A stretch of DNA of 40,000 bases from an uncultured Kistimonas sp. (lineage in GTDB: Bacteria; Pseudomonadota; Gammaproteobacteria; Pseudomonadales; Endozoicomonadaceae). The stretch covers positions 2,966,188 to 3,006,187 of the forward strand of contig OZ220224.1 of the NCBI GenBank assembly GCA_964291485.2, read 5' to 3'. Positions 1 to 40,000 of this stretch are shown here, in pieces. The notes below the pieces were generated by a model that ran no database searches, had not been told where the DNA came from, and saw nothing but the letters and a program-made list of their open reading frames with translations. The stretch's first letter is position 1. Each line of letters begins with the position of its first letter. Made by a program: the position numbers and the translations under genes.

Positions 1-70
1 ATGAACTGGTATGTTGAAGGGGTTGACGGCAAGCTGCCTAAATAAATGCTGTTCGTAGAATGTTAAACAA

Positions 71-96
71 CCTGACCACGACAAGTGGTGGTCAGG
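71..96. terminator. GC-rich hairpin between convergent genes; possible bidirectional terminator
   Basis: 9-bp perfect stem CCTGACCAC (71..79) / GTGGTCAGG (88..96) with an 8-nt loop. On the minus strand it is followed by TTGTTTAAC, downstream of the rlmJ stop. The T-run is weak. Confidence 0.35.
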
Positions 97-196
97 TACA
101 AGCCAAAAATCACTATCTTGCCAATCAAGACGTCACCTGACTTAGGTCTCCAGCTAAACGCCAGACCAGTAACAACCCGGATCACAAAACCATCTG

Positions 197-1048
197 TTAC
201 TTCGGCTCAATCAACCATTCTACCCGGCACTGCCCCTGCCCGTTCGGCGTCAAACAATCCTTAAGGCGAGGCAGCAATGTCGACAGGTGCTCATCCAGTT
301 GCCAGGGTGCATTGACAATCACCATGCCGGAACCGTGCATACCATAGTCTTCTGCCTGCTCTGAAACCGCCAGCTCCGCCACCAGAAGATTGGCAAATGG
401 CACTCGAGACAGCTGTTCCAGCAACCAGCGACTCCGGTCACGTTTCCGGGAAAGAATGGGATACCAGATCGCAAAAATGCCCACCGGCCATTTCTTCCAT
501 GCAGATATCACGGCATCCAGCGTGTCTTGGTAGTCCTCCTTGATTTCATAAGAAGGATCAATCAGCACCAGACCACGACGCACCGCCAACGGCAGAATCG
601 CAGACAATCCCTCAAAACCATCACGGTGATGTATTGTGGCTCGCCGGTCACGCCCCATGTTTTTCCGCAGCACGTCAATCTCGCGGTTATGCAACTCCAT
701 CAAAACCAACTGATCCTGTTCACGCAGCATAGCTTCGGCAATAGCAGGTGAACCTGGGTAGTACTTCAGCGCGCCCTTCGGGTTCAGTTGCCTGATCACT
801 GCACCATAGGATGACAGTTCAGGATAATCATCCAACTGCGCAAACAACCGACCAATACCGGTTTCATATTCCGCTGTTTTGCGGGCTTCTTCACTATCCA
901 GCCGGTACAGACCTGCACCACTGTGACTGTCGACATAAACAAACGGCTTGTCCTTGGCTTTAAGCTTTTCAAGGATCAATGCCTGGGTGGCATGCTTGAG
1001 TACATCGGCATGGTTGCCGGCATGAAAACTGTGACGGTAACTGAGCAA
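197..1048 (-). CDS. rlmJ: 23S rRNA (adenine2030-N6)-methyltransferase RlmJ
   Basis: ORF 197..1111. From residue 23 the sequence (LSYRHSFHAGNHADVLKH...DSHSGAG) matches my recollection of the RlmJ/YhiR N-terminus (MLSYRHSFHAGNHADVLKH). TTG at 1046..1048 is the likely start; the ATG at 1111 would add about 21 aa. Confidence 0.85.
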   Translation of the reverse strand: MLSYRHSFHAGNHADVLKHATQALILEKLKAKDKPFVYVDSHSGAGLYRLDSEEARKTAEYETGIGRLFAQLDDYPELSSYGAVIRQLNPKGALKYYPGSPAIAEAMLREQDQLVLMELHNREIDVLRKNMGRDRRATIHHRDGFEGLSAILPLAVRRGLVLIDPSYEIKEDYQDTLDAVISAWKKWPVGIFAIWYPILSRKRDRSRWLLEQLSRVPFANLLVAELAVSEQAEDYGMHGSGMVIVNAPWQLDEHLSTLLPRLKDCLTPNGQGQCRVEWLIEPK

Positions 1049-1338
1049 AGGCTCTCTCCACGGGGCCAAGGTAAGGCGGAAAAAGGCAGGAGTATAGCGG
1101 TAACCCTTCAATCATAGACAGACCGGATAACCAGTATGGTTTCCGTTTACGACAAATAGCGTCTTCACACGCTGGCAATCTACGCATTCATGTCCATTAC
1201 AAAACCTTGCCCCATGTCATAACAACCCGTCGGATTCGCCGCATACAATCGGGCTTTCAGCTGGCCAACAACAACATCCAAATCATGCGCCACCCATAAA
1301 AACGACACTGGCTCCCCCAGCCTGACCAAGGAATTTCG

Positions 1339-2154
1339 ATGTACCGTATTGTTGTCACCGACCTGGACGGCACGCTGCTTAACCAGGATCATGCCATTTC
1401 CGACACCTCACTCGCTGTTTTACGCCAACTGAGCGGTGGTATCCGCTTTATCATGGCAACCGGACGCCCCTGGGGTGATGCCCGTTACTTCCGGGACCAG
1501 CTTGGCATCCCCATGTACCTGGTCAGTTCCAATGGCGCCCGTGTCCACAGTCCGGAGGATGAGGTGTTAGTCAGTCACGACCTTACACCAGATCTGCTGA
1601 CCGCGCTCTACACATTGTCAGAACAATTTGCTGATAACACCCTGATGAGCGTCAACCAGGAAGATCGCTGGTTTGTCACTCAGGCCTTTCCCGAATTGGC
1701 TGAATACCACAGAGACTCCGGTTTTACCTACCAGGTTAGCGCTGCAGCAGACATGCCTCGCCAAGGTGTCTGCAAAGTGTTCTTTAACGCCAGAAACCGT
1801 ACAAATCTGCTCCCCCTGGAAGCTATCATCGAAGAGCAGCTGGGTGAGCAGGTCAGTATTACCTGGTCATCACCGGAATGTCTGGAAATCATGACCGCCG
1901 GTGTCAACAAAGGACAGGCGCTGGCTGAACTTCTGCCACGCCTGCATGCAAAACCGGCTGACATCATGGCCTTTGGTGATGGCCTCAATGATCTGGAGAT
2001 GCTCACCATGGTCGGCCGCGGTGTGTGCATGGAAAACGCCGATCCTCTGCTGAAAGCCAGACTCCCCGGTTTCGACACAACCCTGTCGAACAATGAACAC
2101 GGCGTTGCCCGCTACCTGAGTGATTACTACCTTGGCGAGCGTACGACTGCTTGA
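1339..2154 (+). CDS. Cof-type HAD-IIB family hydrolase (sugar-phosphate phosphatase-like)
   Basis: DLDGTLL motif I at the N-terminus, MATGRP, and GDGLNDLEML...MENA near the C-terminus. Length is 271 aa. Confidence 0.85.
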   Translation: MYRIVVTDLDGTLLNQDHAISDTSLAVLRQLSGGIRFIMATGRPWGDARYFRDQLGIPMYLVSSNGARVHSPEDEVLVSHDLTPDLLTALYTLSEQFADNTLMSVNQEDRWFVTQAFPELAEYHRDSGFTYQVSAAADMPRQGVCKVFFNARNRTNLLPLEAIIEEQLGEQVSITWSSPECLEIMTAGVNKGQALAELLPRLHAKPADIMAFGDGLNDLEMLTMVGRGVCMENADPLLKARLPGFDTTLSNNEHGVARYLSDYYLGERTTA

Positions 2155-2301
2155 TTGCTGGCCGCGGTACCAATGTATCGCGGCGTTAACCTGCGGCTCT
2201 ACTGCGATCCCATGAATTCAATGCAAAGAACTACACTTCATGCCTAGCTAACCAGTGCATTTGGTCTATGCTGCCTTGCTCTATCAATAAGGAGGCATTC
2301 C

Positions 2302-3744
2302 GTGTCAGCCAAGCATTGCTCGCTCATACTCGTCTGTCTGTACTGCTTGCTGTTTATCCCCCTCGGGAGTATGGCTGAAGAGCTACCGCTGAAAAACAGC
2401 GAACACCAGCAACGAAACGCCCGACTCCAGCCCTACCTTGGAACCCACAGAACCTATCCAAGCCCCCGCGCGATACCTACAGAACCGGCCGGGTGTCAGC
2501 TATTACACATCAACCACCTGGGGCGTCATGGCTCCCGTTACCCTATTGAGCTGGATGATGTGCTGGCTCTGGTCAGTGAATATGAAACACTGGTGGGAAC
2601 CCGACCATTAACCAAAGCCGGTAGCCAGCTACGTGTCGAAATCCATCGCATGGCCGACTGGTTGCGCAACAATCCTGCACGGATTGCCCAATTGACCGAC
2701 AAAGGCATCAATGAAGAGCTGGCCCTGGGACAACGAGCCGCACGAATGCTCCGACCTGAAACCCGCAACAGTCAACAACTCAGCATTGCAACAGGCACCA
2801 GCCAAACGGACAGGACACAACACAGTCTGAAAATGTTCCAGGAAGGGCTGAGCCGGGAACTGGGTGAAAACATGCACGTCATCGTCCGCCCGGTGATGCC
2901 GGACAAGAAAATGGCCGAACTACTGACCCCGTTTTTCCATTGTCCGCGCCTGGACCGAGCACTTAAGCCCCTGGCAAAATCTGCTACTGCCGAATATATC
3001 GCCAACCTCAGCCATTCACACCCGGAGATTACCACCCGGTTCGCCGATCAGCTGATACCTGGTCTGTCGGACGCTAAAGCCATCCGCCTGGCGATCAATC
3101 TTTTTCAGCTGTGCCGAATCGAAAATCCGCTGGACCGGTCCTTCGGTATCTGTGATACCTTCACCGACTGGACAACAGACGACAGCTGGCTGAGCCTTGT
3201 GCAGTGGCTTGGCGATACTGCTAACCATATTTACTATTACAACATGGGACCGGCCATCGTCATGGATGATATCCAGTCCAGCATGGGTATGCCCATCCTG
3301 CGGCATTTCCTTGATACGACCGACGCTGCCGCACGGGATGAGTCCGATGTCCGGGCCCACTTCCGGTTTGCCCATGACGCCACCCTGTCGCCCCTCCTGC
3401 AGAGCATTGGCCTCATCAAGACACGGGGTGCGGAGGATGAGCGCTACCTCAGCTGGAATACATCCCGTCAATTGCCTATGGGCGCCAATCTCTACTGGCA
3501 ACTCTATGAATGCCGTGACGGACTCAAGGTTCGAATGCTGATGAATGAGAAAGTAGAACCCTTCCCCTTCCCGCCCTGCTCAAAACAGGAACTCTGCGAC
3601 TGGCGGGAAGTAAAACAGCACTACAAACATGCGGATTATCAGGATCGAATGGAAAAAGCCTGCTCGATTGATGCACACAACGTGCAGCCGCTCTCCTCCT
3701 CGACTCAGGAAATAGAGCTCTCAGCGTCTGGCAATATCATTTAG
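2302..3744 (+). CDS. secreted histidine acid phosphatase family protein (histidine phosphatase branch 2)
   Basis: GTG start with AAGGAGG at 2289..2295. Hydrophobic signal-like N-terminus. RHGSRYP (RHGxRxP) and a downstream HD (FAHDATL) signature. Confidence 0.75.
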   Translation: MSAKHCSLILVCLYCLLFIPLGSMAEELPLKNSEHQQRNARLQPYLGTHRTYPSPRAIPTEPAGCQLLHINHLGRHGSRYPIELDDVLALVSEYETLVGTRPLTKAGSQLRVEIHRMADWLRNNPARIAQLTDKGINEELALGQRAARMLRPETRNSQQLSIATGTSQTDRTQHSLKMFQEGLSRELGENMHVIVRPVMPDKKMAELLTPFFHCPRLDRALKPLAKSATAEYIANLSHSHPEITTRFADQLIPGLSDAKAIRLAINLFQLCRIENPLDRSFGICDTFTDWTTDDSWLSLVQWLGDTANHIYYYNMGPAIVMDDIQSSMGMPILRHFLDTTDAAARDESDVRAHFRFAHDATLSPLLQSIGLIKTRGAEDERYLSWNTSRQLPMGANLYWQLYECRDGLKVRMLMNEKVEPFPFPPCSKQELCDWREVKQHYKHADYQDRMEKACSIDAHNVQPLSSSTQEIELSASGNII

Positions 3745-3799
3745 GGAATGAACACTCTGCAGGGAAATATCTGGAAAGGCAGGACGGAAACGTACCTAT

Positions 3800-3835
3800 A
3801 AAAAAAGCGGACAACATACATTGTCCGCTTTTTTA
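3800..3835. terminator. bidirectional rho-independent terminator
   Basis: Stem GCGGACAA (3807..3814) / TTGTCCGC (3821..3828) flanked by an A-run and a T-run. It lies between the phosphatase stop and the 3' end of tRNA-Pro. Confidence 0.8.
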
Positions 3836-3839
3836 AAAC

Positions 3840-3916
3840 TGGTCGGAGCGAGAGGATTCGAACCTCCGACCCCCACAACCCCATTGTGGTGCGCTACCAG
3901 GCTGCGCTACGCTCCG
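3840..3916 (-). tRNA. tRNA-Pro (anticodon GGG), 77 nt with encoded CCA
   Basis: The reverse complement folds by hand into a cloverleaf: CGGAGCG/TA/GCGC/AGCCTGGTA/GCGC/A/CCACA/AUGGGGU/UGUGG/GGGUC/GGAGG/TTCGAAT/CCTCT/CGCTCCG/A/CCA. The anticodon loop reads A-U-GGG-G-U. Confidence 0.95.
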
Positions 3917-4210
3917 ACGACAACAAAACAGGGCGTAGCCCTTGTCAGCTGCGGGATGCATACTACGTCACCCGTCTCGCTGATGCAAGATAGGGAAATC
4001 CCGCAAATCCTCAATGCGTAACGCCTCCGCCCAGACTTAAGAATCTACTGAAAACCATTTCCGGTCATTCATGACAAAACGTCTGATGCCTGCTCCGAAA
4101 GGATGACGATAACAACTTATAGCTTGCTGCTTTCAAGTCCGTGCCAGAAGCGCCGACTTACCCGTAAGACACACTTTTCAGCAGTGCCATACCTGACCGG
4201 GAGAACAAAC

Positions 4211-4945
4211 ATGAAAAAAGTGCTCGCACTGGCATGCAGCTTGGCCATTTCGAACGCAGCCCTTGCCGCAGGGGGCAGCGCATGGGGATATAGCGGTAAG
4301 AAAGGCCCGGCCAACTGGGCTCAGTTAAGTGCAGACTACAGCGCCTGTGATGGAGAGAACCAATCCCCCATCAATCTCACCGGTTTTATCGAAGCTGACC
4401 TGAAACCTATCAAGTTTTACTACCGTGACGGAGGCAGCAACACCATTGTTAATAATGGCCATACAGTCCAGGTGAACTATCCCAAGGGCAGCCATATCAC
4501 ACTGGACGGCAAAGTCTTCAGCCTTCTGCAGTTCCACCTCCACGCCCCCAGCGAAAATCACATCAACGGGGAATCCTACCCGATGGAAGTGCATTTCGTG
4601 CACGCCGACAGGAAGGGTAACCTGGCCGTAGTGGCGGTTATGTTCGAGGAAGGCGCCAAAAACAAAGAACTGGCCAAGGCTTGGGCAACCATGCCAGATG
4701 ACGCCGGTGACAAACACAAGATTGCCGGTGGCATTGATGCCGAAGCCCTGATGCCAGAAAGCCGTGAGTACTATCGGTTTAACGGCTCACTGACCACCCC
4801 GCCCTGCAGCGAAGGGGTTCGCTGGCTGGTCATGAAAGAGGCTATCACTGCGTCCGAGCAACAGATTGAAGCGTTCCAAGATGTTCTTCATCACCCGAAC
4901 AACCGGCCACTGCAGTCAGTTAACGCACGCCCTGTTCTTCAATAA
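4211..4945 (+). CDS. alpha-class carbonic anhydrase, periplasmic/secreted
   Basis: The ATG at 4211 gives the signal peptide MKKVLALACSLAISNAALAAGG. The ORF-track start at 4103 is probably too far upstream. Motifs: QSPINL, NNGHTVQV, FHLHAPSEN...EVHFVH (zinc-histidine region), SLTTPPCSEGV. Confidence 0.9.
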   Translation: MKKVLALACSLAISNAALAAGGSAWGYSGKKGPANWAQLSADYSACDGENQSPINLTGFIEADLKPIKFYYRDGGSNTIVNNGHTVQVNYPKGSHITLDGKVFSLLQFHLHAPSENHINGESYPMEVHFVHADRKGNLAVVAVMFEEGAKNKELAKAWATMPDDAGDKHKIAGGIDAEALMPESREYYRFNGSLTTPPCSEGVRWLVMKEAITASEQQIEAFQDVLHHPNNRPLQSVNARPVLQ

Positions 4946-4964
4946 GCGTGCCCACCGACAGGAT

Positions 4965-4995
4965 ATAAAAAAACCGGCCTGTGCCGGTTTTTTTA
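4965..4995. terminator. bidirectional rho-independent terminator
   Basis: A-run, then CCGGC (4974..4978), CTGT loop, GCCGG (4983..4987), then T-run. It lies between the convergent carbonic anhydrase and WD40-like genes. Confidence 0.8.
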
Positions 4996-5076
4996 TATCC
5001 AAACAGCCTCGCCTCTGAATAATAAATGAGTGAGAAGTTTTCCTTAGTTATATTTACGTCAGCAAAAATTCCATCA

Positions 5077-6495
5077 TCATCCGCTATCGCTCGTTTCAAA
5101 CCCCGCCAATTGCCATAGTCGAACAATCCCATCAGAGACACTGGCAACAGTTTGGCCGTCAGAGAGAAGCTCCAGAGAATAGCGTTGCGACCTAGGGGCT
5201 TCTTCATGTGTCAGTGATGAGGCCTGAGAAAGTTGTTGCTGGCTACGTTCTCCCTGCAGGTCATTTGATGACATCAGACGGCAGTATTGCTCCCATCTAC
5301 CGTTACTGTATCGCGAACAGTACATGTTGCTTTTTGCGTCAATAGACCAGAAATGGTTAGCCGTTACCTGAAGTGACTGAACAATCGACGTTTCATGACT
5401 ACGGAAAGTTTCCCCCTGTCTCCATTCCCCCTCAAACAAACGCCAGATAATAACGTCACCTCTCTTCCCGAAAGAGGCGAAAGACTCCCCCTCCAGAGAC
5501 AGTACTTTAGCCCGCCCCAGAGCAGTGGGATGACCAACAATCTGTAAGACAGACCATGCATATTTCCCCACGTCATCAGTAACCTGTGCTCGTCTGCAAA
5601 TCAGAATAGAACCATTGGGATAACAAACCACAGCAACCCCTCTCGAATGGGAAGAGGCTGTTAACGGGCAATTGCCTGAATTTGAGGAGAGAATGTTGTC
5701 TGGTACAACACATTTAGAAAAGGCAACCATATCCCCCACTCGCTGCCAGAATTTCACGTATCCTTGAGACTGATGAGAGGAAATAAAACCTTGTTCATCT
5801 TCATCAAGGACGGCAAGCAATTGTTCATGTTGACCTGAAGATACCAACTCGTTTGCGCGAATAGATCCATTCTCGTGTTTAATAAAGAGGATGCCCCCTG
5901 TCACAGTCATAGCAACAAATCGGTCATCGGATAATTTTTCCAGCACGCCCACGCTCGTTGCTGCCTGACACCGCAGCCTATTCCACACACCATCCGAGCA
6001 AAACCATAATATGCAATACGAATCCTCTGAGCTGGTTATCATACTGTCACGTTTAATACTAACCAGACTGGTAATCCGACCGTTGTGTCCTGCCAGCTCC
6101 TTGAGGCATGCCCATTTCTTACGGCCCACCTTGTACTGCCATAGCCGCAGAATATGGTCATCAGATGCAGTAACCAGGCAATTCACATCCAGTTGGGTTA
6201 GATGAGAAATTTTTGGTTCTCTGGGTTCTCGCTCAACCTGCCTGGGTACCTGAATCACTTGTTGACATGAGGGTGACACCCTATTTATTCGATGTTCAAA
6301 CAGTAATGAACGAAGATTTTCACGGCATTGATTAGCAGGATCGCCAGAGTAATTCCTTAAAACCAGTCCAGGTATTATGGTTCCAGCATGTAGCCTCAAC
6401 CCTCGCCCTGAAGACGTTCTACTCTCTTGAGCTTTATAATCGCTTGCCGTAACGCTTCCTGACAGCCCAGCACTTTCACGATTAGCCGGTTCCAT
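5077..6495 (-). CDS. WD40-like beta-propeller repeat protein (eukaryote-like), paralog 1
   Basis: Recurrent WD-type blade ends: LVTASDDHILRLWQ, SSEDSYCILW, GDVIIWRL, SDGIVRLWQL. Collinear with the neighbouring 449-aa ORF. No signal peptide. More AT-rich than the flanks. Confidence 0.6.
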   Translation of the reverse strand: MEPANRESAGLSGSVTASDYKAQESRTSSGRGLRLHAGTIIPGLVLRNYSGDPANQCRENLRSLLFEHRINRVSPSCQQVIQVPRQVEREPREPKISHLTQLDVNCLVTASDDHILRLWQYKVGRKKWACLKELAGHNGRITSLVSIKRDSMITSSEDSYCILWFCSDGVWNRLRCQAATSVGVLEKLSDDRFVAMTVTGGILFIKHENGSIRANELVSSGQHEQLLAVLDEDEQGFISSHQSQGYVKFWQRVGDMVAFSKCVVPDNILSSNSGNCPLTASSHSRGVAVVCYPNGSILICRRAQVTDDVGKYAWSVLQIVGHPTALGRAKVLSLEGESFASFGKRGDVIIWRLFEGEWRQGETFRSHETSIVQSLQVTANHFWSIDAKSNMYCSRYSNGRWEQYCRLMSSNDLQGERSQQQLSQASSLTHEEAPRSQRYSLELLSDGQTVASVSDGIVRLWQLAGFETSDSG

Positions 6496-6660
6496 TGCAA
6501 TATCGCCATGTCAATTGCCTTATCCAATGAAGACAAAAGGGGGAATTGAATGGTTCCCCTGCATTGATAAAAATGTCACTTTGATAGCCAGAAAAACACG
6601 CGTGATGTTCTACTCTCAGAGTTTTTGATTGCCACTTTATACCTTTATTTAATCACCGCC

Positions 6661-8010
6661 CTAAGCCGTAGCATCTTCATTATTATCAGCCGAAAGCCTG
6701 TAGAGAGGCCATATTCTAATCAGGCAATCCTCGGAAAACGTCGCAATCTCATCAGAGAATCCAATGATTCTCATGCCACCGGTTCTGGCAAATTCGTCAG
6801 AATAATCACGCCTGCGGAAGGTCATCTTTCGTTCATGATGCCATTGACTGCCAACTTTGTACCAGCAATGAATAACACCACTGTTATCCAGAGACCAGAA
6901 GTGCTCAGGAAAAATTTTCAGGCATTCCGCAACCGGGTACCTATGCTTATCAAGCCGCTGACAAGGCTCCCAAACGCCTTGTTGTAAACGCCAAAAGATA
7001 ATGCTGGCGTCATCACTATAACTGGCAAAATACGCATCAGAGATAGGCATAATGCCTTTAACGATCTCCTCCTCATCGCCATGTTCTAGAATTTGCATGA
7101 CACGCCATGCAACCCGCTCCTGACGCTCGACACACTGATGGCGCCACCAGATCACAATGTGGCCAAGGGTATAACAAGCCGCAACAAGTCCTTCACATAA
7201 CGGCACAGATTTTACCGGGTAGTTATTCCCATCGTTGCGAATGGATGCCGGACAAGCGTAGTCAAGGCAATACCAACCATTTCTCCGGCGTTGCCAGTAA
7301 CCAAAGAAACCATTCATCGTGCACAGGACAAACGATTCAGCATCCAGTTTGTCCAAATGTAAAATTGCGTCATGGTAGTGGTCATACCAATACTGACGGC
7401 AGCTCATGTCATTAATATGAAAATTACCGATTGCCCCTACATTCGTTGTAATAATAAAGTTTTCGGGCGTCAGCACTAACACATCACTGCAGATCAATCC
7501 TGTCGGAATAATTTTCCAGGCATGCCAGGCCCCATCAAATTCATGCCAGATGATCACGTCAGCGTCATGTGAGCATGAAACAAAACGGTAAGGCGATAAT
7601 GCCGACAGCCCGCTCACACAATCATAATGCAAGGTCAACGTTTGTACGCCTTTCCAGCTCCCTGCCTGATTGCACCAAACGCGTAAAGTGCCATCATCCG
7701 ATGCTGACACCAGAGTCTTGCCATTAAGCTGCAGTAAGTGATTCACACTATCGATATGCCCTACCAGCAATTGAGGACGCGCTGTACGAATAGTTCGCCG
7801 GTATAGATCAACCTGATAGTCATAGCAAAATCGTCGCGATGCTGGTGAATCACCGCAATATTCGCGGTGATTCAAAAAAACCAATACACCGGGTAACACG
7901 CTGAAACGCAGAAATGCCCTGCCATAACAGGGGACTTTATGCTTTCGTGGTGATACCTGACGCCCAGTATCTATTGAATGATAAGCGACTGACTGTTCTT
8001 TTCGTTCCAT
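6661..8010 (-). CDS. WD40-like beta-propeller repeat protein (eukaryote-like), paralog 2
   Basis: LVSASDDGTLRVWC, SHDADVIIWH, SDDASIIFWRL, EHFWSLDNSGVIHCW, SEDCLIRIWPL. These are positionally equivalent to motifs in the 5077..6495 protein. Confidence 0.6.
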   Translation of the reverse strand: MERKEQSVAYHSIDTGRQVSPRKHKVPCYGRAFLRFSVLPGVLVFLNHREYCGDSPASRRFCYDYQVDLYRRTIRTARPQLLVGHIDSVNHLLQLNGKTLVSASDDGTLRVWCNQAGSWKGVQTLTLHYDCVSGLSALSPYRFVSCSHDADVIIWHEFDGAWHAWKIIPTGLICSDVLVLTPENFIITTNVGAIGNFHINDMSCRQYWYDHYHDAILHLDKLDAESFVLCTMNGFFGYWQRRRNGWYCLDYACPASIRNDGNNYPVKSVPLCEGLVAACYTLGHIVIWWRHQCVERQERVAWRVMQILEHGDEEEIVKGIMPISDAYFASYSDDASIIFWRLQQGVWEPCQRLDKHRYPVAECLKIFPEHFWSLDNSGVIHCWYKVGSQWHHERKMTFRRRDYSDEFARTGGMRIIGFSDEIATFSEDCLIRIWPLYRLSADNNEDATA

Positions 8011-8023
8011 AACGAGTATTGCA

Positions 8024-8047
8024 CTCCATAAACAACTCCATAAACAA
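8024..8047. repeat. perfect tandem duplication, 2 x 12 bp (CTCCATAAACAA)
   Basis: 8024..8035 is identical to 8036..8047. It lies 14-37 nt upstream of the start codon of the 6661..8010 gene. On the minus strand it reads TTGTTTATGGAG twice. Confidence 0.9.
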
Positions 8048-8154
8048 ATACTAGGTAAGACGAAAAAAAAACAATCAAGTTCATCAGATCACTGACAATC
8101 GGATTAGATATAGCTGCGAACGGGCAAACATTACGCCGCGTTGATCAGGCAAGC

Positions 8155-8853
8155 TCACATTGCAACCGCCAGATTCACCGCACACGCAGCATGAATAGCA
8201 GTGGTGTCATACAGTGGTATAGAAGTATGCTGTGATTGCACCAACAAACCAATCTCTGTACACCCAAGGATAACAGCTTCAGCACCCCGCTCTGCCAGTT
8301 GGTCAATAATCGCCAGATATTGCTGTCGGGATTTGTCGGTTACCCGTCCCATGCAAAGCTCGGAATAAATAATGTTGTGAACAATAGCCTGTTCCTGTTC
8401 ATCCGGCACCAGCACATCAATACCGTATCGGTTTATGAGTCTACCTTTGTAAAAATCCTGCGCCATGGTGAACTGTGTGCCGAGCAGCCCGACTTTACTA
8501 ACACGGTCGTTAACCAGCTGCTCAGCGGTGGCATCAGCAATATGCACCAATGGAATGGAGATGGCCGCCTCAATAGCCGGGGCTACCTTGTGCATGGTGT
8601 TAGTGCATAAAAGCAGGAAATCCGCCCCACCCGCTTCCACCGATTTGGCTGCACGGGCAAGAATAACGCCAGCATCATCCCAACGCCCCTGTTGCTGGAG
8701 AGTTTCGATGTCATCAAAATCTACACTGTAAAGGCACAGCTTTGCCGAGTGCAATCCGCCCAGCGCCTGCCGGATACCCTCGTTAATTACGCGATAATAA
8801 CTGGCGGTGGATTCCCAACTCATACCACCGAGAAGCCCTATGGTTTTCATCAT
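8155..8853 (-). CDS. aspartate/glutamate racemase family protein (YgeA-like amino-acid racemase)
   Basis: MKTIGLLGGMSWEST, LLLCTNTMHKV and VILGCTEIGLL (the two catalytic-Cys contexts). The ATG at 8853 is preceded by GGAAGGA; the ORF-track GTG at 8865 is less likely. Confidence 0.85.
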   Translation of the reverse strand: MMKTIGLLGGMSWESTASYYRVINEGIRQALGGLHSAKLCLYSVDFDDIETLQQQGRWDDAGVILARAAKSVEAGGADFLLLCTNTMHKVAPAIEAAISIPLVHIADATAEQLVNDRVSKVGLLGTQFTMAQDFYKGRLINRYGIDVLVPDEQEQAIVHNIIYSELCMGRVTDKSRQQYLAIIDQLAERGAEAVILGCTEIGLLVQSQHTSIPLYDTTAIHAACAVNLAVAM

Positions 8854-8905
8854 CTTTCCTTCCACGCTTAATTGTTATTAATCGATTACAGCCGCTGAGT
8901 CACAA

Positions 8906-9793
8906 TCAGAACAACAACCTGTATTGCTCAAAAAGTGCTTTCCCTATCTGAACAATGGCCTCATTGCGCTGTTCAAATGATGCATCCGTCTGCGAGATAT
9001 AGATGCTCACAATAATGGCCGCCCGTTTTTCAGGCCAGACGACAGCAGTGATTCCACGGGAACCATAACCGCCCGCACCGGAACGATCAGCAATCTGCCA
9101 GCCGGTGGGCAAAATGGAGCGCAGCAGGTTATCGGCTACCTGGTTGTCCTTCATCCACTGCATCAACTGCGCTTGCGCATCAGGTGATAACGCCTTGCCA
9201 AAAAGTAACGTATTGAGCGTGGTTGTTATTGCGTTTGGAGTGGTTGTATCACGTGGGTCGCCGGGGCTGGCTTCGTTAAGCTCAGTTTCAAAACGATCCA
9301 ACCGGGTGGCAGGGTCACCCAGATCTCGCAGAAACTGCGTCAGCGCCTGCGGTCCGCCGGTATTTTTAAGAATGATATTTGCCGCCGTATTGTCACTCAT
9401 CCGCATGGTGGCGGCACAGGCCTGCTCGAGCGAAATGGATTGACCAACCTGCTCCTCCAGCACCGGCGACCATGTCAGCATCGATGCTTTCTCAACGAGA
9501 ACCGGGTGATCCAACGTGATCTTGTCTTCTGCAACATCGCTCAATAGTTTGGCGCAGGCAAGCGTTTTAAACGTGCTCATCAAAGGGACGCGTTCGTCCC
9601 CATTGTGGTTCCAGCGCTTTTGTGTGGCTGTGTCGTACACTGACACGCCGACATGGGCATTCAGTGTTTTTTCCACATTATTGATAACCTGCAATACAGA
9701 GTCACCTGAGCCCGCCCACGCAGAGGTAATACTCATTAACAACGCAACAAACACGCAAACATTCAAAGAGGGAAAACGACTATTCAATGACAT
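8906..9793 (-). CDS. bla: class A beta-lactamase, CARB/PSE (carbenicillinase)-like
   Basis: Signal peptide. STFK (Ser70-x-x-Lys), SDN, ETELNEA (Glu166 omega loop). RSGAGGYGSRG has RSG in place of KTG/KSG, which I recall as typical of PSE-4/CARB enzymes. Confidence 0.85.
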   Translation of the reverse strand: MSLNSRFPSLNVCVFVALLMSITSAWAGSGDSVLQVINNVEKTLNAHVGVSVYDTATQKRWNHNGDERVPLMSTFKTLACAKLLSDVAEDKITLDHPVLVEKASMLTWSPVLEEQVGQSISLEQACAATMRMSDNTAANIILKNTGGPQALTQFLRDLGDPATRLDRFETELNEASPGDPRDTTTPNAITTTLNTLLFGKALSPDAQAQLMQWMKDNQVADNLLRSILPTGWQIADRSGAGGYGSRGITAVVWPEKRAAIIVSIYISQTDASFEQRNEAIVQIGKALFEQYRLLF

Positions 9794-9982
9794 ATGACTT
9801 CAGAAAACATGAGAGAATATAAATGGTTCCAGTAGTAGCTGGTACTAAGGAATGCGCAATAAATCGATACAGTACAAGCCAATCATTGACGGCTCAGTGC
9901 CCTGATGATGCATCACTCCCTGGCCAGAAACTTTGACATGATAAGCTCACAGCAGATTAACTTGCCTTGGCTGCATGATCAT

Positions 9983-10432
9983 TCAGCTAACCTGCAGCGT
10001 CATAGCGGCGATGACGATATATCTCAATAACTTGCCAACGGTCACCAACAGGACAAACCAGCACAGACGAATCCGCAATATGCCCGCCATCACGGTTAGC
10101 GGATCACCAATCACCGGCACCCATGCAAACAGCAATGAGGCGATGCCGTATTGAGTGAAACGCTGCTCCGCCCGCAAGAATTCATCGTCAGACATTTTCA
10201 GCCATTTCTGGATGACGTTTTTGCTGGCCCAGTACCCCAGCGCATAGTTGGTCAGCGAACCAAGCACATTTCCCACCGTAGCCACGGTAACCAATACAGT
10301 GGGGGATAACCCGCCCAGCAGCAATGCCCCCAGCACCAGCTCCGAGCCAAGGGGTAAAATCGTTGCAGCAAGGAAGGCAGCGATGAAAAGGCCGAAATAA
10401 CCGAACTCCGCAAGATATTCCATAAAAACCAT
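9983..10432 (-). CDS. YqaA family inner-membrane protein (DedA/SNARE-associated superfamily)
   Basis: 149 aa with 4 hydrophobic segments. ILPLGSELVLGALLL...GNVLGSLTNY...VPVIGDPLTVMAG is collinear with E. coli YqaA as I recall it. Confidence 0.7.
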   Translation of the reverse strand: MVFMEYLAEFGYFGLFIAAFLAATILPLGSELVLGALLLGGLSPTVLVTVATVGNVLGSLTNYALGYWASKNVIQKWLKMSDDEFLRAEQRFTQYGIASLLFAWVPVIGDPLTVMAGILRIRLCWFVLLVTVGKLLRYIVIAAMTLQVS

Positions 10433-10669
10433 AACTGACAGGAGCAGACATTTACGCCCAGAAAAAATAACGCTGTATACAACGAGAAAGTGCTAACGAA
10501 AAGCGCTAATAATATTGACGATACTTTTCAAGTTGTAAGTATATTCTTGGGCAGAAAAACGCTTTTCAGGTATAAAGCGGTAAAGACCACTGGCACCAGC
10601 TCACAACCTTTCACCAATAGCTACGGCAGAGGCATATAAGGCAAGGGATCCCTACAGCTGTTATTGTGA

Positions 10670-11989
10670 TCAGGTATCCTTATTAACTTTCACAGGCAGG
10701 TGCGCTTCAATCACATCTATCGCCACATCACTTTTATGCACACTAATCCCCCGTTTTTCGGGATCAGGCAGCGTCATGATTGAGCCGATCAACTGTCCTT
10801 TAACTGAGAGCCCGGGTTTGCTTCTGCCACTGGGCGAGACGGGATCTCCTTTGATACGGATATGCTGAATACTGCCTTTCGCCTTTTCGACCCGGTCTTC
10901 ACCCAGCTGATCCAGTGTTCCCTGGGACAAACCTGCAGAATTAATGGTAATGACGCCCTCAAAACGCTCAGGGGGATACCTATCCTGCACTGCAGTGTAA
11001 GCAAACTGCGCCACACCGCCTCCTAGTGAATGGCCCGCAACACCAAATGTCGAGCCAGATAAGGGTTCATGCTTTAACAGAAGGTCAAACACTGCGACAG
11101 CACTTCGGTACATCGGTGATTTCATACCCAACCATTGGGTAATATCAGCTTTGATAGTGCCACTGCGTCCTGTTTCATTTTTTGATCCGGGCTCTGTACC
11201 CGCAAAGACAACGACTATAGCGTTACCCTTCCTGACCACCATGGCCTTCGCATTATCCGGCGCATGAATCAGGCCCGTGGCGTCATCGTAGAGCATTTGC
11301 AATTCAGTCGGCAGCTCTTCCTGCTTTAACAGCGTACAGCCGTCGGGTAAGATGACATCCTTAAAATTTGGGTCAAACCCTTGGTAGGCCGCATCGCACA
11401 GCATGGCGCAGTTGGCGATATTCTCCTTATCGGCTTGCTCCAGGGCCAAAAAGTCCCCCAAATCCTTTGTATCGGTTACCGGAGAATCCTTAACACGCTG
11501 TTTATCTCCCAACTCAGGCGCCTTGACCAACATATCCCCCTGCTGCCTGATCAACTTTTTGTTCAGGGCAACAGCTTTTTTAACATTTTTCTCTAACTGC
11601 TTTTCAGACGTGGATTCAGCTCGGTTTAGCCCCAGCATTCTAAGGTCAGAAAAGACTTCACGCCTCAATCGTTTTTCAAACCGCCCCGTGCCAGAGGGCT
11701 CCTGCAAGCCGGCCAGCATTCGGCTGACAGCATGCTTTGCGTTGTTAAACCGCCTTAACAAAGAGTCTTGAACTTTGTGCCTCAAGACTTTACGCACACT
11801 CAGGGATTTCTCTGGAACTGGCGGGCTGGTTTCAGCATCGGGCTGCTTGGCTTGCTGAACCATCGGCATGCCATCCGTTTTTGATACGTTGATCCCGTTA
11901 TGAGTTGTCTTACTTTCATTTGGAATAACAACAGGTTCTGTGCCTCTATTTGGCACTATCGAACCACCACCGCCCACTTTCCCAGTCAT
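10670..11989 (-). CDS. class 3 lipase-like alpha/beta hydrolase with a long disordered N-terminal region (candidate secreted effector)
   Basis: VVVFAGTE followed by the nucleophile elbow GHSLGGGVA (GxSxG, Lipase_3/DUF2974-like). The first ~190 aa are low-complexity and K/E/P/S-rich. No Sec signal peptide. Confidence 0.65.
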   Translation of the reverse strand: MTGKVGGGGSIVPNRGTEPVVIPNESKTTHNGINVSKTDGMPMVQQAKQPDAETSPPVPEKSLSVRKVLRHKVQDSLLRRFNNAKHAVSRMLAGLQEPSGTGRFEKRLRREVFSDLRMLGLNRAESTSEKQLEKNVKKAVALNKKLIRQQGDMLVKAPELGDKQRVKDSPVTDTKDLGDFLALEQADKENIANCAMLCDAAYQGFDPNFKDVILPDGCTLLKQEELPTELQMLYDDATGLIHAPDNAKAMVVRKGNAIVVVFAGTEPGSKNETGRSGTIKADITQWLGMKSPMYRSAVAVFDLLLKHEPLSGSTFGVAGHSLGGGVAQFAYTAVQDRYPPERFEGVITINSAGLSQGTLDQLGEDRVEKAKGSIQHIRIKGDPVSPSGRSKPGLSVKGQLIGSIMTLPDPEKRGISVHKSDVAIDVIEAHLPVKVNKDT

Positions 11990-12196
11990 TTTTCCACTAG
12001 CTCAAAGTCCCTTTGATGTTTTCATTTTAGCAGGAAGGCGCTTATACCCTTTTGATCGCACGTGTTGAGTATTACCTGAAATCTGGACAACAAATGCTTG
12101 TCTTCCAATACCTGCCTCAAGGGTATGCATCAGCTATTGCCCTCCCTGCAGCGAGTGTCAGCCTCCAAAAGACGATTGGCACATCTTAAACAGTCA

Positions 12197-12829
12197 CTAT
12201 ATCGTTTCCATAAACCGCTGACTGATCACCGTGGACACATGCTGGAACACCTCACTCACCCGGGCCGGATCTTGTAGATAGACGCTCATGTCATACCCGA
12301 GGGTATTCTGCGAGCTAAGCGGGATAATATCTTCATACTGTTGCCAGAGAATTCGGCCCTCATGGTCAGTCAGCGTACCCTTCACACCCAGGAGAGGATA
12401 GAGGGTATGACTGAAACCCTGCGTTTGACCCAGACCGTAGAGCCGGATTTCAAAGCGAAACACACCCACATGGGCGGCCTCGTGTTCTGCCAGAGCAAAA
12501 GTGTTGCTGGCTTGCAACTGGCGGCGGAAAGCCTTGATGAAGATCACACCAATATCACTGGCCTTCATCGTGTTTTCAATCCGGGTACGGTCTGCCTGCC
12601 CCGCCTGTCCCACGGCCGCGCCTGCCAGACCTCCCAAGGCAAATGCAAGTGATTCAGCGGGCCCGTTATAAAACACATCCGGCGTGACAACGACCTCGGG
12701 TGAGACTATCACCTGCGTTACCGTCTGCCTGGCGGCGTCACTGAGCGGGATGGTTTTCACATTGGAACACCCGCTTAGCAGCAGGGTGAACAAGGTCACG
12801 ACGAACATCGCCTGTTTTAAACCCGTCAT
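12197..12829 (-). CDS. lipoprotein of unknown function
   Basis: N-terminus MTGLKQAMFVVTLFTLLLSGCSN carries a lipobox (LLSGC). I recognise no other motif. Confidence 0.6.
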   Translation of the reverse strand: MTGLKQAMFVVTLFTLLLSGCSNVKTIPLSDAARQTVTQVIVSPEVVVTPDVFYNGPAESLAFALGGLAGAAVGQAGQADRTRIENTMKASDIGVIFIKAFRRQLQASNTFALAEHEAAHVGVFRFEIRLYGLGQTQGFSHTLYPLLGVKGTLTDHEGRILWQQYEDIIPLSSQNTLGYDMSVYLQDPARVSEVFQHVSTVISQRFMETI

Positions 12830-12954
12830 ATCCTGTTGTCCCTGTTTGACGTCGACAGATACTGCCCGAAGGCTTCACGAAGAGATTTGCAGTGGGAATA
12901 CGTTGGCAAGGGATTCATCACATCAGGTGCTGAATCTCCCTGCGCAACCAATCA

Positions 12955-13362
12955 CTAAGGGGTATTGTCGATAATTTCAACCGAATGCGTGATCTTCATC
13001 GCAGGCTGGAGCATTAAACAAACATGGCAGTATTTGCTGATTGCATTCCGGACGGCGACGTCAAGATCAGCCTCAGTCACTCCCTTGCCCCTGGCCGTAA
13101 AGTGCAAATTGACTGACTCATAAAGCCTCGGTTCACTCTCGGTGAGTGTATAGGTCACATGGTTGTTCAGGCTATCCAGACCAGCTGCTTTATCCTGAAA
13201 ATACAGAACCACGTCGGTAGCACTACAAGAGCCGAGGGCAGACAACAGCAACTCCGTCGGACACGGCGCCACATTGCTCTCTGCATCGACATTGACGATA
13301 AAACCACCGTTCGTTGTTACCTTGAACTGGCAATCACCTTGCCACTCTACATTCAGGCTCAT
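12955..13362 (-). CDS. OsmC/Ohr family protein
   Basis: 135 aa. PTELLLSALGSCSATDV and a later ISKYCHV (the two conserved Cys contexts of the OsmC family). Confidence 0.75.
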   Translation of the reverse strand: MSLNVEWQGDCQFKVTTNGGFIVNVDAESNVAPCPTELLLSALGSCSATDVVLYFQDKAAGLDSLNNHVTYTLTESEPRLYESVNLHFTARGKGVTEADLDVAVRNAISKYCHVCLMLQPAMKITHSVEIIDNTP

Positions 13363-13456
13363 GTCTTTCCTTTAAAGTACCAAATAATGACTCAATGCAA
13401 GCTTAATGGCTGTGAGCGCTTTCATTCACAGTACCTTGTGAGTGAAACGCCTGTAT

Positions 13457-13927
13457 TTAGATGATCTGAATCTCTAACCGTGGTCCAATTTGCCTGAAAC
13501 CTTCGCGGGTGTAGAAGTTTAATGTTCTCGACCATCGGGGTTGTTCGGGTGCACCCACTTCGAGAATGGGCCAGTGCTGTTCTTTGGCAAATTGTTTAGC
13601 GAAGTCTATGAGACTATTTCCAATACCACACGAACGGAAGTCTGGACGGATATAGATCTCCATGATCTCACCGAACATACCGCCAGCATAAATTGCACGG
13701 CACTCACTCAACGTGATAACACCGACTGCATCCAGATTGTCATCGTTTGCCAGGAATGCCCAAAACCCGCTATTTCTCTGGATCAGCTTTTGGGCAGAAT
13801 CAATAAATGTGCGCTTATCCAGTGTATTTAACGTACTTTCCCAGAGTTCTTTTTCCATTTCATAAATCATCTCACCAACGATGTGGGAGTCTGAACTAGC
13901 TGCCTGTGTGATCGTATAAATTGACAT
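13457..13927 (-). CDS. GNAT family N-acetyltransferase
   Basis: 156 aa. IYIRPDFRSCGIGNSLI (acetyl-CoA-binding R/Q-x-x-G-x-G/A motif) and a C-terminal FYTREGF. Confidence 0.8.
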   Translation of the reverse strand: MSIYTITQAASSDSHIVGEMIYEMEKELWESTLNTLDKRTFIDSAQKLIQRNSGFWAFLANDDNLDAVGVITLSECRAIYAGGMFGEIMEIYIRPDFRSCGIGNSLIDFAKQFAKEQHWPILEVGAPEQPRWSRTLNFYTREGFRQIGPRLEIQII

Positions 13928-14048
13928 CAGAATAACTATACAAAGAGTGATATTTAACCAGATACTGAAGATATGGTAGTGCGAAACGACCAGACATCAT
14001 GACGCCTGCAAACAGTAACTGCTGGCAGTCGCCCTACTCTCCAGCCAC

Positions 14049-14627
14049 CTACTTGATTTTAAAGAAAGGACAACATTCCATCTCAGGATCAAAAGATATG
14101 AGGAAATAGATACTGGATAAGCCATCGGAATGTGGCGGCTCATAATCCTGCAGATAGTCGGATACGGTATTTTTATCTAACAGCGGTTCATCGGTAAAAA
14201 TGACCAGGGCATAGCCCGCCGGATAGGGCCCGCCTTTCAACGCCGAAAAGCGCGCATCCTTCCTTGTAATAAGCTCTGAAACGGCTGAGCAAAATCGCTC
14301 CTTACTCCATGCCGCCCATTCGTAGACACACCCCGCTTTGAATGCCCGAACCGCTTCCGCACAGACCAGCTCCGTCACTTCAATCGCGATTCGCTCGCCC
14401 GCTAACATCGCTTCACAATCGGGCGGATCATTGCCCCGGCCTCTTGACCGGATGTCAGAAAAACCCGTTTCACCGGATTGCTCAAACGATTCATTCAGAC
14501 GCGCAACAACGCCCCACTCTTCAAGATCTCTGTCAGGTGCCCAACCAAAGAAATCAGCATAACCCCGAGCCTTTTCTCTGGCTTCTTTCATTGAGGCAGC
14601 AATCGCTCTTTCTTGTTGTTTATCCAT
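14049..14627 (-). CDS. hypothetical protein
   Basis: A 192-aa ORF with coding-like composition. DPPDCEA...IAIEVTEL is vaguely PD-(D/E)xK-like but lacks the Lys, so I make no functional call. Confidence 0.5.
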   Translation of the reverse strand: MDKQQERAIAASMKEAREKARGYADFFGWAPDRDLEEWGVVARLNESFEQSGETGFSDIRSRGRGNDPPDCEAMLAGERIAIEVTELVCAEAVRAFKAGCVYEWAAWSKERFCSAVSELITRKDARFSALKGGPYPAGYALVIFTDEPLLDKNTVSDYLQDYEPPHSDGLSSIYFLISFDPEMECCPFFKIK

Positions 14628-14748
14628 AGGATGTTTGAATAGTAATGGTGATTAACAAGAGCTTAAAAAAATTTATTTTTTCAACTTCGTAAAATAGCTT
14701 TAATCGAAACAACTAATCCTTGGTTTTGGGTACCGAAGGCTTTCCAGA

Positions 14749-14782
14749 CAGCTAACAAAAAACACCTGAAAGTTGTTAGCTG
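14749..14782. other. 10-bp perfect inverted repeat with CTAAC/GTTAG cores (degenerate attC-like palindrome?)
   Basis: CAGCTAACAA (14749..14758) / TTGTTAGCTG (14773..14782) with a 14-nt loop, between two minus-strand ORFs. It is too short (34 bp) for a canonical attC. Confidence 0.3.
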
Positions 14783-14843
14783 CTAAATTTATAATCCTTA
14801 AATCTCAGTGTTGCGGTTCAAAGTTGAAACTAGGCGCTGGTGA

Positions 14844-15716
14844 CTAAAGATGCCCTTGTTGCAGGCTGAAAAAAACACTGTTCTTCTTGTCTAATAATCC
14901 AAGGTCTAGACCTTCTATATGCCAATCTAGGTTGAACTTTTTCGGATGAGGTTTGTTGCCAGCCTCATATAAGGTATTAACAAAAGCTCTATCGTTTAAT
15001 TTTGCATCGTGATCGATGATAATTTGTGAATAATGATCAGCCATTCTGATTAAATACATTGGGTGGCCTGACGTCATTATCGGATTATTCATATATACTG
15101 TTCCAGGCTCCATACCAAGCGTCGTATATTTTTCGTGAATTTTCCACATTCTCTCACGCTCTTCATTCATCTGACCATTTTCATCAGCAAACTCGAATAC
15201 TGAATGATCAAATATACCAATCGCATGTAGTGTGTCTCTACTTACGAATGCAAATAAAACTTCATCAGTCCTTTTTGATAACCCTGATTTCTCAATTTCC
15301 ATGTTTAAGTGGAAATGATGAAACCCTTTAGTATTGAGGATTTGATCTTTATCCTCCCAAGCATCAACTTCACCATCTTTTATCCGTTGTACTAGCGTAT
15401 ATCCATTTTTGTGAGCCCGTCGTGATAGAAATGGATGTAGATCTTCCCCATTTCTTACTTTATTGAGAAGATCATTGATGCTTTCTTTGAGATTTTTGTA
15501 TCTTCTGTCAGCAGTAAGTTCAGGAGCGCGTTGAACTGTACGGATTCTGGTAGGTACTTGTCTTGTCTGCCAATGAAGATAGTGAATCACCACATCACTT
15601 ATGCTCTGAGACTCAAGCTCTTCAAGTGTTTTTTTATCATTTGGAAAGAAAGGTAACTCTTTAATCAGTTTATCTTTCAACCGTTTTATCGAATTTGACT
15701 CTTCCATATACTCCAT
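14844..15716 (-). CDS. hypothetical protein (cassette-borne, no recognisable domain)
   Basis: A 290-aa ORF in a markedly AT-rich segment. It begins about 45 nt after the reconstructed attC-C R' core. Confidence 0.55.
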   Translation of the reverse strand: MEYMEESNSIKRLKDKLIKELPFFPNDKKTLEELESQSISDVVIHYLHWQTRQVPTRIRTVQRAPELTADRRYKNLKESINDLLNKVRNGEDLHPFLSRRAHKNGYTLVQRIKDGEVDAWEDKDQILNTKGFHHFHLNMEIEKSGLSKRTDEVLFAFVSRDTLHAIGIFDHSVFEFADENGQMNEERERMWKIHEKYTTLGMEPGTVYMNNPIMTSGHPMYLIRMADHYSQIIIDHDAKLNDRAFVNTLYEAGNKPHPKKFNLDWHIEGLDLGLLDKKNSVFFSLQQGHL

Positions 15717-15760
15717 ACTTAATAACTAGAGTTGATTGAGTGATTTGATGTAAGCGCATA

Positions 15761-17598
15761 ATCGGGATAGGGCGAAGCCTCACAGCTCCGCTCCTCCCAC
15801 ACCACCGGCCATACGGATCACGTAACACGGCGGTTCAAATTACTTTGTGTTCATCTTGCCGCCAGTTCTGGCAGCCCAAGGTTCTTAAAGTACTTGTTTG
15901 GCAAAGCGTATCGTAGAGCTGGACTACCACTTAAACGCCACGGCCCGTGCGCAGACTTGGCTGTATTCCATGCCAACCATCTGTCTACACCTAATCGCCT
16001 TAACATTCGGTAGCCCTTACGATCCCATTGTTTCCAAACATAACACCGCAATCGTCGTCGAACCCATTTGTCCAGACACCGCAGAGGACTCAGTATTTCA
16101 GCGATGTCGAAATACGCTTTCCAGCCAAGCAGGGATTTTCTCAGCTCTGCGATAATCTGGGTGATTGAATGGCCTCTCGTTCGACGGCTCAGCTCTTTGA
16201 CGGTCGCCTTCAATTTGACCAGTGCTTTATCGCTGACCTTCACTTTCAGTTCCCGTCGACTGAACGTAAACCCAAGGAAGTTACATTCCCAAGGTCGACC
16301 TACTCCACTCTTTTGGGTATTCACTGTGAGTCGCAGCGATTCTCCAATAAAATGTTGCAGGCTTTTCATCACGCGATCACCCGCGGCCTGACTTTTAACG
16401 AATACCACAAAGTCATCAGCATAACGAGCGAACCTGAGGCTCCGCTTTTCCAGTTCCCAATCCAGATTATTCAGCACGATGTTTGAAAGGACAGGCGACA
16501 GTGGGCCGCCCTGTGGTACCCCTTTCACACTGGCTTGTTTTATTCCATTGATGCAGACACCGGCTTTCAGATAACGATTAATTAATCGCAACAGCGTGGC
16601 ATCTTCCTGATGTGTCTTGAGTTGCATCATCAACAGGTCATGGTTGACGTTGTCAAAGAACGCTTCAAGATCACAATCTACCACCCAGTCATATCCACTC
16701 TTGAAAGCAGCCTGAGCATACCCTATCGCCTGATGAGCATTACGGTGTGGACGAAAACCATAACTGCTGTCATGGAATTGATCGTCCCACTCCTCCTGCA
16801 TAATCTGGGCAATAGCCTGCTGTATCAGGCGGTCAAGAACGGTAGGAATTCCCAACTTACGTTTGCGTCCATCCGGTTTAGGGATTTCGACCCGCAAGAC
16901 GGGTTTGGGTGAGTAAGTCCCTTCTATAAGTTGCTTCCGTAACATCGGCCAGTATTGCTTGAGGAAGCCTGGAAGGTCGTCAACGGTCATGCCGTCCACG
17001 CCCGGAGCTCCTTTATTGCGTTGAACCTGTTTCAGTGCACGTACCAGATTGTTCCTATCCAGTACCCGCGCCATCAAAGATGAACAAAAGGTGGATTTTG
17101 GCTCAATCAGGTCTCCCGATTCCGGTTCATCCTCCGGAGTTTCCAGAGACAACGACTGTTGTTTAACAGATGCCATCCGAAACCACTTCCCCGATGATTA
17201 CTCTCCGAGATTTGTTCAGGCCTTCAGTGACGAGAGGTCACCTACTATGCCTTCTGCTGACTTCTGCACTGCGATCACACCGGATTGCTCCCATGTCAGT
17301 TAATCCCTCAACACAATGCAGACCTCCCGAGGTAAGGCACTTAACTTTCATCGCGTAGACGCCCAATTTATAAAACGTATCCCGATTGCAGATGGAGGGC
17401 TTAATGGTCACGTGCCCACTGGCCCCGAATACGTCACACCTCATATTGGATTCTTGTTCATCGCCCCGCGATTTTGCGTTGGGCTTCCTTCAGACCCTGC
17501 CTCGCGACAACGCCCTTGCCCTTTCGCTAACCTTCGGCTCTGCGAATACCTGGTAAGAGGACTTTCACCTCTCTAGTTAAGTGCCATGCTCGGCACAC
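15761..17598 (-). mobile_element. group II intron, bacterial class C-like, inserted in an attC site
   Basis: On the minus strand the 5' end reads GTGTGCCGAGCATGGC (GUGYG). An RT/maturase ORF lies in domain IV. A domain V-like ACCGCC...GGCCGGT helix sits at about 15800..15830, and the 3' end reads ...CUAUCCCGAU. The element is about 1.84 kb with no En domain. Boundaries are inferred (plus or minus a few nt) from GUGYG and from restoring AAGC-GT|TA. Confidence 0.75.
15851..17176 (-). CDS. group II intron reverse transcriptase/maturase
   Basis: RNKGAPGVDG, GVPQGGPLSP, YADDFVVF (RT motif 5), and a C-terminal maturase (X) region. There is no HNH endonuclease tail. Confidence 0.92.
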   Translation of the reverse strand: MASVKQQSLSLETPEDEPESGDLIEPKSTFCSSLMARVLDRNNLVRALKQVQRNKGAPGVDGMTVDDLPGFLKQYWPMLRKQLIEGTYSPKPVLRVEIPKPDGRKRKLGIPTVLDRLIQQAIAQIMQEEWDDQFHDSSYGFRPHRNAHQAIGYAQAAFKSGYDWVVDCDLEAFFDNVNHDLLMMQLKTHQEDATLLRLINRYLKAGVCINGIKQASVKGVPQGGPLSPVLSNIVLNNLDWELEKRSLRFARYADDFVVFVKSQAAGDRVMKSLQHFIGESLRLTVNTQKSGVGRPWECNFLGFTFSRRELKVKVSDKALVKLKATVKELSRRTRGHSITQIIAELRKSLLGWKAYFDIAEILSPLRCLDKWVRRRLRCYVWKQWDRKGYRMLRRLGVDRWLAWNTAKSAHGPWRLSGSPALRYALPNKYFKNLGLPELAAR

Positions 17599-17682
17599 AC
17601 GCTTGGTTCAGCCGCGCCGCCGACGGCGGCGTCGGGTGGAGGGGCGAAGCCCCGGAACGAACTGGAACCATTTGTTAGAAGC
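17599..17682 (-). other. integron attC-like site C (its R' core is split by the intron; the remaining 5 nt + flank lie at 15754..15760)
   Basis: Minus strand: GCTTCTAAC-AAA-TGGTTCCAG-(50 nt containing GGGGCTTCGCCCC and CGCCGCCGTCGGCGGCG hairpins)-CTGAACCA-AGC-GT|intron|TATGCGC. The L'' arm carries one extra C relative to L' (an extrahelical base). Confidence 0.65.
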
Positions 17683-18890
17683 TATTGGTCGATAGCTGGT
17701 ATGAACTCTTCTTTTTCTAATATTCTTACTAGGCTTCGCATGAGAAAGTTATTAGTAAAATTAACATAATAAGTTCTTGAGTTTTCTTGTATTGGCTTAA
17801 TGAATCCAGACTCTTTCATTTTTGCTAATTGATGCGTTCGTTGCCTAGATGTCAACTCCGGCAATGGTTCATCAAGATCTATGGCTTTAAATCGCTGTTT
17901 TTTAATGCCTACTCTCAATATTTTAACTTCTGTTTCATTTAGGTATCCACGTTCAACACCAAGTTCAATAGTTGGAATGAGAATATTTTTATAAAGAAAA
18001 CCAAAGTCAAGAAGCTTATTAACTTTAGTAACTTCATCCAAAATACCTGTTAATACATACTCACACCATTCTAGTAATGCACTATCATCCGCAGAATCAG
18101 CTTTAGTTAAGTTCTGATAATATTGATCTCGATCATTACAAAACACAGCTGTTGGATTAAGAATTTTTCCATCTTTGACATTAAATCCATATTTAATCAA
18201 CATAGCGTACGTTAATAACCTAACAACTCTGCCATTTCCATTACCAAAAGGATGTATCCATGTAAATCGGTGATGAGCTATCGCAGTTTTTAACAGATCG
18301 TATTTTCCAGCTTCATCTTTATTTATAAAAGCTAATAATTCATCCATATACCCCTGAACTGAATTATGTTCAGGTGGCAAATGAGTTGATTGGGAAATCT
18401 CCACGCTCCATGTTCTATATGCGCCAGGAGTCCTATCACCTTCTTCGTTAAGTCCATCTACAGCTAAATGGTGCAACTCTCTTATAAAATGATGAGTTAT
18501 TTCAGAGCCTTCAGAAATGCTTTGCTCTATGTAGTCCATAGCACTTTCAACATTAGCAATTTCAGAATATCGCTCTGTGGAGCGTTCATTATGTTCGATT
18601 TTTTGCTCTATATATTCAGATATAGTTGTCCGGTTACCCTCTATACGGGCTGAACCGACACTTTCCATAATATGGAAAATTTGCTTAAGCTGGAAGAAAA
18701 TCCAAGGTGCAGTGGTTCCACCAAGCCTCTGCTTTCTAAGGTGGTTCAACTCCATCAATGTATCAGTTAGATTAGAGTCAAAACTTGGACTTACTAACTT
18801 CAAGTCAAAGTGGTTAAATGAGGCGCTCATATCTTCATTTTGCCTACGCAACATATTGATATTAAAGGACTTATTCTCCGGCTTGCTCAT
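17682..18890 (-). CDS. Fic family protein (class II: N-terminal inhibitory helix, Fic core, C-terminal winged-helix-like domain)
   Basis: Fic motif HPFGNGNGRVVR (HxFx[D/E]GNGRxxR with Asn at the D/E position). Inhibitory motif SARIEG (S/TxxxE[G/N]) upstream. 402 aa and very AT-rich. Confidence 0.85.
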   Translation of the reverse strand: MSKPENKSFNINMLRRQNEDMSASFNHFDLKLVSPSFDSNLTDTLMELNHLRKQRLGGTTAPWIFFQLKQIFHIMESVGSARIEGNRTTISEYIEQKIEHNERSTERYSEIANVESAMDYIEQSISEGSEITHHFIRELHHLAVDGLNEEGDRTPGAYRTWSVEISQSTHLPPEHNSVQGYMDELLAFINKDEAGKYDLLKTAIAHHRFTWIHPFGNGNGRVVRLLTYAMLIKYGFNVKDGKILNPTAVFCNDRDQYYQNLTKADSADDSALLEWCEYVLTGILDEVTKVNKLLDFGFLYKNILIPTIELGVERGYLNETEVKILRVGIKKQRFKAIDLDEPLPELTSRQRTHQLAKMKESGFIKPIQENSRTYYVNFTNNFLMRSLVRILEKEEFIPAIDQ

Positions 18891-18896
18891 TCTACT

Positions 18897-18981
18897 AACT
18901 ACAAACCAAAGAAATTGCTAACTACATTCTACATAATTCAACAACTACATTATAGGGGATAAATACTCATTGGGAACTACA
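18897..18981 (-). promoter_or_regulatory. four direct copies of AACTACA (minus strand TGTAGTT) in the Fic cassette leader
   Basis: Copies at 18897, 18920, 18943 and 18975, giving spacings of 23, 23 and 32 bp. They lie between the attC R' core and the Fic ATG. The extended consensus is CTAACTACAT. Confidence 0.4.
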
Positions 18982-18999
18982 CAGCTGAGAATTTGGGTA

Positions 19000-19035
19000 G
19001 CTTCTAACGCCTGCATCAGCCGACGCCGTAGGCGG
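19000..19035 (-). other. integron attC-like site B, R'-proximal half
   Basis: Plus strand: GCTTCTAAC-GCC-TGCATCAGCCGAC-GCCGTAGGCGG. It pairs with 20322..20345 once the IS is removed. Confidence 0.7.
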
Positions 19036-19071
19036 TGATCTTCCCCCGATAAAATGGACACCCTTCTACAG

Positions 19072-19956
19072 CTAAGCTGCCGCCTCGTATTCTACCGGAG
19101 ATTGATAATTAAGGCTTGAGTGCAGTCGAGCACGGTTATAAAAATGCTGTATATATCCAGCTAATGAATCACGTAGGTGGTGAACACTGCGGAATGTGGT
19201 TCCAGTAATCAACTCACCTTTCAATGAATGAAAAAATGATTCCATCTCCGCGTTGTCAGTGCATCGGTAGGCGCGATTCATACTGGGTATGAACCCATAG
19301 CGTTTATGTACGTTATGAAGCTCTGTGGCTCGGAATTCGATGCCTTGGTCTGAGTGAAAAACAAGCCCTTTCGGAGGGCGTCGATTTCTGATGGCCATCA
19401 ACAGGGCAGCTTTGGTTAAAGCCGCTGTCCGGTTGTTTTTTAGCGACCATCCAACGACTTTCCGTGAATACAGATCCAGCACGACAGCCAGGAACATCCA
19501 TCGTCCTTGTAGTTTTATATAGGTCACATCCGACGTCCAGTGCTGGTTAATCGCCGTTGGCTTGGGGAGATCTTTGCGAATGTTAGGCACAGGGTCACAA
19601 GCTCGTTGTGGCAGAGGCTTTCTGCGATAAATGCGAGCCACACGGCCTTTCAGTTGAGCTTCTCGCATCAAGCGCTCTACGCGTTTTCTGCCAACACTTA
19701 TCCCCTGGTTACGAAGCACCTTGAAGATGCGCGGGCTTCCATAGCGTCCCTTGCTTTTATCAAAGACAGACTGGATGCGCTGTAAAAGCAACTGGTCATC
19801 AAGTTTACGCTGACAAGGCTTTCGGTTTCGCCAAGCATGAAAGCCACTGCAGGTAACATTCAGACGTTTACAGAGAAAGCGAATCCCGAAACGCTGATGG
19901 TGGAACCCTATGAACGCGAATCTTTCCTGCGTTGTTCCGCGAGAAACGTTTCCCAC
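19072..19956 (-). CDS. IS3-family transposase OrfB (DDE integrase core), made as OrfAB by -1 frameshift
   Basis: HSDQGIEF, TDNAEMESFF. Overlaps orfA. The slippery A6G (CTAAAAAAGTGG on the minus strand) lies at 19956..19962. Confidence 0.9.
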   Translation of the reverse strand: MGNVSRGTTQERFAFIGFHHQRFGIRFLCKRLNVTCSGFHAWRNRKPCQRKLDDQLLLQRIQSVFDKSKGRYGSPRIFKVLRNQGISVGRKRVERLMREAQLKGRVARIYRRKPLPQRACDPVPNIRKDLPKPTAINQHWTSDVTYIKLQGRWMFLAVVLDLYSRKVVGWSLKNNRTAALTKAALLMAIRNRRPPKGLVFHSDQGIEFRATELHNVHKRYGFIPSMNRAYRCTDNAEMESFFHSLKGELITGTTFRSVHHLRDSLAGYIQHFYNRARLHSSLNYQSPVEYEAAA

Positions 19957-20264
19957 TTTTTTAGAAAATCGACCTCTTTTTTGAGAGCGGCATTCTCGGC
20001 CTCGAGTTTCTTGATCCGCTCGCTGTCAGTCAGCTCTTTTTTTCTGGGGATAGTCTCAAGATTTCTGGAGACTTTGCGTTCATCGGCCACAAGACTGCCC
20101 TCAAAATATTCTTTGCGCCAACGAGACAACATAAACGGATGGATGTCTAGGTAGGCAGCGACATCTTTGATCATCACACCAGGTTTGAAGGTCATTCGAA
20201 CAGCACTGACTTTGTACTCATTGGTGTAGCGACGCGTTGGTTTATCAGGTCTGTAACTTGTCAT
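19908..20264 (-). CDS. IS3-family transposase OrfA (HTH + leucine zipper)
   Basis: 118 aa. YTNEYKVSAV, RWRKE, and a C-terminal coiled coil (KKLEAENAALKKEVDFLKK). Confidence 0.9.
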   Translation of the reverse strand: MTSYRPDKPTRRYTNEYKVSAVRMTFKPGVMIKDVAAYLDIHPFMLSRWRKEYFEGSLVADERKVSRNLETIPRKKELTDSERIKKLEAENAALKKEVDFLKKWETFLAEQRRKDSRS

Positions 20265-20318
20265 TTAAGCACCTCATTGGATTAGGAATGAGGTGTCCAC
20301 AAAAGCGGGGGAAGTTCA

Positions 20319-20345
20319 CGGTCGGCTGGATGCACTTGTTAGCAG
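20319..20345 (-). other. integron attC-like site B, R''-proximal half (first 3 nt are the IS target duplication)
   Basis: Plus strand: (CGG)TCGGCTGGATGCA-CTT-GTTAGCAG. On the minus strand, CTGCTAAC contains the TAA stop of the upstream ORF. Confidence 0.7.
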
Positions 20346-20888
20346 TCTTTCGATGATATACGCAAAAACTGTTTGTTCATTTTTTCAAATGAAGAGCAGT
20401 CTAGCGAAAACGAGTACCCGCCTGTTCGGTGATCTCTTGGATAACGCAAATGTTGATCCATGAAAGCAGGTTTAAATTGTTTTATGTGTTGCTGGTGTAA
20501 TTCCAACTCTCCTTTATTCAATTCACATGGATGATACTCTTCGAATTTAAATGAATGGTCAATTTTATAGTCGTCGGATGGGTAAAGTTTTAGATAGCTC
20601 TCTTCCAATTCTTTTAGTTTGTGAGTATACGGGGCTGAGCCTGTTTTTTTCTTTATCATGTACTTGTAAAATAGCTCAACTGCATGAAACATTTGATAAG
20701 CAATAGCGTTCTCATATTCGTGAACATGCTTAAAATCTGTATCAGCAATGACTGAAACTCTTCCTATTTCCAAGTAGGCGATTGCCATATTCAAAAATTC
20801 ATCACACTCTTGATTCAATATGTACTCCTTGACTGCTAACGCTTTGATAAGCGGCGCACTCACGCACAAAGGTTGGTGCGACTCTGAG
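20339..20888 (-). pseudogene. HEPN-like protein gene, 5' end severed by an IS3-family insertion (first 5 codons at 22136..22149)
   Basis: The ORF-track N-terminus MSIITSSDH is encoded by IS sequence. Removing 20889..22135 restores ATG(22149)-MGFPSSESHQPLC.... HEPN-like signature: QMFHAVELFYKYMI...YTHKLKELEESY plus LRYPRDH (R-x4-H). Confidence 0.6.
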
Positions 20889-20951
20889 TGATCTGAGGAA
20901 GTAATTATGGACACCTTCTTAAGGGAGTAAAATCACTCTCTGAGGTGACCA

Positions 20952-21236
20952 ATGACTACCAAGAAAAAACGTAAATATCATTCACCGGAATTCAAAGCCG
21001 AAGCCCTGAGGTTGGCCGAGAAAACCAGTATCCCGTCAGCAGCCAGGGAGTTGGGATTGCAAGAGTCCCAGCTCTACGCATGGCGATCCGCAGCGCTCAG
21101 AAAAAAGACGGTCAGTGAGCGAGAGTCTGCGTTAGCGACTGAGGTTGCCAGACTCAAGCGCCAACTGGCGGTGCAGGCTGAGGAGCTTGAAATTCTAAAA
21201 AAGGCGGCCACCTACTTCGCAAAAAACCAAAAATAG
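20952..21236 (+). CDS. IS3-family transposase OrfA
   Basis: 94 aa. YSPEFKAEALRL, LYAWR, LEILKKAATYFAK. The A-rich slippery run GCAAAAAACC lies near the 3' end. Confidence 0.9.
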   Translation: MTTKKKRKYHSPEFKAEALRLAEKTSIPSAARELGLQESQLYAWRSAALRKKTVSERESALATEVARLKRQLAVQAEELEILKKAATYFAKNQK

Positions 21237-21250
21237 AGCGCTTCCGCTTT

Positions 21251-22102
21251 ATGCTCAGGAACAGGAGCCGGTTTTCTCTGGTCAGGATGGCTTCTGTTCT
21301 ACGAGTCTCGCGAAGTGGGTACAACCGCTGGGAAAGAACCCGCCATAAATCCAGTCATCGCGCTGTCAAACAGCAGCTTCGTGACGGGTTGATTCTGGAG
21401 GCATTTCGGAGGAGTAAGTCTCGTTCAGGTTCTCGTCGTATCCAGAAAGACCTGGAGGATGCTGGTCAGCCTTGCTGTATCAAAACCGTTCAGGACAGCA
21501 TGAAACGACAGAGTCTTGTTCCCAGGGCCGCTCGTAGATTCAGGGTCACGACTGACAGCAAGCACACGTTGCCTGTTGCGCCTAACCTGCTCAAGCGTGA
21601 CTTTGTAGCCACAGCGCCCAACCAGAAATGGGCCGGTGATATCACCTATCTGCAAACCAGCGAAGGTTGGCTGTATCTGGCCGTTGTCATTGATCTGTTC
21701 TCACGTCGAGTCATAGGCTGGTCCATGGGAACCACAATGAAAGCTGACCTGGTGTGTGATGCATTGAACATGGCGCTCTGGCGCCGACGGTTTCCTGCTG
21801 GTGTGCTATTTCATAGCGATAGAGGCAGTCAGTACTGCTCTCAAGTATTCAGAGACATGATCGAGAAAAACGGCTGCCATCAGAGTATGAGCCGTAAAGG
21901 CGACTGTTGGGATAACGCTTGCGTAGAGAGTTTTTTCCACTCATTGAAAGTTGAGGCTATACATCATGAGCCAATGATGAATCGGGCGCAGATGCGGCAG
22001 GCGGTGTTTGAATACATTGAAGTCGATTACAATCGAACCCGCCGACACAGTTCATTGGGGTATATGACTCCCATGAATTTCGAGTTGGCAAAAGCAGCTT
22101 AG
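21251..22102 (+). CDS. IS3-family transposase OrfB (DDE)
   Basis: WAGDITYL, HSDRGSQY, WDNACVESFF, YNRTRRHSSLGY. Confidence 0.9.
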   Translation: MLRNRSRFSLVRMASVLRVSRSGYNRWERTRHKSSHRAVKQQLRDGLILEAFRRSKSRSGSRRIQKDLEDAGQPCCIKTVQDSMKRQSLVPRAARRFRVTTDSKHTLPVAPNLLKRDFVATAPNQKWAGDITYLQTSEGWLYLAVVIDLFSRRVIGWSMGTTMKADLVCDALNMALWRRRFPAGVLFHSDRGSQYCSQVFRDMIEKNGCHQSMSRKGDCWDNACVESFFHSLKVEAIHHEPMMNRAQMRQAVFEYIEVDYNRTRRHSSLGYMTPMNFELAKAA

Positions 22103-22172
22103 GCCGATGTCCATTTTTACTGAATCAGATCAGAGCTTGGGAAGCCCATTCGATTTTATGAGTGTGCCGTTT

Positions 22173-22215
22173 CATCAACTTGTTGGACGAGCCCTCGCAC
22201 GGTCTCGCCGTATGG
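22173..22215 (-). other. possible attC-like site A, R'-proximal half
   Basis: Plus strand: CATCAAC-TTG-TTGGACGAGCCC-TCGCACGGTCTCGCCGTATGG. The TTGGACGAGCCC arm is an imperfect complement of GGGCGCGTTCAACA at 23614..23627. The core is poor (GTTGATG on the minus strand). Confidence 0.35.
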
Positions 22216-22221
22216 ATTTAA

Positions 22222-22258
22222 CAGTAAGCTACGATTGCCGTACAAACGTAGCTTACTG
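22222..22258. repeat. perfect 12-bp inverted repeat hairpin
   Basis: CAGTAAGCTACG (22222..22233) / CGTAGCTTACTG (22247..22258) with a 13-nt loop, about 150 bp downstream of the IS91-family tnpA stop. Confidence 0.85.
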
Positions 22259-22404
22259 TCTGATATTGGGATATCCGGCAGTGATCCGGCTTTGCTTTGA
22301 TCATTTTACTGTTTCAAACGTTGTTCATGAATCGCAAAAGCGGTAGTTTTCCAGCACCAGTCCGACAGGTATCCCTGATAAGTTCTCAGCATCTGGTTGC
22401 AGGC

Positions 22405-23541
22405 TCACGATCCATTGTGGCGGGTCGGATCCCGGCCTCGCCGAAATCGCTCTTTGATGACCAGCGGTTTTCGACATGTCGGACAACAGGCCTGCGCTGC
22501 CCTTCCTACGGTTACCAGATAGGCTTGCCAGCTCAACGAGGTGTCTGATTCAACGACACACTGTTGTTTATGCGCCTCCCGGGCTCGGTTCAGAGCTGCA
22601 CGTTTGCCACTGGTATAGAGTCCATAGCTACGGACGGTTCGCTTACCTTTGTCGGGAACATGAATCAGCAATTGCCTGATAAAACCTGTTTTTGAAAACG
22701 ACTGGATTTCAGTTTTACCCGACTGATGACTCTGATACTTCAGTTGAATGCTATCTTCGTTGAGGCTGATCTGTTGATTATTGATCGGGCCACCTTTTAC
22801 ATAGCGAGCCAGGTAGTTAATGACGCCGTTGCCATGGTTATACGGTTTCATGACTTCAACGTGCCAGTCTGCTCGTCCAAGCTGGTTAATCATGTGACTG
22901 AACCCCGTCTGGCCGAGTGATTCCGGCACTCTAAGGGATTCTGACCTCATCGCAGCGCAGAATTTTCCCCGGAAAAGTCTCATCACGACTTTGAAGGGTA
23001 GAAAGCAACCTTTAACCGGAGCTATCCATTGTCCCTTGCGAGTGAGTCCACCATTCGTTACCAGGCAGTGTATATGAGGATGCAGACTGAGGTTTCTGCC
23101 CCATGTGTGCAGATTCAATAAGAATCCACTGTCCGCTCCCAGGTATTTTTTATCATTCAATAATGTTTTCATCGTCTCGCTGACAGCATTAAACAGAATG
23201 TCAGTCATCAGACGAGTATTCATCAACCAGAGTTCGTTGAACTGATGAGGAATAGTGAAAACCAGATGGCGATGTGAGGTATTAATCAGTAATTGGCTCT
23301 TTGCGCTTAACCAACGTTCAACCTGAATCTGATTACATTGCGGACAGTGCCGGTGTTTACAGGAGTTGTACCAGATTTTGCTGATATGTCCGTCCGGGCA
23401 ACTTTGTATGTGCCCGCCCATGGCTGCCGTACGGCAATTTATAAATGCGTTAGCGGCCCGGTAATGATGCAGTGGCAGTCTTTTGTTTTTGGTATATGCT
23501 TCAAAGGATTTTTTGAAAACCTTTTGTATTGTGGTTTTCAT
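22405..23541 (-). CDS. IS91-family transposase (zinc-binding N-terminus + Y2 HUH domain)
   Basis: CPDGH...CKHRHCPQC zinc-ribbon motif. LVFTIP. HPHIHCLVTNGGL (HUH-type motif). YLARYVKGGPI. 378 aa. Confidence 0.88.
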   Translation of the reverse strand: MKTTIQKVFKKSFEAYTKNKRLPLHHYRAANAFINCRTAAMGGHIQSCPDGHISKIWYNSCKHRHCPQCNQIQVERWLSAKSQLLINTSHRHLVFTIPHQFNELWLMNTRLMTDILFNAVSETMKTLLNDKKYLGADSGFLLNLHTWGRNLSLHPHIHCLVTNGGLTRKGQWIAPVKGCFLPFKVVMRLFRGKFCAAMRSESLRVPESLGQTGFSHMINQLGRADWHVEVMKPYNHGNGVINYLARYVKGGPINNQQISLNEDSIQLKYQSHQSGKTEIQSFSKTGFIRQLLIHVPDKGKRTVRSYGLYTSGKRAALNRAREAHKQQCVVESDTSLSWQAYLVTVGRAAQACCPTCRKPLVIKERFRRGRDPTRHNGS

Positions 23542-23599
23542 GGGATTCCAATACTAAGTTAAGAATCTCAAAAGTAGACTAAAATCCTGCCTGCTCTTT

Positions 23600-23637
23600 C
23601 CCTCGGCGTAGCCGGGCGCGTTCAACAGCTATTAGAA
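23600..23637 (-). other. possible attC-like site A, R''-proximal half
   Basis: Minus strand: TTCTAAT-AGC-TGTTGAACGCGCCC-GGCTACGCCGAGGG. The core differs from the TTCTAAC seen at sites B and C by one base. Confidence 0.4.
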
Positions 23638-23701
23638 CTCATCCGAGTAATATTGGATATTGAACTCAAATGAGAAATATTATTTAAAAACCTTTGTTAT
23701 A

Positions 23702-23715
23702 AACTCACGTGAGTT
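23702..23715. repeat. 14-bp perfect palindrome AACTCACGTGAGTT
   Basis: Self-complementary by inspection. It sits in an ORF-free AT-rich stretch between attC-like site A and a GTTAGCG core at 23731..23737. Confidence 0.8.
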
Positions 23716-24140
23716 ATATTATCTTTCATCGCTAACCACATAACCCCCTGTTTATAAACGAGAAAACATCCATATTCCAAATCACTCCCAATATTTCTCA
23801 AACACTCTGATGCTGTTGGCAAACGCCTGTTTGAATGATCCGCTGTCGCACTGGGCAAGGCGCTGAGCAACCGATGATGGCCAGCTGCGCGACACAGCCT
23901 GGAACACCCTGAGCGACTAAACACCTCAACTGTCAACGGCAACCAAGCCGGGCAATATCGTGAAATACCCTGCCAACACCCCATTTGCAGACAGTGACTT
24001 ATCCTGAATGACAGACACGCTACCGCCCGAAGGTGAGACCTGACCGGTTATAGATCAGGCGGAGCATGGGCCTCACTAGCTCGTTACTGCACGGCTGTAC
24101 AAGAAAATTGGGTTATCTAATCACACTTTGCAGGCTTCAG

Positions 24141-24247
24141 CCATGGTGCCGGTCAACGCCGAATGGCAGTGCGATCAGTTGTCTTTTGTCGTTTAGTACC
24201 CACAACGTGGTTTTGGGAGGAAATCAACAGAAAAGGATTCTTTCAGC
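24141..24247. repeat. 107-bp direct repeat, copy 1
   Basis: Identical by inspection to 24370..24476 (CCATGGTGCCGGTCAACGCCGAATGG...GGATTCTTTCAGC). Confidence 0.9.
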
Positions 24248-24307
24248 TTAACGCCCGAAAGCGATTGTCGATGATTCAGACCAGTGAAAGGACCCAAAAC
24301 GTGTTTT

Positions 24308-24358
24308 GTCGGAGCGAAAGGATTCGAACCTCCGACCCCCACAACCCCATTGTGGTGC
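24308..24358 (-). pseudogene. 51-bp fragment of tRNA-Pro (3' half, discriminator to anticodon arm); att-type scar
   Basis: GTCGGAGCGAAAGGATTCGAACCTCCGACCCCCACAACCCCATTGTGGTGC matches 24569..24619 of the intact gene with one mismatch (A versus G in the T-arm). It lacks the 5' half. Confidence 0.85.
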
Positions 24359-24369
24359 AAGAAAACGAG

Positions 24370-24476
24370 CCATGGTGCCGGTCAACGCCGAATGGCAGTG
24401 CGATCAGTTGTCTTTTGTCGTTTAGTACCCACAACGTGGTTTTGGGAGGAAATCAACAGAAAAGGATTCTTTCAGC
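24370..24476. repeat. 107-bp direct repeat, copy 2
   Basis: Identical to 24141..24247. Followed, like copy 1, by TAACGCCCGAAAGCGAT ... TCAGACCAGTGAAAGGAC and then tRNA sequence. Confidence 0.9.
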
Positions 24477-24566
24477 ATTCCGACAGTAACGCCCGAAAGC
24501 GATGGATGCGATGCAAGAAAACGATGATAAGCAGAGAGAAAAATCAGACCAGTGAAAGGACAAAAC

Positions 24567-24643
24567 TGGTCGGAGCGAGAGGATTCGAACCTCCGACCCC
24601 CACAACCCCATTGTGGTGCGCTACCAGGCTGCGCTACGCTCCG
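24567..24643 (-). tRNA. tRNA-Pro (anticodon GGG), second identical copy
   Basis: 77/77 identical to 3840..3916, with the same cloverleaf. Confidence 0.95.
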
Positions 24644-24742
24644 ACACTACCGCGAGGCTTGCCCTCACGACGGGTGCGAATCATACCCAAACCACCGTCC
24701 CGAGGCAACCGCGATTCGCACATTCCCTGCCGGTTTTAGCGG

Positions 24743-25528
24743 CTATTCTTCCTCCAGCCGATCGCATTGTGTGGTCCGTGTTTCCGTGATGGCTTCCAGC
24801 GCCCCTTGCCAGAGATCCATGCGCGCCGACATCGCCTGGCGCGCCATCACCAGCGCCCGGTCCATGCCGTCTTCCGTCCCCTGGGTCAGCAGCCGCAGGA
24901 TCGCTGCTGCCGCCGGGCCGTGCTCGTCGCCGTCCAGCTCGATATGGCGCTCCAGGTACCACATCATGCCCGGAATGGTGGCCTGCTCAATGCCCCACTG
25001 CGCCAGCAGCGCGGAGAACATCTCCGGAATGGCATCCTCCCGTCCGAACAGGAAATAACTGGCCACATCCGCACTGCAGCCTTCAATGGCCACGGTCAGG
25101 GTATCCGTCACGAACGCGCGCACATGCGCCGGTATGCCGTGGCCATGAATGGCGGCCTGCCAGGGCACGCCGTTTTGCAGTGCCTCGAGGAAGGCCTCGA
25201 AGACGGACGTGTCCGCACCGATCTCACGCATGGCATCCAGGTACATGGCCAGGTGGCTGGTCGGGTGGCCGTGACGGTCTTTGTCGGTTTCTTCGCAGAG
25301 GATGATCTCGTTGATAAACCGCGCCGCATTGGCATCCACCGGTGTGCGCCAGGGCAGTGTCATACCGGTCAGGTCATGCTGCAGGCGCTTGGCCAGCGAC
25401 ATGAAATCCCACACCGCAAACACATGGGTTTCCATGAATGTCGCCAGTTTCGCCCGGGTATCAATGCCTTCGTACAGCGGGTGAGAAAACAGCCGTTGCC
25501 GGTAGTGTGCCAGTTCCTTTTCAAACAT
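24743..25528 (-). CDS. DUF3050 family protein (heme-oxygenase-like fold)
   Basis: HPLYEGI...LATFMETHVFAVWDFMSLAKRLQ matches my recollection of the DUF3050 signature. The gene is very GC-rich and has a long spurious antisense ORF. Confidence 0.7.
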   Translation of the reverse strand: MFEKELAHYRQRLFSHPLYEGIDTRAKLATFMETHVFAVWDFMSLAKRLQHDLTGMTLPWRTPVDANAARFINEIILCEETDKDRHGHPTSHLAMYLDAMREIGADTSVFEAFLEALQNGVPWQAAIHGHGIPAHVRAFVTDTLTVAIEGCSADVASYFLFGREDAIPEMFSALLAQWGIEQATIPGMMWYLERHIELDGDEHGPAAAAILRLLTQGTEDGMDRALVMARQAMSARMDLWQGALEAITETRTTQCDRLEEE

Positions 25529-25830
25529 GTTGCGTCCGTCCTTGTTGGCCCCAGTGGTTGTTCACTGCGGTTACTATCGACGGTGTCCCTGTCTCTCATG
25601 AGCGGCAGTTGCAGCCAATTTTTTTACATCTTTTTTATCAAGGTGTTAGCGCGAATCATGCTGTCGGGTCACGTCCTTGTTTTGACGCTGGCTGATAAGA
25701 AGCATGGCAACGTGCGTCAGACTGCCGGGAAAGAAAACGCGGGCAAAAAAATAGCGACAGACGCTGGAACGCCTATCGCTATTGTCTTACGCCAACCCAA
25801 ACCGTGCTAAGGCTGGTGTCATTCTATCCG

Positions 25831-28629
25831 TCAGAAATCGTAACGGATCTTGGCCTGCAGACTGTCTGACTTAAAGCCTGATGCCCACCGGTGCTCGTAA
25901 TTCAACGAGAGGCTCAGGTGATCATCGGTCCAGTAATCAAAACCCACACCCGCCATATACGAGGTCTGCTCGGGATCAACACCGATAGAACGCAGTGTCA
26001 GCGACTGGTTGAACACTTCCGCGGTCAAGGTGGAGTCCACGGAATCCCCGGCGAAATCGTGGTACACCATAAAGCTCGCTTCGGGCAGCAGGATGCCACC
26101 GTCCAGGTCCAGCAAATGACTCAGCCGTACCCCGGCGCCCAATTCCTGGACATTGAAGTCATCGGACTTAACCCGAACCGGGTTGGAGCCATCACTGAAT
26201 GTCTGGGTGTAAGATTCCGTTTCCAGCTGGCTGTATTCCAGGCTGACCCGGGGTTCAACCAGCGTATCGCTGTTATTGAACCAGAGTTCCTTACCGCCGG
26301 TGACCAGCAGCCCGTATTGCTTGCTGCTGTAGTCCGCGGAGCCTTTCACACTGCCGGTGTAGCTGGTGCTGTCGGTATTGTTGAGACCAACATTCAGCAC
26401 CGAGTCAACAAACCAGTCACCTCCCTGCCAGTTGCTGTAGAGACTGACCTGGTAACTTTCGATATCACTGCTGGACGAAGAATTTTTAACATTCACATCC
26501 GCCGACGCATAACTGAATGAACTGCCCACGGTGTAGGTATCGTTCAGGTCGATATCGCCACCGAGGCTGAAGCCGGACAAACGACTCTTGTAGCCGTTAA
26601 AGCTCACCCCGTTGCTGCTTTGACGCCCCTGGTCCGCTTCGGACGCGATGGCCTTGAGCCAGACACCGCCTTCCTCAACCAGGTCACCGGCCGCGACACC
26701 GGAACGGCCACCGTTACGCAGGCTGGCCAGGTGGGCCAGCACGTTGCTGAACACCTCACCCTGCATCTGTTCCGTGGCAGCGATGACCGCAGCCAGGGCG
26801 CTGGTATCAGTATTCGGATATTGCTGCTTGAGGTAATCCACCAACCCATCGACATCGGAAATCGCCAGCAGCTGTTCATTCTCGATAAAATCAGCGGCGG
26901 CGCCCTGCTCAAGGTTGCCGAGGTAGCTTTCCAGGAATCCCGCCACCAGCGTGACAGTCGCATCATTGGTGCTTGCTTCTACCGCGCTGCTCAGGTCCGT
27001 TGTGGACACGGTGACATCAATATTAGTGCCATCGCTGGCCCCGGCATCCACCGCCGTATAGAGAATGGAAGAAGACGCTATCGTCGGTGTACCCGTGATG
27101 CCGCCTACGGCACTCAGTACCCGGTACTGTTCGGTGTCGCCATACGCAAAATCGCCGCGATAATCGGGGGTTACCAGGAGAGAAGAGCCATCTTCAAAGG
27201 TTGCTTTGGGAGTCGTGACGGTGACCAGCTCAAAGCTTTTATCATCGCCCTTTCTGATAACTTGAGACTCTAGTGAAAGTCTGGCGGTTGGGCTTTGATT
27301 CTGAAGGTGATTCTCAGACCCCAGAGCCACAGCCAGCGCCCCCTGCTGGTTCAGGTCGATTTGGTAAGATACATTACCACCCGCCCCAATCTGTAAACGC
27401 CCCGTATCAGTAATCGTCAGTGCACTTGCTGTAGCATCTGCGATGAATGCGTCATACTCAGCCTCTGAGTTGTAGTCAACGTATAGAACACCACTAATAT
27501 TTGTGTAATAGGGCTGAACTCCGAGAATATTACCAGTTAGTTCCACATCCCCTGTGACTCGCATTGTTTTGGCTGCCTCAACATCCCCATTCAGCTGTCC
27601 ACCTGCAAGAATAAAGGTATTATCTGTACCGCTGAAGCTGGTTGTTCCAGTAATGGTGCCGGTGTTGATGAATGTATGAGAACCACCTTCAAACCGGACC
27701 GCCGCATCAGTAGCAGATGACACACTGCCACTATTGGTGACTGTTCCAACCGTACCTACAGCATCACTTCGGATATACAGGCCATGATCCTGCTGAGCAA
27801 TCAGTGTTCCGGAATTCAGCACATCACCAATCGTCCCTCTATAGGCAAAAACATAAAGTGCATCGTCTGTAGCACTGATTGTTCCTGTGTTGGTCACATT
27901 ACCAATTTGCGCTGTACCTGTATCTTGTGAGTAATTTGCGTGAACAACTAGCCCCCAGTCGCCAGCCTGAATATCACCACTATTAGTGACTGATCCAACA
28001 GAGCTATTCTCTCTTGCAAAAATAACCATGGCATCATCGTCATCACCGCTCTGTATAGAGCCAGTGTTTACCACGCTTTCAACGCTGCTCGTACCATACA
28101 GACTGATAATCATGCCGCGGGAATCTGAGGACTGAATCGTGTTACGGTTTTCAACAATACCGACCTGACCATTGCCTCCAAGCGTTACATCAATACCGTT
28201 ATCTTCTGTTTGGATGTTACCGGCATTAATAATATTCCCAATAATGCCCATTGCCCGCTGATCATAGTCGCCCATCTCAATCCCTACATCAGCAGAAATA
28301 ATTGAGCCACTATTGAGGATGTTACCAACATTAGGTTCGCTACCTGGAAACGGATCACTGGCATCAATAATAAGAGCGGCACTACCACTGCTATCCTGGA
28401 TAGTCCCTTCAACAGTCACATTGCCAACACGACCATCGCCATCAGGTGTCGCACTCACAGTCACCGCTGTACAGGTTTCCCCCTGCCCGGTACTGATGGC
28501 AACATCACCACCTTCAGAAGCAGGACTTCCCGAGCATTGAGCGGCGGATGCGTTAGAAACAGACAGGGAGGTAACAGCGGCGATGGCGAGGCTCAATAAA
28601 GAGCGATTAAAACCTTTCTTTACAGTCAT
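25831..28629 (-). CDS. type Va autotransporter (beta-helical passenger + C-terminal beta-barrel)
   Basis: The ATG at 28629 gives signal peptide MTVKKGFNRSLLSLAIAAVTSLSVSNASA. Passenger rungs are repeated (VTNSGDIQAGD, VTNTGTISATDD, VLNSGTLIAQQD...). The C-terminal ~270 aa have alternating beta-strand character and end in KIRYDF. Confidence 0.85.
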   Translation of the reverse strand: MTVKKGFNRSLLSLAIAAVTSLSVSNASAAQCSGSPASEGGDVAISTGQGETCTAVTVSATPDGDGRVGNVTVEGTIQDSSGSAALIIDASDPFPGSEPNVGNILNSGSIISADVGIEMGDYDQRAMGIIGNIINAGNIQTEDNGIDVTLGGNGQVGIVENRNTIQSSDSRGMIISLYGTSSVESVVNTGSIQSGDDDDAMVIFARENSSVGSVTNSGDIQAGDWGLVVHANYSQDTGTAQIGNVTNTGTISATDDALYVFAYRGTIGDVLNSGTLIAQQDHGLYIRSDAVGTVGTVTNSGSVSSATDAAVRFEGGSHTFINTGTITGTTSFSGTDNTFILAGGQLNGDVEAAKTMRVTGDVELTGNILGVQPYYTNISGVLYVDYNSEAEYDAFIADATASALTITDTGRLQIGAGGNVSYQIDLNQQGALAVALGSENHLQNQSPTARLSLESQVIRKGDDKSFELVTVTTPKATFEDGSSLLVTPDYRGDFAYGDTEQYRVLSAVGGITGTPTIASSSILYTAVDAGASDGTNIDVTVSTTDLSSAVEASTNDATVTLVAGFLESYLGNLEQGAAADFIENEQLLAISDVDGLVDYLKQQYPNTDTSALAAVIAATEQMQGEVFSNVLAHLASLRNGGRSGVAAGDLVEEGGVWLKAIASEADQGRQSSNGVSFNGYKSRLSGFSLGGDIDLNDTYTVGSSFSYASADVNVKNSSSSSDIESYQVSLYSNWQGGDWFVDSVLNVGLNNTDSTSYTGSVKGSADYSSKQYGLLVTGGKELWFNNSDTLVEPRVSLEYSQLETESYTQTFSDGSNPVRVKSDDFNVQELGAGVRLSHLLDLDGGILLPEASFMVYHDFAGDSVDSTLTAEVFNQSLTLRSIGVDPEQTSYMAGVGFDYWTDDHLSLSLNYEHRWASGFKSDSLQAKIRYDF

Positions 28630-28801
28630 AATACGCACTTCTTTCTTTTTATTGACACTGTCGTCCGAGTATATAGAAAGGTCTGAGCACGCATCAAACG
28701 AATATTACGTTTAATTACGTAAGCCATTGATGCAAGGCAATGAAGTTTATCGGAGCCTGTTTCCACAACGGAAACAAACTCCGCCTCAATGTAAAGAAAA
28801 G

Positions 28802-30055
28802 TTAAACAGGTTTCCCCATCGCATGATCCAGTCCCATGCGAAAACGGCACGGCATGTAGAGACCGGACAGCCCCGCCAGCACTGCGGCCAACCCTAACAA
28901 CAGCACCGGCGCCTGCAGGAAACCCTGTCCGCACAACAGCTCCATCACATACGGTGACGCACCACCAAACAGGGAAATCCCCAGGTTATGACTGATTGCG
29001 AGACCGGAATAACGCACCGGGGTATCAAACAATTCCGTGATCGCAGCCTGGTAGCAGCCGTTAATCAATGCCGCAGGGAGTACCGTCAACATCAGCAGCA
29101 CCCAGAAGCGCCCATCCAGCAGGCAGTGAATCGCCGGCACCATGCACAACAACAACACCGCACAACCGGTGAGAATGACACGCCGTCGCCCGATCCGATC
29201 CGACACCACGCCCGCGCAGAAACTGCCTGCCGCCAGCAGCAACATGGCTGTTGTCGTAAATCCGTAGGCGCTCAGGTGACTGTAATGCAGATGCTGGGCA
29301 ATCATGGACGGCAGGAACAGACAGAAGGCCGACACCGTACCCGCAATGGAGACCAAGCCGATAGCGATCAGCAGGTTGCGCCGGTTATGACGCCATAATG
29401 CCAGGAACGGCACCTTCGCAATTTCACCCCGCTCCACAATGGCCATAAACAGCGGCGTTTCGGCAATGTGTCGTCGTGCCACATAACCGGCCACCCCCAG
29501 TGCTCCACCGGCAAAGAACGGCAGACGCCAGCCCCACTGTTGAATCTCCGCTTCCGTCAGTGTCGCGGCAATCAGCATCGCGGCCACGCCGGCCAGCACA
29601 TGCCCTAGCGTGGCCGAAGTGATAATGGAAGCCGTTACCAACCCACGCTGATTCGGCGGCACCTGTTCGGCCGCATAAATGATGGAACCCGGCAGCTCCC
29701 CACCCACCGACAATCCCTGGATAATCCGAAACAACACCAGCAGCGCCGGCGCCAAACCGCCCACCAGCGCATAACCCGGCAGCAACCCGATCCCCAGGGT
29801 CGCCAGAGACATCAGTAAAATCGATAACCGGAACAATCGTTTGCGGCCAATTCGGTCGCCAAAATGACTGAACAGCAATCCACCAAGCGGACGGGTCAGA
29901 TAGCCGAGGGCGAAAATCGCGAAAATCCACAGACGACTGCCTTCTTCCCCGGGTATGAATACACGGGTCAGTACATCCGCAAACAGGAACAGAATGGCAA
30001 AATCAAAGAATTCCAGGACTGCGCCTACGCAGGTAATCAGCAACAATTGCCGCAC
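28802..30055 (-). CDS. MFS transporter, metabolite:H+ symporter (ProP/KgtP-like) family
   Basis: About 12 hydrophobic segments. EFFDFAI at the N-terminus and GGLLFSHFGDRIGRKR (MFS motif A). Confidence 0.8.
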   Translation of the reverse strand: MRQLLLITCVGAVLEFFDFAILFLFADVLTRVFIPGEEGSRLWIFAIFALGYLTRPLGGLLFSHFGDRIGRKRLFRLSILLMSLATLGIGLLPGYALVGGLAPALLVLFRIIQGLSVGGELPGSIIYAAEQVPPNQRGLVTASIITSATLGHVLAGVAAMLIAATLTEAEIQQWGWRLPFFAGGALGVAGYVARRHIAETPLFMAIVERGEIAKVPFLALWRHNRRNLLIAIGLVSIAGTVSAFCLFLPSMIAQHLHYSHLSAYGFTTTAMLLLAAGSFCAGVVSDRIGRRRVILTGCAVLLLCMVPAIHCLLDGRFWVLLMLTVLPAALINGCYQAAITELFDTPVRYSGLAISHNLGISLFGGASPYVMELLCGQGFLQAPVLLLGLAAVLAGLSGLYMPCRFRMGLDHAMGKPV

Positions 30056-30196
30056 ATCAGGCTCCAGAGGTCAGTGAAGTCAGTGCGGGAAATATAGAGC
30101 AGCTTTTAAAAACTGTGGTGGGAGACAGCCAAAAACAGGAAAAAACGGCTATGGATCGTTAAAAACCCAATAGACAGATAAAAAGAAGAAAACGCC

Positions 30197-30571
30197 TTAA
30201 CGGGATTTCAGCACATCCAGCACATCATCCAGCTCGGCCTTCATCTGTTTCACCAGCTGCCGGAACTGGCTGGCATCCTGGCCTTCCTCTTCGCCGGATA
30301 ACCGGGCGCGGGCGCCGGGGATGGTATAACCCTGTTCATAGAGAAGACTGCGGATCTGTCGGATGGTGAGCACATCCTGACGCATATAATAACGGCGGTT
30401 GCCACGGCGCTTGACCGGCTTGAGCTGGGGAAACTCCTGCTCCCAGTAACGCAGCACGTGGTTCTTTACATCGCAAAGCTGGCTGACCTCACTGATGGTG
30501 AAGTAGCGCTTGCCGGGAATGGGAGGAAGGGAACCTTCCCCTTCCTCAGTTGCTGGTATCGCTTCCTGCAT
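30197..30571 (-). CDS. MerR family transcriptional regulator
   Basis: [25 protein letters not shown]...RRGNRRYY (MerR HTH). The start overlaps the ihfA 3' end by 26 nt. Confidence 0.8.
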
Positions 30572-30854
30572 AGGCCTCTACTCTCGCCCTGAGTTTCTGG
30601 CCGGGTTTGAATGTCACCACCCGCCGGGGAGTGATGGGGATTTCTTCACCCGTTTTCGGGTTGCGGCCGGGGCGCTCACCTTTGTCGCGCAGGTCAAAAT
30701 TGCCGAAACCGGACAGTTTGACCTGTTCATTCTCGATCAGAGCCTGGCGGATTTCCTCAAAAAACTGCTCCACCAGGTCCTTGGCCTCGCGTTTGTTGAA
30801 GCCGAGCTCTTCGTGAAGATAATCGGCTATTTCCGCCTTGGTCAGCGCCCCCAT
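30546..30854 (-). CDS. ihfA: integration host factor subunit alpha
   Basis: [13 protein letters not shown]...[40 protein letters not shown]. Located directly downstream of pheT. Confidence 0.95.
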
Positions 30855-30857
30855 CCC

Positions 30858-33236
30858 TTACTTCCTCAGTGTTGCCTTAACCCCGTTCTCCAGTGCACTG
30901 ACGACACTGGCAAATAACGCGTTAATCTCATCATCCTTAAATGTGCGGGAAGGATGTTGCAAGGTCAACCCCAGGGCCAGGCTTTTTTGCCCTTCAGGGA
31001 CACCCTGACCGGTGTAAACATCGAACACCGTCACAGTTTTCAGCCATTCGCCGGCTTGCTCACGGATAATCTGCTCAATGTCGCCCGCCGGAACCGACTG
31101 GTCAACGATCAACGCCATATCACGACGCACTTCCGGGAACTTGGACAGCGCCTGGTATTCGGTGACACGCCCCTGCTCAACGGCAGCCACATTCACTTCG
31201 AACAGGTAGGCAGGGCCGTTCAGATCCATCAGCTTGACCAGTGACGGATGCAGTGCACCCACCACACCAACCACTTCGCCATCGCGCAGCACTTCGGCAC
31301 ACTGGCCGGGGTGCATGTTGGCACGGCGGGCAGTGCGGAAAGACCAGGCACGGTCATCGCCACCTAACGCCAGCAGGGCTTCCAGGTCACCCTTGATGTC
31401 GTAGAAATCGACGGGTGCGTTATTACCGGTCCAGCCTTCCGGCTCGCGGGAACCGGTAATGACACCGGCCAGCCACAATTCCTGCGCCAGCTCACCGTTT
31501 TTGGTGACGAAGGTCTGGCCGGATTCAAACAGGCGAACACGCTGCTGTTGGCGGTTCTGGTTGTACTGCACAGTTTTCACCAGACCCGGCAGCAGGCTGG
31601 TGCGCATGACGGACATTTCACTGGAAATCGGGTTGGACAGTGCCACCGGCTCCAGTTCGGGTTCAAATGCCTTGTGCAGTGCAGGGTCGATAAAACTGAA
31701 GTTAATCGCTTCCTGGTAACCACGGGCCACCAGTACACGACGCATGACTTCAATACCCTTGCGGCCTTCGTCGATCTGCTTCAGCTGTACACGGGCTACC
31801 GGGGTAGTTTCCGGCAGGTTGTTGTAGCCGTAGATGCGACCCAGTTCTTCGACCAGGTCTTCTTCGATGCTGATATCGAAACGCCAGCTGGGAACAGCGA
31901 CTGTCCAGGTGCCTTCACCGGTGGCGGTCAGGCTCAGACCCAGGCGGCTCAGCAGGGCTTCGATATGGGCATTCTCAATGGCCACGCCCAGCAGGGATTC
32001 CACTTTCTCAGCGCGCAGGCTGACCTGCTTGAGGGTCGGCAGATCCGCTTCGCTGGCCACTTCAGAGACCGGGCCGGGCTTGCCGCCGCAGATTTCCAGG
32101 ATCAGCTGGGTCGCACGCTCAACGCCCTTACGCTGCAACTGGAAATCCACGCCACGCTCAAAGCGGTGGGAGGAATCCGTGTGCAGGCCGTAGGAACGGG
32201 CCTTGCCGGCGATGGTGATCGGATTGAAGAACGCGCTTTCCAGGAAGATGTTGCGGGTCTCAGTAGTGACACCGGTATTCTCGCCACCCATCACACCGGC
32301 AATGGCCAGCGCCTTGCTCTCGTCGGCAATAACCAGGGTGTCGTTGGTCAGCTTCACTTCGGAACCATCCAGCAGTGTCAGCGGCTCATCCACTTCCGCC
32401 ATACGTACGCGGATGGAACCGGACAGCGTGTCCAGGTCAAAACCGTGCATGGGCTGGCCCAGCTCGATCATCACATAGTTGGTGACATCCACCACCGGGT
32501 CGATGGAACGGATGCCCGCGCGGCGCAGACGCTCACTCAGCCACAGCGGGGTTTCAGCCGCAACATTCACATCACGGATCACCCGGCCCACGTAACGGGG
32601 GCAGGCAGCCGGTGCTTCCAGTTTCACCGGGAAGGTGTCATCGATCTGCGGTGCACATTCAGCCACTTCCGGCTCGCAGACATCGGCCAGGTAGTTGGCG
32701 CTGACCTCACGGGCGAGACCGGCAATGCTCAGGCAATCGCCCCGGTTGGGGGTCAGGTCCACATCGATGATGGCATCGTTCAGGTTCAGGTATTCGCGAA
32801 TATCCTGACCCACTGGCGCATCCGCAGGCAGCTCCATCAGGCCATCGGACGGAATGTCCATACCCATTTCTTCACCAGCGCACAGCATGCCGAAAGATTC
32901 CACGCCACGGAGCTTGGCTTTCTTGATCTTGAAGTTGCCGGGCAGTACCGCACCGATAGTGGCAAACGGCGCCTTCAAACCGATACGTGCGTTAGGCGCA
33001 CCACAAACCACCTGGAACTCCTCGCTGCCGGTGGACACGCGGGTCACGCGCAGCTTGTCCGCATCCGGGTGCTGTTCACAGGCGACGATTTCGCCGACCA
33101 CGATACCGGTAAACTCACCGGCCACTGCTTCAACGCCGTCCACTTCCAGTCCGGCCATGGTGATCTTGGCCGCCAGCTCGTCGGTACTTGCTTCAGGGTT
33201 CACCCACTGGCGCAACCACTGTTCACTGAATTTCAT
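30858..33236 (-). CDS. pheT: phenylalanine--tRNA ligase beta subunit
   Basis: 792 aa. MKFSEQWLRQWVNP, the tRNA-binding domain (HPDADKLRVTRV), and B3/4 and B5 regions. Located downstream of pheS. Confidence 0.95.
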   Translation of the reverse strand: MKFSEQWLRQWVNPEASTDELAAKITMAGLEVDGVEAVAGEFTGIVVGEIVACEQHPDADKLRVTRVSTGSEEFQVVCGAPNARIGLKAPFATIGAVLPGNFKIKKAKLRGVESFGMLCAGEEMGMDIPSDGLMELPADAPVGQDIREYLNLNDAIIDVDLTPNRGDCLSIAGLAREVSANYLADVCEPEVAECAPQIDDTFPVKLEAPAACPRYVGRVIRDVNVAAETPLWLSERLRRAGIRSIDPVVDVTNYVMIELGQPMHGFDLDTLSGSIRVRMAEVDEPLTLLDGSEVKLTNDTLVIADESKALAIAGVMGGENTGVTTETRNIFLESAFFNPITIAGKARSYGLHTDSSHRFERGVDFQLQRKGVERATQLILEICGGKPGPVSEVASEADLPTLKQVSLRAEKVESLLGVAIENAHIEALLSRLGLSLTATGEGTWTVAVPSWRFDISIEEDLVEELGRIYGYNNLPETTPVARVQLKQIDEGRKGIEVMRRVLVARGYQEAINFSFIDPALHKAFEPELEPVALSNPISSEMSVMRTSLLPGLVKTVQYNQNRQQQRVRLFESGQTFVTKNGELAQELWLAGVITGSREPEGWTGNNAPVDFYDIKGDLEALLALGGDDRAWSFRTARRANMHPGQCAEVLRDGEVVGVVGALHPSLVKLMDLNGPAYLFEVNVAAVEQGRVTEYQALSKFPEVRRDMALIVDQSVPAGDIEQIIREQAGEWLKTVTVFDVYTGQGVPEGQKSLALGLTLQHPSRTFKDDEINALFASVVSALENGVKATLRK

Positions 33237-33329
33237 GCTTTGTTCGTCCTCATCGCCTGACGGTGTTTTGCGGCCGTCAGGACAAGCTCAAATACTGTCA
33301 AATCCCGCCCTTTCGTGTAGGAAAGGTGA

Positions 33330-34382
<1,053 letters not shown>

Positions 34383-34482
34383 TTACCGGCAATGCCGGGA
34401 CTTGAACAGCGACACACTGACAACCACGAACAATGATCTAACCACCGAAAAGTCACCAAAGGAAACCTGACAAGCAACCCAA

Positions 34483-34505
34483 TAAAAAACCCGCCTAAGC
34501 GGGTT
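34483..34505 (-). terminator. rho-independent terminator of the 34527..36071 gene
   Basis: Minus strand: ACCCGC-TTAG-GCGGGT followed by TTTTTTATT. Confidence 0.8.
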
Positions 34506-34526
34506 CATATCAACAGTCACAGGACA

Positions 34527-36071
34527 TCACTCTTTCTTGCTCTCTCCTTTCCTGGGATAAGCAGCAGGCCTTGGCGGTACTTCAGGCTTTTCCCCACGGG
34601 AACTGGATTGAGCGGTTGACGCAGTCGTTACAGAGGATTCCTGTTTGAACTCATCATGCTGAGCATCAGTCATCAGGCTCGGTGGTGGTGCCGGGAATTC
34701 ATCAGATACATCATGCGACCCATCAACGCTAGGCGCTTCGGGCATTTCCCCTTCCATCTGACTAAAGGATTTATCATTCATTACCTCATCCGATGGAGCC
34801 GGGAATTGATCCGACACTTCAAATGCACCATGAGCCTCAGGGCTCGACTCGGCAATAGGTCGATTTGAAGAGGGTACGTCATAATGCCCGGCATCACTGT
34901 CACGCTCAGTTGATGAGGGATGTGCAGCAGCAGACGGCTGGCCTGCACCACTAACAGGACGCGGCGCCGGTGGCACATCATACACCACCTCCTCTGGTAA
35001 TATTGATTGAGATAACTCTGATCCGACCAGCGGAGTATCAGCATCATCCTCTACCGAATCCTTAACAGATGCGGCTGACTCTGCTGCTTTCATTGTTTTG
35101 GGAAGTGAAAGATTGAAGCCTATCTTACTCCGTAGCTTTTCAGCTAACATCGCTCTGTCAGTTGCACTCACTTCACCACAAGCCTCATGCAACAGATAAT
35201 CTGAACACGAGATGAGTTCATCTATCTCCTTATCCATAAGCCTCGCCTGCTCCAACAGCTTCTTTTTCAGCAGGTCACGTTGCAACACTGAAGCTTTATC
35301 AGTTTCTTCCAGCTCTTTGCACAGCGCATTATACCGTATTGCCAGATTTTCAAGCTGAGTGCCTTTCAGCACCTCCATAAGATCATCCTTAACCTTATGA
35401 AAATCTTTAGCTTTAACGCCATCAAACGTGTTGATAGCAAAGGTACGAAGCGAACGCTTTACTATCTGAAAAAATACCCATAATCGACTGTAGTGCTTTA
35501 TTTTGCGTATTGCCGGCTCATTGGGCTTTGTTGTTTCAGCGGTCAATTCATCAATAGACGCATAAGTATCATCAATTGCATCAAACTCAGATTGTGTGGG
35601 TGCTTCCGGTGCATCTTCTGCTGCACGAGCAACATCCTTTACCACCGAGCTATAAGTAACACCTTTCTCTTTTGTTAACTGTTCAAGCACCGATCCGAAC
35701 AGTGAAACCTGTTTAGCGTCAACGGCAACAGTGGAAGGTTCATCGACAGCGACTTCCGCATCGAAAGCGGGCTTGGTTTTTGTTCTCAGGTTACTGGCAT
35801 TGCCCGGTGCAGGTATCTTTACTTCCTCACCGTTTTTCATCAGTGCATTTTTACGCTCCTGCAGTGTTTTCCCCACAGGACTTTGCATTGAAGCCCCGCT
35901 TTCAGAACCTGCTCCCACAGGAGACTCAGCCTCAGCTGCTCCAACTTCAAACCTGTCCGTCCGTCCTTTTGTCTCTTGGACGCTTTCCTCATGAGAAGCG
36001 GCATCCTCATTCCCAAGCGGAAAAGAAACACCCGGGGTATTACCAGTAATAGTATTATTTCCTCTTGACAT
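34527..36071 (-). CDS. hypothetical protein, largely disordered with a central helical region (candidate translocated effector)
   Basis: 514 aa with no signal peptide. S/E/P/A-rich termini. Two YDVP motifs (34971..34982, 34872..34883). VSD(Q/E)FPAP is repeated twice. Proline-rich C-terminus (PEVPPRPAAYP). Confidence 0.55.
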   Translation of the reverse strand: MSRGNNTITGNTPGVSFPLGNEDAASHEESVQETKGRTDRFEVGAAEAESPVGAGSESGASMQSPVGKTLQERKNALMKNGEEVKIPAPGNASNLRTKTKPAFDAEVAVDEPSTVAVDAKQVSLFGSVLEQLTKEKGVTYSSVVKDVARAAEDAPEAPTQSEFDAIDDTYASIDELTAETTKPNEPAIRKIKHYSRLWVFFQIVKRSLRTFAINTFDGVKAKDFHKVKDDLMEVLKGTQLENLAIRYNALCKELEETDKASVLQRDLLKKKLLEQARLMDKEIDELISCSDYLLHEACGEVSATDRAMLAEKLRSKIGFNLSLPKTMKAAESAASVKDSVEDDADTPLVGSELSQSILPEEVVYDVPPAPRPVSGAGQPSAAAHPSSTERDSDAGHYDVPSSNRPIAESSPEAHGAFEVSDQFPAPSDEVMNDKSFSQMEGEMPEAPSVDGSHDVSDEFPAPPPSLMTDAQHDEFKQESSVTTASTAQSSSRGEKPEVPPRPAAYPRKGESKKE

Positions 36072-36319
36072 AAAAACGCTCCCTGCTTCCGCAATCCTTT
36101 ATTTGTGATTATAGATAAACAACCTTAAGAACCTTATTAAAAACAATATTCAGGCAATAAAAAATTAAACCAAAACCCAATAGAATATAACGAAATAAAA
36201 AAACAACCAAAACACTAAATCCCGTTAAAAAAACAAACAAACATATACCATAACCCTATCAAACACCCCAAAAACTCTATCATTATAAATAACACCAACA
36301 TTTTACAAGTGGCTAAAAA

Positions 36320-37720
36320 ATGTTTGATATCAAAGGCGGTGAAACCGTTGTTTTTTCAAAAGAACATCGTACAGATGCAGCAAAATTCGCAATGGAGATC
36401 AACAGTGGAAAAAAAGCCATCGTTGAGGCCATCAAAGCATTTTTCAGTTTAAGAGTCTCAATTGTTGCAAATGAAAAGACCAAAAACCATATAAAAGATT
36501 GCAAAGAAAAAGTAGACATCGCACTAAACAAGAATCTTGTCGATCGTGTCATAACCCCTCAAGGCTTTGATGCTCGTGTCAAAAGAGGCAAAGCCATGGA
36601 TTACGAGCGACAGGCTGTTATAAGGACATGGCCGTTCAAAGGCATCATGCATCCCGGCCACGCGGCCTTATCCGTGAAAAACGACCTTGAATGTGACGAC
36701 GGCCACACTTATATCAGCTGGTGGCCTAGTGACTCACGCATGAGTGGTATTACCAATCATTTTTCCAGTAATTCCCGAGTCGGAGAACTCATGACTGTAA
36801 GAGAGGGGTATTCATCTAAAGGCTACGTGAATGACAAATATGATGAACTTTCTGATCGAGCCCGCGTAAAGCTAAAGAATGGCGCATCAACAAGAGAAAG
36901 ACAAAAACCATTATCAAGCAGTATCGACAGGGACGACGACGCCACAGATGAAAGCCCATGGGGAGTATCGGCTGACAAGATTTATATCCCGTTACTCGGC
37001 TCCAATAAACTTAAGGGAGAAAAAAACAAAACATTCTTCACAGTCTTCGGCTTACACGAGGGAAAAATGGATTTATTTTGGAAAACCATTGAAAATGCAG
37101 AACGAGAAAATGAAGCAAAATACACTGCAAAGTATAAAATGTTCAGCAAACACAAAAGTTGTGTAGGAATGGTATTAACAGCATTAGAACAAGGCGGCGC
37201 GAACTTCTTCATAGATAACTTATGGCCATCAAAAACATCCGCAAACCCAAACTACCTGCATAAAAAATGCATCAAACTGCAAGAGAGAATTGATGGACTT
37301 AATGATAAGTCCTCAGCGATTCTAAAAAGCTTCCACGAAAAATTTCAGCAACTCAGCGAGAAAGAAGCAAACAAAGCAAAAAACAAAGAACTACGTACAA
37401 CTGTCGTTGAAATCAGAAAAAAACTGGATCGTTACCCCGACGAGAAAACCACAAGGGAAATGCGCTCTCTCTACAACAAATTTGACAAAATCGTGACCCT
37501 AGCTGGAGAAGGAAAGCTAACCCTATCTGAACTAACACCTATCAACATTAAAATTGTAGAAGAAATGACAAAACTACGGGAAAGCAATGTTAAATGGACA
37601 GACAATACAGAAATAGATTTCCTGTTTCTCAGTGCATTCAGAAAAGTATGTGATTTAATGAAGAAAGCCTATAAAACTGAAAACGCACTATACGAAGATT
37701 TAAACGACTCGCTAGATTAA
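36320..37720 (+). CDS. hypothetical protein; N-terminal His...Cys (permuted papain/PPPDE-like?) region + K/E-rich helical C-terminus (candidate effector)
   Basis: 466 aa in a very AT-rich segment. GIMHPGHAALSV...HTYISWWP (His114, 36659..36661) and KHKSCVGMVLTAL (Cys281, 37160..37162). No signal peptide. Confidence 0.5.
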   Translation: MFDIKGGETVVFSKEHRTDAAKFAMEINSGKKAIVEAIKAFFSLRVSIVANEKTKNHIKDCKEKVDIALNKNLVDRVITPQGFDARVKRGKAMDYERQAVIRTWPFKGIMHPGHAALSVKNDLECDDGHTYISWWPSDSRMSGITNHFSSNSRVGELMTVREGYSSKGYVNDKYDELSDRARVKLKNGASTRERQKPLSSSIDRDDDATDESPWGVSADKIYIPLLGSNKLKGEKNKTFFTVFGLHEGKMDLFWKTIENAERENEAKYTAKYKMFSKHKSCVGMVLTALEQGGANFFIDNLWPSKTSANPNYLHKKCIKLQERIDGLNDKSSAILKSFHEKFQQLSEKEANKAKNKELRTTVVEIRKKLDRYPDEKTTREMRSLYNKFDKIVTLAGEGKLTLSELTPINIKIVEEMTKLRESNVKWTDNTEIDFLFLSAFRKVCDLMKKAYKTENALYEDLNDSLD

Positions 37721-38013
37721 TGATATGCATCTGATCGCGGAACCATCATTGAGCAGCCCACACTGCTTCATATGGTAATGGCGTTCTCATACATACCCAT
37801 ATAATGAATGACAGCAACGCAATCTAAGAAAAAAACCAAAACACAGCGCTACGTACATCCCGCACCGCAAAGGGGCGAACCACTATTGTTGACCACCACC
37901 CTCCTGAATAAAGTGCGCGCTCATCCTGCCTGCAGGTGAATTGACAACCTTGAACGAATACAGGAACCATCCACAACGGGTGGTTTTTGCATTTCCATGG
38001 TAAAGGTATAACG

Positions 38014-39162
38014 ATGCAATCGACGCAAGCGGCTCCCCGTTCGGCAGCCAACCACAACTTCGCCCCTTGGCTGGGTGTTATCTTCCTGATCTACCTGCTG
38101 CTTGTGGCGGTTGGCATGATCGGCGCCGGGTTCAAATGGGCTTCCGGCGGTGCTGAAGGTGCACGCCAGCTGTTCGCTTTCGCTACCAACCCGCTGATGG
38201 GCCTGGTGGTCGGCGCCATGGCTACGGCCCTGGTACAATCTTCCAGTACCGTGACATCCGTCATTGTCGGTCTGGTGGCTGGCGGTCTGCCGGTACCCAC
38301 AGCCATTCCCATGATCATGGGTGCCAACCTGGGTACCACTGTAACCAACACCCTGGTGAGCATGGGCCATGTCGGCAAGCGCAAGGAGTTCCGTCGGGCA
38401 TTCTCTGCCGCCACGGTGCACGACTTCTTTAACCTGATGGCCGTGGCCATCTTCCTGCCGCTGGAAATCATGACCGGCTACCTGGCCAAAACATCAGAAT
38501 ACCTGGCCAGCCTGTTGGCAGGCGGCAGCAGCGTCAGCATCAAGGGTCTGGATTTCATCAAGCCACTGACCCAGCCTGTACTGGATGTCTTCAAAGACCT
38601 CTATGCCGGCCTGCCGGGCATCACTGGTGGCGTCATGCTGGCCTTGACCGGCCTGGCCTTTATTTTCCTGTCCATCGTGTTCCTGGGCAAACTGCTCAAG
38701 CGTCTTATGGTAGGGCGCGCCAAGGCGATTCTGCACAAGGCCATTGGTCGTGGCCCACTGACCGGTATCGCTTCCGGCACCCTGATGACCATCGCCGTAC
38801 AGTCTTCTTCCACCACTACCAGCCTGATCGTACCACTGGCAGGGAATGGACTGTTCAAACTGAAGGAGATCTACCCCTTTACCCTGGGCGCCAACATCGG
38901 CACCACCATTACAGCCCTGCTGGCAGCGACGGCGGTTTCAGGCAGTCACGCATTCTTTGCTCTGCAGATTGCCCTGGTTCACCTGCTTTTTAACCTGAGT
39001 GCCGTTATCCTTATCTATGGCATACCACAGCTGCGGAAGATTCCCCTGCGCACCGCACGGCGTTTTGCGCAGATTGCCAGCCGTCGCAAGTGGATCGTTC
39101 TTGCCTATGTTGCCGGGGTCTTCTTCATTATTCCCGGCCTGTTGATTGCTATCACTGCATAA
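38014..39162 (+). CDS. Na+/phosphate cotransporter family protein (NptA/YjbB-like, PF02690 type)
   Basis: Duplicated QSSS(T)xTS...GANLGTT(V/I)T motifs (VQSSSTVTSVIVGL...GANLGTTVTN; VQSSSTTTSLIVPL...GANIGTTITA). The ATG at 38014 is preferred over the TTG at 37987. Confidence 0.85.
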   Translation: MQSTQAAPRSAANHNFAPWLGVIFLIYLLLVAVGMIGAGFKWASGGAEGARQLFAFATNPLMGLVVGAMATALVQSSSTVTSVIVGLVAGGLPVPTAIPMIMGANLGTTVTNTLVSMGHVGKRKEFRRAFSAATVHDFFNLMAVAIFLPLEIMTGYLAKTSEYLASLLAGGSSVSIKGLDFIKPLTQPVLDVFKDLYAGLPGITGGVMLALTGLAFIFLSIVFLGKLLKRLMVGRAKAILHKAIGRGPLTGIASGTLMTIAVQSSSTTTSLIVPLAGNGLFKLKEIYPFTLGANIGTTITALLAATAVSGSHAFFALQIALVHLLFNLSAVILIYGIPQLRKIPLRTARRFAQIASRRKWIVLAYVAGVFFIIPGLLIAITA

Positions 39163-39174
39163 GAGAACCCTGCC

Positions 39175-39444
39175 ATGACGACAATGAAGGAATACAAGGC
39201 CCACCGGAAAGCCCTCAAGAAACAGATTGAGGAAACCCGGGCACTGCTGGAGCGTCTTGAGGCGGAGCTGGAAGAAGACCGGCACGAGATGCAACATGAG
39301 GAAGTGGACCATCTTGAGGAATACATCGAGAAGGCCCAGCCTCACATCAGCGACTTCCGCACACTGACCCAGACTGCGATGGAAGACCTCGGGAAATCCG
39401 TTCACCGACTGGTCGACGCAATCCGAGGCCAGAAAAAAGACTGA
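39175..39444 (+). CDS. small coiled-coil protein of unknown function
   Basis: 89 aa and highly charged (KKQIEETRALLERLEAELEEDRHEM). Starts 13 nt after the transporter stop and is followed by a strong terminator. Confidence 0.55.
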   Translation: MTTMKEYKAHRKALKKQIEETRALLERLEAELEEDRHEMQHEEVDHLEEYIEKAQPHISDFRTLTQTAMEDLGKSVHRLVDAIRGQKKD

Positions 39445-39446
39445 TA

Positions 39447-39477
39447 CAAAAAATGCCCCTTCCGGGGCATTTTTTTA
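39447..39477. terminator. bidirectional rho-independent terminator
   Basis: A-run, then TGCCCC (39454..39459), TTCC loop, GGGGCA (39464..39469), then T7. Confidence 0.85.
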
Positions 39478-39498
39478 TGGGGTAGAAACGTGCGATGT

Positions 39499-39975
39499 CT
39501 AGCGCACAATCTCATGGAAACGGGACAGGATGGTGTCAGCAATATCGAGTCGCTGAAAGGCTGACAAATTACTCATCCTCTCAAGATCCAGCCAGTGCAG
39601 ATGCAGATAAGGCGACCGAGCCTTGAACTCACGCAGATCACCTTTCTTGATAAGAGGCAGGAAACTGTCCTTTTTGCTGAGCACGCGCTCAAAGGCCTCA
39701 CTCAGGGGCAGGGTCACCCATTTTTTATCACCTTTGACCGGCATACGCATAAAAAAGCCCTCCTTCCCCAGCAATTCTCCGGGAAACAGCATGATATTAG
39801 AAGGCCTTACAGCGTCCGTCCTGACAGCATCAAACGTTTCATGCCACGCCTGTTCATCCGGCAAGATCTGTATTTCGTTTTCACCATATCCATCGGTGTA
39901 ATGCAGTCGGTAATTACTGTAGAGCTGACAGACACTTTCTGAATAAACACAGAATACATCGCGAAACTGCTGCAT
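39499..39975 (-). CDS. hypothetical protein
   Basis: A 158-aa ORF near the window edge. I recognise no motif, and the true N-terminus is uncertain. Confidence 0.45.
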   Translation of the reverse strand: MQQFRDVFCVYSESVCQLYSNYRLHYTDGYGENEIQILPDEQAWHETFDAVRTDAVRPSNIMLFPGELLGKEGFFMRMPVKGDKKWVTLPLSEAFERVLSKKDSFLPLIKKGDLREFKARSPYLHLHWLDLERMSNLSAFQRLDIADTILSRFHEIVR

Positions 39976-40000
39976 GTAATTGTAGGCTTTCTGCTGATGA

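Follow-up and report, generated by a model that had tools for sequence, protein, structure and literature searches.

A gene block in a Kistimonas-like chromosome as the probable relic of an integron cassette array broken up by IS elements and a group II intron

Introduction

The locus considered here lies on the chromosome of a marine Kistimonas-like bacterium (Endozoicomonadaceae), adjoining a tRNA-Pro gene, and combines similarly directed genes with palindromes that are interrupted by mobile elements. Are these palindromes the attC sites of an integron and, if so, where is the integrase, and can the cassettes still move? In an intact integron the bottom strand of attC folds, is bound by the integrase IntI and is cut between A and C opposite G|TT, and it is this cut that leads to a cassette being excised or inserted. 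A cluster of attC sites lacking an integron integrase (CALIN) is understood here according to the IntegronFinder definition, under whose neighbourhood rule no integron integrase lies within 4 kb of the attC cluster.

The answer given here is that positions 23626..14831 of the window (the whole 40-kb stretch of DNA analysed), read on the minus strand and comprising four cassettes, are very probably a fragment of an integron cassette array without an integrase nearby, a CALIN that is now a decayed relic.

The attC sites

Three sites, named A', B and C, can be rebuilt in the window:

22133..22188, minus strand, 5' part of attC A': R'' GTCCAAC, spacer AAG, L'' arm and part of the loop
20833..20885, minus strand, 3' part of attC A': L' arm, spacer AGC and R' GTTAGCAG
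20319..20345, minus strand, 5' part of attC B: CTGCTAAC-AAG-TGCATCCAGCCGACCG, with non-window HMM positions 5-29 matched at 20345..20321
19000..19032, minus strand, 3' part of attC B: CCTACGGCGTCGGCTGATGCA-GGC-GTTAGAAGC, matching non-window HMM positions 28-67
17599..17682 with last bases 15760..15754, minus strand, attC C to the GT of R', from model R2 and identity to the Endozoicomonas numazuensis locus L086

Sites B and C are restored to the base when IS3-family element #1 (duplication CCG) and the group II intron are removed, the IS3 elements being cleanly removable because of their 3-bp target duplications, CCG and CTC. The coordinates that the original prediction had given, 20345..20322 joined to 19035..19000 for B and 17682..17599 joined to 15760..15754 for C, are exact to the base, and its deletion limits also hold for the intron (15761..17598), for IS3 #1 with one CCG copy (19036..20321) and for IS3 #2 with one CTC copy (20889..22135). 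The crossover point falls between 20840 and 20839 in A' and between 19008 and 19007 in B. With lengths of 109, 60 and 91 nt for A', B and C, respectively, the sites fall within the expected range of about 57-141 nt, and their R''/R' cores (GTCCAAC/GTTAGCA in A', TGCTAAC/GTTAGAA in B and TTCTAAC/GT|TATGC in C) agree with RYYYAAC/GTTRRRY, where TAAC/GTTA is invariant across the attC family alignment. All three show, when folded, an R box and an L box, the latter with an extrahelical base, together with unpaired spacers and a variable loop (z = -5.3 for B and -2.5 for C), with a single bulge in the '' arm of each site, which is a C in A' and a G in B and C, where the extra C earlier noticed on the R'' arm is present and corresponds to the extrahelical G of the bottom strand. 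The layout of the sites is canonical, running from R'' (..YTAAC) through a 3-nt spacer, an L box whose R'' arm has the extra base, and then a variable loop to L', a second 3-nt spacer and R' (GTT..).

The identity of the sites was examined with models R1 and R2 and one HMM, which were built here from a small, related set of sites and which substitute for the curated attC covariance model of IntegronFinder. These models detect sites C and B together with attC sites of class 1 integrons, the family model finding those of qacL (38.6 bits), aadA1 (27.7), qacG2 (24.9) and blaIMP-4 (22.1). The matches to the rebuilt sites come from models that never saw the window: the sequence HMM made from non-window attC only scores rebuilt B at 42.7 bits (E 9e-13) and the rebuilt C at 51.2 bits, while C reaches 49.8 bits (E 1.6e-10) with covariance model R2, also built without the window. 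B is already visible in the raw window, in the form of two abutting half-matches, to non-window HMM positions 5-29 and 28-67. Site C is found with all insertions in place, because the intron sits at its last bases, and the expectation that scanners would miss every site went too far. Two of the attC sites in E. numazuensis L086 match site C at 96-99% identity, and the likeness to the aadA1 59-be that had been claimed for it holds against the real aadA1 attC in pR148.

Could the likeness to attC be superficial, and the palindromes be REP-like repeats or transcription terminators? They are GC-rich hairpins placed at gene ends, terminators are also targeted by group IIC introns (PMC3001079), and a short palindrome downstream resembles a plain hairpin:

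14747..14783, no strand assigned, short perfect palindrome GCAGCTAACAA..TTGTTAGCTGTC, with R''/R'-like arms without an L box

This palindrome scores only 11-16 bits with either attC model on both strands, folds with z = -4.0, and could be either an attC with an internal deletion or no more than a hairpin. Against a repeat or terminator stands the covariation within a layout of R'', spacer, L box and bulge: for the attC consensus structure, compensatory changes are seen at 11 of 22 pairs in A1, and the 16 non-window sites have them at 14 of 22 pairs, with 92% of cells paired, above all 500 shuffles. The cross-detection of class 1 attC sites and the stopping of cassette homology at G|TT in three independent arrays also speak against it. 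Finally, neither the rest of the 40-kb window nor 20 kb searched at L006, the syntenic locus of Kistimonas, gave further attC-family matches, and a REP family, the alternative raised at the outset, is already contradicted. We regard an origin of the sites as repeats or terminators as scarcely credible, and B and C are genuine attC sites at the very places first proposed for them.

The upstream end and the absence of an integrase

The upstream part of the array contains the following features:

20840..23625, minus strand, cassette 1, short and lacking its own ORF, with the IS91-family element inside it and attC A' at its end
23620..23626, minus strand, orphan R' core GTTGAAC, the start of cassette 1, read from the sequence
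23627..23722, minus strand, remnant of an IS200/IS605-like element end, ending ..TAATAGCT directly against the orphan R' core

A third site had been placed here as split by the IS91-family element. This was misplaced, the real attC being 22188..22133 plus 20885..20833, split by IS3 #2 only. The R'' half first proposed for it (..GAGTTCTAATAGCTGTT, 23634..23624) is rejected, as it is the terminus of the IS200/IS605-like element. Site A', which lies before the HEPN-like cassette, reads GTCCAAC-AAG-TTGATGAAACGGCACACTCA...TGAGTGCGCCGCTTATCAA-AGC-GTTAGCAG, and its rebuilt bottom strand of 109 nt forms an R box, spacers, an L box in which one base is bulged, and a stem of 14 bp (z = -3.2, with none of 200 shuffles equally stable). 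The 3' half gives a weak match to positions 41-64 of the non-window attC HMM (E about 0.1), and the cassette start TTAGCAGTCAAGGAG of the junction recurs in the cassette array L087. Mainly from the fold and the logic of the cassette boundaries, A' is predicted to be a real attC upstream of the HEPN-like cassette.

The limits of cassette 1 would be set by A' and by the orphan R', the rest of whose attC is missing; GTTGAAC appears to complement the R'' of A', GTCCAAC, at six of seven positions. The IS200/IS605-like remnant forms the 5' limit of the array and is 92% identical over 38 nt, and more weakly similar over about 100 nt, to a sequence in E. numazuensis L086 that abuts the start of a Y1_Tnp gene. 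Two copies of this end occur in L086, one (copy 9949) followed directly by the G|TT that starts a cassette and the other (copy 6824) by GTTA and then masked bases. Upstream of the array the remnant gives way to about 290 nt of unique sequence and then to the conserved tRNA-Pro region, beyond which lie syntenic core genes, and an intI with attI and Pc before the first cassette, as in a complete integron, is absent from this end.

The absence of intI from the window, asserted in the original prediction, is borne out. Pfam searches of the 33 largest ORFs of the window gave no tyrosine recombinase (PF00589-type), and tblastn with IntI1 over the 40 kb gave only noise (best E 4.9); "integrase-less" refers to this window alone. 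No integrase was seen within 4 kb of the sites in these searches, and A', B and C lie within 22188..15754, with less than 4 kb between neighbours even before any insertion is removed, which agrees with the definition of a CALIN as two or more attC sites separated by at most 4 kb.

The cassettes and their relatives

Downstream of A' three cassettes carry one gene each:

20339..20818, minus strand, HEPN-like gene of cassette 2, 159 aa, TTG start after AAGGAG, stop TAA inside R'' of attC B
17682..18890, minus strand, Fic-domain protein gene of cassette 3 (Pfam Fic 1e-16; PADLOC SoFic 2e-49)
14831..15760, minus strand, cassette 4 with a 290-aa gene at 14844..15716 (PADLOC PD-T4-7 4e-10)

The ORFs are unidirectional, and R'' contains or adjoins their stop codons, which read TGC-TAA-C in the HEPN-like gene and TAG-CTTCTAAC in Fic, both as first noted. 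The 159-aa call agrees with that of the source genome, and while the Pfam HEPN match of the protein (E 0.044) is below threshold, its homologues are labelled HEPN domain-containing by two sources. The true start of the Fic gene is probably about 20 codons in, because its homologues have 382 aa. In cassette 4 the attC is cut inside R'' at about 14831, which forms the 3' limit of the array. That the array is cut short on either side had escaped the original prediction.

If these are cassettes, do they recur one by one in other arrays? The HEPN-like gene has an 85% identical copy in L087; window positions 17663..19008, exactly the Fic cassette, are 84.7% identical to 9800..11168 of L001, which carries at least 12 uninterrupted attC sites; and cassette 4 shows 77.7% identity to L086 9947..10877, from its first bases to within R''. 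The neighbours differ in each case, and the homology between arrays stops exactly at G|TT, which is indirect evidence that an integron integrase may have recombined the cassettes at this point. Variation is therefore cassette-wise, and it is seen across genera. The proposed rule that the first bases of a cassette complement its own R'' also holds, TTAGCAG pairing with CTGCTAAC and TTAGAAGC with GCTTCTAAC, and the R'' that it predicts for cassette 4 is present in the L086 copy, which runs on into an intact attC (GCGCATAAC.., 72.8 bits). The cassette interpretation is supported on all three counts that had been named in advance as able to overturn it, namely model matches, a genome-wide REP family and cassette-wise variability, none of which went against it. 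From the similarities of their products, the cassette genes probably have single-gene anti-phage or toxin functions (SoFic-like, PD-T4-7-like and HEPN).

The inserted elements

The mobile elements within the array are as follows:

15761..17598, minus strand, group IIC intron of 1838 nt with protein gene 15851..17176, inserted at GT|T of the R' of attC C
19036..20318, minus strand, IS3-family element #1 with orfA 19908..20264 and orfB 19072..19956 (Pfam HTH_Tnp_1, rve, HTH_21)
20889..22132, plus strand, IS3-family element #2 with TG..CA ends (Pfam rve, HTH_21 on ORF 21251..22102)
22405..23541, minus strand, IS91-family transposase gene, 378 aa (Pfam Y2_Tnp 1e-48, Zn_Tnp_IS91 5e-26)

The intron has the features of group IIC: ribozyme domains found by the D1-D4 models of Rfam (group-II-D1D4-3 at 126.7 bits, and D1D4-1), a protein with reverse transcriptase and maturase domains (RVT_1 and GIIM) and no endonuclease domain, a length of about 1.8 kb and a position directly after a stem-loop, the attC C hairpin. 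It starts with GTGTG, ends with GAT and is co-oriented with the cassettes. Over its full length it is 77.7% identical in nucleotides to the intron of pPp47, and its ends (GTGTGCCG..CCCGAT) and junction are conserved in pR148, pPp47, L009 and L087, the junction being identical to that of introns inside class 1 arrays. The introns of pR148 (after aadA1) and pPp47 (after aac(6')-Ib4) share its orientation, 5' and 3' ends and insertion within R' (AAGCGT|TAGAT, AAACGT|TAGATGC), with encoded proteins 62-77% identical; their hosts are mobile class 1 integrons from isolates of clinical or animal origin, whereas the present intron occupies a CALIN on the chromosome of a member of a marine symbiont lineage. 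On sequence grounds the intron is assigned to the lineage that inserts at GT|T in the attC top strand, as in those plasmids. Group IIC-attC introns of the S.ma.I2 type are similar in being small, in having a protein without an endonuclease domain and in lying just after an attC hairpin at ..GT/T, but they occupy the bottom strand at TTGT/T near R'', opposite to the cassettes (PMC3001079, PMC7923331), unlike the top-strand, co-oriented intron at R' (GCGT/T) described here, which does not show the insertion pattern of that type. An "unusual" top-strand group IIC intron in an Enterobacter cloacae integron (Rodriguez-Martinez et al. 2012), as cited in PMC7923331, has the same orientation.

Both IS3 copies have an rve transposase, TG..CA ends and a 3-bp duplication, in keeping with the 3-4 bp typical of the family, with an upstream orfA in #1. 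Element #1 (ends TGAAC..GATCA, duplication CCG) splits attC B near the hairpin tip, and #2 (duplication CTC at 22135..22133 and 20888..20886) splits A'. Elements of the IS91 family have a Y2 rolling-circle transposase and ori/ter ends beside a GTTC/CTTG target, and make no duplication. The copy here, with approximate limits of roughly 22190-23600 (about 22216..23599 in the original prediction), lies inside a cassette, and its DNA has no match in the plasmids or comparison loci. Insertion of IS elements in palindromes or attC is known from the IS1111-attC group and from IS1397 and ISKpn1 (IS3 family), which enter REP loops, and the IS200/605 element ISHahl1 adjoins a CALIN (PMC7923331). The copies here likewise lie inside or directly against attC hairpins, the IS200/605-like end, a remnant only, abutting the G|TT of R'; in contrast to those elements, attC specificity of the two IS3 copies is unproven. 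Selection against insertions in genes could suffice to explain why three of the four insertions lie in attC.

Origin and present state

How did the array arrive, and does it still function? One account holds that the block is a passenger of another mobile element and never belonged to a local integron, having come with a tRNA-Pro island or by IS91 rolling-circle transposition. A partial 3' tRNA copy and a direct repeat of 122 nt accompany the block, which lies immediately downstream of tRNA-Pro; locus L006 of a Kistimonas relative, which has no array at the syntenic position, ceases to match the window at 24011, a short way downstream of the tRNA; GC content is about 37% in the cassettes and about 50-55% in the flanking DNA; both array ends are truncated; and an IS91-family element lies at its upstream end, ISCR relatives being known to move adjacent integron DNA. 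Set against these points are the lack of a tyrosine integrase or other island machinery in the window and the undefined ends of the IS91 element. We consider such a history possible though doubtful, and it is compatible with the CALIN explanation because it accounts for the arrival of the array and not for its identity.

A further question is whether the array is a working part of an integron system, with an IntI acting in trans from a gene at another place in the 4.8-Mb chromosome or on a plasmid, in which case the label CALIN would reflect only distance from intI. CALINs are thought to be mobilisable in trans. The near-identity of attC C with the E. numazuensis sites suggests recent membership of a homogeneous chromosomal integron, and relatives of the IS copies and of the intron occur in other arrays, so that such arrays persist despite insertions. 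Yet no intI lies in the 40 kb and every site is damaged. Recombination would be blocked at A' and B, each split by 1.2-1.3 kb of IS3-family element with its 3-bp duplication, and at C, where the intron parts GT from T of R' inside the cleavage site; it would also be blocked at the array ends, where the fourth attC is cut in R'' and the upstream site is reduced to an R' beside the IS200/IS605-like terminus. Activity in trans is considered unlikely.

The array is best compared with CALINs and the decayed sedentary chromosomal integron arrays of marine Gammaproteobacteria, with which it shares at least two attC sites within 4 kb without intI nearby, unidirectional cassettes with mostly one gene each, toxin- or defence-type content, and canonical attC sites with high similarity both among themselves and to the sites of a related genus. 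It differs in that all of its attC sites are interrupted or truncated by a mobile element, in that both array ends are cut and in that one site alone is detectable before the insertions are removed. The evidence shows the sites, the family to which they belong, where the cassettes are bounded, the insertions and the lack of intI over 40 kb. Loss of recombination competence, and the order of events, are what we infer from this structure: because every attC is broken the array is probably frozen, and it is most likely a frozen relic, the cassette genes of which may still be expressed.

Architecture of the array

The minus-strand segment 23626..14831 is very probably a decayed, integrase-less integron cassette array (CALIN). 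Its HEPN-like, Fic and 290-aa genes are all low in GC and share one direction, and four mobile elements are placed between and around them.

Genes, mobile elements and one split attC site of the array
23541..22405, minus: transposase of an IS91-family element (Y2_Tnp, Zn_Tnp_IS91)
22188..22133 + 20885..20833, minus: attC A', 109 nt, split only by IS3 copy 2
20889..22132, plus: IS3-family element, copy 2, TG..CA ends, 3-bp target duplication CTC
20818..20339, minus: HEPN-like gene (159-aa protein)
20318..19036, minus: IS3-family element, copy 1, orfA + orfB, TG..CA ends, 3-bp target duplication CCG
18890..17682, minus: Fic gene
17598..15761, minus: group II intron (Rfam D1-D4 models; protein with RVT_1 and GIIM, without endonuclease domain)
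15716..14844, minus: 290-aa gene

The target duplications CCG and CTC allow both IS3 copies to be removed unambiguously.

Reconstruction and modelling of the attC sites

Two attC sites, B of the HEPN-like cassette and C of the Fic cassette, had been positioned in the original prediction, and the sequence agrees exactly with both placements. Deletion of IS3 copy 1 and one CCG rebuilds B as a 60-nt site, CTGCTAAC-AAG-TGCATCCAGCCGAC-CGCCTACGGC-GTCGGCTGATGCA-GGC-GTTAGAAGC, and deletion of the intron rebuilds C as 91 nt. The one extra C claimed for the 5' arm is present in both, and in both the stop codon does lie in or against R''. As single-stranded DNA the bottom strand of B forms an R box, an L box in which a single G is bulged, and a terminal stem-loop, with the spacers left unpaired; the bottom-strand fold z-scores are -5.3 for B and -2.5 for C. 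The aadA1 59-base element, which had been cited as resembling C, was given correctly (..GCCGACGCCGCTTCGCGGCGCGGCTTAACTCAAGCGT|.. in plasmid pR148) and aligns with the 3' half of C. In a blastn search against plasmids rebuilt C returned noise only (E about 1), the query being too short and too rich in GC.

A covariance model, R1, was made from an alignment of rebuilt B and C with five sites of a second array (L001; ENA ERZ28496113 ctg3997). The consensus is that of a textbook attC, with invariant TAAC/GTTA, 3-nt spacers and one unpaired column in the 5' arm, and compensatory changes occur in 11 of the 22 pairs. In L001, R1 finds at least 12 sites on a single strand, 7 of them outside the training set, and it also scores attC sites of class 1 integrons. 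To guard against circularity, a second covariance model, R2, and an HMM were trained on 16 sites, none from the window; in this set 92% of cells are paired and 14/22 pairs covary, above all 500 shuffles.

Scores of attC sites
qacL attC, class 1 integron: R1, 38.6 bits
aadA1 attC, class 1 integron: R1, 27.7 bits
qacG2 attC, class 1 integron: R1, 24.9 bits
blaIMP-4 attC, class 1 integron: R1, 22.1 bits
C, untouched window: R2, 49.8 bits, E 1.6e-10
C, rebuilt: HMM, 51.2 bits
B, rebuilt: HMM, 42.7 bits, E 9e-13, full length
B, untouched window: HMM, two abutting half-hits (model 5-29 at 20345..20321, model 28-67 at 19036..18999)

Both rebuilt sites are thus matched by models that owe nothing to the window, as an attC-model search had been expected to show. 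Standard scanners had been predicted to miss every site; this is true of the other two, whereas C is detectable in the untouched window, so that one of the three attC sites can be found with the insertions in place. Might the palindromes instead be REP or terminator hairpins? A REP family was expected to recur genome-wide, and neither R1 nor R2 finds a further site in the 40-kb window, nor R1 any in 20 kb of the syntenic locus of a Kistimonas MAG (L006). This explanation is barely conceivable.

Cassette boundaries and copies in other arrays

The bases that follow G|TT at the start of a cassette were predicted to complement the R'' of the same cassette, and they do so in each case, including that of the 290-aa cassette, whose predicted R'', GCGCATAAC, is missing from the window.

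First bases and own R'' of the gene cassettes
HEPN-like cassette: TTAGCAG; CTGCTAAC
Fic cassette: TTAGAAGC; GCTTCTAAC
290-aa cassette: TTATGCGC; GCGCATAAC (predicted)

The copy of the 290-aa cassette in Endozoicomonas numazuensis (L086; 84% identical) has exactly the R'' GCGCATAAC, followed by an intact attC of 72.8 bits. Window and L086 are similar from the opening base of the cassette (15760/15761) as far as 14831; since the match breaks off within R'', the attC that ends the window array is truncated. L001 holds the same Fic cassette (Fic protein 95% identical), with first bases G|TTAGAAGCTAC.. and R'' TAGCTTCTAAC both as in the window, uninterrupted same-family sites on its flanks and neighbours unlike those of the window; the nucleotide similarity (window 17663..19008) spans exactly one cassette. 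The HEPN-like cassette is also found in an unrelated array of GCA_900299555.1 (L087; OODV01000380.1; 85% protein identity), where its start, TTAGCAGTCAAGGAG, and its R'', GACTGCTAACAAG, are those of the window copy. The recurrence in L001, L086 and L087 demonstrates that each of the three gene cassettes is a modular unit with its boundaries at G|TT.

The L001 array is large (3435..20418, at least 12 attC on one strand) and full of IS21, IS91 and IS1595 elements, as well as of group II introns that are oriented against the cassettes. The window array is thus not alone in being densely colonised by mobile elements. The Fic gene family also occurs outside cassettes, as a 76% identical gene stands alone between the core genes CCP_MauG and GST in L002 / L003 (10001..11149), with no attC on either side.

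Limits of the array

At the upstream end the original prediction had a weak site A that appeared split by the IS91 element. No model match is found there, and the putative R'' half (..ACTCGGATGAGTTCTAATAGCTGTT, 23650..23624) matches at 92% identity a sequence of which L086 has two copies, one directly adjoining an IS200-type Y1 transposase gene. This half is accordingly the terminus of an IS200/IS605-like element, of which about 100 nt are left in the window. An orphan R' core, GTTGAAC (23626..23620), lies directly against it. The two L086 element ends (6352..6824 and 9477..9949) are 99.8% identical: the former lies beside the intact Y1 gene and runs through GTTA into masked bases, and the latter, a truncated copy that can be read through, stops immediately before the G|TT that opens a cassette. 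This arrangement suggests that the R' core of attC sites is the insertion point of an IS200/605 lineage. An attI was also considered for this end, given that the L086 cassette begins right after its GTT, and was rejected because L086 carries the sequence twice, once beside the Y1 gene.

The true upstream attC is A', before the HEPN-like cassette, which reads GTCCAAC-AAG-TTGATGAAACGGCACACTCA ... TGAGTGCGCCGCTTATCAA-AGC-GTTAGCAG. Its bottom strand folds canonically with one bulged base (z = -3.2), and its match to the sequence model is weak (HMM, E about 0.1, R' half only). Since A' is split by IS3 copy 2 only, the IS91 element would lie inside a short, ORF-less first cassette and not inside an attC; a similarity search for the ends of this element gave no match in plasmids or the fetched loci.

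Downstream, a perfect 10-bp palindrome without an L box, GCAGCTAACAA(14 nt)TTGTTAGCTGTC (14747..14783), lies 50 nt past the truncated array end, its arms equal to the R''/R' cores of L001 attC sites. It was rejected as the last attC, as its scores are too low and the L086 comparison puts the truncated true site further upstream; it may be an internally deleted attC. No further attC was found between 14.7 and 4 kb, where genes are also unidirectional, and with their host-like GC the minus-strand genes from 14.6 to 5 kb are consequently not part of the array. Among them are a chromosomal class A beta-lactamase gene (8906..9793, minus; Pfam Beta-lactamase2, 1e-41; host-like GC) and two adjacent genes for WD40-repeat proteins (5077..6495 and 6661..8010, minus), beyond which lies a eukaryotic-type carbonic anhydrase (4103..4945, plus). 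Eukaryote-like proteins of these kinds are typical of Endozoicomonadaceae symbionts.

Genomic setting and loss of mobility

The closest genome is that of the uncultured Kistimonas MAG (Endozoicomonadaceae; DUF3050 89% identical). Its locus L006 is syntenic with window 24012..35748, including pheST, is unlike the window from the point equivalent to 24011, and holds a single tRNA-Pro within the 20 kb fetched.

tRNA-Pro copies and repeats around the array
3840..3916 and 24567..24643, minus: two identical tRNA-Pro(GGG) genes
24301..24384: partial 3' tRNA copy, just downstream of the upper tRNA and upstream of the array
24139..24260 / 24368..24489: 122-nt direct repeat, 95% identical, just upstream of the array

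The tRNA-Pro pair, 20.7 kb apart, brackets the array together with about 10 kb of ordinary-looking genes, and the tRNA copies and repeat look like the scar of a tRNA-integrated element or a local tandem duplication. Arrival of the array on a tRNA-associated island, or carried along by the IS91 element, is possible though rather unlikely, and would be compatible with its being a decayed array. Beside these copies, a non-coding stretch downstream of tRNA-Pro (24012..24200, minus; L006 11097..11283; ..GGCCTGCAAAGTGTGATTAGATAAC..GTAACGAGCTAGTGAGGCCCATGCTCCGCC..CTTCGGGCGGTAGCGT) is about 85% conserved and ends exactly at the divergence point of window and L006; it has no Rfam match at gathering threshold and may encode a small RNA or serve as an attachment site.

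Cassettes of this kind are made for movement by IntI via folded bottom-strand attC sites. Here the mechanism would be disabled at each site, through two IS3 insertions, one intron in the cleavage site, one truncation and one orphan R' beside the IS200/605-like end. No intI is visible in the window, as first noted: Pfam finds no tyrosine recombinase among the 33 largest ORFs, and the best tblastn match to IntI1 has an E of 4.9. Recombination of the array by an integrase acting in trans is distinctly improbable.

The three genes fit the recent view of cassettes as anti-phage gene stores, with functions taken from homology. The Fic protein matches the PADLOC SoFic model (2e-49) and the 290-aa protein partially matches PADLOC PD-T4-7 (4e-10), while the 159-aa protein falls below threshold against Pfam HEPN (E 0.044), its homologues being named HEPN domain proteins by two sources. 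Integron cassettes have been reported to encode anti-phage systems (bioRxiv 10.1101/2024.07.02.601719).

A recurrent top-strand intron

The nearest plasmid-borne relatives of the intron protein are 77% (pPp47) and 62% identical (pR148 and similar IncC plasmids), and the introns of pPp47 and pR148 are part of class 1 cassette arrays and share the direction of the cassettes.

Arrays and intron junctions
pPp47: intI1-blaIMP-4-qacG2-aac(6')-Ib4-[intron]-qacG2; AAACGT|GTGTGCCG...CCCGAT|TAGATGC
pR148: intI1-qacL-blaOXA-10-aadA1-[intron]-qacEdelta1; AAGCGT|GTGTGTCG...CCCGAT|TAGAT
Window: CCAAGCGT|GTGTGCCG...CCCGAT|TATGCGC

The same intron type occupies the same attC point in a Sansalvadorimonas MAG locus (L009) and in the HEPN cassette attC of L087, so that five independent attC sites carry a top-strand GT|T intron, in a range that extends from marine chromosomes to IMP-4 / OXA-10 plasmids. 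The L087 copy (2815..3100; ..TTGAGGCGT|GTGTGCCGAGCATGGCAC..) may itself be interrupted, as its similarity seems to break off roughly 50 nt short of an IS1-family transposase gene (3105..3845). No clear pattern of EBS1/IBS1 covariation emerged from the five introns. Lying between GT and T, the intron keeps apart the bases on either side of the IntI cleavage point.

Published group IIC-attC introns are inserted at TTGT/T in the bottom strand and run counter to the cassettes (PMC3001079, PMC7923331). The window intron clearly resembles this classical lineage in its mode, with a hairpin, a short IBS1 and then T, but differs in the orientation that defines it. As far as the citing article describes it, one 'unusual' top-strand group IIC intron of Enterobacter cloacae (PMC7923331, citing Rodriguez-Martinez et al. 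2012) behaves like that of the window. Tentatively, and at somewhat below even confidence, these observations can be joined in a reading in which a distinct IIC lineage, homing to the top strand of attC sites exactly at GT|T of R', would be native to marine Endozoicomonadaceae-like cassette arrays (window, L009, L087) and would be the environmental source of the clinical class 1 integron introns (pPp47, pR148). The intron would be co-transcribed with the cassettes, and the split IntI cleavage site would fuse neighbouring cassettes. In IS-rich symbionts attC hairpins would serve as landing pads for several mutually unrelated elements that target single strands (the group IIC intron, IS200/605 and perhaps IS3), and such insertions would drive the decay of integrons into CALINs.

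Significance

CALINs, IS elements and group II introns in attC sites, and top-strand group IIC introns are all already known, and the understanding of what integrons are is unchanged by this locus. What it provides is a compact and well-resolved example of integron decay, with a different insertion or truncation for each recombination site. In IS-rich genomes cassette arrays can escape attC scanners until nested mobile elements are removed, and since such insertions hide sites, symbiont genomes may hold more integrons and CALINs than are counted. Finally, the top-strand GT|T intron recurs in both marine chromosomal arrays and clinical class 1 integrons; it thus connects the two and is a concrete lead on the origin of the introns in the latter.

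Follow-up and report, generated by a model that had tools for sequence, protein, structure and literature searches.

The stretch of DNA analysed here, 40 kb in length and referred to as the window, contains a group II intron that is inserted into an attC site between two co-oriented ORFs. The features of the locus are the following:

14844..15716, minus strand: downstream ORF of 290 aa without a Pfam family, co-oriented, starting 45 nt past the intron
15754..15760, minus strand: TATGCGC, the remaining part of the R' core, with which both the 3' exon and the next cassette open
15761..17598, minus strand: complete group II intron assigned to class C, 1838 nt (Rfam matches; boundary comparison in plasmids)
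15763..15799, minus strand: domain VI (fold and three pairs with compensatory changes)
15801..15834, minus strand: domain V (fold and compensatory pairs at four helix positions; RNAalifold, 15 relatives)
15851..17176, minus strand: intron-encoded RT/maturase of 441 aa with YADD; Pfam RVT_1 and GIIM only
17177..17598, minus strand: 5' part of the ribozyme, domains I-III and the start of IV (RF02001, RF01998)
17410..17413, minus strand: EBS1 (5'-ACGU-3'), located in a domain I hairpin whose terminal loop is GGGCACGUGACC; pairs with IBS1 (G/A)CGT
17599..17682, minus strand: attC on the 5' exon side (direct reading; constrained DNA fold)
17682..18890, minus strand: upstream cassette ORF of the Fic/DOC family, 402 aa (Pfam Fic 1.2e-16), co-oriented with the intron
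19000..20343, minus strand: second attC, its loop split by an IS3-family element (sequence; transposase domains rve, HTH_21 and HTH_Tnp_1)

As expected of a cassette, the TTAGAAGC with which the Fic cassette begins (19006-18999, preceding R') is complementary to the cassette's own R'' GCTTCTAA (17682-17675). The second attC consists of a 5' half at 20343-20319 (GCTAACAAGTGCATC[C]AGCCGACCG) and a 3' half at 19035-19000 (CCGCCTACGGCGTCGGCTGATGCAGGCGTTAGAAGC), with the IS3-family element between them at about 19036-20318. These two are the recognisable attCs of the window, and both are interrupted, one by the intron and one by the IS3-family element. No gene for an integron integrase or tyrosine recombinase was found anywhere in the 40-kb window, a direct-repeat search of the window revealed no attC repeat family, and the matches in the window to a loose pattern for uninterrupted attCs (TAAC...GTTR) were at chance level and exclusively non-hairpin. 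With two interrupted attCs and no integrase, the “array” thus amounts to a short cluster that lacks an integrase. The GC skew of the intron-sense strand is +0.075 over 38 kb of window flank, and its sign is mixed in the 6-10 kb flanks of related loci, so that a consistent signal came from the window flank only. An IS3-/IS91-rich, tRNA-flanked island was considered as the cause of the intron's position and rejected, as the target rule is identical at unrelated loci.

The intron measures exactly 1838 nt and is read from 17598 down to 15761. It starts with GTGTGCCGAGC and its last bases are CCCGAT, giving GUGUG at the 5' end and AU at the 3' end (GUGUG...GAU), which agrees with the GUGYG/AY ends of class C. 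The 5' exon closes with ...CTGAACCAAGCGT, its final T being at 17599, the 3' exon opens with TATGCGC (15760-15754), and joining the two yields GTTATGC, just as the preliminary description of this DNA had read the junction. The comparison with an uninterrupted site that was proposed there could be made in plasmids. The homologous intron of pEC732_IMP14 is flanked by CAAGCGT and TAGATGC, and once its exons are joined, they match the uninterrupted aadA1 attC/3'-CS junction at 100% identity; this junction occurs in at least 1674 plasmid records (identity 99% or higher). The boundaries of the window intron are thus fixed independently, because occupied and empty aadA1 attC sites can be compared.

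Pfam searches of the 441-aa ORF detected RVT_1 (1.9e-40) and GIIM (7.5e-15) and no nuclease/endonuclease (D/En) domain. A look-up of the exact RT protein retrieved no entry. Among the RTs of solved structure in the PDB, the GsI-IIC RT (401 bits) and the E. rectale IIC RT (331 bits) are the closest, whereas non-IIC enzymes score lower (LtrA of class IIA, 138 bits; a IIB RT, 108 bits). On the RNA side, the ribozyme is small (about 510 nt), the catalytic triad at 15830-15832 is CGC and not AGC, its middle position being a G-U wobble, IBS1 comprises 4 nt and a hairpin lies upstream of the insertion. Measured against the PDB RTs and these RNA features, the earlier assignment of the intron to bacterial class C (IIC) is supported, and what had been said of its length, its 5' end, its endonuclease-less RT/maturase and its CGC-containing domain V likewise agrees with the window sequence. 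Annotation pipelines label introns of this kind merely “ltrA”.

Two Rfam models match the 5' part of the ribozyme, RF02001 (group-II-D1D4-3) at 17337-17511(-) with 126.7 bits and RF01998 (D1D4-1) at 17219-17299(-) with 55.6 bits. The Rfam model for domains V and VI, RF00029, gave no match to the intron lineage even at E <= 0.1; the helices of both domains are nevertheless supported because they covary, with compensatory changes at 7 of 28 pairs (RNAalifold, 15 lineage members). Their folding energy is -37.4 kcal/mol (z = -3.1), and the predicted branch point is a bulged A at 15768, 7 nt ahead of the 3' splice site. The derivation of EBS1 and its comparison with the AAGCGT/T junction (the slash marks the insertion point here and below), also proposed in the preliminary description, identified an ACGU loop complementary to the RCGT end of the 5' exon. 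IBS1, (G/A)CGT, consists of the two bases that close the 3' spacer on the attC top strand, followed by the GT of R', and IBS3 is T15760; EBS3 was not located in the window intron. Across five lineages whose homologous loops were aligned, EBS1 changes together with the four final nucleotides of the 5' exon: ACGU with RCGT, ACAA with TTGT, CAAG with CTTG, CAUA with TATG and CAAU with TTTG. Of about 58 metagenomic copies inserted at NCGT, 48 yielded the GGGCACGTGAC(C/T) loop (ACGU) in an alignment-based extraction.

The attC that carries the intron comprises R'' GCTTCTAAC (17682-17674), a spacer AAA, L'' TGGTTC[C]AG, a variable region, L' CTGAACCA, a spacer AGC and the GT of R'. Its cores, TTCTAAC and GTTATGC, retain the conserved AAC and GTT, TGGTTC[C]AG and CTGAACCA make up the L box, and a constrained DNA fold of -20.5 kcal/mol leaves one C bulged in the 5' arm. 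The intron follows the hairpin directly on its 3' side, shares its strand with the cassette ORFs and splits the R' core (G-T/T-R-R-R-Y) between its two Ts, one base 3' of the integrase crossover, at the distance that had been noted before. The window contains 28 intron-free occurrences of the short motif GCGTTA, which is therefore insufficient by itself to define the target.

As an attC is nearly palindromic, its strands could have been confused, in which case the intron would be an ordinary antisense IIC-attC intron of the S.ma.I2 type. Both strands of an attC read RYYYAAC...GTTRRRY, and the window has neither intI nor attI to anchor the polarity. Four independent criteria nonetheless agree that the minus strand is the attC top strand and thereby bear out the co-oriented, top-strand placement claimed in the first reading: the stop codon TAG of the Fic ORF, which runs in the direction of the intron, overlaps R'' GCTTCTAAC; the single bulged base (the C of TGGTTC-C-AG) is part of the 5' arm, where the aadA1 attC also has its own; GCGGCGCGGCTGAACCAAGCGTTATGC, the 3' half, is similar to the top strand of the aadA1 attC, GCGGCGCGGCTTAACTCAAGCGTTAGAT; and relatives in class 1 integrons, where intI1 and the resistance genes define the polarity, are inserted at the same GT/T on the cassette-sense strand, which refutes a misassignment. 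True antisense introns from the same database are found elsewhere, namely at the R'' end, behind TTGT. Two examples, the S.ma.I2-like intron of a dfrA12-gcuF-aadA2 array and another intron adjoining blaIMP-4 (loci L031 and L004), both lie antisense directly after ...TTGT of the bottom strand, in line with the canonical arrangement that the preliminary description gives for attC introns of the S.ma.I2 group. The EBS1 of the window intron is ACGU, not ACAA. In an NJ tree of the RTs, built from few taxa, the top-strand clade received 100% bootstrap support and the bottom-strand clade, which unites the S.ma.I2-like and blaIMP-4 introns and leaves the window RT outside, 99%, while only 48% supported the two clades as sisters. 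By this tree, the top-strand RTs form a clade of their own, apart from the S.ma.I2-type clade. Bottom-strand insertion at R'', antisense orientation and an RT within the S.ma.I2 clade characterise the S.ma.I2 type, and the window intron has none of the three; a strand error is accordingly exceedingly improbable. That the palindrome is some other repeated extragenic palindrome and not an integron attC is also highly improbable. It would fit the presence of only two sites, the lack of an integrase in the 40-kb window and the negative repeat search for an attC family, but the site combines several hallmarks, namely R'' and R' cores, spacers of 3 nt, a bulged C in the L box and the complementarity of TTAGAAGC to GCTTCTAA, and the same intron lineage occupies the bona fide attCs of aadA1 and aac(6')-Ib4.

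Relatives of the intron are numerous. About 20 related insertions in Endozoicomonadaceae genomes occupy the same site, with a 5' exon ending in ...RGCGT, a 3' exon beginning with TA(G/T) and an attC hairpin with a 5'-arm bulge; a co-oriented ORF ends 45-108 nt upstream of the intron at 11 of 14 Endozoicomonadaceae loci. Throughout the lineage, the first base of the 3' exon is T at all 17 junctions examined and is followed by A at 16 of them. One Endozoicomonadaceae MAG harbours two 1838-nt copies, 100% identical to each other and 98.6% identical to the window intron, at different attCs, and such identical copies at two attCs of one genome point to recent mobility. Two further insertions are found in class 1 integrons, after the attCs of aac(6')-Ib4 and aadA1, in cassette sense as judged from intI1 and co-oriented with the resistance cassettes of the arrays blaIMP-4-qacG2-aac(6')-Ib4 and arr-2-cmlA5-blaOXA-10-aadA1 (loci L001 and L002). 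The latter array carries the pEC732-type intron in IncC-type plasmids, one of them from Enterobacter asburiae. The window intron shares 68% nucleotide identity with the pEC732 type and 78% with the pPp47 type. A copy on a plasmid of Shewanella algae KC-Na-R1 (CP033574) is 99.9% identical to the pEC732 type; the RT of this S. algae/pEC732 type is about 62% identical to the window RT, and the insertion is GT/T in both.

Class C introns generally insert behind hairpins, and a generic terminator-homing intron could have landed behind an attC by chance, with no specificity for attC or for one of its strands. Relatives in the IncC backbone do lie behind rho-independent terminators, and among the metagenomic copies, which were collected by their common 5' 23-mer and counted as 104 distinct 5' flanks, roughly 12 stand behind terminator-like hairpins with T-runs. 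Against this, 90 of the 104 flanks end in NCGT behind a hairpin built like an attC and with the polarity of the top strand, insertion is invariably at the GT/T of R', those terminator-inserted copies that could be checked have a different EBS1 loop, and the sites in Endozoicomonadaceae and plasmids are attC-like with few exceptions. When a helix walk was applied to the 65 metagenomic flanks whose helix spans 8 bp or more, single-base bulges fell into the 5' arm in 52 and into the 3' arm in 5. A hairpin precedes the insertion at the large majority of sites of the lineage. We thus consider a chance landing improbable, and the flanks compared here argue that site and orientation are a property of the lineage and not an accident. 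The intron in the window is very likely a complete and probably mobile IIC intron, and probably an active one, whose lineage is specific for the top strand of integron attC sites. The lineage is distinct and widespread and has so far been reported only as a rare oddity.

How such an intron might choose its strand can be outlined from the pairings. Its RNP would recognise a folded single-stranded DNA hairpin together with the 4+1-nt IBS1/IBS3, as other endonuclease-less IIC introns do, and the hairpin recognised would be that of the non-recombinogenic top strand of attC; the intron would then reverse-splice into the DNA and be copied from a replication-fork primer. EBS1 may determine which strand is chosen, given that the two attC spacers differ: on the top strand, the 5' side reads AAC-AAN and the 3' side NGC-GTT. 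The top strand of the window attC coincides with the G-rich strand and would be the lagging-strand template, as is probably usual in sedentary chromosomal arrays, which would expose their top strands and not their bottom strands as single strands. In sedentary integrons, the bottom strands formed part of the leading-strand template for 25 of 30 cases (PMC5371416). Since 1.8 kb separate R' from L', IntI recombination at the window attC should be blocked. Owing to its sense orientation, the intron could be transcribed when a cassette promoter is read through, and could then be translated and removed by splicing; the cassette mRNA would thereby regain ...AAGCGUUAUGC..., with ligated exons expected to read ...AACCAAGCGUUAUGCGC...

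Taken together, these observations allow a broader and more tentative reading, to which we give somewhat less than an even chance in all its parts at once: that there is a large class C clade without formal recognition, specialised for the non-recombinogenic top strand of attC, in which a two-base difference in EBS1 (ACGU versus ACAA), by reading the asymmetric spacers, fixes the strand, which thrives in chromosomal arrays whose top strands form part of the lagging-strand template, and which is the sole attC intron type able to act as an intron of cassette transcripts. If this is true, the antisense placement now generally stated for attC introns would merely reflect the sampling of clinical integrons. 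The window intron and its many relatives show, beside the textbook mode, a second, mirror-image one that is common in environmental DNA. A sense intron that splits R' near the crossover could leave cassette mRNAs by splicing. Such introns may also lock neighbouring cassettes together, including aadA1 and aac(6')-Ib on IncC-type resistance plasmids. Moreover, the two types would represent a natural pair of related ribozymes that tell the two strands of one hairpin apart through a 2-nt change in the guide, which might be useful for studying the reading of DNA structure by IIC introns, for finding out which of the attC strands occurs single-stranded in vivo, and for reconsidering intron-based models of cassette formation.

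Reviews of integrons describe attC group II introns as antisense, inserted in the bottom strand, silencing downstream cassettes and compensating for this by an outward promoter. These group IIC-attC introns, the S.ma.I2 lineage, were studied by Quiroga, Centron, Leon and Roy. The window intron shares with them class C, the lack of an endonuclease domain, the attC hairpin as target, a 4-nt IBS1, T as IBS3 and insertion at the GT/T of a GTTRRRY core, at the folded hairpin's 3' foot. The S.ma.I2 lineage differs in using the bottom strand and the R'' end, antisense to the cassettes, where the window intron uses the top strand and R' in sense, as well as in its IBS1 TTGT and EBS1 ACAA, compared with RCGT and ACGU, and in its RTs, which form a separate clade with 42-46% identity. 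S.ma.I2-type introns need an internal outward promoter for the expression of downstream cassettes (PMC3001079). Unlike these, a sense-oriented intron would need no such promoter. UHB.I2, an intron from a hypersaline metagenome, likewise lies in cassette sense directly downstream of an attC, but belongs to class IIB1/CL1 and is inserted outside the R' core without a conserved exon motif (PMC7923331). Terminator-homing class C introns (loci L003 and L005 of the IncC backbone; B.h.I1 type) have the same RNA and RT architecture and also combine a hairpin with a short IBS1. Their RTs are 43-47% identical, and they differ in targeting rho-independent terminators, where they insert 10-11 nt past the stem in the T-run, and in an EBS1 of CAUA or CAAU.

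Two precedents stand closest. The source for an intron of Enterobacter cloacae is reportedly Rodriguez-Martinez, Nordmann and Poirel, J Bacteriol 2012;194:150. According to PMC7923331, an “unusual” co-oriented IIC intron on an attC's top strand was reported from an E. cloacae class 1 integron in 2012, and the intron on the S. algae KC-Na-R1 plasmid was remarked on in 2022 (PMC9229058). The mirror-image choice of target put forward in the preliminary description therefore stands as an arrangement, but the novelty implied for it does not. By its description, the E. cloacae intron resembles the window intron in being of class C, on the top attC strand and in cassette sense; the window intron resides in a chromosomal integrase-less cluster of an Endozoicomonadaceae-like genome instead of a clinical class 1 integron. 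We infer that the E. cloacae intron belongs to the same lineage, which is plausible because the pEC732 type occurs in IncC-type plasmids that include one from E. asburiae. Top-strand attC introns are thus a known but barely documented kind, to which the window intron adds a member.

The group II intron in the window is complete and has the following parts:

17598 down to 15761, minus strand: complete group II intron, 1838 nt
15851-17176, minus strand: RT/maturase ORF, 441 aa, with RVT_1 and GIIM only
15801-15834, minus strand: domain V, 34 nt, with the C-G-C triad at 15830-15832 and the customary G-U wobble at its middle position
15763-15799, minus strand: domain VI, with a bulged A at 15768, 7 nt from the 3′ end

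Rfam group II D1-D4 models matched 17337-17511 (126.7 bits) and 17219-17299 (55.6 bits) on the minus strand, and by folding the final 76 nt of the intron comprise domain V and domain VI, where compensatory double changes occur at 7 of 28 pairs across 15 aligned relatives. The YADD motif of the RT is intact and a nuclease domain is absent from its ORF. The length of about 1838 bp, the GUGYG 5′ end, the endonuclease-less RT and the CGC-containing domain V, which a preliminary description had read from the sequence, are all correct. By sequence, the nearest solved structures are group IIC enzymes (GsI-IIC RT, 401 bits; E. rectale IIC RT, 331 bits), the R. intestinalis/E. rectale maturases match at ~280 bits, and LtrA (IIA, 138 bits) and a IIB RT (108 bits) are distant, in agreement with the class C assignment proposed earlier.

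On the minus strand, the site reads TAG-CTTCTAAC-AAA-TGGTTCCAG...CTGAACCA-AGC-GT / GTGTGCCGAGC...CCCGAT / TATGCGC, with slashes at the intron boundaries. The GT/GT ambiguity at the 5′ junction was settled with an independent empty site. A relative in plasmid pEC732_IMP14 is flanked by ...AACTCAAGCGT (5′) and TAGATGCACTAAGC (3′). Once joined, its exons match the usual aadA1 attC/3′-conserved-segment junction at 100% identity; at least 1674 plasmid records contain that junction without an interruption, at ≥99% identity. Therefore, the intron separates the two Ts of the R′ core GTT, one base from the established integrase crossover, G|TT; comparison with an uninterrupted attC thus confirmed the insertion point suggested beforehand.

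By four independent criteria, the minus strand represents the top strand of attC. Upstream, the Fic-family ORF (17682-18890, minus strand) ends in a TAG that overlaps R″ (GCTTCTAAC), and the downstream ORF (14844-15716) likewise lies on the minus strand. The folded site has one bulged base, a C in the 5′ arm (TGGTTC[C]AG versus CTGAACCA), and the aadA1 attC shows the same bulge pattern. An extrahelical G on the R″/L″ side defines the recombinogenic bottom strand of attC, and the bulged C in the minus-strand 5′ arm means that the complementary strand carries such a G. Moreover, the start of the Fic cassette (TTAGAAGC, 19006-18999) is complementary to the cassette's own R″, and the preceding attC, which an IS3-family element divides into 20343-20319 and 19035-19000, shares the polarity and bulged C of the intron-bearing site. 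The decisive criterion is the comparison with class 1 integrons, in which polarity is set by intI1, attI1 and resistance genes: there, relatives are found at this GT|T in the cassette-sense strand, one following aac(6′)-Ib4 in pPp47 (78% identical in nucleotides to the window's intron) and the other following aadA1 in eight IncC-type plasmids. Two further introns served as controls: one, S.ma.I2-like, lies antisense between a gene and its attC in a dfrA12-gcuF-aadA2 array, and the other, which adjoins blaIMP-4, is arranged in the same way. Their insertion point is on the bottom strand behind ...TTGT|, the arrangement also stated in the literature for attC introns (PMC3001079, PMC7923331). The preliminary description had mentioned such antisense S.ma.I2-type introns behind a TTGTT motif, and these two examples from the same database bear it out. 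Its proposal that the window's intron is co-oriented with the cassette genes holds by ORF direction, bulge side, R″ complementarity and the class 1 integron relatives; the opposing case, with the plus strand as attC top strand, did not arise, as all four criteria give the minus strand.

No integrase was found within the 40-kb window. The cassette cluster lies inside a 20.7-kb interval of lower, patchy G+C (0.37-0.53) that resembles a genomic island, or several in tandem, at tRNA-Pro; it further carries two IS3-family elements and WD40-repeat proteins.

3840-3916 and 24567-24643: identical tRNA-Pro(GGG) genes, 20.7 kb apart, bounding the interval
24301-24384: partial third copy, tRNA 3′ half
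24139-24260 and 24368-24489: 122-nt direct repeat adjoining the second tRNA-Pro gene
22405-23541: IS91-family (Y2) transposase, within the interval
8906-9793: class A beta-lactamase homologue, within the interval
19036-20318: IS3-family element in the loop of the neighbouring attC (19000-20343, minus strand)

This IS3-family element, with ORFs at 19908-20264 and 19072-19956 and with TGAACTTCCCCCG / TGATCTTCCCCCG as terminal inverted repeats, is apparently flanked by a 3-bp CCG duplication. The R′ of the split attC, GGCGTTAGAAGC (19011-19000), is an empty GCGT|TA site whose hairpin is disrupted. In the intergenic sequence after the 290-aa ORF, no full attC was found; a short, perfect palindrome there (GCTAACAACTTTCAGGTGTTTTTTGTTAGC, ~14750-14781, minus strand), whose attC-like cores GCTAAC and GTTAGC are separated by only 18 nt, may be the remains of a collapsed attC or else a terminator.

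Top-strand insertion characterises the lineage and is no accident. When one genome per species was scanned, 24 loci turned up whose RTs share 69-98% identity with that of the window; almost all are from Endozoicomonadaceae (Endozoicomonas, Sansalvadorimonas), and the window therefore probably belongs to a genome of this family too. The 5′ junction reads ...CGT in 20 of 21 genome loci, the exception being a degenerate copy with CAT, and the 3′ exon begins with T in 17/17 and with TA in 16/17. Most upstream sequences fold as attC, in the order (Y)TAAC, 3-nt spacer AAR, L box with 5′-arm bulge, 3-nt RGC and GT|, and a co-oriented ORF ends 45-108 nt upstream of the intron in 11 of 14 loci. Two 1838-nt copies, 100% identical, reside in different attCs on different contigs of one Endozoicomonadaceae MAG (loci L006 and L007, both 3579-5416) and share 98.6% identity with the copy in the window, evidence of recent retromobility. 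The aadA1-attC intron is identical in the eight IncC-type plasmids (pEC732_IMP14, i.e. L002; plasmid matches H75-H82) from Aeromonas, Vibrio, Shewanella, Escherichia, Klebsiella and Enterobacter. A report on two of these plasmids described a group II intron maturase gene, 'itrA', inserted behind traA, whose acquisition was called unclear, and did not discuss the intron at the aadA1 attC (PMC6591265). The general Rfam DV/DVI model RF00029 gave no match at E ≤ 0.1 in window positions 15761-15850 or in the class 1 integron loci L001 and L002, but it scores 47-50 bits with the antisense attC introns as well as with the IncC-backbone intron, and 50-60 bits with two other group II introns in the related loci L009 and L019. 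Annotation pipelines depending on RF00029 would therefore overlook the 3′ end of introns of the top-strand lineage.

The terminal loop homologous to EBS1 covaries with the last four bases of the 5′ exon across five lineages:

Top-strand lineage: loop ACGU, 5′ exon RCGT
blaIMP-4-associated antisense intron: loop ACAA, 5′ exon TTGT
Endozoicomonadaceae bottom-strand introns: loop CAAG, 5′ exon CTTG
Two terminator-homing IncC-backbone introns: loops CAUA and CAAU, 5′ exons TATG and TTTG

The loop derived for the window's lineage thus fits the AAGCGT|T junction. The attC spacers are asymmetric: in the top strand, the 5′ side carries AAC-AAN and the 3′ side NGC-GTT; therefore, the 3′ foot of the folded top strand is GCGT|T and that of the bottom strand TTGT|T, so that a two-base difference in EBS1 would be sufficient for strand selection. 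The motif alone is insufficient, as the window contains 28 GCGTTA occurrences that lack an intron. From this we infer, by analogy with other IIC introns, that the attC hairpin is probably recognised as well.

A metagenome scan with the intron's first 23 nt gave at least 120 stretches; the matches listed contain 104 distinct 5′ flanks, 90 of them ending in NCGT (GCGT 57, ACGT 22); C at -3 was found in 92 of these listed flanks, G at -2 in 92 and T at -1 in 100. In the 65 listed flanks with an unconstrained helix of ≥8 bp, the 5′ arm held the single-base bulges in 52 and the 3′ arm in 5, and in 8 the arms were equal. Among the matches listed, 48 of ~58 copies at NCGT sites have the loop GGGCACGTGAC(C/T). 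About 12 listed flanks are rho-independent terminators with terminal T-runs:

L041, L044, L055, L091, L093, L102, L105, L108, L131, L141, L143, L150: terminator-sited metagenome copies sharing their first 23 nt with the lineage

Those with enough sequence have another EBS1 loop, e.g. ...CCATACA with exon ...TATG, and may represent a transition between terminator homing and top-strand attC homing.

Some attCs harbour two different class C introns, head to head, which entered from both sides:

L009 ~690-765; L010; L029; L023; L019 (5′ end at 3544); L024 7770-7860: related loci with doubly invaded attCs

One intron is a top-strand lineage member at GT|T of R′; the other follows ...CTTG| or ...TTTG| at the R″ end, with its 5′ end (GTACGCCCGG) on the opposite strand. 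About 44 nt of attC remain between the two 5′ ends, and Rfam D1-D4 matches on opposite strands confirmed both introns. The insertion point of these bottom-strand introns seems to be G|TT, which is shifted by one base from the canonical TTGT|T.

GC skew of the plus strand is negative across the whole window, which makes the intron-sense strand, i.e. the attC top strand, G-rich and would make it the lagging-strand template. In sedentary chromosomal integrons, bottom strands belong to the leading-strand template for 25/30 (PMC5371416), the replication orientation that the window's array would share. An endonuclease-less intron would require single-stranded hairpins and a fork-derived primer, and in arrays so oriented it would encounter top strands rather than bottom strands. 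Since R′ is parted from L′ by 1.8 kb, the attC should be inactive for IntI, and the insertion should fuse the Fic cassette with the next one. The sense orientation could permit read-through transcription, RT expression from the precursor and excision by splicing; such expression and splicing are impossible for antisense attC introns, which supply an outward promoter instead (PMC3001079).

The co-oriented top-strand arrangement has precedents. One is attributed to Rodriguez-Martinez et al. by a citing paper (PMC7923331), and the intron of S. algae KC-Na-R1 was described in the same orientation as the cassettes (PMC9229058); its plasmid copy is a pEC732-type member of the top-strand lineage. Our literature search, which covered Rodriguez-Martinez et al. 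2012 through the citing paper, revealed no account of the Endozoicomonadaceae copies and nothing on lineage size, the EBS1 difference or doubly invaded attCs. Hence, this kind of intron is already known but barely documented, and the lineage-level picture may be new. A bootstrapped neighbour-joining tree built from 16 RTs shows three clades, namely top-strand introns (100% bootstrap), bottom-strand attC introns (99%) and terminator-homing IncC/E. coli introns (97%), with just 48% support for grouping the two attC clades as sisters. The window's intron therefore shares class C with the S.ma.I2 (IIC-attC) lineage, but its RT falls outside that lineage as defined.
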